Source: Mobula hypostoma (taxonomy: Eukaryota). Taken from it: DNA of 64,000 bases. A model generated the notes under the pieces. It was not told where the DNA came from. It did no database searches and saw only the letters and a program-made list of their open reading frames with translations. The stretch's first letter is position 1. Every line of letters begins with the position of its first letter. The position numbers were made by a program, and so were the translations under genes. This document shows, in pieces, positions 1 to 64,000 of the stretch. The stretch lies in NCBI RefSeq assembly GCF_963921235.1, contig NC_086097.1:2046001-2110000 (forward strand), given 5' to 3'.

Positions 1-500
1 CTGTCTGGTATGGAGGGGCTACTGCACAGGACAGAAAGAAGCTGCAGTAGGTTGTAAATCTAGTCAGCTCCATCTTGGGTACTAGCCTACAAAGTACCCA
101 GAACATCTTCAGGGAGTGGTGTCTCAGAAAGGCAGCATCCATTATTAAGGACCTCCCCAGCATCTAGGGCATGCCATTTTCTCATTGTTATCAACAGGAA
201 GGAGATACAGAAGCCTGAAGGCACACACTCAGCGATTCAGGAACAGCTTCTTCCCCTCTACCAGCTGATTCCTAGATGGACATCGAATCTTTGGACACTA
301 CCTCACTTTTTTTAATATACAGTATTTCTGTTTTTTGCATGTTTTAAAAAATCTATTCAATATGTATATACTGTAATTTATTTATTTATTTATTATTATA
401 TATTTTTTTCTCTGCTAGATTATGTATTGCATTGAACTGCTGCTGCTAAGTTAACAAATTTCACATCACATGCTGGTGATAATAAACCTGATTCTGATTC
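1..500 (+). mobile_element. Rex1/Babar-type LINE, degenerate 3' end
   Basis: Degenerate translation WYGGATAQDRKKLQ..GRRYRSLKAHTQRFRNSFFP matches the Rex1 ORF C-terminus; AT-rich 3' UTR ends aataaacctgattctgattc. Confidence 0.75.
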
Positions 501-559
501 CGAGTTAGATGGGTTATCTTGGAGGTTTCTGAGCATTTCAAGAACAGTCACCTATAAAT

Positions 560-990
560 TTCAAAGTTCTAAGTATCAAAGTACACGTGTGTCACCTTGA
601 GATTCGTTTTCTTGCAGGCATTCACACTAAATACAAGAGACACAATGGAATCATTGAAAGAGCTCACCAACAGGATGGATAAACAACCAACGTGCAAAAG
701 ACGTCAAACTGTGCAAATACAATATAAAAAATCATTATATATTCAGAATGTGAGTTGACAGCCCTTGAAAGTGAATGCATAGTTGTAGGAACATTTCAGT
801 GATGGGCTGAGTAAAGTTGAGTGAAGTTATCCCCTTTGGTTCAAGAGCCTGATGGTTGAGGGGTAATAACTGTTGCTGAGCCTGGTGGTGAGAGTCCTGA
901 GGCTCCTGTACCTCCTTCCTGATGACGGCAGTGAGAAGAGAGCCTGGCCTCGGTGTAAGGCTGCTGATGATGGTTTCATGTGTGTCACCA
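560..990 (-). mobile_element. Rex1/Babar-type LINE 3' end
   Basis: Minus-strand ALFSLPSSGRRYRSLRTLTTRLSNSYYPSTIRLLN followed by a 3' UTR. Confidence 0.7.
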
Positions 991-1045
991 AGAAGTTTAC
1001 AAAGGAAATCTGTGTAGAATGTTGGACAACACAAATTGGTGAGAC

Positions 1046-2940
1046 TATGAGAGAAAACTGGCGGGGAACATAAAAACTGACTGTAAAAGCTTTTATAGAT
1101 ATGTAAAAAGGAAAAGACTGGTAAAGACAAATGTAGGTCCCCTGCAGACAGAAACAGGTGAATTGATTATGGGGAGCAAGGACATGGCAGACCAATTGAA
1201 TAATTACTTTGGTTCTGTCTTCACTAAGGAGGACATAAATAATCTTCCAGAAATAGTAGGGGACAGAGGGTCCAGTGAGATGGAGGAACTGAGCGAAATA
1301 CATGTTAGTAGGGAAGTGGTGTTGGGTAAATTGAAGGGATTAAAGGCAGATAAATCCCCAGGGCCAGATGGTCTGCATCCCAGAGTGCTTAAGGAAGAAG
1401 CCCAAGAAATAGTGGATGCATTAGTGATAATTTTTCAAAACTCGTTAGATTCTGGACTAGTTCCTGAGGATTGGAGGGTGGCTAATGTAACCCCACTTTT
1501 TAAAAAAGGAGGGAGAGAGAAACCGGGGAATTATAGACCGGTTAGCCTAACGTCGGTGGTGGGGAAACTGCTGGAGTCAGTTATCAAAGATGTGATAACA
1601 GCACATTTGGAAAGTGGTGAAATCATCGGACAAAGTCAGCATGGATTTGTGAAAGGAAAATCATGTCTGACGAATCTCATAGAATTTTTTGAGGATGTAA
1701 CTAGTAGAGTAGATAGGGGAGAACCAGTGGATGTGGTATATTTGGATTTTCAAAAGGCTTTTGACAAGGTCCCACACAGGAGATTAGTGTGCAAACTTAA
1801 AGCACACGGTATTGGGGGTAAGATATTGATGTGGATAGAGAATTGGTTAGCAGACAGGAAGCAAAGCGTGGGAATAAACGGGACCTTTTCAGAATGGCAG
1901 GCAGTGACTAGTGGGGTACCGCAAGGCTCAGTGCTGGGACCCCAGTTGTTTACAATATATATTAATGACTTAGATGAGGGAATTAAATGCAGCATCTCCA
2001 AGTTTGCGGATGTCATGAAGCTGGGCGGCAGCGTTAGCTGTGAGGAGGATGCTAAGAGGATGCAGGGTGACTTGGATAGGTTAGGTGAGTGGGCAAATTC
2101 ATGGCAGATGCAATTTAATGTGGATAAATGTGAAGTTATCCACTTTGGTGGCAAAAATAGGAAAACAGGTTATTATCTGAATGGTGGCTGATTAGGAAAA
2201 GGGGAGGTGCAACGAGACCTGGGTGTCATTATACACCAGTCATTGAAAGTGGGCATGCAGGTACAGCAGGCGGTGAAAAAGGCGAATGGTATGCTGGCAT
2301 TTATAGCGAGAGGATTCGAGTACAGGAGCAGGGAGGTACTACTGCAGTTGTACAAGGCCTTGGTGAGACCACACCTGGAGTATTGTGTGCAGTTTTGGTC
2401 CCCTAATCTGAGGAAAGACATCCTTGCCATAGAGGGAGTACAAAGAAGGTTCACCAGATTGATTCCTGGGATGGCAGGACTTTCATATGAAGAAAGACTG
2501 GATGAACTGGGCTTGTACTCGTTGGAATTTAGAAGATTGAGGGGGGATCTGATTGAAACGTATAAAATCCTAAAGGGATTGGACAGGCTAGATGCAGGAA
2601 GATTGTTCCCGATGTTGGGGAAGTCCAGAATGAGGGGTCACAGTTTGAGGATAAAGGGGAAGCCTCTTAGGACCGAGATTAGGAAAAACTTCTTCACACA
2701 GAGAGTGGTGAATCTGTGGAATTCTCTGCCACAGGAAACAGTTGAGGCCAGTTCATTGGCTATAGTTAAGAGGGAGTTAGATATGGCCCTTGTGGCTACG
2801 GGGATCAGGGGGTATGGAGGGAAGGCTGGTGCAGGGTTCTGAGTTGGATGATCAGCCATGATCATAATAAATGGCGGTGCAGGCTCGAAGGGCTGAATGG
2901 CCTACTACTGCACCTATTTTCTATGTTTCTATGTTTCTAT
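1046..2940 (+). mobile_element. CR1 LINE, young copy A (5'-truncated, RT region)
   Basis: ORFs 1163-2191 and 2207-2842 carry KSPGPDG, NYRPVSL, QHGF, YLDFQKAFD, GVPQGSVLGP and FADV (catalytic D mutated). TGA at 2189-2191; (tttctatg)n tail. Confidence 0.97.
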
Positions 2941-2984
2941 CACAATTTAGATGAATGAGTGGAGATTGCAATGGAACAGTCAAA

Positions 2985-3260
2985 TAGCCTCACTGTAGTA
3001 GTGAGGTGCTGAGAGACGCTTGCTTGCTTACATGGTGGATTTTCTTAATGTGCTTTGGTTTCTTCCCACATCCCAAAGACGTGCAGTTTGATTGGTTAAT
3101 TGTCTACTACAAACTACACCTTCTGTGTAAGTGAGTGGTAGAATGATAGAAATGTGGAGAGAAGAAAAACTAAACATGAAAAGTGTGTAGGATTGGTGTA
3201 AATAGTAGTTTGATGGCTGGCCTGGTCTCTGAACGGTTTCCGTACCATGTGTCTTAATGA
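2985..3260 (+). mobile_element. Degenerate V-SINE-like SINE
   Basis: ggtttcttcccacatcccaaagacgtgcag resembles the V-domain core also seen at about 20170-20210. Confidence 0.5.
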
Positions 3261-3294
3261 CTCCAGCAGCTCACTGTAAAGTGTGATTATTTCC

Positions 3295-3870
3295 ATTTGA
3301 GGCCCTCTGATGGTTCGGGTTGACCGCAGATGTTGAGTCCCGACTGCCTACGTGATACACAAGCCAGGTCAGTATGATATGGAGAGTGAGATGTTGCCCA
3401 TGTAGCAGGCTCCCCTTCTCCATGCAGCTGACATATCCAAAGGACATCAGAGACCAATATAGCTTGGTACCAGCAGCATCGCAGGAGTTGCCAGTCAGCA
3501 CTGGACTCAACACGGGACTGCCTTAGGGACTCCAGCTCTGGATCTTTCCCTGGCGCTTACTCCCGAAAGAGTAGCCGCAAGGAAGCGGAGGTTTGAGATC
3601 AGAGATTTCCTTCCCCGAGATGAGCTGCCAACAACAGCTGATGAGCCCCATCTGCCAGGAGCGACTGGTTTTAATGTGCCAGTAACCTGCCTCTTCCCCT
3701 CCTCATGTCAATAGAAATGGTTCCACCGGGCTTAGTAGCTAAACCACACGTGAAGACCAGGAGCTGGACTTGGTTGTTAGAGACTATCTGAGATGTAGTC
3801 ATTGGGAGCATTTAATAGGTGGCGGGAGCTTGTCCCCATTATCACCCCCGCCCCCACTGGCTATGACAAA
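3295..3870 (-). mobile_element. Putative non-autonomous RTE-derived element
   Basis: GC-richer non-coding block. The minus strand resembles RTE 5' UTRs (aagtccagctcctgg, actaagcccgg, aaacctccgc..ttgcggc) and ends in an RTE-like 3' segment; recognised from memory only. Confidence 0.5.
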
Positions 3871-4456
3871 TTTATGGAACCGTTGCCATTACTTCCAATA
3901 CCAAACTGTTATTGACAACTCCACAATAAATTTCCTATCCTGCCTTTGCTAAGGTTTGGTAAACTTGCTATTTTTGTTCATGTTGTGGGCTGCTTGTAGC
4001 TTGTCTTTCCCTGCGCCATCTCTCTACCATTTTTTCCAGGCAATTATTTACTCTGTAAAGAGGAGACACTTCATGTAAGACACCCAACTGTTGCAGCATG
4101 CATTTCGCACCAGTTACCAGAAGCATTCATGTAAAGAATGTTTCAGGTACTCTCTCATTCCCCCTCCATGCTCAGAGATAGATTATGGGGTGGGAGCCAA
4201 GTGTGACAGTGATAATGGTGGAGCTGTGGTGACAATGTGTTAGTGTGCTCTGGAGAGAGATTTCATCAGAAACCTCAACACTAAGTGTCTTTGAGAGGTT
4301 ATTCTGTGCTGGACATTATATGATAAAAAAGGGTTACACCTGGAGGTGTCCAAAGATGCAGAGAACACCAATGATCAGAATTCTACTTACCACAAATGTA
4401 TTAATGCAAAGGGAACTGGTGACTGCCTGTGCCATCGTGCAGTGGCAAGTTTCTGC

Positions 4457-4700
4457 AAAGTTCAAAGTTCAAAGTACATTTATTATCAAAGCACGTATCT
4501 TTATACAACCTTGAGATTCGTCTCCTTACGGGCAGCCACAAAACAAAGAAACCCAACAGAATCCATTAAAACAAAAGAAGACCGTTAAACACCCAATGTG
4601 TGCAGAGAAAGAAAAGAAAACAAAACGTGCAAACAATAAAAGTAAGCAGTTAGCATTCAGAGTGAAGTTTATGAAAGTGAGTCCACAGCCAGACAGATTC
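4457..4700 (-). mobile_element. Rex1-type 3' UTR/tail fragment
   Basis: aaagttcaaagttcaaagtacatttattatcaaag tail, similar to 560-720 and 57286-57430. Confidence 0.5.
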
Positions 4701-5485
4701 GATTGCAGGACACAGCTTCAGTTCAGTACAGAGATGAGTAATTTGCGGAGTGGTGAGCTGATGTTCAGTGCAAAGATGAGTGAACCTCATGGAGGAGAGA
4801 GTTGAACTGGCCTGTCCCTCCCCTCCAGCCCGACAATCTGACCTTTTCTCTCCAAGGTCAACTCCAGTCAAGTCAAGTCTGGCTGTGGTGATACATCCGG
4901 ACCAGAGGGGTATTGCACCAGCAAAAAGGCTTTGTCCTACTCTGGGGGGGGTGGGAGCGGACACTTCCTTGAACCAGGAGAAGGACTTTGACAGAATATT
5001 GCACAAGTCATGAAGGACGTGCTGTCTGGGAAATAAGTGGATCTGGCAAGCTACAGTTCCACACATCTATAATTCATTAGAACACAGTCTGCACACTCGC
5101 GTCTGCTGAATGGTGCACAAGCAGAATTTTAATTGGACATGTATAACAATCATTTTTTTATAAATTCAGCAACTTCTTTCATGAAAGGTATCTTGAAACT
5201 CATCAATTTTCTTGATATTGATAACTTGGGCTAATAATAAATGCATATTAATCCATATTAAAACAGACGATATGGAATCAGGGCAGTTTCCGGAAACATT
5301 TTTGATACCCCTTTCATTTCTATTTTCTGCTGTCAACATTCATCAAAAATTTACAGCACGGCTATTTCTATTTCCCGAGCTTGGTGATGAACAGTGTGTT
5401 TCTCTGGTTGAGTTGCACACTCTGTTCTTATGCTTCTGATATTTTATTGACACTCTCCGTACTTTTCTCTAGGATAGATTTTCCA

Positions 5486-6610
5486 GCTGGCTTGGCCAAA
5501 CAAGGGGCTTGGACCTGGTGGGAAAGTGTTGAACAACGACATCTATCTTGGAATGTTCTGTGGCAGATGGAACCGCTCCGCGTTTCTTTTCTATGCAGAG
5601 CAGCGTACGACCTGCTCCCAACACCTGCCAACCTCAGCACCTGGTATGAAGATAAGACGGACAGGTGTGCTGCTTGTGGTGAGAAGGGAACACTTCAACA
5701 TATCTTGAGTGTATGCAGAGTCAATCTTTCCAGCGGCATGTACACGTGGAGACATAACAACGTTCTTAAAGTTATAACAGAAGCAGTTGAGCAGAGAGTA
5801 CTGCAGCACAACTTATCTCATGCCCCATGCTGCTCAGAACATCGCATATCATTTGTGAAAGAAGCCTCCAAGTCAAGGGTGTACAGCACAGGCTCACGAT
5901 CAAGCATACTTTCTTCAGCCAATGATTGGTGTGTCAAGGCTGACCTGGACGGGAAAGGCAGTTTCCGGAGCAAATAGCTTTCACAACATTGCATCCAGAT
6001 ATAATCGTATGGTCTGACACCAGTAGAGAAGTGGTTATTGGTGAACTCACAGTCCCCTGGGAAGACAACATCGATGAAGCCCATGAGCGCAAGTTAACCA
6101 AATATGCAGAGTTAAGATCAGAGTGCAAAGACAGAGGGTGGAAGGTCTCATGCTATCCATTCGATGTGGGCTGCCGTGGGTTTATTGCGTTCACTCTCCA
6201 GAAGTGGCTGCGTGACCTTGTCTTCACTAGAAGGGAGATCAAGTCAACCAGCAGGGCTGTAGCTGAGGCAGCAGAGAAAGGATCAGCATGGGTGTGGACC
6301 AAGTATGTCCAGAGGGGCAGATAGTCAGACAGTGTATACATGTCTTGCAAACCCTTCAGTAGTTGCATAGACACCTGAAGAGCAGACTATCTGTTGGATG
6401 GAAGCGACCAACAACTCTGATAGAGGCTGATGCCAAGTTTTTAAGCTCACCAGTGGGAGGAGGTGCTTTAGCACTGCTGGCCCACCACCTCGAGGGAGTC
6501 TTGATCATAAGCGGGCCGAAACTCCTGAAGACAGGTGGCAGATCAACTGATGATCCCACTGGTGATAGCACAGGACAGTTAACATCTTAGTCCATGTGTA
6601 TTTTGTAACT
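5486..6610 (+). mobile_element. HERO-clade (R2 group, restriction-like endonuclease) non-LTR retrotransposon, 5'-truncated
   Basis: QGAWTWWE, YDLLPTPANL, CCHC knuckle CAAC..HILSVC, YTWRHNNVL. After a frameshift near 5970, RLE motifs PDIIVWS..ELTVPWE..KYAEL..GCRGF. Stop at 6324, then about 280 nt of 3' UTR. Confidence 0.88.
6485..6560 (+). ncRNA. Putative rearranged (non-circularly permuted) hammerhead ribozyme
   Basis: GUC 6498-6500, GAAA 6518-6521, CUGAUGA 6547-6553. Stem I UUGAUC 6501-6506/GAUCAA 6541-6546; stem III GGAGU 6495-6499/ACUCC 6521-6525; stem II AGcGGG 6510-6515/CCCaCU 6555-6560; extra helix CCACCU 6485-6490/AGGUGG 6533-6538. Confidence 0.72.
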
Positions 6611-6909
6611 CCACCTCAACACCAGCACTTTGTCGGAAGAAGTTCCGAAGGCCATAGGTTTAAACCAGCAGACATACCTTCCACTGTGCTGCCTGCTACC
6701 ACTGCCTCAGCAGAGGCAGCACAAAATTCTCCGGACTTCCCCAGCTTTCAGGATGCAAAAAATAAAAAGCCAATCTGGTGCTGGCAGTACATGGTGACGT
6801 TTTACAGGAAGCTCACAAAAGTTTTAGATGTACTTTTTCTGAACTACTTTCACTGGAACTTGCATCTTTTAATTTCCCTTTAAGGAACATACTTATGAAC
6901 TGTCTAAAC

Positions 6910-9430
6910 CAGTGTTTCCCAACCTTTTTCAGCTGAACGTTCCCTAAAGCATTTTCATACCTGCCAATGCCTCCCTAAAGCACCTTCATACTTGTCAACA
7001 CCCCCTTAGGCACAATATACTTTCCAGTGCCCCCATAGTGTAAAAATGTGTTTACCATATGCTAACATGAGAAAAATGATTCTGCTTTAAATTTTTAATT
7101 GTCCTTAAACTCAGCATACACAGTACCTGTGTGCTGTACAGCAGCTTCAATATCAATGTGATCCTTGAACTTAATGCTTTTCTCAAGAGTTGAAATATCT
7201 GGTTCAATTTGTGACAGCAAAAGCCTTAAGTCCCCACACGAAACAACGTCCAAGTGGTTTCTGTTTTTTTGTGAGTGTGTGGTTCACTGCATTGAAGCCT
7301 CTTTCAACAAGGTAGAAGGATAGAAATGCAATGAAGAACAGTTTGGCTCTTCTCCAAAGACCAGGAAACTTCATATGACAGTCCAGCCACATACCACAAA
7401 AACATTTTTGCTCCTTCATCATTCTAAATTTCGATCATTTCTTCTTGCAAGTTCTCTTCCTGTTCTTCCACCTTGCAAAGAAATAGGTTAATTATCTAGT
7501 CTGGAATTTCCAGACCTTTCAAATCCTTGAATCAATTCTGAAAATTCTTCTTCAGTGACTACTGGCGTAAGCAGTACTTTTGCAAATCACTGTCTGTGAA
7601 AGAGAGTGTCATACTTCCCATGCAAGGAAAGAGTGAGAATATTCTTCTTCTAATCTAATGTTTTGCATAAATATTTCCAATATTCTGATAAAAGAGGACA
7701 TTGTACTTTTGCCTGAATTAAATTGAAATTCTCACCCTGCAGTTTCCTATTTAGAATGTTCAATTTGTCATACAGATCGGCTAGGGATGCCACATCTGCA
7801 TGTAGCTGTTCAATCCTCTTTACCGAGTTCTTGTCGACTTTGAACAAAAGTTCAACCACAGTGTCAAAAAGATCAAAGAAACATTTTAAGCAGCAGTCCT
7901 ATGACAGCCAACACACTTCATTGTGAAGAAGCAAGTGTTCAAACTCTTCATCCTGATCTTGGAATTTCTTATATCATAAGTGCCACTAAACCAGCATGGC
8001 GGCCTGTCATATATGGTGCTCCATCTGTTGTACAAGAAATTATGTTCCTAATCAGAGTACTTCTATCCTCAATATATATTTTGAGTTTGTTGCGGATTGC
8101 TTCTCCGTTGGTAATTGTTCATGGTTTTTAACTTTTTATAAAAGAGAACCTCTTCATAAAGTTTTCCATTTTTGATAAACCATACACATGTCAATAGCAA
8201 TGCATCATTGTCTTGCACAGTTGTCTCATCCAGTTGTATTCCAAGTTCTGTTTTTTGTAGCTCTGTGTATAGTTGATACTCAATGTTTTTACTCACTTTG
8301 TCAATACAACGAGCTAGAGTGAGTACACACAGGAGTTGATTTTAAAGTACAGGTATCCATTTTGAGAACAGTGGTGATCACTTCTGATACAGCAGGCATT
8401 ATTAATCTTTCACCAGCTGTGTGAGATTTTCCACACTTGCTATTATTTTGGAAATGTTCTAAGAAGCAATGAGACCACTATCAAGGCCAATTTTAGCTTT
8501 CTTGGCAAATGATTTGAGTGTGTAATGCTTTCCAAATGCTTCTGTCATCTTCTGGAACTCAGTAATACCATAAGTAGCCTTTTCAGGGTGTCTTTTACAG
8601 AAGTGTCCCTGCAGTCTTGATGGTTTCATGGCTTCATTAGACACGTCTCATGACAAATCAGACACCCGTGGCGTCGCTGATCTGACAGGAACAGAATAAA
8701 ACCATCGAATCGTTCGGACAGAGATGGCACTCAGTACTCGGTGTCAGACAGTCGATCAGAGCTCAGAGTTTTCAGATGACTCGGAGTCGGACTGTGGTTG
8801 GGTATGGCAGGGAGAGTTTTTCTTCCTTCTCCCGTCTGCGTGAGATGTGGGACATTTGAGAAACTTTGAACTTTACTGGGCTCATGGACTTCTTCATCAA
8901 GTTATGGTATTGTTGCACTATTGTAACTATATGTTATAATTATGTGGTTTTGTCAGTTTTTTCAGTCTTGGTCTGTCCTGTGTTTTGTGATATCACACCG
9001 GAGGAAATAATGTATCATTTCTTAATGCATGCATTACTAAATGACAATAAAAGAGGACTACATGTCTTCATAATCTTAAAACCACACTCCAGGTATGTAA
9101 CATTGTATTGATGCACTTTCTGCAGTTTCTGTTTCTAAGCAGGATTAGAATTCAAGGCTTCACCACCTTCAGACTCATAGAGTCTGCACTGTACATATTC
9201 ATCCGTCATTACAGTAACAGGGCTAAATTAAAATAAAAAAAATTAACACAAACTGGGAATGCCTATCAGAAGTTGATGATGGCAGTGAGTTGATATGGTC
9301 AGTCAGGTCTCATGCCTCAGGTTAGGGTAACACTTACCACCTCTCCACAGGAATCTCAAATGACCCCAATGGCTTCTATTTCCCCCATCACCCCCTTAGG
9401 TCATGTCACCGCTCCCTTTGAAAATCACTG
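6910..9430 (-). mobile_element. hAT (Charlie/Buster-type) DNA transposon with degraded transposase
   Basis: Ends cagtgtttcccaa (6910) and tttgaaaatcactg (9430); 8-bp TSD gtctaaac 6902-6909 / gtctacac 9431-9438. Minus-strand fragments SNEAMKPSRL..H..HP (BED finger), IQLDETT, TDGAP, LADLYDKLNILNRKLQG. Confidence 0.88.
8705..9076 (+). mobile_element. Retroposed non-coding 3'-end insertion inside the hAT transposase
   Basis: Flanked by direct repeat taaaacca (8697-8704, 9077-9084); aataaa near the 3' end; the BED-finger region continues across the site. Confidence 0.7.
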
Positions 9431-9439
9431 GTCTACACA

Positions 9440-9845
9440 AACTAGCAATTTTAAAATTTCCTGCTGGCTTGACCCTCCGGAGACAGGTTCAGCACCTTTA
9501 AGTGGACAAAGGTGCAGGAGGGGAGGACTCCAAGCCAGACTCAAACAGCAGGGTATAAAACTTCCTCTACCCAGCATCTGTTAGCTAATGCACAGCCACC
9601 AGGAAACAAGATGGAGGGTGTAAGGGCAAGGTAGCTGCATCAGAGGGAAATGCGAGATTGCAGTGTTCTCTGTCTCACAGAGACATGACTCACTCAAGAC
9701 TTGGCAGATATGATGGTCAGGCCCAAAGGTTTCTCCATCTAATGGACAGACTGAACTGCTGATTCAAAGAAGACAAATTGTTGGAGTCTCTGTTTCATGA
9801 TAAACTCTTCATGTTTCTCAGACATAGCAGTCTTGTCACATTTGT
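9440..9845 (+). mobile_element. Rex1-type LINE fragment, ORF N-terminus/APE start
   Basis: RRGGLQARLKQQGIKLPLPSI..LAN..NKM and LCLTET-like degenerate motifs. Confidence 0.6.
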
Positions 9846-9965
9846 AAGACCAGAAGACATACAAGCAGAATTAAGCCATTTATCCCATCGAATCTGCTCC
9901 ACCATTCCATCATGGCTGATTTATTATCCCTCTCAACCCCATTCTCCTGCTTTCACCCCAGAACC
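9846..9965 (-). mobile_element. CR1 3' tail fragment
   Basis: Reverse complement of the conserved CR1 3' UTR (tcagccatgatggaatgg..gcag). Confidence 0.7.
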
Positions 9966-10072
9966 TTTGGGGGAGGTTTTAAACTAATTTGGCAGGGAGG
10001 TGGAAACTGGAGTGAAGGGATTCTGGATAGGACCGATGGTAAAAAAAGCAAAGATAGCATGCAGTCAGACTG

Positions 10073-13000
10073 ACAGGATTACTGCCTGTGCCACGCGACA
10101 GTGAGAGGAGGAATGCGATGAGGTGGAGGATAAATGCGTGGCTGAGGGATTGGAGCAGGGGGCAGGGATTCAAGTTTTTGGATCATTGGGACCTCTTTTG
10201 GCGCAGGTGTGACCTGTACAAAAAGGACGGGTTACACTTGAATCCTAGGGGGACCAATATCCTGGCGGGGAGATTTGCGAGGGCTACTGAGGTGACTTTA
10301 AACTAGAATGGTTGGGGGGTGGGAATCAAATTAAAGAGACGAGGAGAGAGGAGGTTAGTTCACAACAGGGGGATGGGAGCAAGTGCAGAGAGACAGAGGG
10401 CTGTAAAATGAGGGAAGAAACAAAAAGTAGTAAGGTGAAAAGTAAAAGTGGCAGGCCGGCAAATCCAGGGCAAAAATCAAAAAGGGCCACTTTTCAACAT
10501 AATTGTATAAGGGCTAAGAGTATTGTAAAAGCAAGCCTGAAGGCTTTGTGTGTCAATGCAAGGAGCATTCGTAACAAGGTGGATGAATTAAAAGTGCAGA
10601 TTGTTATTAATGAATATGATATAGTTGGGATCACAGAGACATGGCTCCGGGGTGACCAAGGATGGGAGCTCAACATTCAGGGATATTCAATATTCAGGAG
10701 GGATAGACATGAAAAAAAAGGAGGTGGGTAGCATTGCTGGTTAGAGAGGAGATTAACGCAATAGAAAGGAAGGACAATAGCCAGGAGGATGTGGAATTGA
10801 TATGGGTAGAGCTGCATAACACTAAGGGGCAGAAAACGCAGGTGGGATTTGTGTACAGGCTACCTAACAGTAGTAGTGAGGTTGGGGATGGTATTAAACA
10901 GGAAATTAGAAATGTGTGCAATAAAGGAACAGCAGTTATAATGGGTGACTTCAATCTACATATAGATTGGGTGAACCAAATTGGTAAGGGTGCTGAGGAA
11001 GAGGATTTCTTGGAATGTATGCGGGATGGCTTTTTGAACCAACATGTCGAGGAACCAACTAGAGGGCAGGCTGTTCTGGACTGGGTTTTGAGCAATGAGG
11101 AAGGGTTAATTAGCAATCTTGTCGTGAGAGGCCCTTTGGGTAAGTGTGACCATAATATGGTGGAATTCTTCATTAAGATGGAGAGTGACATAGTTAATTC
11201 AGAAACAAAGGTTCTGAACTTAAAGAAGGGTAACTTTGAAGGTACGAGATGTGAATTGTCTAAGATAGACTGGCAAATGACACTTAAAGGGTTGACGGTG
11301 GATATGCAATGGCAAGCGTTTAAAGAGCGCATGAATGAACGACAACAATCGTTCATCCCAGTTTGGCAAAAGAATAAATCAAGGAAGGTAGTGCACCCGT
11401 GGCTGACAAGAGAAATTAGGGATAGTATCAATTCCAAAGAAGAAGTATACAAATTAGCCAGAAAAAGTGGCTCACCTGAGGACTGGGAGAAATTCAGAGT
11501 CCAGCAGAGGAGGACAAAGGGCGTAATTAGGAAAGGGAAAAAAGATTATGAGAGAAAACTGGCAGGGAACATAAAAACTGACTGTAAAAGCTTTTACAGA
11601 TATGTGAAAAGAAAAATATTGGTTAAGACAAATGTAGGTCCCCTACAGACAGAAACAGGTGAATTGATTATGGGGAGCAAGGACATGGCAGACCAATTGA
11701 ATAACTATTTTGGTTCTGTCTTCACGAAGGAGGACATAAATAATCTTCCGGAAATAGTAGGGGATCGAGGGGCTAGTGAGATGGAGGAACTGAGGGAAAT
11801 ACATGTTAGTAGGGAAGTGGTGTTAGGTAAATTGAAGGGATTAAAGGCAGATAAATCCCCAGGGCCAGATGGTCTGCATCCCAGAGTGCTTAAGGAAGAA
11901 GCCCAAGAAATAGTGGATGCATTCGTGATAATTTTTCAAAACTCTTTAGATTCTGGACTAGTTCCTGAGGATTGGAGGGTGGCTAATGTAACCCCACTTT
12001 TTAAAAAAGGAGGGAGAGAGAAACCGGGGAATTATAGACCGGTTAGCCTAACATCGGTGGTAGGGAAAATGCTAGAGTCAGTTATCAAAGATGTGATAAC
12101 AGCACATTTGGAAAGCGGTGAAATTATCGGACAAAGTCAGCATGGATTTGTGAAAGGAAAATCATGTCTGACAAATCTCACAGAATTTTTTGAGGATGTA
12201 ACTAGTAGAGTGGATGGGGAGAACCAGTGGATGTGGTATATTTGGATTTTCAAAAGGCTTTTGACAAGGTCCCACACAGGAGATTAGTGTGCAAACTTAA
12301 AGCACACGGTATTGGGGGTAAGATATTGATGTGGATAGAGAATTGGTTAGCAGACAGGAAGCAAAGAGTGGGAATAAACGGGACCTTTTCAGAATGACAG
12401 GCAGTGACCAGTGGGGTACCGCAAGGCTCAGTGCTGGGACCCCAGTTGTTTACAATATATATTAATGACTTAGATGAGGGAATTAAATGCAGCATCTCCA
12501 AGTTTGCGGATGACATGAAGCTGGGCGGCAGCGTTAGCTGTGAGGAGGATGCTAAGAGGATGCAGGGTGACTTGGATAGGTTAGGTGAGTGGGCAAATTC
12601 ATGGCAGATGCAATTTAATGTGGATAAATGTGACGTTATCCACTTTGGTGCCAAAAACAGGAAAACAGATTATTATCTGAATGGTGGCTGATTAGGAAAA
12701 GGGGAGGTGAAACAAGACCTGGGTGTCATTATACACCAGTCATTGAAAGTGGGCATGCAGGTACAGCAGGCGGTGAAAAAGGCGAATGGTATGCTGGCAT
12801 TCATAGCAAGAGGATTCGAGTACAGGAGCAGGGAGGTACTACTGCAGTTGTACAAGGCCTTGGTGAGACCACACCTGGAGTATTGTGTGCAGTTTTGGTC
12901 CCCTAACCTGAGGAAAGACATCCTTGCCATAGAAGGACTACAAAGAAGGTTCACCAGATTGATTCCTGGGATGGCAGGACTTTCATATGATGAAAGACTG

Positions 13001-13433
13001 GATCGACTAGGCTTATACTCCTTGGAATTTAGAAGATTGAGGGGGGATCTGATTGAAACGTATAAAATCCTAAAGGGATTGGACAGGCTAGATGCAGGAA
13101 GATTGTTCCCGATGTTGGGGAAGTCCAGAATGAGGGGTCACAGTTTGAGTATAAAGGGGAAGCCTTTTCGGACCGAGGTGAGGAAAAGCTTCTTCACACA
13201 GAGAGTGGTGAATCTGTGGAATTCTCTGCCACAGGAAACAGTTGAGGCCAGTTCATTGGCTATATTTAAGAGGGAGTTAGATATGGCCCTTGTGGCTACG
13301 GGGATCAGGGGGTATGGAGGGAAGGCTGGGGCGGTGTTCTGAGTTGGATGATCAGCCATGATCATAATAAATGGCGGTGCAGGCTCGAAGGGCAGAATGG
13401 CCTACTCCTGCACCTATTTTCTATGTTTCTATG
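10073..13433 (+). mobile_element. CR1 LINE, young copy B (ORF1 3' end plus disrupted ORF2)
   Basis: Esterase C-terminus DGLHLNPRG; APE motifs NARSIRNK, ITETW, GDFN; RT FADD; frameshift near 12215; TGA 12689-12691; (tttctatg)n tail; TSD-like tgacagga/tgtcagga. Confidence 0.97.
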
Positions 13434-13847
13434 TCAGGAAGAGCAGGCAGATGACAGAACAAAACTGCAGCCAGCAGGGTGCGTATCAATGCATTAGAGA
13501 TGTAGAGTCAAAAAGGGTAACAAATACAGTATCAAAGTGTTATATCTCAATGCTGGGGTATAAGAAATCAGGTGGACAATCTTGTTGCACTTTTACAGAT
13601 TGTTGGGTTTGATATTGTGGCCATCACTGAATCATGGCTGAGGGATGGTTGTAGTTGGGAGTTAAATGTCCAAGGTTACATGTTGTATCGGAGGGACAGG
13701 AAGGTGGGCAGAGGGGGTGGCGTGTCTCTGCTGATAAAGAATGGCATCAAATCAGTAGAAAGATGTGACATAGGATCAGAAGATGTTGAATCCTTGTGGG
13801 TTGAGTTAAGAAACTGCAAGGGTAAAAGGACCCTGATGGCAGTAATA

Positions 13848-16543
13848 TAGAAACATAGAAAATAGGTGCAGGAGTAGGCCATTTGGCCCTTCGAGCCTGC
13901 ACCGCCATTTATTATGATCATGGCTGATCATCCAACTCAGAACCCCGCCCCAGCCTTCCCTCCATACCCCCTGATCCCCGTAGCCACAAGGGCCATATCT
14001 AACTCCCTCTTAAATATAGCCAATGAACTGGCCTCAACAGTTTGCTGTGGCAGAGAATTCCACAGATTCACCACTCTCTGTGTGAAGAAGTTTTTCCTAA
14101 TCTCGGTCCTAAAAGGCTTCCCCTCTATCCTCAAACTGTGACCCCTCGTTCTGGACTTCCCCAAAATCGGGAACAATCTTCCTGCATCTAGCCTGTCCAA
14201 TCCCTTTAGGATCTTATACGTTTCAATCAGATCCCCCTTCAATCTTCTAAATTCCAATGAGACAAGCCCAGTTCATCCAGTCTTTCTTCATATGAAAGTC
14301 CTGCCATCCCAGGAATCAATCTGGTGAACCTTCTTTGTACTCCCTCTATGGCAAAGATGTCTTTCCTCAGATTAGGGGATCAAAACTGCACACAATACTC
14401 TAGGTGTGGTCTCACCAAGGCCTTGTACAACTGCAGTAGTACCTCCCTGCTCCTGTACTCGAATCCTCTCGCTATAAATGCCAGCATACCATTCGCCTTT
14501 TTCACCACCTGCTGTACCTGCATGCCCACTTTCAATGACTGGTGTATAATGACACCCAGGTCTCGTTGCACCTCCCCTTTTCCTAATCAGCCACCATTCA
14601 GATAATAATCTGTTTTCCTATTTTTGCCACCAAAGTGGATAACTTCACATTTATCCACATTAAATTGCATCTGCCATGAGTTTGCCCACTCACCCAACCT
14701 ATCCAAGTCACCCTGCATCCTCTTAGCATCCTCCTCACTGCTAACACTGCCACCCAGCTTCGTGTCATCCGCAAACTTGGAGATGCTGCATTTAATTCCC
14801 TCATCCAAGTCATTAATATATATTGTAAACAATTGGGGTCCCAGCACTGAGCCTTGCGGTACCCCACTAGTCACCGCCTGCCATTCTGAAAAGGTCCCGT
14901 TTATTCCCACTCTTTGCTTCCTGTCTGCTAACCAATTCTCCACCCACACCAATACCTTACCCCCAATACCGTGTGCTTTAAGTTTGCACACTAATCTCCT
15001 GTGTGGGACCTTGTCAAAAGCCTTTTGAAAATCCAAATATACCACATCCACTGGTTCTCCCCTATCCACTCTACTAGTTACATCCTCAAAAAATTCTATG
15101 AGATTCGTCAGACATGATTTTCCTTTCACAAATCCATGCTGACTTTGTCCGATCATTTCTCCGCTTTCCAAATGTGCTGTTATCACATCCTTGATAACTG
15201 ACTCCAGCAGTTTCCCCACCACCGACGTTAGGCTAGCCGGTCTATAATTCCCCGGTTTCTCTCTCCTTCCTTTTTTAAAAATTGGGGTTACATTAGCCAC
15301 CCTCCAATCCTCAGGAACTAGTCCAGAATCTAACGAGTTTTGAAAAATTATCACTAATGCATCCATTATTTCTTGGGCTACTTCCTTAAGCACTCTAGGA
15401 TGCAGACCATCTGGCCCTGGGGATTTATCTGCCTTCAATCCCTTCAATTTACCTAACACCACTTCCCTACTAACATGTATTTCACTCAGTTCCTCCATCT
15501 CACTGGACCCTCTGTCCCTTACTATTTCTGGAAGATTATTTATGTCCTCCTTAGTGAAGACAGAACCAAAGTAATTATTCAATTGGTCTGCCATGTCCTT
15601 GCTCCCCATAATCAATTCACCTGTTTCTGTCTGCAGGGGACCTACATTTGTCTTTACCAGTCTTTTCCTTTTTACATATCTATAAAAGCTTTTACAGTCC
15701 GTTTTTATGTTCTCTGCCAGTTTTCTCTCATAATCTTTTTTCCCCTTCCTAATTAAGCCCTTTGTCCTCCTCTGCTGAACTCTGAATTTCTCCCAGTCCT
15801 CAGGTGAGCCACTTTCTCTGGCTAATTTGTATGCTACTTCTTTGGAATTGATACTATCCCTAATTTCTCTTGTCAGCCACGGGTGCACTACCTTCCTTGA
15901 TTTATTCTTTTGCCAAACTGGGATGAACAATTGTTGTAGTTCATCCATGCAACCTATAAATGCTTGCCATTGCATATCCACCGTCAATCCTTTAAGTGTC
16001 ATTTGCCAGTCTATCTTAGCTAATTCACGTCTCATACCTTCAAAGTTACCCCTCTTTAAGTTCAGAACCTTTGTTTCTGAATTAACTATGTCACTCTCCA
16101 TCTTAATGAAGAATTCCACCATATTATGGTCACTCTTACCCAAGGGGCCTCTCACGACAAGATCGCTAATTAACCCTTCCTCATTGCTCAAAACCCAGTC
16201 CAGAATAGCCTGCTCTCTAGTTGGTTCCTCGACATGTTGGTTCAAAAAACCATCCCGCATACATTCCAAGAAATCCTCTTCCTCAGCACCTTTACCAACT
16301 TGGTTCACCCAGTCTACATGTAGATTGAAGTCACCCATTATAACTGCTGTTCCTTTATTGCACACATTTCTAATTTCCTGTTTAATACCATCTCCGACCT
16401 CACTACTACTGTTAGGTGGCCTGTACACAACTCCCACTAGCGTCTTCTGCCCCTTAGTGTTACACAGCTCTACCCATATCGATTCCACATCTTCCCGGCT
16501 TATGTCCTTCCTTTCTATTGCGTTAATCTCTTCTTTAACCAGC
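13848..16543 (-). mobile_element. CR1 LINE, young copy C
   Basis: 656-aa ORF 14587-16557 with APE C-half (GDFN, SDH) and a complete RT core (FADD); tail at 13848-13865. Confidence 0.97.
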
Positions 16544-17337
16544 AACAGGCCTTCCAACAGTAGCTGGGATGTGGACCACAGATTACAGTGGGAAATAGGA
16601 AAGGCGTGTCAAGGGGGAAATGTTATGATAGTCATGGGAGATTTCAACTTGCAGGTCAATTGGAAAATTAGGTTGGTGATGGATCTCAGGAGAGTGAATG
16701 CCTTCAGCTTTCAGGTGCTAAGCATCTTCAGTAGTCTCGCTTCATGTTCCTCCAAGGTGGATCCAAACACTATAAGGTCATCCAGATACACCAATACCTC
16801 AAGCATGTTCATATCCCCCACCGTCTTCTCCATGACCTGCTAGAAGGCTGCAGGAGCTCCCGAGATGCCCTGGGGCATCCTTTCGAACTGGAAGAATCTC
16901 AGGGGACATATACATTCCGTCTTCTCTTTGTCTGCCTCAGTCACGGGGATCTGGTAATATCCACTCCTCAAACCCAGCACACTGAACCAGTTTGCACCAC
17001 TCAGACAGGCCAGCATGTCTTCGATTCTCGGGACTATATACTGGTCAGGGATGGTGTGCCTGTTCAGAGTCCTTTAGTCCACACACATTCCTATCTTCCC
17101 ATTCTTCTTTCAGGCCACTACTATTGGGGATGCATAGGGGCTTTGGGACTCGGTGATGATCCCAGCTTTCTTCAACTTACACAAGTGCTGCTGAACGTCT
17201 TCCACGTCTGCAGGAGCCAATCTCTCTGACCTCTCTCTAAACGGGGTGTCTTTGGTCACCTAGGTAGTGTGACGAGTGCTCTTGGAACAACCCAATGGTT
17301 CAAGCTCAAGGCAATCACACAGGAGGCGAGGGAATCA

Positions 17338-17355
17338 ATCCCGGACAAGCCCCCA
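17338..17355 (-). promoter_or_regulatory. Primer binding site, tRNA-Pro
   Basis: tgggggcttgtccgggat is 17/18 identical to the canonical tRNA-Pro PBS tgggggctcgtccgggat; the mismatch is a CpG transition. Confidence 0.85.
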
Positions 17356-17359
17356 GAAT

Positions 17360-17945
17360 TGTAACCCAGAGGTTTGGCCAGCACATGTTTGTCTAGGGGA
17401 AGGCAGCCTCTGGCCCAGCCAAACTGAGAGATCTCGTCTGTGTGGATGCTGCGTGATGTGCTGCCCAGTTACAAATCTGAACTGCAAAATATCAGACGGT
17501 ACACCATATGCAATTAAACCATTGAACTTTATAAATCTTAATCTGACTATAGGGTTAGTAAGGGAAATAAAAAGAAAAAGGGCCCATTTTAATGAAATAG
17601 TCTAATGTGCACGTTGGAGCTCGCACACTTGTCCATTCGCCCCCATTGACCTCTGAGTGTCGCTGACCTTCGGACCCTCACTCCCGGTCCACTCCTTCCG
17701 CTGGTCTACCAACTCTCTCCACTCGGGTCTTCCCTCTTCATTTCTTCATATCTTGCTGACAAAAGACTACGAAATCCCTCCTCCCAGACCCGCAAGAAGC
17801 CTCTCATTGGCTAACATATATTGCAAACCCCTCACTATCTCCAGTCATAACCCAAACATTGCTGCTACAGAGAAACCATTACCTTAGCAGCAAAACATTA
17901 CAGAGAGGCCATTACATTAGCAGTGAAACCTTACAGCATGTTACA
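17360..17945 (-). repeat. LTR (TG..CA)
   Basis: Minus strand begins tgtaaca and ends gttaca; followed after 4 nt by the PBS. Confidence 0.75.
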
Positions 17946-19609
17946 CAAAGAAATACTCAAATGGCAAAATAGTACAACCATGGCTGACAAGGGAAGTCAA
18001 AGCCATTGTAAAAGCAAAGGAAAGGACATACGACAAAGCAAAAATTACTAAGAAGATAGAGGATTGGGAAGTTTTTAAAAACCTACAGAGAGCAACCAAA
18101 AGAATCATTAGAAGGGAAAAAGTATGAAAGCAAGCTAGCAAACAATATCAAAGTGGATAGTAAAAGTTTCAAGTATGTAAAAATAAAAGAGAGATGGAAG
18201 TATATATAGGACCGCTAGAAAATGAGGCCGGAGAAATAATAACAGGGGACAAGGAGATGGCAGATGAAGGAAAAGAATGTTTATGTATCAGTCTTCACTG
18301 TGGAAGACAGTAGCAGCGTGCCACATGTGGAAGGATGTGAGGGAAGAGAAGTCAGTGCAGTTGCTATTACAAGGGTGAAGGTGCTTAAAAAGCTGGAAGG
18401 TCTAAGGTTACATAAGTCACTCGGACCAGATGAACTGCAGCATAGGGTTCTGAAAGAGGTAGCGGTAGAAATTGTGGAGGTAATGATCTTTCAAAAATCA
18501 TTGAACCCTGCCATGGTGACAGAGGACTGGAAAATTGCAAATGTCACTCCACTCTTTAAGAAAGGAGGAAGGCAGCAGAAAGGAAATTATAGACCAGTTA
18601 GCCTGACATCAGTGGTTGGGAAGATGTTGGACTCAGTTGTTAAAGATGAGGTGATGGGATACTTGGTGACACAGGACAAGATAGGACAAAGTCAGCATGG
18701 TTTCCTCAAGGGAATATCTTGCTTGACAAACCTGTTGAAATTCTTTGAGGAGATTACAAGTAGGATAGATAAAGGGGATGTAGTAGATGTTGTGTAGTGG
18801 ATGTTGTATATTTGGACTTTCAGAAGGCCTTTGACAAGGTGCCACATATGAAGCTGCTTACCAAGTTAAGTGCCCATGGTATTACAGGATAGTTAATGGC
18901 ATAGTTAGAACATTGGCTGATTGGTAGGAGGCAGTGAGTGGGAATAAAAGGATCCTTGTCTGGTTGGCTGCCAGTGACTAGTGGTGTTCCTCAGGGATCA
19001 GTATCGGGACCACTTCTTTTCACTTTTTATATAAATGATTTAGATGTTGGAATAGATGGCTTAGTTGCCAAATTTGCAGATAATATGAAAATTGGTGGAG
19101 GGGCAGGTAGTGTTGAAGAAACAGGTAGACTGCAGAAGGACAGATTAGGAGAATGGACAAGAAAGTGGCGAATGAAATTCAATGTTGGAAAATGCATGGT
19201 CATGCACTTTGGTAATAGAAATAAATGTGTAGACTATTTTCTAAACGGGGAGAAAATCCAAAGATCTGAGATGCAGAACACCCTGAAGGTTAACTTGCAG
19301 GTAGAGTTGGTGGTGAGGAAGGCAAATGCCATGTTAGCATTCATTTCAAGAGGGATGTGATGCTGAGGTTTTATAAGGCACTGGTGAGGCCTCCCCTTGA
19401 GTATTTTGGACAGTTTCAGGCCCCTCATCTGAGAAACGATGTGGTGGTATTCGAGAGGGTCCAGAGGAGGTTCACAAGGATGATTCTGGGAATGAAAGGT
19501 TCTCATACAAGGAATGTTTAATAGCTCTGTGTCTGTACTCGCTGGAATTCAGAAGGATGAGGGGGGATCTCGTTGAAACCTTTCGAATGTTGAAAGGACT
19601 AGACATGAT

Positions 19610-19940
19610 AGAGACTTCAGTGAGATCCCCCTTATTCTTCTAAACTCCAGTGAGTACAAGCACAGAACCAGCAAATGCTCCTCATTAACCCTTTCACTCC
19701 CAGAATAATTCTCATGAACTTCCTCTGGACCTTCTCTCATGCTAGCACGTTTTCTAGTATAAGGAGACCAAGACTGTTCACAAAACACCTAATACGGTTT
19801 GACCAATGCCTTACAAAGCCACAGCTCTAGTCCTCTTGAAATGAAAGATAACATTGCATTTGGCTTCCTTTAGACTGCCTGAACCTGCAAGTTAACCTTT
19901 AGGAAATCCTGCACGATTCCCTCTGCACCTTGGATTTTTC
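19610..19940 (-). mobile_element. CR1 3' ORF2 fragment, inverted relative to its neighbour
   Basis: Reverse complement resembles 19265-19580. Confidence 0.7.
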
Positions 19941-20035
19941 TGAAGAAAACATTTCCTTTGCAATTGAATCAACTCTGATTGATGGACAGAATTCTTTTGC
20001 ATAATCCAGAGTTGTTCTCTTTGAGATTTGGGCAC

Positions 20036-20352
20036 TAGGGTGGCGTAGTGGGCCCCAAAATGGTGGAGTAATCAGCGCAAAGCTATTACAGCTTGGCGAG
20101 TGGGAGTTCGGAGTTGAATTCAGGTGTCTTCTATAAGGAGTTTGTATGTCCACCCTGTAGAATGTGCGTGTTTCCTCCGGGTGCTCCAGCTTCCTCCCAC
20201 AGTCCAAGATGTAGCAAGAAGTCTGTTAACTGGTCATTGTAAATTGTCCTGTGACGAGGCCAGGTTTAAGCTGGGTGTTGATGGGCGGTGACTTATTGGA
20301 CCAAAAGGGCCTGTTTGCAACTGTATCCCGAAATGAAATAAAGTAAAATAAA
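20036..20352 (+). mobile_element. tRNA-derived V-SINE-like SINE
   Basis: A/B-box-like head (tggcgtagtgg; gagttgaattc), V-domain tttcctccgggtgctccagcttcctcccacagtccaa, (aaat)n tail. Confidence 0.7.
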
Positions 20353-20821
20353 ATTGAAGCCAAGTAGATGCCAGTATTTACAGAAACACTTTGATTGAGG
20401 GGTATTAACAGGGTGAGATTGACAGGATCGAAAACATACTAATTTAAACAAAACTGCAATTCCAACTATCTCCCTGCATAATATATCGTGAAACAAGAGA
20501 GTTGTTTAAAGTCTTTCGTTATTTCTTGCTTTAGTATTTAACTCTGGAGATCGGTTGGCTAATTCCCTTTATTGAAATATGCAATTCATTTAGTTTTTAG
20601 GTTTCTACCTGCTGCCATTATGGGGATTGGAGAAGTATTGATCTTCCCTAATGGACTGGATTTTTATGACTTACTTCAGCCTCTCCTATTTATTACTTAA
20701 AAGAAGAAGAGATGAGAAGAACAGCTTAATTGTATATTGAACTTCTTTCCCTCAAAGCTTGAATGTGACCTTTTTGTTTACCAAGAGAAGGAATAAGAGC
20801 TCAAATCCAATTGTTGCAACA

Positions 20822-21048
20822 TTTACGCAGAGGGTTGTGAGTGCGTGGAATGGGCTGCCAGTGACAGTGGTGGAGGTGGATACGATAGGGTCTTTTAAGA
20901 GACTCCTGGATAGTACATGGAGCTTAGGGAAATAGAGGGCTATGGGTAACTCTAGGTAATTTCTAAAGTAAGGACATGTTCGGCACAGCATTGTGGGCTG
21001 AAGGGTCTGTATTGTGCTGTAGGTTTTCTATGTTTCTGTGTTTCTATG
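20822..21048 (+). mobile_element. CR1 (second family) 3' end
   Basis: FTQRVVSAWNGLP; (tttctatg)n-type tail. Confidence 0.85.
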
Positions 21049-21064
21049 TCACATTCTTACAAGG

Positions 21065-21635
21065 TTAATGTGACTCACTTGGTAGTACTCTTAGCTCTGA
21101 ATTTGATGTCTTAGTTGGTAATACTCTCACCTCTGATTTAGATATGTCCTCTCTGAGTTAGACTTGGCTTAGTTGCAGTATTCTCCCCTCTGAATTAGAT
21201 GTGACTCAGTATTTGTACTCTCAGCACTGAGTTGGATTTAACTCAGTTGGCAATACTCTTACCGCTGAGTTAGATGTGAATCAGGTGCTAATACTCACCT
21301 CTGAGTTCTATCTGACTCAGTTGCTGGTACGAGGGGTGATTGATAAGTTCATGGCCTGAGGTAGAAGGAGTCCATTTTAGAAAACCTAGCACATTTGTTT
21401 TTCAACATAGTCCCCTCCTACATTTACACACTTAGTCCAGCGGTCGTGGAGCGTGCGGATCTTGGACCTCCAGAAAGTGTCCACAGCAGGGGTGATTGAT
21501 AAGTTTGTGGCCTAAGGTAGAAGGAGATGAGTTGTTAACTTCAGACTTTCCTCTCTGTTCGATGTGACTCAGTTGACAGTACTCTCTTCTCTGTAAGTGT
21601 AGCATTCTTCCCTGAGTTCGATGTGACTCAGTTCT
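21065..21635. repeat. Diverged ~39-bp minisatellite
   Basis: About 10 copies of gatgtgactcagttggcagtactctcacctctgagtta, interrupted at 21330-21550. Confidence 0.8.
21330..21550 (+). mobile_element. Mariner-like transposon end fragment
   Basis: TA (21328-21329) followed by cgaggggtgattgataagttc, a mariner-like terminus; this terminal motif is repeated in direct orientation from 21489. Confidence 0.6.
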
Positions 21636-22269
21636 GTGTTGGATAGTTGTGCGTTCATGTGTTTTGGTATTTACTGAGGGATGGGAGAGCTAGCCCCATG
21701 CCCAACCCCTTTATCTTTCACAGAGGTGCCTGTGACCATCTGTGATGTTGTCATTGTGAAGTATATATTTTTTCTAATTATTTTTTGCATTGCCCTGCTG
21801 CTGGAAAACAACAATTTTCATGACTTATGCCAATGATATTAAACTTTATTCTGAGTCCAATTCTGAGGACCAAGAGCATTCCTAATTTCCAGGATCTAGC
21901 CAGCATTTATTCCTGTCCACGATTACCTCTGAGGTTGCCATTTTGAACCAATGGCATCCATCTGGTGAAGATACCGTGCTGTTGAGTAGGAATTATACTT
22001 AGACACGCTGAAGGCCTGGCAATATATTTCCAGTTCAGGATTGTGTGCAGATTTGAGGGGATTTTATAGAGGGTGATGCTCTCACATGCCTTCTGTCCTT
22101 TATACTTTTTCTGGTAGAGGATGCAGGAGATTGTGTCAGAGCTTTCTTAATACATGTCTAGAGATGAGGGAATCATCAACAGGGTGGTAGATAAGATGAT
22201 GAGCTTCTTGACAGTTGCTAGAGCTGCATTCAGCCTGGCAAGTGACAGCATCACATTTCTTCCTTCTGG

Positions 22270-23126
22270 ATGGCGAAATCAGAGGTTACAGTGGGACACT
22301 GATAGGATGCAAAACTGGGCTGAGAAGTGGCAGATGGAGTTCAACCCAGATAAGTGTGAGGTGGTTCATTTTGGTAGGTCAAATATGATGGCAGAATAGA
22401 ATATTGATGGTAAGACTCTTGGCAGTGTGGAGGATCAGAGGGATCTTGGGGTCTGAGTCCATAGGGCACTCAAAGCTGCTGTGCAGGTTGACTCTGTGGT
22501 TAAGAAGGCGTATGGTGCATTGGCCTTCATCAATCGTGGGATTGAGTTTAAGAGCCAAGAGGTAATGTTACAGCTATATAGGATCCTGGTCAGACCCCAC
22601 TTGGAGTACTGTGCTCAGTTCTGGTCGCCTCACTGCAGGAAGGATATGGAAATCATAGAAAGGGTGCAGAGGAGATTTACAAGGATGTTACCTGGACAGG
22701 GGAGCATGACTTATGAGATTAGGTTGAGTGAACTTGGCCTTTTTTCCTTGGAGTGATGGAGGATTTGAGGTGACCTGATAGAGGTGTACAAGATGATGAG
22801 AGGCATTAATCGTGTGGATAGTCAGAGGCTTTTTCCCAGGGCTGAAATGGTTGCCACAAGAGGGTACAGTTTTAAGGTGCTGTGGAGTAGGTACAGAAGA
22901 GATGTCAGGGGTAAGTTTTTTACACAGAGAGTGGTGAGTGTGTGGAATGGGCTGCTGGTGATGGTGGTAGTGGCAGAAACGATAGGGTCTTTTAAGAGAC
23001 TTTTCGATAGGTACATGGAGATCAAGGCTAGGGGTAACCCTAAGTAATCTCTAAGGTAAGGACATGGTCGGCACAGTTTTGTGGGCCGAAGGGCCTGTAT
23101 TGTGCTGTAGGTTTTCTATGTTTCTA
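22270..23126 (+). mobile_element. CR1 (second family) 3' part
   Basis: WAEKWQMEFNPDKC, LVRPHLEYCAQFWSP, FFTQRVV; tttctatg tail. Confidence 0.9.
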
Positions 23127-24647
23127 TCCTTTCTCTGCCATTAATACTGTGAGCATAATGACGGATGAGGAAGCTCCTTAACTCAACATCCGATTTACTC
23201 TGATAAACACAAAACAGACAGACTGGGCACCATGGTAAATGCCTCCTTGCCTCCTGGCACCTCCTTGCCTCCACCATTGTTGCCGGCAGCCTATTCCATG
23301 CACTCACCACTCTCTGCATAAAACACTTACCCCTGACATCTCCTCTGTACCGGAGAGTGAACACGACCAGTCTCACCACACAGAGAAGTGACCATCACAC
23401 ACCCCAGCTATTGTTAGGGTGACCCGCAAATACACAAGCAAATAACTGTGTAATTGCTAAAACTTAACAGTAAACAAACTGGAACTTCCCCCCATAATCC
23501 CACAAAAGCATTTTAACACAAGAACGATAAACAGTGCTGGTCATTAGAAATGCAGGAGCAGATTGTCGAGCATGTGTGCCCCGTCCCAGAGCATCACAAT
23601 ACTTATATCAGAGCAGCCTTCGGCCTCCTTTCCTCCGGGAAAAACAATCTCAGTTTATCTATTCTCTCTCCACAACTAATGTCTAGCAGACCAGGCAACA
23701 CCCCGGTGAAAAGCATGAGCTACTAAAGGAACTCACCTGGGCCAGTCAGCTTGTTTAGAAAGAAACAGACAGTCAGCTTGTGAACTTTCATTTGGACAGG
23801 CCGTAATGTTGACGGCACATTTCCCAGCAGAGATGCTGCTGGTAATCCGGGTGAAGTTTTCACCTGAACAACCTGCAGCCCATTTCCCATCGGAGGTGCT
23901 GCCTGACCTTCTCCAGCAGACTGATTTTGGCTCCAGATTCCAGCATCTGCAGTCTCTTATTCACCATCCTGGTGAATCTCCTCTGTACTCAATCCCGCAC
24001 AAGCACTTTCTTCGTATACTGAAACAGTACACAATACAAGAGATGCTTATTGGCAAGCTCCCTATTAAGGATCTATTGTTTTCCATAATAATCTGCAAAT
24101 GTTGATATTTAATTTCACTTCTTTAAGTAGATATTTCTACGTAGAGAAAGGAGGAAATCTCTAGTTGTTAACCTTTAGGAAGCTCACGAGTTTCACAGCT
24201 GTTTGAATCTCAGGCAGCGATTCAATCTAACTTTCGAAACTTATTCACAACCTGGTCTTGAGTCATTTAGTACGATTCTACAGTTATTTTAATAAGGATT
24301 ATGATTAATTCCATCTCCAGTAAAAGGCACTTCAATATTTAATTTTGTTTATGAATCAGAATATTGACACCACAGTGGTATTGTTGTATATTCTTTGTTT
24401 TGTGCAGTTTGGTTCCTTCCCAAATCCCCAAGAGATGTGAATTGATCACTGCAAATTGTCACTGGTGCGTAGGTGAGTAGCTGAATCTGGTGGGGACGGG
24501 ATCAGAATGTGGGCGAATTTATCAAAAACGTGGGGTCAATGTAATTTTGATTTCATTAATTGCTTGATAATCGGTATGGACTCAATAAACGGAAGAGCCT
24601 GCTTCCACAACGCCTAATTCTATGATAACTAGACGGCATGTGCTATT

Positions 24648-25472
24648 GATAGAGTGGATGTGGAGAGGATGTTTCCTGTGGTGGGAGAGTCTAAGACCAG
24701 AGGACACAGCCTCAGAATAGAGGGGCGTCCTTTTAGAATGGAGATGAGGAGGAATTTATTTATCCAGAGAGTGGTGAATCTGTGGAACTCTTGGCCACAG
24801 GCGGCTGTGGAGGTTAAATCATCGGGTATATTTAAGGCAGAGGTTGTAGACTCTTACATGAAGGGATATGAGGAGAAGGCAGGAGATTGGAGCTGAGAGG
24901 GAAAATGGATCAGCCGTGATGAAATGGCGGAGCAGACTCAATGAGCCAAGTGGCTTAATTCTGCTTCTATATCTTATGGTCTTACGTTGCAGAAGAGGCT
25001 TACCAGGCTGCTGCCTGGATGAGAGGGCATGTGCTACAAGAGGTTGGACAAACTTGGGTTCTTTTCTCTGGAGTGGCAGAGGTTGAGGAGAGATCTGATG
25101 GAGCTTTATAAGATTATGGAAGGCACAGATAGAATAGACAGTATCTTTTTCCAGAGTGGAGACGTCTAATACCAGAGGGCATACATTTAAGGTGAGGGGG
25201 GGGTAAGTTCAAAGTCGTGAGGGGCAAGTATTTTTACAGAGAGTGGAGGGTGTCTGGAACGTGCTGCCTGGGGTGGTGTAGAGGCAGATACATCAGAGAC
25301 GTTTGAGGGACAGTTTAGACGCACATGAATGTGAGGAAAATGGAGGGATAGGGACATTGTGTAGGCCGAAGAGACTAACTTAGTTGGCCAGTTGATTACT
25401 AATTCATTTGGTTCGATACAACATTGTGGGCCAAGGGCCTGTTCCTGTGCTGTACCATTCTATTGTTTTATG
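24648..25472 (+). mobile_element. Two adjacent CR1 3' ends (about 24648-24985 and 24988-25472)
   Basis: TRGHSLRIEGRPF..QRVVNLWNS with a cttatggt tail; second degraded copy of a different CR1 family. Confidence 0.8.
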
Positions 25473-25677
25473 TTAACTAACTAGAGAAGATTTGATTCCA
25501 TGATAACAATAACCATCAAGATAAGATATTAGATGAAGCTTAATTCTGGTTATTGCAGATACATAGAGAATATGTAGAATTTGTACTCATTAGCTAAAAC
25601 ATTTTGATTGCTAAGTAGTTAGTTTTGAGTTTAAATAATCAAAATCAAATTAATGCAAAAAAAACATAACCCAGCAC

Positions 25678-26092
25678 TACAATCAGAATCAGGTTGAATC
25701 TCACTGTGATATGGTGTGAAATTTGTTGTTTTGTGGCAGCAGGGCATTGCAATACTGAATAATAAAAACTGTAAATTACTGTAAAAAGTGTAAGTACTAA
25801 AGACATTAAATTAAGTTGTGCAAAAACAGAAAAAAAAATGAGATTGTGTAAGTGGGTTCATTGTCTATCCAGAAATCTGAAGGCAGAGGGGATTCCTGAA
25901 TCGCTGAGTGTGTGTCTTCAGGCTCCTGTACCTTCTCCCTGACGGTAGCGATGAGGAGAGGGCACGCCCTGTGTGATGGGGGCCCTCAGTGATGGATGCT
26001 GCCTTTCGAGGCACCGCTCCTCCATCATGTCACAAAGCTGGGGTGGCTAGCGCCCATGATGGAGCTGAGTGAGTTTACAGCTTTCTGCAGCC
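25678..26092 (-). mobile_element. Rex1-type LINE 3' end
   Basis: Reverse complement resembles 1-500 (agaatcaggtt tail; RRYRSLKTHTQRFRN). Confidence 0.75.
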
Positions 26093-26479
26093 CAAATAGC
26101 AGTGTGACAGTTCCTCATCTGTTTCCCCGGTTACTGTTTGCCTGCAATATAAATCACACTGATAATTAAATAGAAGATTTACTGCCCTTCAGCTCTATCT
26201 ATAATCCAGGCACAAAAAAGGACAATTCTTCCTAATCCTGCACAATCATGACTTGGACAGCTAATACCACATTTATTGCTGCTGCACTGATAGACAAGGA
26301 GGAAATTGATTTTCTCTCTGCCTAGCAAGGTTGATAAAATGATCCAGTATAAAGTATGCAACAATACCTTATGATGGTTCTCAACCAAGTGAGCTTTGTG
26401 AAAATGAATAACTGCGATGAAAACTATAAAAAGAAAACTAAAATGAACATGTTTTAATATGCAACATGGTGCCTGTGAA

Positions 26480-26842
26480 AAGACCATAACACCATAAGAT
26501 ATCGGAGCAGAACTAGACCATCTGTCCTGTCACTCTGCTCCGCCATTTCATCATGGCTGATTTATTATCCCTCCCAATCCTATTCACCTGCTTTCTCCTC
26601 ATAACCTTTTACTAATCATGAACTTATCAACCTCTGCTTTAAGTATACTCAAAGACTTGGGCTCCACAGCCGTCCGCGGCAATGAATTCCACAGATTCAC
26701 CACTCTCTGAGGAAAGAAATTCCTCATCTCTGTCCTAAGCGAATGTCCCTCTATTCTGAGCATGCGTCCTCTGGTCCTAGACTCTCTCACCAAAAGAAAT
26801 ATTCTCTCCACATGCACTGTATTTAGGCCTTTTATTATTCGA
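26480..26842 (-). mobile_element. CR1 3' end
   Basis: FFPQRVVNLWNSLP; accataag-type tail repeats. Confidence 0.85.
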
Positions 26843-27088
26843 TATCGTGGTAGAAAGTTCGTGAACCCTGAATTTTCTCTATTTCTGCATAAATATGGGT
26901 TCTCTTTACCTATCCTAAAGCTGGATAAAGAGAACACAGTTAAATAAATAACACTAAAAAAAATCACACTTGTTCATTTGTTTATTGAGAAAAATGATTG
27001 GGAATTACATGTATTGTTGGAAAAAGTATGTGAACCACTGAGGTAATGCCTCCTATAAAAGCTATTTGGAGTCAGATGTTCCAATCAG
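26843..27088 (+). mobile_element. Tc1-like (IR/DR type) transposon end
   Basis: Outer repeat gtggtagaaagttcgtgaacc and inner direct repeat gaaaaagtatgtgaacc (about 27020-27036), about 170 bp apart. Confidence 0.55.
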
Positions 27089-27090
27089 TG

Positions 27091-27890
27091 AACACACACA
27101 AAATGCTGGAGGAACCCAGCAGGCCAGGCAGCATCTAAGGAAAAGAGTATAGTCAATGTTTTGGGCCGAGACCCTTCAGCAGGACTGGAGAGAAAAAGAT
27201 GAGTATATTTAAAAGGTGGGGGGAGGGGAAAGGGTGAGGAACACAGAGTGATAGGTGTTACCAGGAGGGGATGGATGAAGTAAAGAGCTGGGAAGTTGAT
27301 TCATGAAAGAGATACGGGGCTAGAGAAGAGGGAATCTAATAGAAGAGGACAGAAGCTCTGGTCTTATCTTCTTGCCTGCCCATTGCCTCCCACACCCTTT
27401 CTCTTTCTTCCATGAGGTGTAGGGGCAGGTTCCACCTGCCTCCTCCCTCACTACCATTCAGGGACCCAAACTGTTCTTCCAGGTGAGGCGACACTTCACC
27501 AGTGAGTCTGTTGGGAACATATACTGTGTCCGGTGCTCCCGGTATGGCCTCCTGTATATCGATGAGACCCGATGTAGATTGGGAGACCACTTCACCGAGC
27601 ACCGATGCTTTGTCCACCAGAAAAACCCAGATCTCCCAGTGGCCACCCATTTTAATTCCACTTCCCATTCCCATTCCAATATGGCCATCCATGGCCTCCT
27701 CCACTGTCGTGATGAGGCCACACTTAGGTTGGAGGAACAACACCTTGTATTCCATTTGGGTAGCCTCCAACCTGATGGTATGAACATCGATTTCTCAAAC
27801 TTCCCCCTCCCCCACCTTCACTAGTCCCCATCCCCTTTTCCCTCTCTCACCTTATCTCCTGCCTGCCCATCATCACCCTCTGGTGCTTTG
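27091..27890. mobile_element. Penelope-like element: inverted pLTR (minus, 27091-27360) plus GIY-YIG fragment (plus, 27360-27890)
   Basis: ORF 27483-27824 NIYCVRCSRYGLLYIDETRCRLGDHFTEH..LRLEEQHL..GMN is a GIY-YIG endonuclease; degenerate hammerhead at about 27150-27187 on the minus strand. Confidence 0.85.
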
Positions 27891-27891
27891 G

Positions 27892-28290
27892 CAAACTCAA
27901 AGGTCTTAAGGTAGATACGTCACCTGGACCAGATGGACTACATCCCAGAGTCCTGAGAGACACTACTGAAGAGATAGGTGATGCATTAGTCATGATCTTT
28001 CAAGAATCACTTGATTCTAGTATGGTCCCCAAAAACCAGAAGATTGCAAATGTCACTCCACTCTTTAAAAAAGGAGGCAGGTGAAAGAAAGGAAATTATA
28101 GGGCATAATGATAAAATAAGTCAACGTCAGCATGGTTTCTGTCAAGGGAAATCTTGCCTGACAAATTTGGTAGAGTTCTTTGAGGAAGTAACAAGCAAGG
28201 TGGACAAAGGAGAGGCAGTGGATGTCATTTACCTGGATTTTCAGAAGGTGTTTGTTAAGGTGCCATGCATAAGGCTGCTTATCAAGATAT
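27892..28290 (+). mobile_element. CR1 RT fragment, internally deleted
   Basis: SPGPDGLHPRVL, QHGF..KSCLTNL, YLDFQK. Confidence 0.8.
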
Positions 28291-28415
28291 AAAACAATAA
28301 GGTACAAGGTCATAATGAGGTAAATCATGAGATCAAGAGCCTGTCTTATCATACTAGGATATGATAAATCTTATAACATCACAAAATCACTTCTACCAAC
28401 TGCAAAGAAATTTAC

Positions 28416-28540
28416 AGAGGAATTGGTGAACCTTTTCTCAGGTGCATTGGAGAAGAGGAATTGGTGAACCCTTTCTCAGGTGCATTGGAGAAGAGGAATT
28501 GGTAAACCCTTTCTCAGGTGCACAGGAGAAGAGGAATTTG
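28416..28540. repeat. ~38-bp tandem repeat, about 3.3 copies
   Basis: agaggaattggtgaaccctttctcaggtgcattggaga repeated. Confidence 0.85.
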
Positions 28541-29449
28541 CAAAGGCCCAACTGTTCTCTGGCATCCACTGATCCAGCACACACCAGAAATCTAGGCTGG
28601 AACCTCCTGGTTGGTTCTGTTTTAAAACTACCCACACTTCGCGCTCAAAGGAGTTTGGTAGCATTGAGCTGTAGGTGGCACTTTTGATCAATAAAACAGT
28701 CAAACTATTGAAGGCTATTAATTTTGACATTTTATGTAAAAGGTGAAATGGTTGAAACATTCTACAGAAAAGGAGAAACCTTCAGAGAGAGGCGTAGTTA
28801 ATATCTCAAAGATTTATTTTTCATGTGAACTCTTTAACCTGAAATACAAACTCTTTCTCACTGCACTTGCGTTTCTATTTCATGCTTAAACCATTTTAAT
28901 ATTAATGTTTATTGCCATTCCATATAAAGCTTCAGCACTGATGAAAGGTAAAGCTCCATTATGCTTGGGGCAGCTTCCACGAAGTGTTATCTAACTAGTC
29001 CAATTTGCCTTTCAATGAATTGTAACCTTCTACACCATCTTCAATCTGTCCTTTTGTTTATGATGCACAAGTTCATGAGACACCAACAGAACATTTTAAG
29101 ATGTGTTTCAGGATCTAGGTCAAATTATTAACCAAATCTAGCTGCAGAGCATTTGCACATTCGAATGACTTCCGGATAGACCCAATAGGCCAAAATGGCC
29201 TAATTCTGTTGGTATATCTGATAGTCTTATAAACTTGGCAACTTGGCTGCCCTTGTAAAATCAGAAGTAACAAGCTTGGCTGTTACCCTTGATTCAGATA
29301 TCAGTTTTAAATGCCACATAAAGAAAGTGACCAGAGCAGCGTTTCTACACTGAGGAAACATTGCAAAGGTACAGAACATTCGATTCTGTCACGTAATGAT
29401 GTTAAAAAACTAATTCACACCTTTATATTGAAGAGACTAGATAAGAACA

Positions 29450-30328
29450 CAGATTCACCACTCTCTGGGAAAAGCAGTTCCTCCTCATCTCCATCCTAAA
29501 TCTACTCCCCCAAATCTTGAGGCTGTGTCCCCGAGTTCTAGTCTCACCTACCAGTGGAAACAACTTTCCTGCCTCTATCTTATCTATCCCTTTCATAATT
29601 TTGTATGTTTCTATAAGATCCCCTCTCGTTCTTCTGAATTCCAGAGAGTATAGTCCCAGGCAACTCAATCTCTCCTCACCTTCATCCCTGGAATCAACCT
29701 GGTGAACCTCGTCTGCACTGCCTCCAAAGCCAGTATATCCTTCCTCAAGTATGGAAACCAGAACTGCACACAGAACTCCAGGTGCAGCCTCACCAGTACC
29801 CTGTATAGTTGCAGCGTGACCTCCCTGCTCTTGAATTCAATCCCTCTAGCAATGAAGGCCAACATTCCATCTGCCTTCCTGATAGTCTGCTGTACCTGCA
29901 AACCAACCTTGTGTGATTCATGCACAAGCACTCCCAAGTCCCTCTGCCCAGCAGCATGCTGCAATTTTATACCATTTAAATAATAATCTGCTCTTCTATT
30001 TTCCTTCCAAAGTGGATGACCTCACATTTACCAACATTGTATTCCATCTGCCAGACCTTGGCCCACTCATTTAACCTATCTTTATCTCTCTGCAGACTCT
30101 CCATATCTTCGGCACAATTTGCTTTTCTGCTCAATTTAGTCTCATCAGCAAACTTAGATACACTACACTCAGTCCCCTCTTCCAGATCATTAATGTATAT
30201 CGTGAACAGTTGTGGCCCAGCACCGACCCCTCTGGCACACCACTCACCACTGACTGCCAACCAGAGTAACACCCATGTATCCCAACTGTCTGCTTTCTAT
30301 TAGTTAACCAATCCTCTATCCATGCTAA
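29450..30328 (-). mobile_element. CR1 RT/3' fragment
   Basis: GPQLFTIYINDL, KFADETKL, FSQRVVNL. Confidence 0.9.
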
Positions 30329-30440
30329 TTACTGCAATGCACTCCTCACAGGTCCTCCAAAGCAACCTACTGGCAAACTTCTACACATTTAGAATGCTGA
30401 TGCTAGACTTTTAACTAAGAACAGAATGAGGGAACATAAG

Positions 30441-30537
30441 AGGTCCTGATGAAGGGTTTTGGACTGAAATGTTGACTGTACTCTTTTCCATGGATGCTGC
30501 GTAGCCTGCTGAGTTCCTCTAGCATTTTGTGTGTGTT
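30441..30537 (+). mobile_element. Penelope pLTR end with minimal type I hammerhead remnant
   Basis: gtc-CTGATGA(30446-30452)-agggttttggact-GAAAT-gtt-gac, then gatgctgc..cctgctgagttcctc..gcattttgtgtgtgtt. TSD-like gagggaacata/gagggagcaga. Confidence 0.75.
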
Positions 30538-30630
30538 GAGGGAGCAGATCACTCCTGTCCTAGCTACTCTGCATTGGCTTCCTGTATATTTTAGAATTGA
30601 CTTTAAAATTCTCTCAGTTGTTTTAAGGCT

Positions 30631-31058
30631 CTCAATGGCCACAACATCATAGCTCCAAGTACTGATCCACGCTCTAAGCTCATCCGCTTTGTTCATGATT
30701 CTTCTTGCATTAAAATAGACACATCTCAAACCATTGGTCTGAGTGTATCCCTTCTCTATCACCTGCCTATCCTCCCTCACACACTGTCTCCAAGCTTTCT
30801 CTATTTGTGAGCCAACCGCCTCTTCCCCAGTCACTTCAGTTTGGTTCCCATCCCCTGCGATTCTAGTTTAAACTCTCCCCAATAGCATTAGCAAACCTCC
30901 CCGCCAGGATATTGATCCCCCTGGACAGGTCACACCTGCCCCAAAAGAGGTCCCAATGATCCAGAAATCTGAATCCTTGCCCCCTGCTCCAATCTCTCAG
31001 CCACGCATTTATCCTCCACCTCACTCTATTCCAATACTCAATGTCACGTGGCACGGGT
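30631..31058 (-). mobile_element. CR1 ORF1 end / ORF2 start fragment
   Basis: WRINAWLRDWSRGQGFRFLDHWDLF; YFNARRIMNKADEL. Confidence 0.85.
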
Positions 31059-31059
31059 A

Positions 31060-32604
31060 GTACTGGTTTCTCAAATGCTAGGAACTTACTGACAATTCTA
31101 GTGGTGTTTAGTGTTGTGGCTTTCTGGAGATTTACATCAATATTGCCGTGTAAGCCGAATTGTTTAATGCTATTGTGTAGTGACGTTGGGACTAAACCAA
31201 TTGTAGATATAACTATTGGGACAATGTGTATCCTGTTCATGTTCCATAGTCTTTCAATTCCTCTTTTATGTTTCTGGTGTTTTTCACATGTATTTTTGTC
31301 TATTGTAAACATTTGGAACAAGTAAGTTGTTATAGCTTGTTTTTTCTGTAATATTATATGTAGCAGGTTATTATGGATTGTCCTGTCTGTAGTAACAGAT
31401 CAGTCGTAATATAATTTGAAGGATTCTTACTATAAAACTGGACTAGTCTCACATTTATAGTAAGGTATGGTTTCTTTTATGAGTTTGTTTTTTAAAGCAA
31501 GACATTGGTGAATGATGTTTACCACTTGATTGTGCCTGTGTCAGTAATCAGATTGAGTTAAACCGCTGCAGGATCCTGTGATGTGTTGGATTGTTTCTGG
31601 TTTCATTTGGCATTTTCTGCATTTAGCATCTTGGTTTTTTTGGTCTTTTATTGTGTATTTTTGATCATTGTTTGTATTAACCACCTGGTCCTGTATTGCC
31701 CTAAGGAACTCCTCTGTTTCTAGGAAGAGGTCTCCAACTGTGAGCCAGGTGTTCAATGCTTCCTTGTCGACATCTAGTCTGCTCAGATCATGGGGATGTC
31801 TTCCATGGAGGGTCATGCTGTTCAATTGGTTAACTCTTTCTTCAATAGTGATAATTTCTTCATTTTTCTGGGTTTTGCTTTAATTTTAGTCGTGTATACT
31901 TGTTACCAGAATCGCATATGCTCACATGAAGTGCTGAATCCTGTTTTTACTAATAAAAATATATCCTTAAATGTTATATCTGACTGTTGTGTAAATATTT
32001 TAAGTCTGTTATTCTTCTTCCTCCTTCTGTCCTAGGTAGTGTTAATCTAAGCATGTTTGAGTATACATAGTTTTCTAAAATTTGTCATTGGAGTTCTTAT
32101 TTTTCTGTGTAACTTTTCCAGATCAGTTTCAGACCAAGACATTATGCCAAAAGAATATGTTAATAAGGGGACAGTGAAAGTGTTTATTGCCTTTCTTATA
32201 ATTTTTACTATTCAGCTCTGTTTGACAGAATTTTTTAAGCCTTGAGGTAATTTTTGTTGAAAATTTCCCCCTTTATCACACTATGATCTATTTTCTTTGC
32301 TTGTTGACATCCCAGATACTCATATATTTCATATGTACCCCGCTGCTCTGTTTTACATTCTCCCAGCTCTATTTCCCCTTTATGTTTAATATTCTGCACT
32401 TATCTAGTCCAAAGTTCATGTTTATATCTTTTCAAAATATTTCTACTGTTTGTATTAATTGCTTTAAGTTTACTGATGAAGGAACGTCTAATTTCAAGTC
32501 ATCCATGTATAGAAGATGTGTTAAGGTATAACTTGTTTCAATGTTTCTGATTTGATAATAGATTTTCATCCCATTCGGTAAATTAGAGAGCAGATTTATT
32601 TCTG
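31060..32604 (-). mobile_element. R4-clade (Dong-like) RLE non-LTR retrotransposon remnant
   Basis: HLLYMDDLKL (about 32490-32520), LHGRH, AIQDQV, CRKC..ETIQHITGSC..RH, IVPIVISTIGLVP, LQKATTLNTTRIVSKFL; AT-rich; abuts a (TAA)n tract. Confidence 0.82.
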
Positions 32605-33544
32605 TTATTATTATTATTATTACTACTTCTACTAATACTACTATCTTGGTGGAATTAGATCAAAATCCATCCTGGGCATGCTTTCCCCTCTGGCATGTTG
32701 TGTGGCACAACGTAATAGATCACATAAGACAGAAGGCGTTTGCTTATTTCTTGCGTTGGAGATATGGCTTCATTCACGTAGATCAGTAAAGCTAACTCCT
32801 TCATGGAATACCCTTCTGGATTGGGGAGGTGCCAACAGAACGCAAATGTCAATAGCTTATTCTCTGTGACCCTGAAAGAGGATTTAGACCCAAAGGTCTG
32901 AACTAGACTGCCTGTATGTCTTTGCTAAGTTTGCTTTGTTCGTCAGCTCTAATCCTTTATGCCAATGACACGCCACTGAATTTGGTAATGGTGGTTTTAC
33001 CTTCCGAGGCATACCAGAGTCAGGATTAATATCACTGAGAAACGGGAAATGTTTTCTTTTCTTGCTGCAATACATTACAATATATCATAGTAAAAAGACT
33101 ATAACGTAAATATACATATAAAATTAAATGAATAGCGCAAAAAGAGAGCAAAAAAAGTAGTGATGCAGTAATCTTGTGTCCATTGTCCATTTAGAAATCT
33201 GACAGCAGAGAGAAAGGAGCTGAGTGAAACTATGTCAGTGGCTCCTGAGTTGTTTTTAAGAGAAGACACTATTGGTCTATTAGTTATACCCACTCCCCTC
33301 CTCCCGCAAATCTCCAAGCAATAGTACTTCAGAGCATTTCTGACAAGTGCTCTCAGCACTGTAGCTCAGGATGATGGTGTGCTGAATATATTGCATTGTC
33401 TTTACTTTTCATGTCAATCTTCAAACAAAGTTATGTCATTATTAATAATGAGTATGTTACGGACATGCTGAAATCCTTAGCATCACCCTGCCCACATATC
33501 CTACAAGATTTTGAGCAGATTGGGAGCCAGTAGTTGAGATTCTG

Positions 33545-33720
33545 AGCTCTGGAATTCCTCACCTCCATCTCTGCCATCTTCATCTCTGTTCCTCTGGAAT
33601 TCCTTACCTCCATCTCTGCCATCTTCATCTCTGTTTCTTTGGAATTCCTCACCTCCATCTCTGTCCCTCTGGAATTCCTCATCTCCATCTCTGCCCATCT
33701 TCGTCTCTGTCTCTCTGGCC
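33545..33720. repeat. Pyrimidine-rich ~45/30-bp tandem repeat
   Basis: Four copies of tggaattcctcacctccatctctg(ccatcttcatctctg). Confidence 0.85.
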
Positions 33721-33775
33721 TCTCTAAGACCCACTGTAAAGGCCACCTACTTAGCCCAAATTCTATGCTAATATT

Positions 33776-34112
33776 AGACCATAAAACATAGGAGTAGAAT
33801 TAGGCCATTCCACCCATCGAGTCTGCTCCACCATTCCATCATGGCTGATTTATTATTCCCCTCAACTCCATTCTCTGTCTTCTCCCTGTAACCTGTGATG
33901 ACCTGACTAACCTATTTTAAATACACACAATGACTTGGCCTCCGCAGCTGTCTGTGCAATGAATTCCACAGATTCACCACACTCTGGCTAAAGAAATTCC
34001 TCCTGATCTCTATTCAAAATGGATGTCCCTCTATTCTAAAACTGTTCCCTCTGGTCTTAGACTCTCCCACTATAGGAAACATCCTCTCCACATCCACTCT
34101 ATCCAGGCCTTT
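33776..34112 (-). mobile_element. CR1 3' end
   Basis: Same 3' end as 26480-26842. Confidence 0.85.
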
Positions 34113-34231
34113 TTGATTATGTGACTCTGATGTTCCTTGTGATAGTTCCCGTCAGCAAGATGGCCATGTATAGAGACTGGTTTGTTTATTATGTGCTGTG
34201 TTGTATGAGGTAGGTCTTTACCTACCTCATA

Positions 34232-37200
34232 CAGGGGGATGGGAACAAGTGCAGAGAGACAGAGGGGTGTAAAATGAGGGTAGAAGCAAAAAGTAGTAAG
34301 ATGAAAAGTAAAAGTGGCAGGCCGACAAATCCAGGGCAAAAATCAAAAAGGGCCACTTTTCAACATAATTGTATAAGGGCTAAGAGTGTTGTAAAAGCGA
34401 GCCTGAAGGCTTTGTGTGTCAATGCAAGGAGCATTCGTAACAAGGTGGATGAATTGAATGTGCAGATAGTTATTAATCAATATGATATAGTTGGGATCAC
34501 AGAGACATGGCTCCAGGGTGACCAAGGATGGGAGCTCAACATTCAGGGATATTCAATATTCAGGAGGGATAGACATGAAAGAAAAGGAGGTGGGGTGGTG
34601 TTGCTGGTTAAAGAGGAGATTAACACAATAGAAAGGAAGGACATTAGCCGGGAGGATGTGGAATCGATATGAGTAGAGCTGCATAACACTAAGGGGCAGA
34701 AAACGCTGGTGGGAGTTGTGTACAGGCCACCTAACAATAGTAGTGAGGTTGGAGATGGTATTAAACAGGAAATTAGAAATGTGTGCAATAAAGGGACAGC
34801 AGTTATAATGGGTGACTTCAATCTACATATAGATTAGGTGAACCAAATTGGTAAGGGTGCTGAGGAAGAGGATTTCTTGGAATGTATGCGGGATGGTTTT
34901 TTGAACCAACATGTTGAGGAACCAACTAGAGAGCAGGTTATCCTAGACTGGGTATTGAGGAGGGGTTAGTTAGCAATCTTGTCGTGCGAGGCCCCTTGGG
35001 TAAGAGTGACCATAATATGGTGGAATTTTTCATTAAGATGGAAAGTGACATAGTTAACTCAGAAACAAAGGTTCTGAACTTAAAGAAGGATAACTTTGAA
35101 GGTATGAGACGCGAATTAGCTAAGATAGACTGGCAAATGATATTTAAAGAGTTGATGGTGGATATGAAATGGCAAGCATTTAAAGATCACATGGATGAAC
35201 TACAGCGATTGTTCATCCCAGTTTGGCAAAAGAATAAACCAGGGAAGGTAGTGCACCCGTGGCTGACAAGGGAAATTAGGGATAGTATCAATTCCAAAGA
35301 AGAAACATACAAATTAGCCAGAAAAAGTGGCACACCTGAGGACTGGGAGAAATTCAGAGTCCAGCAGAGGAGGACAAAGGGCTTAATTAGGAAAGGGAAA
35401 AAAGATTATGAGAGAAAGCTGGCAGGGAACATAAGAACTGACTGTAAAAGCTTTTATAGATGTGTGAAAAGAAAAAGATTGGTTAAGACAAATGTAGGTC
35501 CCTTACAGTCAGAAACAGGTGAATTGATCATGGGGAACAAGGACATGGCAGACCAATTGAATAACTACTTTGGTTCTATCTTCACTAAGGAGGACATAAA
35601 TAATTTTCTGGAAATAGTAGGGGACCGAGGGTCTAGAGAGATGGAGGAACTGAGTGAAATACATGTTAGTAGGGAAGTGGTGTTAGGTAAATTGAAGGGA
35701 TTAAAGGCAGATAAATTCCCAGGGCCAGATGGTCTGCATCCCAGAGTGCTTAAGGAAGTAGCCCAAGAAATAGTGGATGCACTAGTGATAATTTTTCAAA
35801 ACTCTTTAGATTCTGGATTAGTTCCTGAGGATTGGAGGGTGGCTAATGTAACATCACTTTTTAAACGAGGAGGGAGAGAGAAACCGGGGAATTATAGACT
35901 GGTTATCCTGACATCGGTGGTGGGGAAAATGCTAGAGTCAGTTATCAAAGATGTGATAACAGCACATTTGGAAAGTGGTGAAATCATCGGACAAAGTCAG
36001 CATGGATTTGTGAAAGGAAAATCATGTCTGACGAATCTCATAGAATTTTTTGAGGATGTAACTAGTAGAGTGGATAGGGGAGAACCAGTGGATGTGGTAT
36101 ATTTGGATTTTCAAAAGGCTTTTGACAAGGTCCCACACAGGAGATTAGTGTGCAAACTTAAAGCACACGGTATGGGGGTATGGTATTGATGTGGATAGAG
36201 AATTGGTTGGCAGACAGGAAGCAAAGTGTGGGAATAAACGGGACCTTTTCAGAATGGCAGGAAGTGACTAGTGGGGTACCACAAGGCTCAGTGCTGGGAC
36301 CCCAGTTGTTTACAATATATATTATTAATGACTTAGACGAGGGAATTAAATGCACCATCTCCAAGTTTGCGGATGACACGAAGCTGGGCGGCAGTGTTCG
36401 CTGTGAGGAGGATGCTAAGAGGATGCAGGGTGACTTGGATAGGTTAGGTGAGTGGGCAAATTTATGGCAGATGCAATTTAATGTGGATAAATGTGAGGTT
36501 ATCCACTTTGGTGGCAAAAACAGGAAAACAGATTATTATCTGAATGGTGGCCAATTAGGAAAAGGGGAGGTGCAACGAGACCTGGGTGTCATTATACACC
36601 AGTCATTGAAAGTGGGCATGCAGGTACAGCAGGCGGTGAAAAAGGCGAATGGTATGCTGGCATTTATAGCGAGAGGATTTGAGTACCGGAGCAGGGAGGT
36701 ACTACTGCAGTTGTACAAGGCCTTGGTGAGACCACACCTGGAGTATTGTGTGCAGTTTTGGTCCCCTAATCTGAGGAAAGACATTCTTGCCATAGAGGGA
36801 TACAAAGAAGTTTCACCAGATTGATTCCTTGGATGGCAGGACTTCCATATGATTAAAGACTGGATCGATTAGGCTTATACTCTCTGGAATTTAGAAGATT
36901 GAGAGGGGATCTTATTGAAACATATAAAATTCTGAAGGGATTGGACAGGCTAGATGCAGGAAGATTGTTCCCAATGTTGGGGAAGTCCAGAACGAGGGGT
37001 CCCAGTTTGAGGATAAAGGGGAACCTTTTAGGACCGAGATGAGGAAAAACTTCTTCACGCAGAGAGTGGTGAATCTGTGGAATTCTCTGCCACATGAAAC
37101 AGTTGAGGCCAGTTTATTGGCTATATTTAAGAGGGAGTTAGATTTGGCCCTTGTGGCTAAAGGGATCGGGGGTAGGGAGAGAAGGCAGGTACAGGGTTCT

Positions 37201-37302
37201 GAGTTGGATGGTCAGCCATGATCATACTGAATGGCTGTGCAGGATCGAAGGGCCGAATGGCCTACTCCTGCACTTATTTTCTATGTTTCTATGTTTCTAT
37301 GT
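34232..37302 (+). mobile_element. CR1 LINE, young copy D (ORF2, disrupted)
   Basis: APE and RT (FADD) across ORFs 34274, 34984 and 36180; (tttctatg)3 tail. Confidence 0.97.
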
Positions 37303-37874
37303 TTACAGGAAGAAACCACAAGTGTTACTTCTGTATCTGTTTCATGTTAGCATCTAAACGAGCGATTTATTGCAACACTCTCAGTCCATCTGTGCTAAAG
37401 GAGGTGGATAATTGCTATGACAAGGATCTCACTTAAAATGTTACTGTTCTGCTGCATAACAAACAAACAGGTTTAGTAAAGTATCCAATAGTTACAAAAT
37501 CATTAAATGTGAGTTAATAAAGTAAATGTTCTATCTGGTATAATAAGCCGTTTCTCAGGTGTATATCCTGTTAATACAGATCTGATATTGGACTTGACGC
37601 AAAAGGAAATAATGTTATTTTTGAAGCCATATGGATACGTTTCCATTTCCTTTGTGTTTTATATATTTATCAACATGGGAAAAAGATATCTGATTAAAAT
37701 AACACGTACCTGAATGCAAACTAAACTGCCCTTCACAAAAAAAAGCTCTGTTAGTTCAAATAAACTGAACCTTGACTACAAAAATTAATAATTTAATATT
37801 GAAAGAGACAATTTCATAAAACTGATAACAGCTCCTTCCATCATGGATTTCTGAACAGATAGCAAAAAAACACC

Positions 37875-38857
37875 TCGCCAGTGTTATCAGACTTCTGAAC
37901 AGACAGCAAACTCTCCCCACTATTACCACATTTCTGAACAGACAATGAACTCTCCCCACTGTTACCAGATTTCTGAATGGACAGTTAACCCCTCCCCACT
38001 GTTATCAGATTTCTGAATGGACAGTTAACCCCTCCCCACTGTTATCAGATTTCTGAATGGACAGTTAACCCCTCCCCACTGTTATCAGATTTCTAAATGG
38101 ACAGTTAACCCCTCCCCACTGTTCTCAGATTTCTGAATGGACAATTAACCCCTCCCCACTGTTACCAGATTTCTGAATGGACAGTTAACCCCTCCCCACT
38201 GTTATCAGATTTCTGAATGGACAGTTAACCCCTCCCCACTGTTATCAGATTTCTGAATGGACAGTTAACCCCTCCCCACTGTTATCAGATTTCTAAATGG
38301 ACAGTTAACCCCTCCCCACTGTTATCAGATTTCTGAATGGACAATTAACCCCTCCCCACTGTTACCAGATTTCTGAATGGACAGTTAACCCCTCCCCACT
38401 GTTATCAGATTTCTGAATGGACAGTTAACCCCTCCCCACTGTTATCAGATTTCTGAATGGACAGTTAACCCCTCCCCACTGTTACCAGATTTCTGAATGG
38501 ACAGTTAACCCCTCCCCAATGTTATCAGATTGTGAATGGACAGTTAACTCCTCCCCACTGTTACCAGATTTCTGAATGGACAGTTAACCCCTCCCCACTG
38601 TTATCAGATTTCTGAATGGACAGTTAACCCCTCCCCACTGTTACCAGATTTCTGAATGGACAGTTAACCCCTCCCCACTGTTACCAGATTTCTGAATGGA
38701 CAGTTAACCCCTCCCCACTGTTATCAGATTTCTGAATGGACAGTTAACCCCTCCCCACTGTTACCAGATTTCTGAATGGACAGTTAACCCCTCCCCACTG
38801 TTACCAGATTTCTGAATGGACAGTTAACCCCTCCCCACTGTTATCAGATTTCTGAAG
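37875..38857. repeat. 40-bp minisatellite, about 22 near-perfect copies plus 2 diverged
   Basis: gttatcagatttctgaatggacagttaacccctccccact repeated from 37961. Confidence 0.97.
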
Positions 38858-38859
38858 CA

Positions 38860-39430
38860 CTGAAACAAGCAATCGTATCCCCACCATGCTGGTCCTCCTG
38901 TCTTTACCAAACACAAGCCCAATGTGGATTGTTGGTTGGTGTATTTCACTGTTGCAAATGTCATTATTCCCACTGCAGTTATCTGTACTCCAGTATAAGT
39001 TCTTGGTTGGATATTTGCAGGCTTCACTTCAGTATCTTTGAAAACTCATTTTGTGGAATGACTGAAACAGCCAAGCCAATGTCCAATTGCTTTTTAATTA
39101 ATTTGCTGTTCGCTTCTAGTGTGAACCATATTGCTGGTCTGCTGTTAGTTTGCACATTATAAATCTCGAGCCTACCCATCCCTGTCACTCCCAGCATCTT
39201 CAGATTTTTCATCAACAGCGTGTAGGTTGTTACTCTTCTGAAACTGAAGCTTGACTCTTTAGCTTTTACTCTTCCCTCTGTAGTCCAGTTAATTTTGTTT
39301 GCCTGACATGCTCTTAGTATGTGTTCTTTTTTTAGCATTTTCTGCAAGTTTCACATTAAACCTACATTGGTTTGCTGTACATGAGCCCCTAGCACAAGAG
39401 CAACATGATTAGTGTGGCCAGTTAGGTTTC
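38860..39430 (-). mobile_element. Gypsy-type gag/protease remnant
   Basis: Degenerate CCHC (CRKC..HILRAC), protease-like QLDIGLAVSVIP (from LDTG), then RTYTG..LVKTGGP. Confidence 0.65.
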
Positions 39431-39939
39431 TATTTAGACCAGGATGCCCCTCTGGGGTCAAACATCCCCTCAGTTAATGGTCAGCCCTGGCATAAAAAAA
39501 CTTCGGGAACCTCCAGTTTAGACATTATAATTTTGTTCACACTCACTTTCATTCCTGACTACAACTCACTGTGCTTCGGTTAGGAGCCGCTTGTAAATAC
39601 TTTCTTGTAAGATTCCACAATCTAAAGGATCTCACTGTGCATTAACAAGCCCACCACTGAACTCACAATGATTGGACATTGTCTTCAATTCAGCCACATA
39701 AGCTGAAATGGGGCCCCCTTCCTTTACATTCCACTTATGAAACCTAAAGCATTGTGCAGTCAACAATGGTTTCAGAAAACCACACAGACCAGAAAATAAG
39801 GAGCAGAATCACAACATTTGGTCCATCAAGTTTTCTCCATCATTTCATTTTGGCTGATCCACTTTCCCTCCCAACCCCACTCTCCTGCCTTGTCTCCATA
39901 ATTTTTTTGTTTTTTTTCCCTCTCTTACTGTATCATTTA

Positions 39940-41971
39940 AACGGCTGCGGTGTGCTGTTTGTGCCAGATATTGGAGAACTGGGAGATCCAGAGTCTGCCG
40001 GAGAACTACGTCTGCGTGAAGTGCATCCAGCTACAGCTCCTTGAAGACCGTGTTAGGGATCTGGAGCAGCAGCTGGATGACCTTTGGCTTGTAGGGGAGA
40101 ATGAGGAGATCATTGATCAAAGTTACAAGGAAGCAGTCACCTCAAAGTTGCAGGAGGTGAGTAGCTGGGTGACTGTCAGGAGAAATGGAAATAGGCAGAG
40201 CAGAGCACCCCTCTGGCCATTCCCTTCAAAAACAAGTATACCACTTTGGATACTTTTGTGGGGGATGACCTCCCAGGAGAATGCTTTGGGTCCGGGTTTT
40301 ATAGGCATTGGGCATGGGTCCATGGTGCAGAAGGGAAAGAGAGAGAAGAAGGGAGTGGTGGTGATAGGAGACTCAATAGTGAAGGGAACAGACAGGAGAT
40401 TCTGTGGACGTGAACGGAACACCCGGATGGAATGTTGCCTCCCAGGTGCCAGGGTCAGGGATGTCTCAGATCATATCCACAACATTTTGGAGAGGGAGGG
40501 AGAGCAGCCGGATGTCTTGGTACATATTGGTACCAATGACATAGGAAGGAAAAGTAATGAGGTCCTGAAAAGAGAATTTAGAGAGCTAGGTAGAAAGGTG
40601 AGAAGCAGGGCCTCCCGGGTAGTAATTTCTGGATTGCTGCCTGTGCCATGTGCCAGTGAGGGTAGAAACAGGGTGACTTGGCAGATAAAGGAGCTTAGGA
40701 GGAGACAATGGCAACTAACAGTGAGTCCTTTGCTTGCATCCTCGGAAACAGCTCTACTTCCATCTTCAATACCTCTATTTTTCCCTTTCAGGTTTCTGTT
40801 GAAGACCCTGACTTTGGTTCTTTGCAGAAATGGGACCCACTCTCGGGGTTTCACGACTGGCTGTTATTCGATATGCCAAGGATGCGGCCAAAGAGATTAG
40901 CTCGTCTTCGGAGTTCCGGGATCTCGTGGCTGAGACGGGCAGACCGAGGGTCAGTGTCCCGGCAGGAAATCGGTGTGTCGTAGGAGACGGAAGATCTCTG
41001 GCTGTGTGCCCAGAGACCCGAGATCTTTGGGCACAGAGCTCGGAAGAAGTGACGCAACCGTCTTTTAACATCGTACACCAGCGAGTTGTTTGTTATGTCT
41101 CCCCTCTCGCTGTGAAACAGAGACACCTCTTTCTCCCTTATTAGGGAGAGAGAGAGCCAGTGGTATGTCAAATAGTCTTTGGGGTACTGCAAGTCTGTGT
41201 CTTTGCTGCTGCTTTGCTGCACACTTGAGTGCTCGGTGGAGGTGCCGATGCTTTTTTTTGCTGGTGGGGGAGGGGGGATTGTTGCTTTGCTGCTGCTCAC
41301 GCATGGGGGGGAGCTGGGGGGGCTTTGGGGTTCTAAAATTTAACTGTGTCATTCTTTGGGGGCACTCCTCTGTTTTTGTGGATGGTTGCAAAAAAAAACA
41401 TTTCAGGATGTATACTGAATACATTTCTCTGACATTAAATGTACCTTTGAAATCTTTGAAATGCGTGGCTGAGAAGCTGGTACGGGGACAGGGCTTCAGG
41501 TTCTTGGATCACTGGGATCTCTTCTGGGGGAGGTATGACCTGTTCAAAAGTGACGGGTTGCACCTGAACCCGAGGGGGAGACCAACATTCTCCTGGGCAG
41601 GTTTGTTAGAGCTATTGGGGAGGGATCAAACTAATTTGGCAGAGGGGTGAGAACCGGAGTGAAGGAACTCAGGATAGGACAGATGGTAAAAATGTAAAGA
41701 TAGCGTGCAGTCAGACTGTCAGGAAGTGTAGGCAGCTGATGGGACTTAGTTACAGCCAACAGGCTGAGTATCAAAACATTAGGGATGCAGAATCAGGAAG
41801 GACAGCAAATTTACTCAAGGTGTTGTATCTAAATGCGTGTAGTGTAAGAAATAAGGTGGATGATCTTGTTGCAATATTCCAGATTGCTAGGTATGATGTT
41901 GTGGCCATCACTGAATCGTGGCTGAAGGATGGTTGTAGTTGGGAGCTGAATGTCCAAGGTTACACGTTATA
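39940..41971 (+). mobile_element. CR1 ORF1 (zinc finger, leucine zipper, SGNH esterase) plus ORF2 start
   Basis: CCLC..YVCVKCIQLQLLEDRVRDLEQQL; VIGDSIV, LPGA, HIGTND, DGLHLN; interrupted at 40688-41459. Confidence 0.9.
40688..41459 (+). mobile_element. Non-coding retroposed insertion (putative non-autonomous Rex1 partner)
   Basis: Splits CR1 tggcagata|aatgcgtgg; CpG-rich body; ends attaaatgtacctttgaaatctttgaa. Confidence 0.65.
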
Positions 41972-41974
41972 TCA

Positions 41975-43830
41975 GAGTCAAGTCAAGTCAAGTCAAGTCA
42001 AATTTATTTATAAAGCACATTTAAAAACAACCCATGTTGACCAAAGTGCTGTACAAACCATAACAGATAGCTAAAATCACAAATACGAGAAACACAGACA
42101 TAACCAACAAGGCAAACAGCTTATAGGCACAAAATAAACAACACAGGGGCCTAGGCACAAGCCAAAAATCAGCCAGATCAGGGGGTTTCAAATGCTAGTG
42201 AATAAAGGTAAGTTTTGAGCCTGGATTTAAAAGAGTTGATGGAGGGGGCAGATCTGATAGGGAGGGGAATGCTGTTCCACAGTCTAGGGGCTACAATAGC
42301 AAAGCGCGGTCACCCCTGAGCTTAAATTCAGATCGCGGGACAGTCAGGAGCTCCAAGTCAGCCGAGCTGAGGGACCTGGAAGTGGAATAAGGGGTTAGAA
42401 GGTCTGTGATATAGGAGGGGACCAGCCCATTTAGGGGTTTATAAACATACAGGAGAACCTTAAAATCAATTCTGAACCACACTGGCAGCCAGTGGAGGGA
42501 GGCCAGGATAGCAGTAATATGGTCCCTCTTCCGGGCACCTGTCAGGAGCCTGGCTGCGGCGTTCTGGACCAGTTGCAGATGGGACAGGGACGACTGACTA
42601 ATCCCAGTATACAGGGAGTTGGAGTAGTCCAAGCGGGAGGATATAAGGGCATGGATGACTTTCTCGAGATCTTTGAAAGAGAGAAACGACTTGATTTGGG
42701 CAATAGTATGAAGCTGGAAAAAACTGGCTTTTACTACTGCATTAACTTTATACTTTATACTTTATTGTCGCCAAGCAATTGGTACTAGAACGTACAATCA
42801 TCACAGCGATATTTGATTCTGCACTTCCCACTCCCTGGATTACAAATATTAAATATTTAAAATAGTAAAAATTAGTAAATATTAAAAATTTAAATTATAA
42901 ATCATAAATAGAAAATAGAAAAATGGAAAGTAAGTTAATGCAAAAAAACCGAGAGGCAGGTCCGGATATTTGGAGGCTACGGCCCAGATCCGGGTCAGGA
43001 TCCGTTCAGCGGTCTTATCACTGTTGGAAAGAAGCTGTTCCCAAATCTGGCCATACGAGTCTTGTCAAACTTAAAGGCGGAATCAAATATCACACCAAGG
43101 TTTTTGACATGGGGTTTGATAAGGGTGGACAAGTTACCAAGACTGTTGGTAATCACTTTGATAGAGTCGGGGGGGGGGGGGCCAAATAGGACAACTTCAG
43201 TCTTGCCTTCATTCAGCTGTAAGAAGTTTTGTGCCATCCAACACTTTATGTCCTCAAGGCAGTTCATGAGGCTGACTAGATTTGACTGGTCATTTGGTTT
43301 CAAGGGGAGATAAAGCTGTGTGTTGTCTGCATAACAATGGAAGGAAATGTCATGTTTTTGATTGATTTGACTGGGGGGAAGCATGTATATAGAGAAAAGA
43401 ATGGACCTGGGATGGAACCTTGTGGGACCCCACGGGAGAGACACGCTGGGGGAGAGGAAAATTTGCCTATGTTGATGGAGAAGCTTCTATTTTTGAGGTA
43501 GGATGTGAACCAGTTCAAGGCAGTGCCATCAACACCAACCCCATACTGGAGACGGTCTAGTAAAATGGCGTGATCCACAGTATTGAATGCTGCGCTGAGG
43601 TCAAGAAGAATTAGGATGGCAGAGTCACCTGAGTCGGTAGAGAGCCGCAGGTCATTGTACATATTCAGCAGGGCAGACTCTGTGCTATGATAAACCTTAA
43701 AACCTGACTGAAATCTTTCCAAGATGTTGTTTTGGTGTAGGTAGGGAAGCAATTGACAAAGAATAAACTTTCCGAGAACCTTTAACAGGAATGGAAGTTT
43801 AGAAATAGGTCTGTAGTTACTAGCTAAGGG
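41975..43830 (-). mobile_element. L2 LINE (RT and 3' end)
   Basis: NYRPISKLPFL, FQSGF..HSTESAL, LLDLSAAF, GVPQGSI, FHCYADNTQLY, LQLVQNAAARLL, LHWLPV; (cttga)n tail at 41975-42002. Confidence 0.93.
42745..43062 (-). mobile_element. Rex1-type 3' end inserted in L2
   Basis: RFGNSFFPTVIRPLNG; (ataaagt)n tail; a near-identical copy lies at 57950-58180. Confidence 0.75.
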
Positions 43831-43914
43831 ATAGGGAGGTAGGTAGAGGGGGAGGTTGTCACGATTCCAACCGTTAATTCCCCATTTTCTCCTAATTCCC
43901 TTTGATGACGACAC

Positions 43915-44100
43915 ACCTGGTATTCAGTGTGTAAAGCAGAGGTTGATAGGATCTTGATTTGTTAAGGTGTCAAAGGTGACAGGGAGAAGGCAGGAGAATG
44001 TGGTTGAGAGGGATAATGAATCAGCCATGATGGAACGGCAGAGCAGATTTGATGGGCTGAATGGCCTAATTCTGCTCCTATGTCTTATGGCCTTATGTCT
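43915..44100 (+). mobile_element. CR1 3' tail
   Basis: tcagccatgatggaa..gggctgaatggcctaattctgctcctatgtcttatg. Confidence 0.8.
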
Positions 44101-44309
44101 CTACATAATCATTTTATCAGAAGTTTTATAAACACGTGATGGAGAAAGGAGTTGAAATTTATCTTGAAGGCATTAGATGGAAATGTGTAGAGGTGAATGA
44201 GAAGGCAAAGACATTGGTTGCTTTCAGAGGTATTTCCTATATCAGAGTTACATCAATTACTTTGACTGCCACCTGCTTCATTGTGATTCTGCCTAATGGC
44301 GTGAATACA

Positions 44310-44830
44310 GAGTTCAAAGGTTCAAATGTTCATTTTGTTGTCAAAGTCTGCATGTACAATCAAACTCTGATACTTGTCTTCTCCAGCTAGCCATAAAATA
44401 CAGAAAGACCATGGTTGTTGATGAAAGGAAAGACATCAAATCCACACACCCTCCCCCGTCCCACGGCATGTAAAAGAAAAGAAACAAAAGTCGCAGATCC
44501 CAAAATCCACCCCACACAGAAAGAAACAGTGACAATAACAATCCCCGGCCCCTTCATTCGCAGAAAAAACAATGACAATAACAGTCCCCAACCCTGTCAT
44601 TCTCAGAAAAAAAACTGTGACATTAACAATCCCTGACCCCTCACTCACAGAAAAGAACGGTGACAGTGGCAACAAAACTCCCAACCTCCCCTTTCACACA
44701 CAAAAAAATTAACGGATCACCCACCCACCAATCAGCCAGAAGAAAGACAACACCAAGAAACTGAAGGAAACCAATATAAAGTACAGTCCAATAGTCACAT
44801 CAGTCTCAGAATATTGGAACCATCTTTTCA
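44310..44830 (-). mobile_element. Non-coding Rex1-tailed element with internal sub-repeats
   Basis: gttcaaaggttcaaa tail as at 4457 and 57286; repeated cagaaa..gtgacaataaca motifs. Confidence 0.45.
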
Positions 44831-44839
44831 CCTGCGTAC

Positions 44840-45010
44840 ATTTAAAGACCAGCGAATCCTGTGAGTGTGGCGAAAGGGTACAGAACATTGAACACGTCAT
44901 GCACAACTGCCCACTCTCACCTGATCTAGCTGACACTGACCTGCTCAACATCAACCAAACAACACTAGGGTGGCTGGCTGTCTGGTGTGACAAGCTATGA
45001 TGATGATGAT
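44840..45010 (+). mobile_element. Vingi/Ingi-like LINE extreme 3' end
   Basis: CECGERVQNIEHVMHNCP C-terminal zinc knuckle, stop running into a (tga)n tail; perfect TSD ctgcgtac 44832-44839 / 45011-45018. Confidence 0.75.
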
Positions 45011-45044
45011 CTGCGTACGAGGAGAGCGGCCATGTGAACGAATT

Positions 45045-45430
45045 CTCTAACTCTCAGTAATTTATCCCCCTCGTCCTTCCCTCCCCTACCATTCTCATTC
45101 TGGTGAATGCCCGCTCACCTCTCTTCCTTCTCTTTCTCCCGTGGTGACTCTCCTCTCCTGTCAGATTCCTTCCTTTCCAGCCCTTTAACTTCATCCGCAT
45201 TCCAGCATCTTACCTCATCCCCACCCCCACCCAGCTGGCTTCACCTATCATTTTCCAGCTTGTTCTCCTTCCCCTTCCCCCTAACTTCCTAACTTCTTGT
45301 TCTAGTTCTCCCCCACCCTGTTCCTTTCCAGTCCTGATGAGGGGTCTCAACCTGAAACATTGTCTGTTTTTTCATTTCCATAGATGCTGCCTGACCTGCT
45401 GAGTTCCTCCAGCATTTGTGTATGTTGCTG
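45045..45430 (+). mobile_element. Penelope pLTR with hammerhead remnant
   Basis: Pyrimidine-rich pLTR; cagtc-CTGATGA(45334-45340)-ggggtctcaacct-GAAAC-att-gtctg; same 3' end as 30441-30537. Confidence 0.8.
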
Positions 45431-45899
45431 AGTGAGAGATTTTATTTCCAGGTGCTCTGGTTTCCTTCCACAGTTAATAGGTTAATTGGTCATTGCAAGT
45501 TGTCCTGTGATTAGGTTGGGGTTAAATTGTTGGGATGCTGGGCAGTCTGGCCCAGTGGGCAGGAAGGGGCTGTATCTCGACATAAAATAAATAAATTATA
45601 GAGAGAAGCTGTTGATGGGGATGCAAACAGAGACTTTTGCGAGCATTCGCTTTAATTTCCTGCTCTCTGTTGACGATAATAGATCGCAGGCTGCACTCCA
45701 AACGTCTGCTGATCCCTTGTCCATTCTCTTCACATGACTGCATGAGCGAAGTTACTTGTTTCGTAAGGGAGCAGCTGCGTAACCAGGTGTAGGTTCATTC
45801 ACTGACCAACAGCACGTGTAATCTCAAGAGTATTGACATGTAATACGTATCACAGTTCTAAATTACTATCATTCTACAGGGGTTAGTTTTCGTCACCAC

Positions 45900-46262
45900 C
45901 CCTTTGGTCAAGAAAGCACGGCAGCGTCTCCACTTCCTCAGGAGATTGAGGAGAGTGAGGCTCCATATCCACACACCTAACCAATTTTCACAGGAGTACT
46001 ATTGAGAGTGTCCTGACCTGCAGCATCTCTGTCTGGTAAAGGAATTGAAAGGAATCTGACTGCGTCCCTGCAAAGGATTGCGAGGGCTGTGACAGAATAC
46101 AACCATCTGAGACATTTAACAGGAGCCCTGTGTACGCGGGGCCTTTAGTATTGTCAAGAATCCCTACCGCCCATCCAATAACCTCCTTGAGCCCCGACCA
46201 TCAGTCAGGAGGTAACATAGCGTTAGGACCACAATGGTTCAGATGGAAAGCAGCTGCTTCCC
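45900..46262 (+). mobile_element. Rex1-type ORF C-terminal fragment
   Basis: LVKKARQRLHFLRRLRR..LTNF.RSTIESVLT. Confidence 0.75.
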
Positions 46263-46643
46263 CTACCGAAACCCCGAACACCACCCGGGTCTCACCGAAA
46301 CCCCGAACACCACCCAGGTCTCACCGAAACCCCGAACACCACCCGGGTCTCACCGAAACCCCGAACACCACCCGGGTCTCACCGAAACCCCGAACACCAC
46401 CCGGGTCTCACCGAAACCCCGAACACCACCCGGGTCTCACCGAAACCCCGAACGCCACCCGGGTCTCACCGAAACCCCGAACGCCACCCGGGTCTCACCG
46501 AAACCCCTAACATCACCCGGGTCTCACCGAAACCCCGAACGCCACCCGGGTCTCACCGAAACCCCTAACACCACCCGGGTCTCACTGAAACCCCGAACAC
46601 CACCCGGGTCTCACCGAAACCCCTAACACCACCCGGGTCTCAC
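46262..46643. repeat. 29-bp GC/CpG-rich minisatellite, about 13 copies
   Basis: ctcaccgaaaccccgaacaccacccgggt repeated. Confidence 0.97.
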
Positions 46644-46724
46644 CAGCTGTGAAGTACCAGTACTGTTTACTTTTTAACTTGTGTGGTAAATGCACCTTAT
46701 TATTTGTTGATTTATTTGTGATAA

Positions 46725-47770
46725 CAAAAGATTCCCTTTCTAGTTGGCTGCCAGTGACTAGTGGTATTCTGCATGGGTCGGTGTTAGGACCACTTCTGTA
46801 TATAAATGATTTAGATGATGGAATAGATGGCATTGTTGCCAAGTTTGCAGAAGATACGAAGATTTGTGGAAGGCAGGTACTATTGAAGAAATAGGTAGGA
46901 TGCAGAAGGACTTAGACAGATTAGGAAAATAGGCAAGAAAGTGGCAAATGAAATATAATACTGGAAATGCATAGTCATGCACTTTGGTAGTAGAAATAAA
47001 TGAGCAGACTATTTTCTAAACGGGGAGAAAATCCAGGAATCTGAGATGCAAAGGGATTCCTTGTGCAGAACACCCTGAAGGTTAACTTGCAGGTAGAGTC
47101 GGTGGTGAGGAAGGCAAATGCCATGTTAGCATTCATTTCAAGAGGCCTAGAATACAAGAGCAGGGATGTGATGTTGAGGTTTTATAAGGCACTGGTGAGG
47201 CCTCATCTTGTGTATTGTCAACAGTTTTGGGCTCCTCATCTTAGAAAAGATGCACTGACATTGGAGAGAGTTCAGAGGAGGTTCACAAGGATGATTCTGG
47301 AAATGAAAGGGTTATCAAACGAGGAACGTTTGATGGCTCTGGGTCTGTACTCACTGGAATTCAGAAGGATGAGGGGGGATCTCATTGAAACCTTTCAAAT
47401 GTTGAAAGGCCAAGACAGAGTAAATGTGGAAAGGATGTTTCCCATGGTGGGGGAGTCTAGCACAAGAGGGCACAGCCTCAGGATAGAGGGGCATCCATTT
47501 AAAACAGAGATGCGGAGAAATTTCTTCAGCCAGAGGGTGGGGAATTTGTGGAATTTATTACCACAGGCAACTGTGGAGGCCAGGTGATTGGGTGTATTTA
47601 AGGCAGAGCTTGATAGGTTCTTGATTGGATGCAGATCAAAGGTTACAGGGAGAAGGCCAGGAACTGGGGCTGAGGAGGGGAAAAAAGGATCAGCCATGAT
47701 TGAATGGCAGAGCAGACTCGATGGGCCAAATGGTCTAATTCTGCTCATATGTCTTATAGTCTTATGGTCT
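46725..47770 (+). mobile_element. CR1 3' part (older family)
   Basis: WLPVTSG, LVRPHL, FFSQRV; cttatggt tail. Confidence 0.9.
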
Positions 47771-47804
47771 AAATGCGATGTTAGCCTTCATGCTAGCATT
47801 CAAA

Positions 47805-50800
47805 TAGAGCTGTTAGGGAGGGTTTAAACTAATTTGGCAGGGGGATGGGAACCAGAGTGATAGGGCTGAGGAAGGAGAAAACAGAAATAAATCAAGGATA
47901 GCGTGCAACAGAGATGATAGAAAGGACAGGCAGGAGATAAGGCATAAGGAGATAAGGCCAGTGCTATCATGTTTGCTGTTGTGTGCTGGGGCAGCAGGCT
48001 GAGGGTAGCAGACACCAACAGAATCAACAAACTCATTCGTAAGGCCAGTGATGTTGTGGGGATGGAACTGGACTCTCTGACAGTGGTGTCTGAAAAGAGG
48101 ATGCTGTCTAAGTTGCATGCCATCTTGGACAATGTCTCCCATCCACTACATAATGTACTGGGTGGGCGCAGGAGTACATTCAGCCAGAGACTCATTCCAC
48201 CGAGATGCAACACAGAGCATCATAGGAAGTCATTCCTGCCTGTGGCCATCAAACTTTACAACTCCTCCCTTGGAGGGTCAGACACCCTGAGCCAGTAGGC
48301 TGGTCCTGGACTTATTTCCTAGCATAATTTACATATTACTATTTAACTATTTATGGTTTTATTACTATTTATTATTTATGGTGCAACTGTAACGAAAACC
48401 AATTTCCCCCGGGATCAATAAATTATGACTATGACTATGACTAATCACAGCCAGTGGGATGAGTTACAGGGCAATAGAGACATGGTGCAGTTAAAACAGA
48501 AAGCAACAAAGTACTGGACTGAAAGTGTTATATTTGAATGCAGGCAACATAGGAAATAAACTGGACAATCTTGAAATTCGGCTACAGGTTGGCAAGTATG
48601 ATGTTGTGGCCATCTCTAAAACTTGGCTAAAGGATGGCTGCCATTGGGAGATGAACGTCCAGTGATATACGGTGTATCGGAAAGATAGGGTAGTAGGCAG
48701 AGGGGGTGGTGTGGCCCTGTGTATAAGAAGTAATATTAAATCATTAGAAAGGGATGACATAGGAACGGAAAGTGTAGAGTCTCTGTGGGTTGAGTTAAGA
48801 AATGACAAGGGTAAAAGGACTGTAATGACAGTTGTATACAGGCCTCCAAACAGCAGCCAGGATGTGGATTACAAATTACAGCAGGAGATAGAAAAGGCAT
48901 GTCAGAAGGGCAATTTCATAATAATCGTTTGGGATTTTAACATGAAAGTGGATTGGGAAATCCCGGCCAGGTCTGGACCTCAAGAAAGAGAATTTGTAGA
49001 ATGTCTAGGGGACGGCTTTTTAGAACAGCTTGTTGTTGAGCCCACCGGGGATCGGCTGTGCTGGATTGGGCATTGTGCTATGATCCAGAGGTGATAAGGG
49101 AGTTTAAGATTAAGAAACCCTTAGGAAACAGTGATCTTAATATGATCGAGTTCACTTTGAAACTTGAGAAGGAGAAACTAAATTCCAAAGTGTCGGTATT
49201 TCAGTGGAATAAAGAAAATTTCAATGGCATGAAAGGGAAATTGGCCAAAGTTGACTGGAAAGGGACACTAGCAGGAAGGACAGCAGAGCAGAAATGGCTG
49301 GAGTTTCTGTGAAAAATGAGGGAAGTGCAAGACAGATATATTCCAAATAAGAAAAAATTTTTGAATGGAAGAAAGACACTACCGTGGCTGACAAGTGAAG
49401 TCAGAGCCAAAGTAAAAGCAAAAGAGAGGGCATACAAGGAAGCCAAAGCTAATGGGAATATAGAGGATTGGGAAACTTTTAAAAACTTGCAGAAGGAAAC
49501 TAAGAAGGTCATTAGGAAGGAAAAGATGAATTATGAAAAGAAGCTGGCGACTAATAACAAAGAAGATACTAAAAGCTTTTTTAAGTATATAAAGGGTAAA
49601 AGAGAGTCAAGGGTAGATATAGGACCAACAGAAAATGACTCTGGAGATATTGTAATGAGAGACGCAGAGATGGCAGAGGAACTGAATGTGTATTTTGCAT
49701 CAGTCTTCACAATGGAAGACACCTGCAGTATACCGGACATTCAAGAGTGTCAGGGAAGTGAAGTTTGTGCAGTGAAAACTATGACTGAGAAGATGCTCAG
49801 GAAGCTTAATGGTCTGAGGGTGGATAAATCTCCTGGACCTGATGGAATGCACCTTTGGGTTTTGAAGGAAGTAGCTGGAGAGATTGTGGAGGCACTAACA
49901 ATGATCTGTCAAGAATCAATAGGATCTGGCATCATACCGGATGACTGGAAAATTGCAAATGTTCTTTCACTATTTAAGAAGGGTGGGAGGCAGCAGAAAG
50001 GAAACAATAGACCAGATAGCCTGACATTAGTGGTTGGGAAGTTGTTAAAGAAGGCCTTTGACGAGGTGCCGCACATGAGGCTGCTTAGCAAGATAAGAGC
50101 CCATGGAATTACAGGGGAGTTACTATCATGGGTGGAGTATTGGCTGGTCGGCAGAAAACAGAGAGTGGGAATAAAGGGATCCTATTCTGGCTGGCTGCCC
50201 GTTACCAGTGGAGTTCCACAGGGGTCGGTGTTGGGACTGCTGCTTTTTACGATGTATGTCAATGATTTGGACTATGGTATTAAGGGATTTGCGGCTAAAT
50301 TTGCCGATGATACAAAGATAGGTGGAGAAGCAGGTAGTGCTGTGGAAATACAGAGCCTGCAGAGAGACTTAGATAGTTTAGGGGAATGGGCAAAGAAGTG
50401 GCAAATGAAATACAATGTTGGAAAGTGTATGGTCATGCACTTTGGTGGAAGAAATAAATGGGCAGACTATTATTTAGATGGGGAGAGAATTCAAAATGCA
50501 GAGATGCAAAGGGGCTTGGGAGTCCTTGTGCAAGATACCCTAAAGGTTAACCTCCAGATTGAGTTGGTTCTGAAGAAGGTGAATGCAATGTTGACATTCA
50601 TTTCTCGAGGTATAGAATATAAGAGCAGGGATGTGATGTTGAGGCTCTATAAGACACTCGTGAGACTAAACTTGGAGTATTGTGTGCAGTTTTGGGCTCT
50701 TCATTTTAGAAAGAATATACTGACATTGGAGAGCATTCAGAGAAGATTCACGAGAATGATCCAGGAATGAAAGGGTTACCGTATAAGAAGCGTCTGGCAG

Positions 50801-51228
50801 CTCTTGGGCTGTATTCCCTGGAGTTCAGGAGATTGAGGGGAGATCTCATAGAAACATTCTGAATGTTAAAAGGCTTGAACAGATTAGATATGGCAAAGTT
50901 ATTTCCCATGGTAGGGTTGTCTCGGACAAGAGGGCACGACTTCAGGATTGAAGGACGTCCATTTAGAACAGAGATGCGGAGAAATTACTTTAGTCAGAGG
51001 GTGGTAAATCTGTGGAATTTGTTGTCACGAGCAGCTGTGGAGGCCAAGTCATTGGGTGTATTTAAGGCAGAGACAGATAGGTTCTTGATTAGCCAGGGCA
51101 TCAAAGGGTATGGGGAGAAGTCAGGGAGTGGGGATGACAGGAAGAATTGAATCAGCCCATGATTGAATGGCAAGGTATAATCGATGGACTGAATGGCCTA
51201 CTTCTGCTCCTATATCTTATGATCTTAT
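47805..51228 (+). mobile_element. CR1 (older family), near-complete disrupted ORF2
   Basis: APE fragments, 484-aa ORF 49316-50770 with FADD and an internal in-frame deletion, 3' tail. Confidence 0.93.
47956..48442 (+). mobile_element. Rex1/Babar 3' end inserted in CR1
   Basis: FAVVCWGS..RINKLIRKA..SHPLH..RKSFLPVAIKLYN; (ctatga)n tail. Confidence 0.85.
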
Positions 51229-51234
51229 CTTTTG

Positions 51235-51848
51235 GTCATTTCAAGAGGACTAGAATATGAAAGCAAGGATGTAATAATGAGACTTTATTGAGCACAGGCG
51301 AGGCCTCATTTGAGGTATTGTGTGCAGTTTTGACCCTTTATCTTAGAAAGGATGTTCTGGAACTGGAGAGGGTTCAAATGAGGTTCACGAAAATGGTTCC
51401 AGGACTGAATGGCCTGTCATGTAAAGAGCTTTGATGTCTCAGGGCCTGTAATCACTGGAATTTAGAAGAATGAAGAATGACCTAATTGACACTTATCAAT
51501 TGGTGAAAGACCTTGATAAGGTGGATGAGTAGAGGAAGTTTCCAAAGAAGGACCAGAGGACACAGCATCAAAATAGACGGGCATCCTTTTAGAACAGAAA
51601 TGTGAAGGAATTTCTTTAGCCAGAGAGTGGTGAATCTTGGCAGCTGTGGAGGCCAAGTCTTTATGTGTATTTAAGGTGGAGGTTGATAGATTTTTGATTG
51701 GTCAGGGCATGTCGGGATATGTGGAGATGGCAGGAGATTGGGGCCAAGAGGAAAATTGGATCTGTCATGATGAAATGGCAGAGCAGACTTGATGGAACAA
51801 ATGGACTGATTGTGCTCCTATATCTTATCGTCTTATGGTCTTATGATT
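51235..51848 (+). mobile_element. Degraded CR1 3' end
   Basis: Parallel to 47130-47770. Confidence 0.8.
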
Positions 51849-51981
51849 GTATTGAATGCCGAGCTGTAATCGATAAACAGCAGCCTGATGTAGGTATTAC
51901 TATTGTCCAGGAGATCCAAAGCCAAGTTGAGAGCCAGTGAGGTTGCATTCAACATTCAACATTTAATATTTCAACATTCAA

Positions 51982-52785
51982 ACTTGGCAACAGAGCCATC
52001 CATTCCATCATCTAAATCATTGATATACAGCATAAAAAGAAGTGGTCCCAATACCAGCCCCTGTGAAACACCACCATTCACTGGCAACCTAGCAGAAAAG
52101 GATCCTTTCATTCCCACTCACTGCCTCCTACCAATCTGCCAATGCTCTAACAATGACAATAATACCATGGGTTCTTAACTAGGTAAGCAGCATTGTGTGT
52201 GGCATCCTGTCAAAGGCCTTCTGAAAGTCCAATCATACAACATCCACTGCATCTCCTTTAACTATCCTACATTGAGGACATGGGCCTCTGGTTCCTCTTA
52301 CTGAAGTCAATAATCAGCTCCTTGGTCTTACTAACATCGAGTAGGAGATTGTTGTTGTGGCACCACTCACCCATACTTTTAGTCTCTCTCCTATAACCTG
52401 ATTCATCACCACCTTTGATTCGGTCTATGCCAGTGGTGTCATCAGCAGACTGTGCCTAGCCTCTCAGTCATAAATGTAAAGTGAGTAGAGCAAGGGGCTA
52501 AGCACACAGCCTTGTGCTGCACTTGTATTACTGGAGATCGTGAGGAGATGTTGCCAATAAGAACTGACTGCGGTCTGCAAGTGAGGAAATCCACGATCCA
52601 GTTGCACAAGGAGATATTGAAGCCAAGGTCTTGAAGCTTATTGATCAGTTTTGAGGTTATGATATAAAGAGCATTCCAATTGAATGCCGAGTTGTAAATG
52701 ATAAAGATCATCCTGATGTATGCATCTTTGCTGTCCAGATGTCTCAGAGTTGAGTGAAGAGCCAACGAAATGACATCAGTGAGGC
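51982..52785 (-). mobile_element. CR1 RT fragment (about 51982-52270) and Rex1 RT fragment (about 52290-52785)
   Basis: gactttcagaaggcctttgac on the minus strand; ISLALHSTLRHLD..YNSAFN..LCNWIVDFLT. Confidence 0.75.
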
Positions 52786-52964
52786 TGATCAACATCTCCA
52801 CCCACTAACCCATCCCTCCATAACCCGCACCACCACTATTTTATCATCTCCTGTCAGTCACCTTATGTATAGACACTCCTGTGTCTAGAGTCACTTAATG
52901 AACATACAATCAAACTGTGGATATAAGCTATCTTATGTATTTATATTTATTGTGATTTTATTGA

Positions 52965-55900
52965 ATTTCCGGAGTTAGGAGATAAACTAAAAAGTAGGAC
53001 CACAAAGGTAATAATCTCTGGATTACTACCAGTGCCATGTGCTGGTCAGAGTAGAAATAGGAGGACATGTCAGATGAATACGTGGCTTGAAAATGGTGCA
53101 AGGGGGAGGGATTCAAATTTCTGGGGCATTGGAACCAGTCCTGGAGGAGATGGGACTAGTACAAACAGGACAGTCTGCACCTGGGCTGGACTGGAACCAA
53201 TGTCCTAGGGGGAGCGTTTGCTAATGTTGTTCAGGAGGATTTAAACTAATGTGGCAGGGGGATGGGAACAAGTGCATAGAGACAGAGGGGTGTAAAATAA
53301 GGGTAGAAGCAAAAAAGTAGTAAGGTGAAAAGTAAAAGTGGCAGGCCGGCAAATCCAGGGCAAAAATCAAAAAGGGCCACTTTTCAATACAATTGTATAA
53401 GGGCTAAGAGTGTTGTAAAAGCAAGCCTGAAGGCTTTGTGTGTCAATGCAAGGAGCATTCGTAACAAGGTGGATGAATTAAAAGTGCAGATAGTTATTAA
53501 TGAATATGATATAGTTGGGATCACAGAGACATGGCTCCAGGGTGACCAAGGATGGGAGCTCAACATTCAGGGATATTCAATATTCAGGAGGGATAGACAT
53601 GAAGGAAGGGGAGGTGGGGTGGCGTTGCTGGTTAGAGAGGAGATTAACACAATAGAAAGGAAGGACATTAGCCGAGAGGATGTGGAATCAATATGGGTAG
53701 AGCTGCATAACACTAAGGGGCAGAAAACGCTGGTGGGAGTTGTGTACAGGCCACCTAACAGTAGTAGTGAGGTTGGGGATGGTATTAAACAGGAAATTAG
53801 AAATGCGTGCAATAAAGGAACAGCAGTTATAATGGGTGACTTCAATCTACATATAGATTGGGTAAACCAAATTGGTAAGGGGGCTGAGGAAGAAGATTTC
53901 TTGGACTATATGCAGGATGGTTTTCTGAACCAACATGTCGAAGAACCAACTAGAGAGCAGGCCATTCTAGACTGGGTATTGAGCAATGAGGAAGGGTTAG
54001 TTAGCAATCTTGTCGTGAGAGTGACCATAATATGGTGGAATTCTTCATTAAGATGGAGAGTGACATAGTTAATTCAGAAACAAAGGTTCTGAACTTAGAG
54101 GGGTAACTTTGAAGGTATGAGACGTGAATTAGCTGAGATAGACTGGCAAATGACACTTAAAGGGTTGACGGTGGATATGCAATGGCAAGCATTTAAAGAT
54201 CGCATGGATGAACTACAACAATTGTTCATCCCAGTTTGGCAAAAGAATAAATCAGGGAAGGTAGTGCACCCATGGCTGACAAGGGAAATTAGGGATAGTA
54301 TCAATTCCAAAGAAGAAACATACAAATTAGCCAGAAAAAGCGGCTCACCTGAGAATTGAGAGAAATTCAGAGTCCAGCAGAGGAGGACAAAGGGCTTAAT
54401 TAGGAAAGGGAAAAAAGATTATGAGAGAAAGCTGGCAGGGAACATAAAAACGGACTGTAAAAGCTTTTATAGATATGTGAAAAGAAAAAAATTGGTTAAG
54501 ACAAATGTAGGTCCCTTACAGTCAGAAACAGGTGAATTAATCATAGGGACCAAGGACATGGCAGACCAATTGAATAACTACTTTGATTCTGCCTTCACTA
54601 AGGAGGACATAAATAATCTTCCAGAAATAGTAGGGGACCGAGGGGCTAGTGAGATGGAGGAACTGAGGGAAATGCATGTTAGTAGGGAAGTGTTGTTAGG
54701 TAACTTGAAGGGATTAAAGGCAGATAAATCCCTAGGGCCAGATGGTCTGCATCCCAGAGTACTTAAGGAAGTAGCCCAAGAAATAGTGGATGCATTAGTG
54801 ATGATTTTTCAAACTCTTTAGATTCTGGATTAGTTCCTGAGGATTGGAGGGTGGCTAATGTAACCCCGCTTTTTAAAAAAGGAGGGAGAGAGAAACCAGG
54901 GAATTATAGACCGGTTAGCCTAACATCGGTGGTGGGGAAACTGCTGGAGTCAGTTATCTGACTCTATGTGATAACAGCACATTTGGAAAGCGGTGAAATC
55001 ATCGGACAAAGTCAGCATGGATTTGTGAAATGAAAATCATGTCTGACGAATCTCATAGAATTTTTTGAGGATGTAACTAGTAGAGTGGATAGGGGAGAAC
55101 CAGTTGATGTGGTATATTTGGATTTTCAAAAGGCTTTTGACAAGGTCCCACACAGGAGATTAGTGTGCAAACTTAAAGCACACGATATTGGGGATAAGGT
55201 ATTGATGTGGATAGAGAATTGGTTAGCAGACGGGAAGCAAAGAGTGGGAATAAATGGGACCTTTTCAGAATGGCAGGCAGTGACTAGTGGGGTACCGCAA
55301 GGCTCAATGCTGGGACCCCAGTTGTTTACAATATATATTAATGACTTGGATGAGGGAATTAAATGCAGCATCTCCAAGTTTGCAGATGTCACGAAGCTGG
55401 GCGGCAGTGTTAGCTGTGAGGAGGATGCTAAGAGGATGCAGGGTGACTTGGATAGGTTGGGTGAGTGGGCAAATTCATGGCAGATGCAATTTAATGTGGA
55501 TAAATGTGAGGTTATCCACTTTGTGGTGGCAAAAACAGGAAAACAGATTATTATCTGAATGGTGGCCGATTAGGAAAAGGGGAGGTACAACGAGACCTGG
55601 GTGTCATTATATACCAGTCATTGAAAGTGGGCACGCAGGTACAGCAGGCGGTGAAAAAGGCGAATGGTATGCTGGCATTCATAGCAAGAGGATTCGAGTA
55701 TAGGAGCGGGGAGGTACTACTACTGTACAAGACCTTGGTGAGACCACACCTGGAGTATTGTGTGCAGTTTTGGTCCCCTAATCTGAGGAAAGACATCCTT
55801 GCCATAGAGGGAGTACAAAGAAGGTTCACCAGATTGATTCCTGGGATGGCAGGACTTTCATATGATGAAAGACTGGATCAACTAGGCTTGTACTCGTTGG

Positions 55901-56168
55901 AATTTAGAAGATTGAGGGGGGATCTGATTGAAACGTATAAGATCCTAAAGGGATTGGACAGGCTAGATGCAGGAAGATTGTTCCCGATGTTGGGGAAGTC
56001 CAGAATGAGGGGTCACAGTTTCAGGATAAAGGGGAAGACTTTTAGGACCGAGACGAGGAAAAACTTCTTCACACAGAGAGTGGTGAATCTGTGGAATTCT
56101 CTGCCACAGGAAACAGTTGAGGCCAGTTCATTGGCTATATTTAAGAGGGAGTTAGATGTGGTCCTTGT
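52965..56168 (+). mobile_element. CR1 LINE, young copy E (ORF1 end plus disrupted ORF2, 3' tail missing)
   Basis: Same ORF2 as copies A-D; FADV; ends at gtggtccttgt without a tail. Confidence 0.95.
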
Positions 56169-56197
56169 ATTAAGATTCAGAGGCAATCACTTGAATC

Positions 56198-56510
56198 TAG
56201 GGTGTCTTCCTATGCAGACTGGTGAGTATCTGTAATTCTGAATCATGGAGGGTAGGCAAGTGAGGGTTTTGCTCTGCCATGGCCAGTCGCAAGCCCGGCT
56301 GCGAAAGGAGAGAGGTTGGGCATGGGGCTAGTAAGTCAGTGCTGTAAAACCCAGAGACACCAGCAGAGACCGGAGACCTCATCCTGGGAGAGGAAAGATC
56401 TTCAAAGACGGGTTGCACCTTGAGACAACTTGAAAGACTAACCCAGGACAGGGCACTCGGGTGAGCTGCTATCAACAGCCTATGCCCCAGTAGGGGCAAC
56501 AGGCTTAAGG
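56198..56510 (+). mobile_element. Putative bipartite RTE-derived non-autonomous element
   Basis: 5' part gtcgcaagcccgg..aggttgggcatggggctag..gtaaaa is RTE 5'UTR-like; 3' part translates as degenerate QLERLTQDRAL..A..LCPSRG, like an RTE ORF end. Confidence 0.6.
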
Positions 56511-57949
56511 AAGGAAAAAGAGAAGCATAAGGAATTAAGAAATAGGTGCAGGAGTAGGCCATCCGGCCCATTGAGCCTGCCCCGCCATTCAATAAGATCG
56601 TGGCTGATCTGTCCGTAAACTCAGCTCCATCTATCTGCCTTTTCCCCATAATCCTTAATTCCCCTACTATGCAAAAAGTAGATAAACATTTGAAAATCCA
56701 GGAACTGGAGATCATGGGGAACTAGCACAGAAAAGAAAATATGGCCTGGGGTACATCAGCCGTGATCATATTGAATGGTGGGGCAGGCTTGAGGGGCCAG
56801 TTCCTGACCCTGTCTTAGACAATAAGACCATAAGACATTGTGGCAGAATTAAGCCTCTCTGCTCTGTCAATCCATCATGGCTGATTTTTTGAACTACCTG
56901 TATAGTACCGGTGAGATCCCAGTAGAAAACAGGGAATGCCAGGTGAGAGGTTTAGAACTGGATTGAACTCTATTCCCGATCTGTGTTTTCCTGAACTGTG
57001 TCTCCTCCTGTCCAAGTAGACTGGACTCTGCTGAGTGAGGAACATCACGCAACAGATTGAATTGTGACAGTTGACTTGTTGATGAACATAATGACCTGGC
57101 AGAAATACACCAGAGGCACTCGAGATATATTTAGCACAGTTGGCTGCTCATGTTGAAGATGCAGAGATATGCAAGCTGCTGGCGATGAGACCCACCCAGA
57201 AAGCAAAAAGCTAAAAGGAATGGTTGTTTCCTATTGATATTCTCAAACATACAACACAAATATCACCATCCTCTGTTAACTGGAGTCAAAGTTCAAAGGA
57301 AAATTTATTATCAGAGAACATTCATGTCACCACATACAACTCTGAGATTCTCTTTCCTGCGGGTATATTTGGAAATCTATAGAACAGTAACTGTAAACAG
57401 GATCAATGAACAACAAACTGTGCAAATGCAGATATAAATAAATAGCAATAAATAACGAGCATGAAATAACAAGATATAGAGTCCTAAAGGTGAGACCATT
57501 GGTTGTGGGAACACCAGAAATAGAATGAGTGTTGTTATCCCTTTTGTTAAAGAGCCTGATGGTTGGGGGGTAGTAACTGTTATTGAACCTGTTGCTGTGA
57601 GTCCTGAGGTATTTATACCTTCTACCTAACGGCAGCAGTGAGAAGAAAGCATGGCCTGGGGGGGTGAGGATCTTTGATGAGGGATGCTGCTTTTCTGTGA
57701 AATGTTTCATGTAGGTGTGGTCAATGGTTGGGAGGGCTTTACCCGTGATGTACTGGGACGGATCCACTACCGTTTGTAGGAATTTCAACTCAAAGGCATT
57801 GGTGTTCCCACACCAGGCCGTAATGCAGCCAGTCAACACACTTTCTACCACACGTCTAAAGAAGTTTGCCAAGGTTTTTGATGACATGCCGACCTCTGCA
57901 GACTCCTGAGGAAGTAGAGGTGCTATTGTGTTTTCTTTGCAATTATGTG

Positions 57950-58180
57950 TACTTTTATACTTTATACTTTATTGTTGCCAAACAATTGATACTAGAACGT
58001 ACAATCGTCACAGCGATATTTGATTCTGCACTTCCCACTCCCTGGATTACAAATTGATAGTAAATATTAAAAATTTAAATTATAAATCATAAATAGAAAA
58101 TAGAAAAATGGAAAGTAAGGTAGTGCAAAAAAACCGAGAGGCAGGTCCGGATATTTGGAGGGTACAGCCCAGATCCGGGT
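57950..58180 (-). mobile_element. Short Rex1-type 3' end insertion, sibling of 42745-43062
   Basis: Near-identical sequence from tactttatactttattg to cccagatccgggtc. Confidence 0.75.
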
Positions 58181-58644
58181 CGTACATGATGGGTACAGGA
58201 CAGGTCCTCTGTGATAGTGACACCCAGGACTTCTGGTTTCCCCCTCTTGAAGTCCACAGTCAGTTCCTTAGTCTTGCTGAATTATGACACCACTTAGCCA
58301 AATTTTCAATCTCCCTCCTGTATGCTGATTCATCACCACCTTTGATACAGTCCACAACAATGGTGTCATCAGCAAACTTGAATATGGTGATGGAGACTGT
58401 GGAGGAGATGTTTTTGCCGATCCGAACAAACAAGGATCTGCAAGGGAGGAAATCCAGGATCCAATTGCACAAAGAGGTGTTGAGGCCCAGGTCTTGGAGT
58501 TTACTGATTAGTTTTGAGGGGATGATGGTGTTAAATGCTGATCTGTAATTGATAAAGAGCATCCACATTCTATCTCTGAATATCTTTGCTGTCCAGATGT
58601 TCCAGGATTGTGTGAAAAGCCAAAGAGATGGCATCTGCTGTGGA

Positions 58645-59445
58645 ATACAGTGTTGGGAAATGTATGATAATACATTTTGGTAAAAAGAACAATAGTGCAG
58701 ACTATTATCTAAACGGGGAGAAGGTTCAAACATCAGAGGTGCAGAGGGATTTAGGAATCCTCGTTAAGACTTGTGGTTGAGTCTGTGGTAAAGAAGGCAA
58801 ATGCAATGTTGACATTTATTTCAAGGAAAATAGAAAATAAAAGCAAGGAGATAATGCTGAGGCTTTCTAAGACACTAGTCAGGCTGCTCTTGGAGTATTG
58901 TCAACAGTTTTGGGCCCCATATCACAGAAAGGATGCATTGTCATTGGAGAGGGTCCAAGGGAGGTTCACCAGGGTGATTCTGGGAATGAAGGGGTAAACA
59001 TATGAGGAGCATTTGGTAGATTTGGCCTGTACTCGCTGGATTTTAGAATGTGGTGGGACCTCATTGAAACCAATCAAATGTAGAAAGGACTAGAAAGAGT
59101 CGATGTGGAGAGGATGTTTCCTATGGTGGGGGTATCCAGAACGGAGGGCACAGCCTCAAAACTGAGGGGTGACCTTTTAGCACAGAACTAAGGAGGAATT
59201 TTTTAAACCAGCGAGTAGTGAATCTGTGGAATACTCTGCCACAGACTGCAGTGGGGGCCAGGTCCGTGCATATGTTTAACGTGGAAGTTGATAGTTTTCT
59301 AGTCAGTCAGAGCAACAAAGGATATGGCGAGAAGGCAGGTGTATGGGGTTGAGTGGGATCCGGGATCAGCCATGATGGAATGATGGAGCAGACTCGATGG
59401 GCTGAATGGCATCATTCTGCTCCTTTGTTTTATGGTCTTATGGAC
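58645..59445 (+). mobile_element. CR1 3' part inserted in Rex1
   Basis: Rex1 reads gctgtgga|cctgttg across the insertion; CR1 C-terminal motifs and tail. Confidence 0.85.
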
Positions 59446-59739
59446 CTGTTGCTGCGATAGGCAAATGTGAACAGATCCAAGTTGCCAGTCAGACAGAAAC
59501 TGATATGCTTCAACGTCGGTCTCACAAAACACTCCATCCCTGTGGATGTAAGTGCCTCTGGGTGATAGTCACTGAGGCAGGTTACCATGCTCTTCTTGGG
59601 CACCGGTACGACTGGTGCTTGCTTGAAGCAGGTGAGTGCACACACTGCCAGAGCGAGAGGGTGAAGATATTCCAGTGGCCTAGTCAACAGCAGGATGAGG
59701 CCAGAGCGACAAGATTTCTCACAGATCAGCAATACTTGT

Positions 59740-62700
59740 TTAAATGTACAGACGGGACAAGCAGGGCAGCCATTGTAGGGAGTAGGCCGTGGTGAGAGTA
59801 GGAGTGTCAGGCTTTGACTCAGAGGAGGCTTTGGCTCGAAAGAGGCGTTGGCTCTGTAGAAGCTTTTTTCCCCTTACGGTACCTAGAGTAGTAAATGGCT
59901 GTTGTGTGTTCTTCACGCAGGTTGTTGGAGTCCTGGGAGACCCAAAGTCCCCCAGGGAACTACATCTGCGTGAAGTACATCTGGCTGCAGCTCCTTGAAG
60001 ACCATGTCAGGGATCTGGAGCAGCAGCTGGATGACCTTCGGCTTGAACAGGAGAGTGAGGAGATCATCGATCAGAGTTTAGGGAAGCAGTCACCTCGAAG
60101 TTGCAGGAGGTGAGGAGCTGGGCGACTGTCAGGAGGAATGGAAATGTGAATAGGCAGTCAGCACAGAGCTCCCCTCTGGCCATTCCTCTTGATAATAAGT
60201 ATTCCGTTTTGGATACTGTTGTGGGATGACCTCCCAGGGGAATGCCACGGAGACCGGGTTATTGACACTGAGCATAGGTCTGTGGTGTAGAAGGGAAAGA
60301 TGGAGAAGAGGGGAGTGATAGTGATAAGGGACTTGATATTGAGGGGAACAGACAGGAGATCCTGTGGACGTGAACAGGACACCCGGATGGTATGTTGCCT
60401 CCCAGGTGCCAGGGTCGGGGATGTCTCAGATCACATCCACAACATTTTGGAGGGGGAGGGAGAGCAGCCAGATATCTTGATACATACAGTATTGGTACCG
60501 ATAACATAGGAAGGAAAAGCAAAGAGGTCCTGAAGAGAGAATTTAGAGAGCTATGTAGAAAGCTGATGAGCAGGACCTCTGGGGTAGTAATTTCTGGATT
60601 GCTGCCTGTGCTACACACCAGTGAGGGTAGAAACAGGATGATTTGGCAGATTAATGTGTGGCTGAGAAGCTGGTGAAAGGGACAAGGCTTCAGGTTCTTG
60701 GATCATTGGGATCTCCCCGGCAGGGGGTATGACCTGTTCAAAAGTGACGGGTTACACCTGAACCCGAGGGGAACCAATATTCAGCAGGCAGGTTTGTTAA
60801 AGCTATTGGGGAGGGTTTAAACTCATTTGGCAGGGGGGGTGAGAACCAGAGTGAAGGGACTCAGGATAGGACGGATGGCAAAAAAGCAAAGATAGCATGT
60901 AGTCAGACTGTCAGGAAGGGCAGGCAGGTGATGGGACAAAATTGCCAACAGCAGGATGAGTATCAGTACATTAGGGATGCAGAATCAGAAAGGATAGTAA
61001 ATACACTACTCAAGGTGTTGTATCTCAATGCACGGAGTATAAGAAATAAGGTGGTTATTGCACTATTACAGATTGTCAGGCATGATGCTGTGACCATCAC
61101 TGAATCATGGCTGAAGGATGGTAGTAGTTGGGAGCTGAATGTCCAAGGTTACACATTGTATCGGAGGGACAGGAAGGTGGGCAGAGGGGGTGGTGTGGCT
61201 CTGCTGGTAAAGAATGGCATCAAATCATTAGGAAGATGTGACATAGGATCGGAAGATGTTGAATCCTTGTGAGTTGAGTTAAGGAACTGCAAGGGTAAAA
61301 GAACCCTGATGGAAGTTATATACAGGCTTCCCAACAATAGCTGGGAGGTGGACCACAGATTACAACAGGAAATAGAAAAGGTATGTCAAAATTAAAAGTT
61401 TTTTCACATATGTAAAAAATGAAAGAGAGATGAGAGTGGATATAGGACCACCAGAAAATGAGGCCCAAGAAATAACAACAGGCGCCAGCAAGATGGCAGA
61501 TGATCTAAATGAGCATTTTGCATCAGCTTTCACTGTGGAAGACATCAGCAGTGTGCCAGATAGAAACATAGACATACAGAAAATCTACAGCACATTACAG
61601 GCCCTTTGGCCCACAATGTTGTGCCGACCATGTAATCTACTCCAGAAGCTGCCCAGAATTTCCCCAGCACATAGACCTCTATTTTTCTCAGGTCCATGTT
61701 CCTATCTAGGAGGTTCTTAAAAGACCCTATTGTATCTGCCTCTACTACCTTCACTGGCAGTGCATTCCACACACCCACCACTCTCTGTGTGAAAAACTTA
61801 CCTCTCAGATCCCCCTTGTACCTACTTCCAAGCACCTTAAACTATGCCCCCTCATGTTAGCCATTTCAGCCCTGGGAAAAAGCCTCTGACTATCCACACG
61901 ATCAATGCCTCTCATCATCTTATACACCTCTATCAGGTCATGTCTCATCCTCCATCGCTCCAAGGAGAAAAAGTGAAGTTCATTCAACCTATTCTCATGA
62001 GGCATGCTCTCTAATCGAGGCAATGTCCTCGTAAGTCTCCTTTGCACTCTCTCTATAGCATCCACATCCTGTAGTGAGGTGACCAGAATTGAGCACAGTA
62101 CTCCAAGTGGGGTCTGACCAGGGTCCTATATAGCTGCAACATTACCTCTTGGCTCTTGACCTCAGTTTCATGGTTGACGAAGGTCAATGCACCATTTGCC
62201 TTCTTAACCACACTGTCAACCTGTGCAGCAGCTTTGAGTGTCCTATGGACTCGGACCCTAAGATCTCGCCGATCCTCCACATTGCCAAGAGTCTTACCAT
62301 TAATATTATATTCTGTCTTCAAATTTGACGTACTGAAATGAGCCACTTCACACTTATCTGGGTTGGACTCCATCTGCCACTTCTCCGCCCAGTTCTGCAT
62401 CCTATCGATGTCCCACTGACAACCCTCCAGACTATCCAGAACACCCCCAACTTCTGTGTCATCAGCAAACTTACTAAACCACCCTTCTACTTCCTCATCC
62501 AGGTCATTTATAAAAATCACAAAGAGAAGGGGTCCCAGAACAGATCCCTGTGGAACACCACTGATCACCGACCTTCATGCAGAATACAAACCATCTACAA
62601 CCACCCTTTGCCTTCTGTGGGCAAACCAATTCTGGATCCATAAAGCAAGTTCTCCTTGGATCCCATGCCTCATTACTTTCTGAAGGAGCCTGGCATGGGG

Positions 62701-63047
62701 AACCTTATCAAATGCCTTGCTGAAATCCATATACACTATATCTTGCTCTACCTTCATCAGTATGTTTTATTACATCCTCAAAGAATTCAATTAGGCTCAT
62801 AAGGCATGACTTGCTCTTGACAAAGCCATGCTGAATATCCCTAATCAGATTAGTTCTCTCCAAATACTGATAAATCCTGCTTCTCAAAATCTTCTCCAAC
62901 AACTTGCCCACCACTGAAGTAAAATGATGAAGGGTGTGAGGGAAGAGAAGTGAGTGGAGTTACTATTACAAGGGAGAAGGTGCTCAAAAAGCTGAAAGAC
63001 CTAAGGGTACATAAGTCACCCAGACCAGATGAATTGCACCTTAAGGT
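59740..63047 (+). mobile_element. Older CR1 with 5' UTR, degraded ORF1 and deleted ORF2 (pieces 59740-61560 and 62921-63047)
   Basis: ORF1 start MAVVCS..NYICVKY..LLEDHVRDLEQQL, esterase motifs, YLNARSIRNK, ITESW; sister of 39940-41971. Confidence 0.88.
61561..62920 (-). mobile_element. CR1 (second family) RT and 3' end
   Basis: MDFSKAFDKVPH, GVPQGSVLGPLLF, KFADDT, FFTQRVV; tail at 61561. Confidence 0.93.
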
Positions 63048-63515
63048 TAGAAACATAGAAACATAGAAAACCTACAGCACAATACAGGCCCTTTAGCCCG
63101 CAATGCTGTGCCAAACTGTACTACTTTAGAAATTACCTAGGGTTACCCATAGCCCTCTATTTTTCTAAGCTCCATGTACCTATCCAGGAGCCTCTTATAA
63201 TACCCTATCATATCCAAAAGACCATATTGTATCTTCTCTGTAGCATTTGTACTTAAACCATAAGATATAGGAGCAGAATAAAGCCACTTGGCCTATTGAG
63301 TCTACTCTGCTATTCTATCATGGCTGATTTATTTTTCCTGCAGTCTTAGACCCCCTGATTAATCAAGAACCTATCAACCTCTGCTTTAAATATACTCGAT
63401 GACTTGGCCTCCACAGCCGCCCGTAGCAATGAGTTCCACAGATTCACCAGTCTCTGGCTGAAGAAATTCCTCCTCATCTCTGTTCTGAATGGATGTCCCT
63501 CTACGCTGAGACTGT
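63048..63515 (-). mobile_element. Two CR1 3' tails (about 63048-63215 and 63255-63515)
   Basis: (catagaaa)n and accataag-type tails; FFSQRLVNLWNSL. Confidence 0.8.
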
Positions 63516-64000
63516 GAAACGATGTTAAAAGGCTGGACAGAGTGGATAGGATTCTTCCAGATACCAAGCCCAGGGCTACTGGTATCTTTCTAAGTTGACG
63601 TGGTGACTGGTCTATCATTGACACACGTAGCAGGATACAGTGTTTGCAGGCCATCTAGACAGATCACCCATACACGGGCACATCCTTCCATACACTTACT
63701 GCTAGAGCTTTCAAAACACTCACTCTTCACCAACACTCAATATTCACATGAGAAATTTTCTGAGAATTCCTACTTTATTGCACATGTTACAAAGTCACTC
63801 GTGATCAGAGAGTGCTTGGTGAAAGGTATCTTGCTGGGAGAGAGAGACATGATGTGCAAAGTATGTGAAGAACAAGGGGATTAGACAGAGCAGCATCCTA
63901 TCACCCTATCAGTGACCCCTCACTCACAGTTTCCACCCTTCCCATCTCTGCAACATAAAACATTTTTCCATAAGACATGGAAGCAGAATTAGGCCATTTG

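What the first reader, a model, noticed from the sequence alone, without database searches (positions are those of the whole stretch)
6485..6560. Non-circularly permuted (pseudoknotted) hammerhead ribozyme in the 3' UTR of a HERO retrotransposon
Seen: all three hammerhead core strands lie within 76 nt with complementary stems. These are GGAGU-C|UUGAUC (6495-6506), AGCGGGCC-GAAA-CUCC (6510-6525) and GAUCAA-CUGAUGA-UCCCACU (6541-6560). Stem I is 6/6, stem III is 5/5 plus a G-U pair, stem II is 5/6, and there is an extra 6-bp helix (6485-6490/6533-6538). Established: type I/II/III hammerheads are circular permutations of the order CUGAUGA, GAAA, NUH. Here the order is NUH, GAAA, CUGAUGA, which is not a circular permutation and forces a pseudoknot (or a dimer), so standard models would miss it. 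Rearranged hammerheads have been reported but are rare. R2-group ribozymes are usually 5' HDV-like, not 3' hammerheads. Inference: cleavage after C6500 could process HERO RNA near its 3' end or separate tandem/read-through transcripts. Sequence 3' of the cut was retrotransposed, so cleavage must be regulated or incomplete. Caveat: the base of stem II is non-canonical (U6554 opposite C6516-C6517).
Basis: partly seen in the sequence, partly recalled or inferred. Interest (0 to 1): 0.88.

Follow-up and report, generated by a model that had tools for sequence, protein, structure and literature searches.

The report
Rearranged hammerhead ribozyme in LINE tail
A compact RNA fold just after the coding region of a jumping gene carries every hallmark of the hammerhead self-cutting RNA, wired in an order seen only once before, and it is conserved across many distantly related copies.

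Summary
Window 6447-6565 (+ strand) is a closed RNA domain with the full hammerhead core in the order cleavage site, GAAA, CUGAUGA.

It is not a chance match. 52 of 60 metagenome loci that encode relatives of the upstream restriction-like-endonuclease (RLE) LINE protein (38-74% identical) and have at least 250 nt downstream carry the same domain on the coding strand. On 57 aligned copies, 91.3% of cells pair, against 33-45% when partners are slid. 36 of 38 pairs show compensatory changes.

The core is fixed except at N7 and at position 17, which is C, U or A. The A15.1-U16.1 pair never covaries.

One correction. The real stem II is 6479-6483/6513-6517. The strand after CUGAUGA instead closes the domain (P1, 6447-6458/6554-6565), and hairpin P2 sits flush against it, making a four-way junction.

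The block order matches the type-SGC hammerheads of Eckert et al. 2023, which cleave in vitro but are known only from soil RNA. Here the CUGAnGA block is split and the host is a eukaryotic LINE.

Self-cleavage after C6500 is inferred, not shown. The HERO label is unverified.

The parts
5468..6324 (+). Remnant of the LINE ORF. It covers only the last ~280 residues (CCHC zinc knuckle and PD-(D/E)xK restriction-like endonuclease). It is read in two frames with a frameshift near 5947-5965, is 5'-truncated, and stops at 6322-6324.
   Evidence: tblastn of seven long relatives: residues 794-1074 of a 1079-aa protein map to 5468-6306. ORF list. 3618 homologues of the RLE piece at E<=1e-3. Long relatives carry RVT_1.
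6447..6458 (+). P1 5' strand (closing helix). It pairs with 6554-6565.
   Evidence: Perfect 12-bp inverted repeat, present in the minimum-free-energy (MFE) fold. In relatives, 7 of 7 pairs show compensatory changes. At least 8 contiguous bp abut A9 in 18 of 36 families, against 9 of 140 decoy anchors. C6450>T and G6562>A occur at matching shares in runs X10 and X13.
6459..6478 (+). P2 hairpin (8-bp stem, loop UUUA). It sits flush between P1 and stem II. A6461 is private to this copy; the family letter T gives a U-G pair.
   Evidence: flush hairpins of 7-11 bp in relatives. (8 of 8 pairs with compensatory changes, 91.1% paired). (6461 A>T in nearly all contigs).
6479..6483 (+). Stem II 5' strand (10.1-10.5). 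It pairs with 6513-6517.
   Evidence: This helix was not part of either covariance model. It is 86.7% paired, and 4 of 5 pairs show changes on both sides. G10.1-C11.1 is GC in 45 rows and GU in 4. Confirmed. It is also in the MFE fold.
6485..6490 (+). It pairs with 6533-6538.
   Evidence: 94.7% paired. 96.2% paired with 6 of 6 pairs compensatory.
6491..6493 (+). 5' side of the internal loop between Hb and stem III (C-GA). It looks like the non-bulged strand of a kink-turn.
   Evidence: On the 57-row alignment A6, G is in 47 of 57 rows and A in 38 of 57 rows at the two columns. The kink-turn reading is my inference.
6494..6499 (+). Stem III strand 16.6-16.1. It pairs with 6521-6526.
   Evidence: U16.1-A15.1 is UA in 52 rows and never covaries. 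The other pairs covary.
6500..6500 (+). C17. The predicted cleavage is between 6500 and 6501.
   Evidence: By position in the core only. Across 37 families position 17 is C in 15, U in 10, A in 10 and G in 2. Of the 3 G rows among all 57, two (L005, L006) are misaligned, since the exact-core scan reads A at position 17 in that family. L011 is either misaligned or decayed. No cleavage data.
6501..6506 (+). Stem I strand 1.1-1.6. It pairs with 6541-6546.
   Evidence: Not in either model. 86.0% paired and 92.9% paired. 6 of 6 pairs show compensatory changes.
6507..6512 (+). Linker from the far end of stem I to the far end of stem II.
   Evidence: 0-7 nt in relatives.
6513..6517 (+). Stem II 3' strand (11.5-11.1).
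   Evidence: As for 6479-6483.
6518..6521 (+). G12 A13 A14 A15.1 (GAAA).
   Evidence: G12 is kept in 36 of 37 families. A13, A14 and A15.1 are kept in 37 of 37.
6521..6526 (+). Stem III strand 15.1-15.6.
   Evidence: As for 6494-6499.
6527..6532 (+). 3' side of the internal loop (three bases, then GA, then one base). It looks like the bulged strand of a kink-turn.
   Evidence: On the 57-row alignment A6, G is in 46 of 57 rows and A in 45 of 57 rows at the GA columns. Inference.
6533..6538 (+). Helix Hb 3' strand.
   Evidence: As for 6485-6490.
6541..6546 (+). Stem I strand 2.6-2.1.
   Evidence: As for 6501-6506.
6547..6553 (+). C3 U4 G5 A6 U7 G8 A9 (CUGAUGA).
   Evidence: C3 36, U4 37, G5 36, A6 36, G8 36 and A9 37 of 37 families. 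N7 is U in 24, C in 9, A in 2 and G in 2.
6554..6565 (+). P1 3' strand. It starts directly after A9.
   Evidence: As for 6447-6458.
6566..6611 (+). 3' terminal piece of the element: a predicted small hairpin (6568-6576/6590-6599) and a short tail. Copies end at 6604 or 6610-6611.
   Evidence: Loose ends 'behind' 6604 (63, 69, 65 and 38 contigs in the four runs), 6611 (56 and 54 contigs) and 6610 (10 contigs), and the fall of depth after 6605. The hairpin comes from the MFE fold only (z -0.23). Relatives end 25-33 nt after P1, with a small hairpin and a tail.

Best explanation
Window 6447-6565 is one copy of a conserved catalytic-type RNA domain: a hammerhead ribozyme in a new wiring. It sits in the short 3' UTR of a widespread clade of LINE retrotransposons that carry a C-terminal restriction-like endonuclease.

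The RNA of the + strand folds into six helices:
- P1 closes the domain.
- P2 is a hairpin stacked flush against P1.
- Stems I, II and III surround the invariant core (CUGANGA, GAAA, U-H).
- Helix Hb ties the far ends of stems I and II to the far end of stem III through a kink-turn-like loop.

The block order is cleavage site, then GAAA, then CUGANGA. This is the order of the type-SGC hammerheads. Here, however, the chain is broken between A9 and G10.1, where P1 and P2 form a four-way junction. The stem II strand 10.x therefore lies 5' of the cleavage-site block. In effect it is a type-SGC hammerhead with its two ends joined and re-opened inside the CUGANGA block.

By analogy, the RNA should cut itself between C6500 and U6501, leaving a 2',3'-cyclic phosphate and a 5'-OH. 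Nearly the whole ribozyme would stay on the 3' product, as with the HDV-like ribozymes at the 5' ends of R2 elements.

The role I think most likely is to cut read-through transcripts at unit boundaries, because the elements often lie head to tail. On RNAs that serve as templates the cut must be avoided, delayed or reversed, because the 100-110 nt beyond the site are copied into new insertions.

Shown: the fold, its conservation, the strand, the position and the tandem arrangement. Inferred: catalysis, the cleavage site, the kink-turn and the biological role.
For: (1) Relatives. 184 stretches in metagenome contigs encode relatives of the RLE piece; 80 were kept as loci. blastn with the window's 3' UTR hits only positions 148-229 of that query (window 6472-6553), at 70-73% identity in 11 loci whose protein is about 40% identical. 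It also hits L075 at 83.6%.

(2) Order and strand. A scan of 235,136 bases on both strands (CTGANGA, stems I and III at least 4 bp) gave 42 hits in the order S-G-C on the ORF strand. All other order and strand combinations together gave 8.

(3) A covariance model holding only Hb and stem III found 57 full-length matches at E<=1e-3, all on the + strand. On that alignment stems I and II, which the model did not contain, are 86.0% and 86.7% paired, and 6 of 6 and 4 of 5 pairs changed on both sides. The whole structure is 88.8% paired against 34.5-44.3% when slid. The covariation score is 0.590 against 0.065-0.133, and 0 of 500 shuffles reach it.

(4) A second model with P1 and P2 added again gave 57 matches, all on the + strand. 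91.3% of cells pair against 33-45% slid, the score is 0.682 against 0.07-0.12, and 36 of 38 pairs are compensatory.

(5) Core signature over 37 families. All catalytic positions are kept in 36-37 families. N7 is free. Position 17 is C, U or A. A15.1-U16.1 is UA in 52 rows and never covaries. G10.1-C11.1 is GC in 46 rows and GU in 3.

(6) RNA, not DNA. There are 125 G-U cells against 37 A-C cells.

(7) Presence. 52 of 60 loci with at least 250 nt 3' of the RLE match carry the domain.

(8) The window's own family. No listed variant lies between 6462 and 6561, against 20 variant places in 6180-6461. The P1 partners 6450 and 6562 change together in X10 and X13.

(9) Published type-SGC hammerheads cleave at the homologous site, and their four stems were validated by compensatory mutants (PMC10085705, section 14).

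(10) Tandem arrangement. 9 of 28 loci are followed by another copy on the same strand. In L038 the two copies are 67% identical over 2.6 kb.
Against: No cleavage has been observed. The runs laid were assembled contigs, which cannot show RNA ends.

The sequence beyond the predicted cut is part of every copy. So template RNAs were intact when copied, and a fast, irreversible ribozyme would be self-defeating.

Breaking the chain between A9 and G10.1 touches a site that published alignments never interrupt by more than 1-2 nt (PMC10085705, section 13). Tying Hb to the end of stem III adds a geometric constraint that type-SGC lacks. I could not model the 3D fold, and my own rough geometry does not fit the canonical stem II-III coaxial stack easily.

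14 of the 57 aligned copies were not picked by the exact-core scan, and most of them show core substitutions or a weakened stem I. That is expected of decayed copies, but it also means not every copy can be active.

8 of 60 loci lack the domain.

The first covariance model was seeded with sequences chosen for an exact core. The core counts therefore lean towards conservation.

56 variant rows were not shown.
Confidence: 0.72

Rival explanations
1. The same fold is a recognition and assembly site for the element's own reverse transcriptase. It would be the counterpart of the structured 3' UTR that R2 proteins bind to start target-primed reverse transcription. It keeps a hammerhead-derived core for its shape and cleaves poorly or not at all in vivo.
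For: R2 proteins bind a small pseudoknotted 3' UTR element to start reverse transcription (PMC12222951, passages). Here the domain and a 25-45 nt terminal piece make up nearly the whole 3' UTR. New copies contain the sequence beyond the predicted cut. The split at A9/G10.1 could weaken catalysis.
Against: The pattern of constraint is the catalytic hammerhead pattern: N7 is free, position 17 is anything but G, A15.1-U16.1 never covaries, and G12, G8, G5 and C3 are fixed. Type-SGC relatives with the same block order cleave well. Contigs that join the family only from 6522 onward (14 in X1, 12 in X5) hint that the tail can spread without the whole fold. This rival is not exclusive of the best explanation.
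Confidence: 0.2
2. The hammerhead forms between two RNA molecules. The apical loop of P2 is self-complementary in many families and could nucleate a kissing dimer. Stems I and II would then form in trans, which removes the knot.
For: A perfect palindrome of at least 6 nt (UGAUCA in 8 families, also UGUACA, UCAUGA, UGGCCA and others) lies at the P2 apex in 20 of 39 families. Shuffled apexes give a mean of 7.8 and a maximum of 15 in 1000 shuffles. Small hammerheads of Penelope-like elements are reported to cleave as dimers (Lunse et al. 2017, seen only as a reference). Covariation cannot tell cis pairs from trans pairs.
Against: The window's own family has no palindrome (loop UUUA), and neither do 19 of the 39 families. 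Part of the signal may come from stem bases included in the 'apex'. Type-SGC ribozymes fold and cleave as written in cis. The kink-turn-like loop looks like a device for folding back in cis.
Confidence: 0.15
3. One reading: a plain S-G-C hammerhead whose stem II is 6510-6515/6555-6560.
For: 5 of 6 pairs form in this copy.
Against: Relatives average 2.6 of 6 pairs in 36 families, about the 2.25 expected by chance, and only 2 families reach 5. The same bases are taken by P1 (12 bp) and lie next to the covarying stem II.
Confidence: 0.03
4. A chance match to hammerhead motifs inside an ordinary structured UTR.
For: About 0.0125 such matches are expected per 64-kb window at this stringency. MFE z-scores are modest, at -1.85 and -2.40.
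Against: The same arrangement with covarying stems occurs in 52 of 60 distant relatives, always on the ORF strand.
Confidence: 0.01

Closest known systems
Type-SGC hammerhead ribozymes (HRIMA-1 motif and variants; Eckert, Friedrich, Weinberg & Weinberg, Nucleic Acids Res 2023, PMC10085705). I read sections 13-15, passages of the discussion, and rows of supplementary Table 2.
   Same: The block order is the same: cleavage site, GAAA, CUGAnGA. The core is the same. A short linker runs from stem I straight into stem II. A fourth helix joins the other sides of stems I and II (our Hb). There are two pseudoknots. Those RNAs cleave in vitro at the homologous bond.
   Different: In those RNAs the 10.x strand follows CUGAnGA directly, and the authors assume that blocks cannot be interrupted. 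Here A9 runs into the closing helix P1, 10.x lies 5' of the site block, and P1, P2, stem II and the core form a four-way junction. Hb is also tied to the end of stem III by a kink-turn-like loop.

The 583 published examples come from soil, spruce and sludge metatranscriptomes (molecule: RNA), on contigs with hairpin ribozymes. These here are DNA-encoded in LINE 3' UTRs. Sequence homology between the two was not tested.
Classical hammerhead ribozymes, types I, II and III (the Rfam hammerhead families; names recalled).
   Same: All conserved core nucleotides are present. There are three helices around the core. A15.1-U16.1 and G10.1-C11.1 are kept, N7 is free, and position 17 is not G.
   Different: The strand order is not a circular permutation of theirs. 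The fold is pseudoknotted. The chain is broken at A9/G10.1. No Rfam model scores it.
HDV-like ribozymes at the 5' ends of R2 and other non-LTR retrotransposons (Eickbush & Eickbush 2010; Ruminski et al. 2011). Seen only as references and one-line mentions.
   Same: A self-cleaving RNA belonging to an RLE-type LINE. The cut lies at the 5' edge of the ribozyme, so the fold stays on the downstream product. It processes co-transcripts.
   Different: The ribozyme class is different. The place is different too: 3' UTR directly after the stop codon, not the 5' UTR.
Hammerheads of Penelope-like elements and retrozymes (Cervera & de la Pena 2014, 2016, 2020). I saw listings and abstracts and references.
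   Same: Hammerheads are carried by retroelements that often lie in tandem, where cutting gives unit-length RNA.
   Different: Those are type I or type III hammerheads, in repeats of elements without an RLE or in non-autonomous elements. This one is a rearranged hammerhead in an autonomous RLE LINE.
R2 3' UTR protein-binding elements (R2Tg pseudoknot, R2Bm; PMC12222951, passages).
   Same: A small, conserved, pseudoknotted RNA at the 3' end of an R2-superfamily element.
   Different: Those have no ribozyme core. No similarity was tested here.

Membership tests
Hammerhead ribozyme | Conserved CUGANGA (C3-A9), with only N7 free | tested here: met
   each fixed position is kept in 36-37 of 37 families. 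N7 is U in 24, C in 9, A in 2 and G in 2. The seed sequences were chosen for an exact core, so the count leans high. 14 of the 57 rows were not so chosen.
Hammerhead ribozyme | GAAA (G12 A13 A14 A15.1), with an A15.1-U16.1 pair that does not covary | tested here: met
   G12 in 36 of 37 families, the three A positions in 37 of 37. UA in 52 rows, other in 2, no change on both sides.
Hammerhead ribozyme | Position 17 is any base but G | tested here: met
   C 15, U 10, A 10 and G 2 of 37 families. Of the 3 G rows among all 57, two (L005, L006) are misaligned rows of a family that reads A at position 17 in the exact-core scan. L011 is either misaligned or decayed.
Hammerhead ribozyme | Stems I, II and III next to the core, supported by covariation | tested here: met
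   Stems I and II were not in the models, and 6 of 6 and 4 of 5 pairs are compensatory.
Hammerhead ribozyme | Strand order is one of the circular permutations (types I-III) | tested here: not met
   The order is S, G, C, with 10.x placed ahead of S.
Hammerhead ribozyme | Site-specific, divalent-ion-dependent self-cleavage 3' of position 17 | not testable with these tools
   No assay was possible. The runs laid were contigs, which cannot show ends.
Hammerhead ribozyme | Match to curated Rfam hammerhead models | tested here: not met
   Searches (window; 20 loci, 90,839 bases): no hit.
Type-SGC hammerhead (Eckert et al. 2023) | Block order S, G, C | tested here: met
   42 hits in S-G-C order on the ORF strand, against 8 for all other order and strand combinations.
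Type-SGC hammerhead (Eckert et al. 2023) | Short direct linker from stem I to stem II, and a helix joining the other sides of stems I and II | tested here: met
   The linker is 0-7 nt. Hb is 96.2% paired with 6 of 6 pairs compensatory. Equating Hb with their helix rests on the paper's text; its figures were not seen.
Type-SGC hammerhead (Eckert et al. 2023) | Block C uninterrupted: the 10.x strand directly follows CUGAnGA | tested here: not met
   The bases after A9 pair with the upstream strand (P1). Their pairing with 11.x is at chance level.
Type-SGC hammerhead (Eckert et al. 2023) | Found on RNA-only contigs together with hairpin ribozymes | tested here: not met
   Here it is in genomic DNA, in LINE 3' UTRs. 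Their habitat and molecule type come from supplementary Table 2.
HERO clade of RLE LINEs | Single ORF with RT, then a CCHC knuckle and a PD-(D/E)xK endonuclease at the C terminus | tested here: inconclusive
   The knuckle and the RLE are present. zf-RVT scores below its cut-off. There is no RT in this truncated copy, though long relatives carry RVT_1. These features are shared by all RLE clades (PMC4640811, passage).
HERO clade of RLE LINEs | Placement inside HERO on an RT phylogeny | not testable with these tools
   No reference HERO sequences were on hand. Source names of relatives say only 'R2DM-like' or 'uncharacterized'.
Kink-turn | Three-base bulge followed by tandem G-A/A-G between a regular and an irregular helix | tested here: inconclusive
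   The GA columns on both strands are conserved: 47 and 38 of 57 rows, and 46 and 45 of 57 rows. One class of relatives lacks the loop and has a 5-7 nt bulge instead. No structural test was made.

The most novel reading that the evidence does not exclude
An autonomous LINE uses this rearranged hammerhead as a unit-boundary ribozyme in the manner of retrozymes. Cutting read-through transcripts of head-to-tail arrays yields unit-length RNAs whose two ends are the two halves of the ribozyme.

The fold itself (P1, stems I-III, Hb, about 35 bp) then holds the ends together. It lets them be re-joined, by the hammerhead's reverse reaction or by a cellular ligase, into a closed template. Reverse transcription of that template regenerates the intact 3' UTR and can give tandem copies.

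Because P1 overlaps the stop codon, the choice between translation and folding would be set by the ribosome.
Probability: 0.15. Interest if true: 0.95.

Novelty: new variant of a known kind. Interest (0 to 1): 0.85.

Why it matters
Non-circular permutations of a ribozyme were first described in 2023, and only in RNA molecules from soil metatranscriptomes. This finding would carry them into eukaryotic genomic DNA, as a standard part of a widespread family of retrotransposons present at very high copy number in several host species.

It would also show that the hammerhead core tolerates a break between A9 and G10.1, bridged by a four-way junction. The published block model excludes such a break.

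For mobile-element biology it gives RLE-type LINEs a second ribozyme class, at the opposite end of the element from the known HDV-like ones. It raises a concrete and testable puzzle: how does an element keep a self-cutting site 100 nt inside the template it must copy whole?

For practice, it shows that descriptor and Rfam searches miss this class. It also supplies two covariance-model seeds and 57 examples.

Tried and rejected
- Whole-genome search of the window's assembly: none is held. Copies from the same genome could be studied only through laid contigs.
- Earlier notes of this scan: nothing by place or by sequence.
- Rfam at gathering score and at E up to 10: no ribozyme. The five weak matches are unrelated families far below threshold.
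- No second copy of 5000-7000 lies in the window.
- The first alignment of 30 RLE homologues was too diverse for the locus search. A set of 8 closer sequences worked.
- MFE folding alone is weak evidence (z -1.85 and -2.40) and cannot show pseudoknots.
- MAFFT alignments of the whole domain (A3, A7) misplace P1 and P2. I therefore used model-based alignments (A6, A9) and alignment-free counts.
- Laid contigs gave no variation inside 6462-6561 among the rows shown, so they allow no covariation test of the core helices within the family. They show no pile of ends at 6500/6501, which contigs could not show anyway. 436 loose-end rows and 56 variant rows were hidden.
- I looked for 5'-truncation at the cut site in the loci. 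L021 breaks 7 nt after it, not at it.
- No HDV-like or other known ribozyme was found in 20 loci that include the 5' regions of downstream copies.
- 3D feasibility: I tried only back-of-envelope geometry, which was inconclusive. No RNA structure tool was on hand.
- Literature searches found no report of a hammerhead in an RLE or HERO LINE 3' UTR. The searches were: hammerhead + non-LTR + restriction-like endonuclease; hammerhead + HERO + retrotransposon + ribozyme; hammerhead ribozyme, LINE, UTR, retrotransposon, self-cleaving; permutation terms; type-SGC terms. Subscription journals are not covered.
Full report
THE OBSERVATION

Stem I (6501-6506/6541-6546) is 6/6. Stem III is A6521-U6499 plus four pairs plus G6494-U6526. 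The extra helix 6485-6490/6533-6538 is 6/6. The proposed stem II is 5/6 with an unpaired base.

My scan of both strands of the window, for any order of the three hammerhead strands, finds this site alone. In 400 simulated windows the same scan gives 0.1475 hits per window at stems of at least 5/5, and 0.0125 at 6/6. Taken alone, the match is therefore unusual for one window but expected many times in a large genome. Rfam reports nothing.

THE SETTING

Upstream lies the last ~280 residues of a LINE protein, in two frames with a frameshift near 5947-5965, ending at 6324. It has the CCHC knuckle and the PD-(D/E)xK restriction-like endonuclease (RLE). 3618 library proteins match the endonuclease piece at E<=1e-3. 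Long relatives carry RVT_1 upstream. The named ones are fish proteins called R2DM-like or uncharacterized.

The copy is 5'-truncated and has no reverse transcriptase (RT) domain of its own. The RT at 1043-2842 belongs to a different, APE-type LINE that recurs four times in the window. HERO is one of five RLE clades (PMC4640811, passage). I could not test that label.

THE WINDOW'S OWN FAMILY

Contigs of four public runs from four coded organisms were laid at 80% likeness or more. The stretch is a very abundant repeat. Summed word depth is about 1e5 in two of the runs, against 6-9 in the unique flank where it is covered. The tool warns that this is not a copy number.

Copies end at 6604 or 6610-6611. 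No listed variant falls between 6462 and 6561, against 20 variant places in 6180-6461; 56 weaker rows were hidden. C6450>T and G6562>A, which are partners in a helix, occur at matching shares: 49% and 47% in X10, and 4% and 4% in X13. A6461 is private to this copy, and the family letter restores a pair.

DISTANT RELATIVES

A scan of metagenome contigs with an alignment of eight RLE sequences gave 184 relatives, of which 80 were kept as loci. The proteins are 38-74% identical to the window's.

blastn with the window's 3' UTR hit one part only, 6472-6553, at 70-73% identity in 11 loci and 83.6% in L075, always just 3' of their ORF. That is better than the proteins are conserved.

A relaxed scan (CTGANGA; stems I and III at least 4 bp) over 235,136 bases on both strands gave 42 hits in the order site, GAAA, CUGANGA on the ORF strand. 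It gave 8 in all other orders and strands together. The hits fall into 29 groups at under 88% likeness. Their stems differ in sequence but stay complementary.

THE FOLD

1. The five bases just 5' of GAAA (6513-6517) pair with 6479-6483, upstream of the cleavage-site strand. This gives a canonical G10.1-C11.1 pair.
2. The bases right after CUGAUGA (6554-6565) pair with 6447-6458. This is the perfect 12-bp repeat.
3. The 20 nt between 6458 and 6479 form a hairpin that fills the gap with no spare base.

FORMAL COUNTS

Model R1 held only the two nested helices, Hb and stem III. It found 57 full-length matches at E<=1e-3, plus partial ones at contig ends, all on the + strand.

On its alignment the two crossing helices, which the model could not have fitted, are 86.7% paired (stem II; 4 of 5 pairs changed on both sides) and 86.0% paired (stem I; 6 of 6). 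The whole structure is 88.8% paired against 34.5-44.3% with partners slid. The covariation score is 0.590 against 0.065-0.133, and 0 of 500 shuffles reach it.

Model R2 added 7 bp of P1 and 8 bp of P2. It was built from 28 of the 39 sequences with a P1 of at least 7 bp, leaving out rows where P1 was mislocated. It again found 57 matches, all on the + strand.

Counts on its alignment:
- Overall, 91.3% of cells pair, against 33-45% slid. The score is 0.682 against 0.07-0.12. 36 of 38 pairs are compensatory.
- P1: 7 of 7 pairs compensatory.
- P2: 8 of 8.
- Hb: 6 of 6.
- Stem I: 6 of 6, and 92.9% paired, although it was not in the model.

P1 and P2 were in this model, so their counts lean towards it. 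Two alignment-free checks agree. At least 8 contiguous pairs abut A9 in 18 of 36 families, against 9 of 140 decoy anchors. In 16 of 36 families at most 1% of shuffles reach the observed length.

G-U cells outnumber A-C cells 125 to 37, so the pairing is that of + strand RNA.

THE CORE

Over 37 families:
- G12 is kept in 36 families, and A13, A14 and A15.1 in all 37.
- C3 is kept in 36, U4 in 37, G5 in 36, A6 in 36, G8 in 36 and A9 in 37.
- N7 is U in 24, C in 9, A in 2 and G in 2.
- Position 17 is C in 15, U in 10, A in 10 and G in 2. Two of the three G rows among all 57 are misaligned; the third, L011, is misaligned or decayed.
- U16.1-A15.1 never covaries (UA in 52 rows, other in 2).

This is the hammerhead signature. 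One caveat applies: 43 of the 57 rows were first found by an exact-core scan. The other 14 rows mostly carry a core substitution or a weakened stem I, as decayed copies would.

The domain is present in 52 of 60 loci with at least 250 nt beyond the RLE match. It is absent in L010, L020, L027, L040, L043, L045 and L049, and broken in L021.

COMPARISON WITH WHAT IS KNOWN

Eckert et al. 2023 (PMC10085705) described natural non-circular permutations of the hammerhead. I read sections 13-15, passages of the discussion, and rows of supplementary Table 2.

Their type SGC has the same block order. It has a ~3-nt linker from stem I into stem II and a fourth helix joining the other sides of stems I and II. 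It cleaves at the expected bond, and all four stems were validated by compensatory mutants. Their 407 + 176 examples come from soil, spruce and sludge metatranscriptomes (molecule: RNA), alongside hairpin ribozymes.

They assume the three blocks cannot be interrupted. Here the CUGANGA block is interrupted. My reading is that this domain equals a type-SGC ribozyme in which:
- the 3' end (after the strand that forms the joining helix, our 6485-6490) is joined to the 5' end (16.x) through a short internal loop;
- the chain is opened instead between A9 and G10.1;
- P1 (open) and P2 (capped) make a flush four-way junction with stem II and the core.

That reading rests on the paper's text; I did not see its figures.

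The internal loop has GA on both strands in most families: 47 and 38 of 57 rows, and 46 and 45 of 57 rows. Its shape is that of a kink-turn. One class of relatives has a 5-7 nt bulge instead.

Five literature searches found no report of a hammerhead in an RLE LINE 3' UTR. A November 2026 paper still lists only HDV-like, hammerhead and twister links to retroelements through the known cases.

POSITION AND ARRANGEMENT

In many relatives the stop codon lies at or inside the 5' strand of P1. The distance from the stop to the 7-bp P1 core has a median of 20.5 nt and a minimum of -49. It is -12 in the L050 family, L041, L042 and L077. In the window the gap is 127 nt.

Copies within a family stay alike for only 25-33 nt after P1 and then diverge. 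That shared piece is a small hairpin plus a ~10-nt tail, with no poly(A). The ribozyme therefore lies wholly inside the transposed unit, about 100 nt from its end.

Of 28 loci with at least 900 nt beyond the domain, 9 carry the N-terminal part of another copy on the same strand. Its first residue is extrapolated to 171-343 nt after the ribozyme. In L038 the two neighbours are 67% identical over 2.6 kb, so this is a real head-to-tail pair of different families and not an assembly loop.

HOW IT MOST LIKELY WORKS

Inferred: the RNA cuts itself between C6500 and U6501. Because the site block comes first, almost the whole ribozyme stays on the downstream product, as with the HDV-like ribozymes at R2 5' ends. 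In head-to-tail arrays, that places a cutting site one short tail and one leader upstream of the next ORF, so read-through transcripts would be cut into units.

For the upstream unit the cut removes the tail that every new copy contains. Template RNAs must therefore escape cutting, or be held together and re-joined. After a cut the two products would still share about 35 bp (P1, stems I-III and Hb). The overlap of P1 with the stop codon offers a ribosome-dependent switch.

None of these steps is shown.

The main rival is that the fold chiefly serves as the RT's binding site, as in R2. It is compatible with the same data and need not exclude catalysis.

A dimer model is kept alive by self-complementary P2 loops in 20 of 39 families.

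I could not model the 3D fold. My rough geometry leaves open whether P1 or stem II stacks on the core.

VERDICT

The thing is a new variant of a recently discovered kind, in a new host and context. Activity awaits a simple bench test.

Noticed in passing
window 1042-2940; also 11543-13434, 13841-15736 (-), 35403-37300, 54416-56168: A different LINE (RVT_1; a copy at 10713-12287 also has the APE-type endonuclease domain) recurs at 94-97% identity. More diverged copies lie elsewhere. The window is dense with non-LTR elements.
   Followed up: partly
window 6522 (loose ends 'before'): 14 contigs in X1 and 12 in X5 share the sequence only from 6522 onward, preceded by a different, mutually similar sequence. 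Summed depth also rises about 4-fold from 6486-6509 to 6534-6557. This may be a second repeat family (SINE-like?) that borrows the last ~85 nt, or a common truncation or deletion form.
   Followed up: no
window 6604 versus 6610-6611: There are two classes of 3' end in the family. Contigs that leave at 6604 go on with a shared short motif, so this is probably a tail variant rather than a flank.
   Followed up: no
P2 apical loops in relatives, e.g. L034:2663-2776, L026:3203-3315, L050:3038-3147: The loop is a perfect palindrome of at least 6 nt in 20 of 39 families (UGAUCA in 8). The palindrome is kept through changes (UGUACA, UCAUGA, UGGCCA). The window's family lacks it.
   Followed up: partly
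L038:3560-3700, L041:2830-2960, L050:3180-3300, L053:1570-1700 and others: The leader of the downstream copy in head-to-tail pairs is conserved between families. It holds three or four repeats of a small hairpin with a GAAAGAC-like loop. Rfam has no match for it.
   Followed up: no
L016:551-658: One copy keeps P1, P2, stem II 5' strand, Hb and CUGAGGA, but the whole stem III hairpin with the cleavage site and GAAA is replaced by unrelated sequence.
   Followed up: no
L045 and L049, 3' of the RLE match: A lineage of the same protein family has no hammerhead domain. Its short 3' UTR runs straight into a GAAAGAC-repeat leader of a next copy.
   Followed up: no
L010 and L020, 3' of the RLE match: Two relatives lack the domain and instead carry a 3' region with several repeats of a GGGATTAA-like word.
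   Followed up: no
window 6354-6364/6520-6530 and 6451-6463/6692-6704: These are further long-range inverted repeats in and beyond the UTR. The second reaches past the element's end, so it is probably chance.
   Followed up: no
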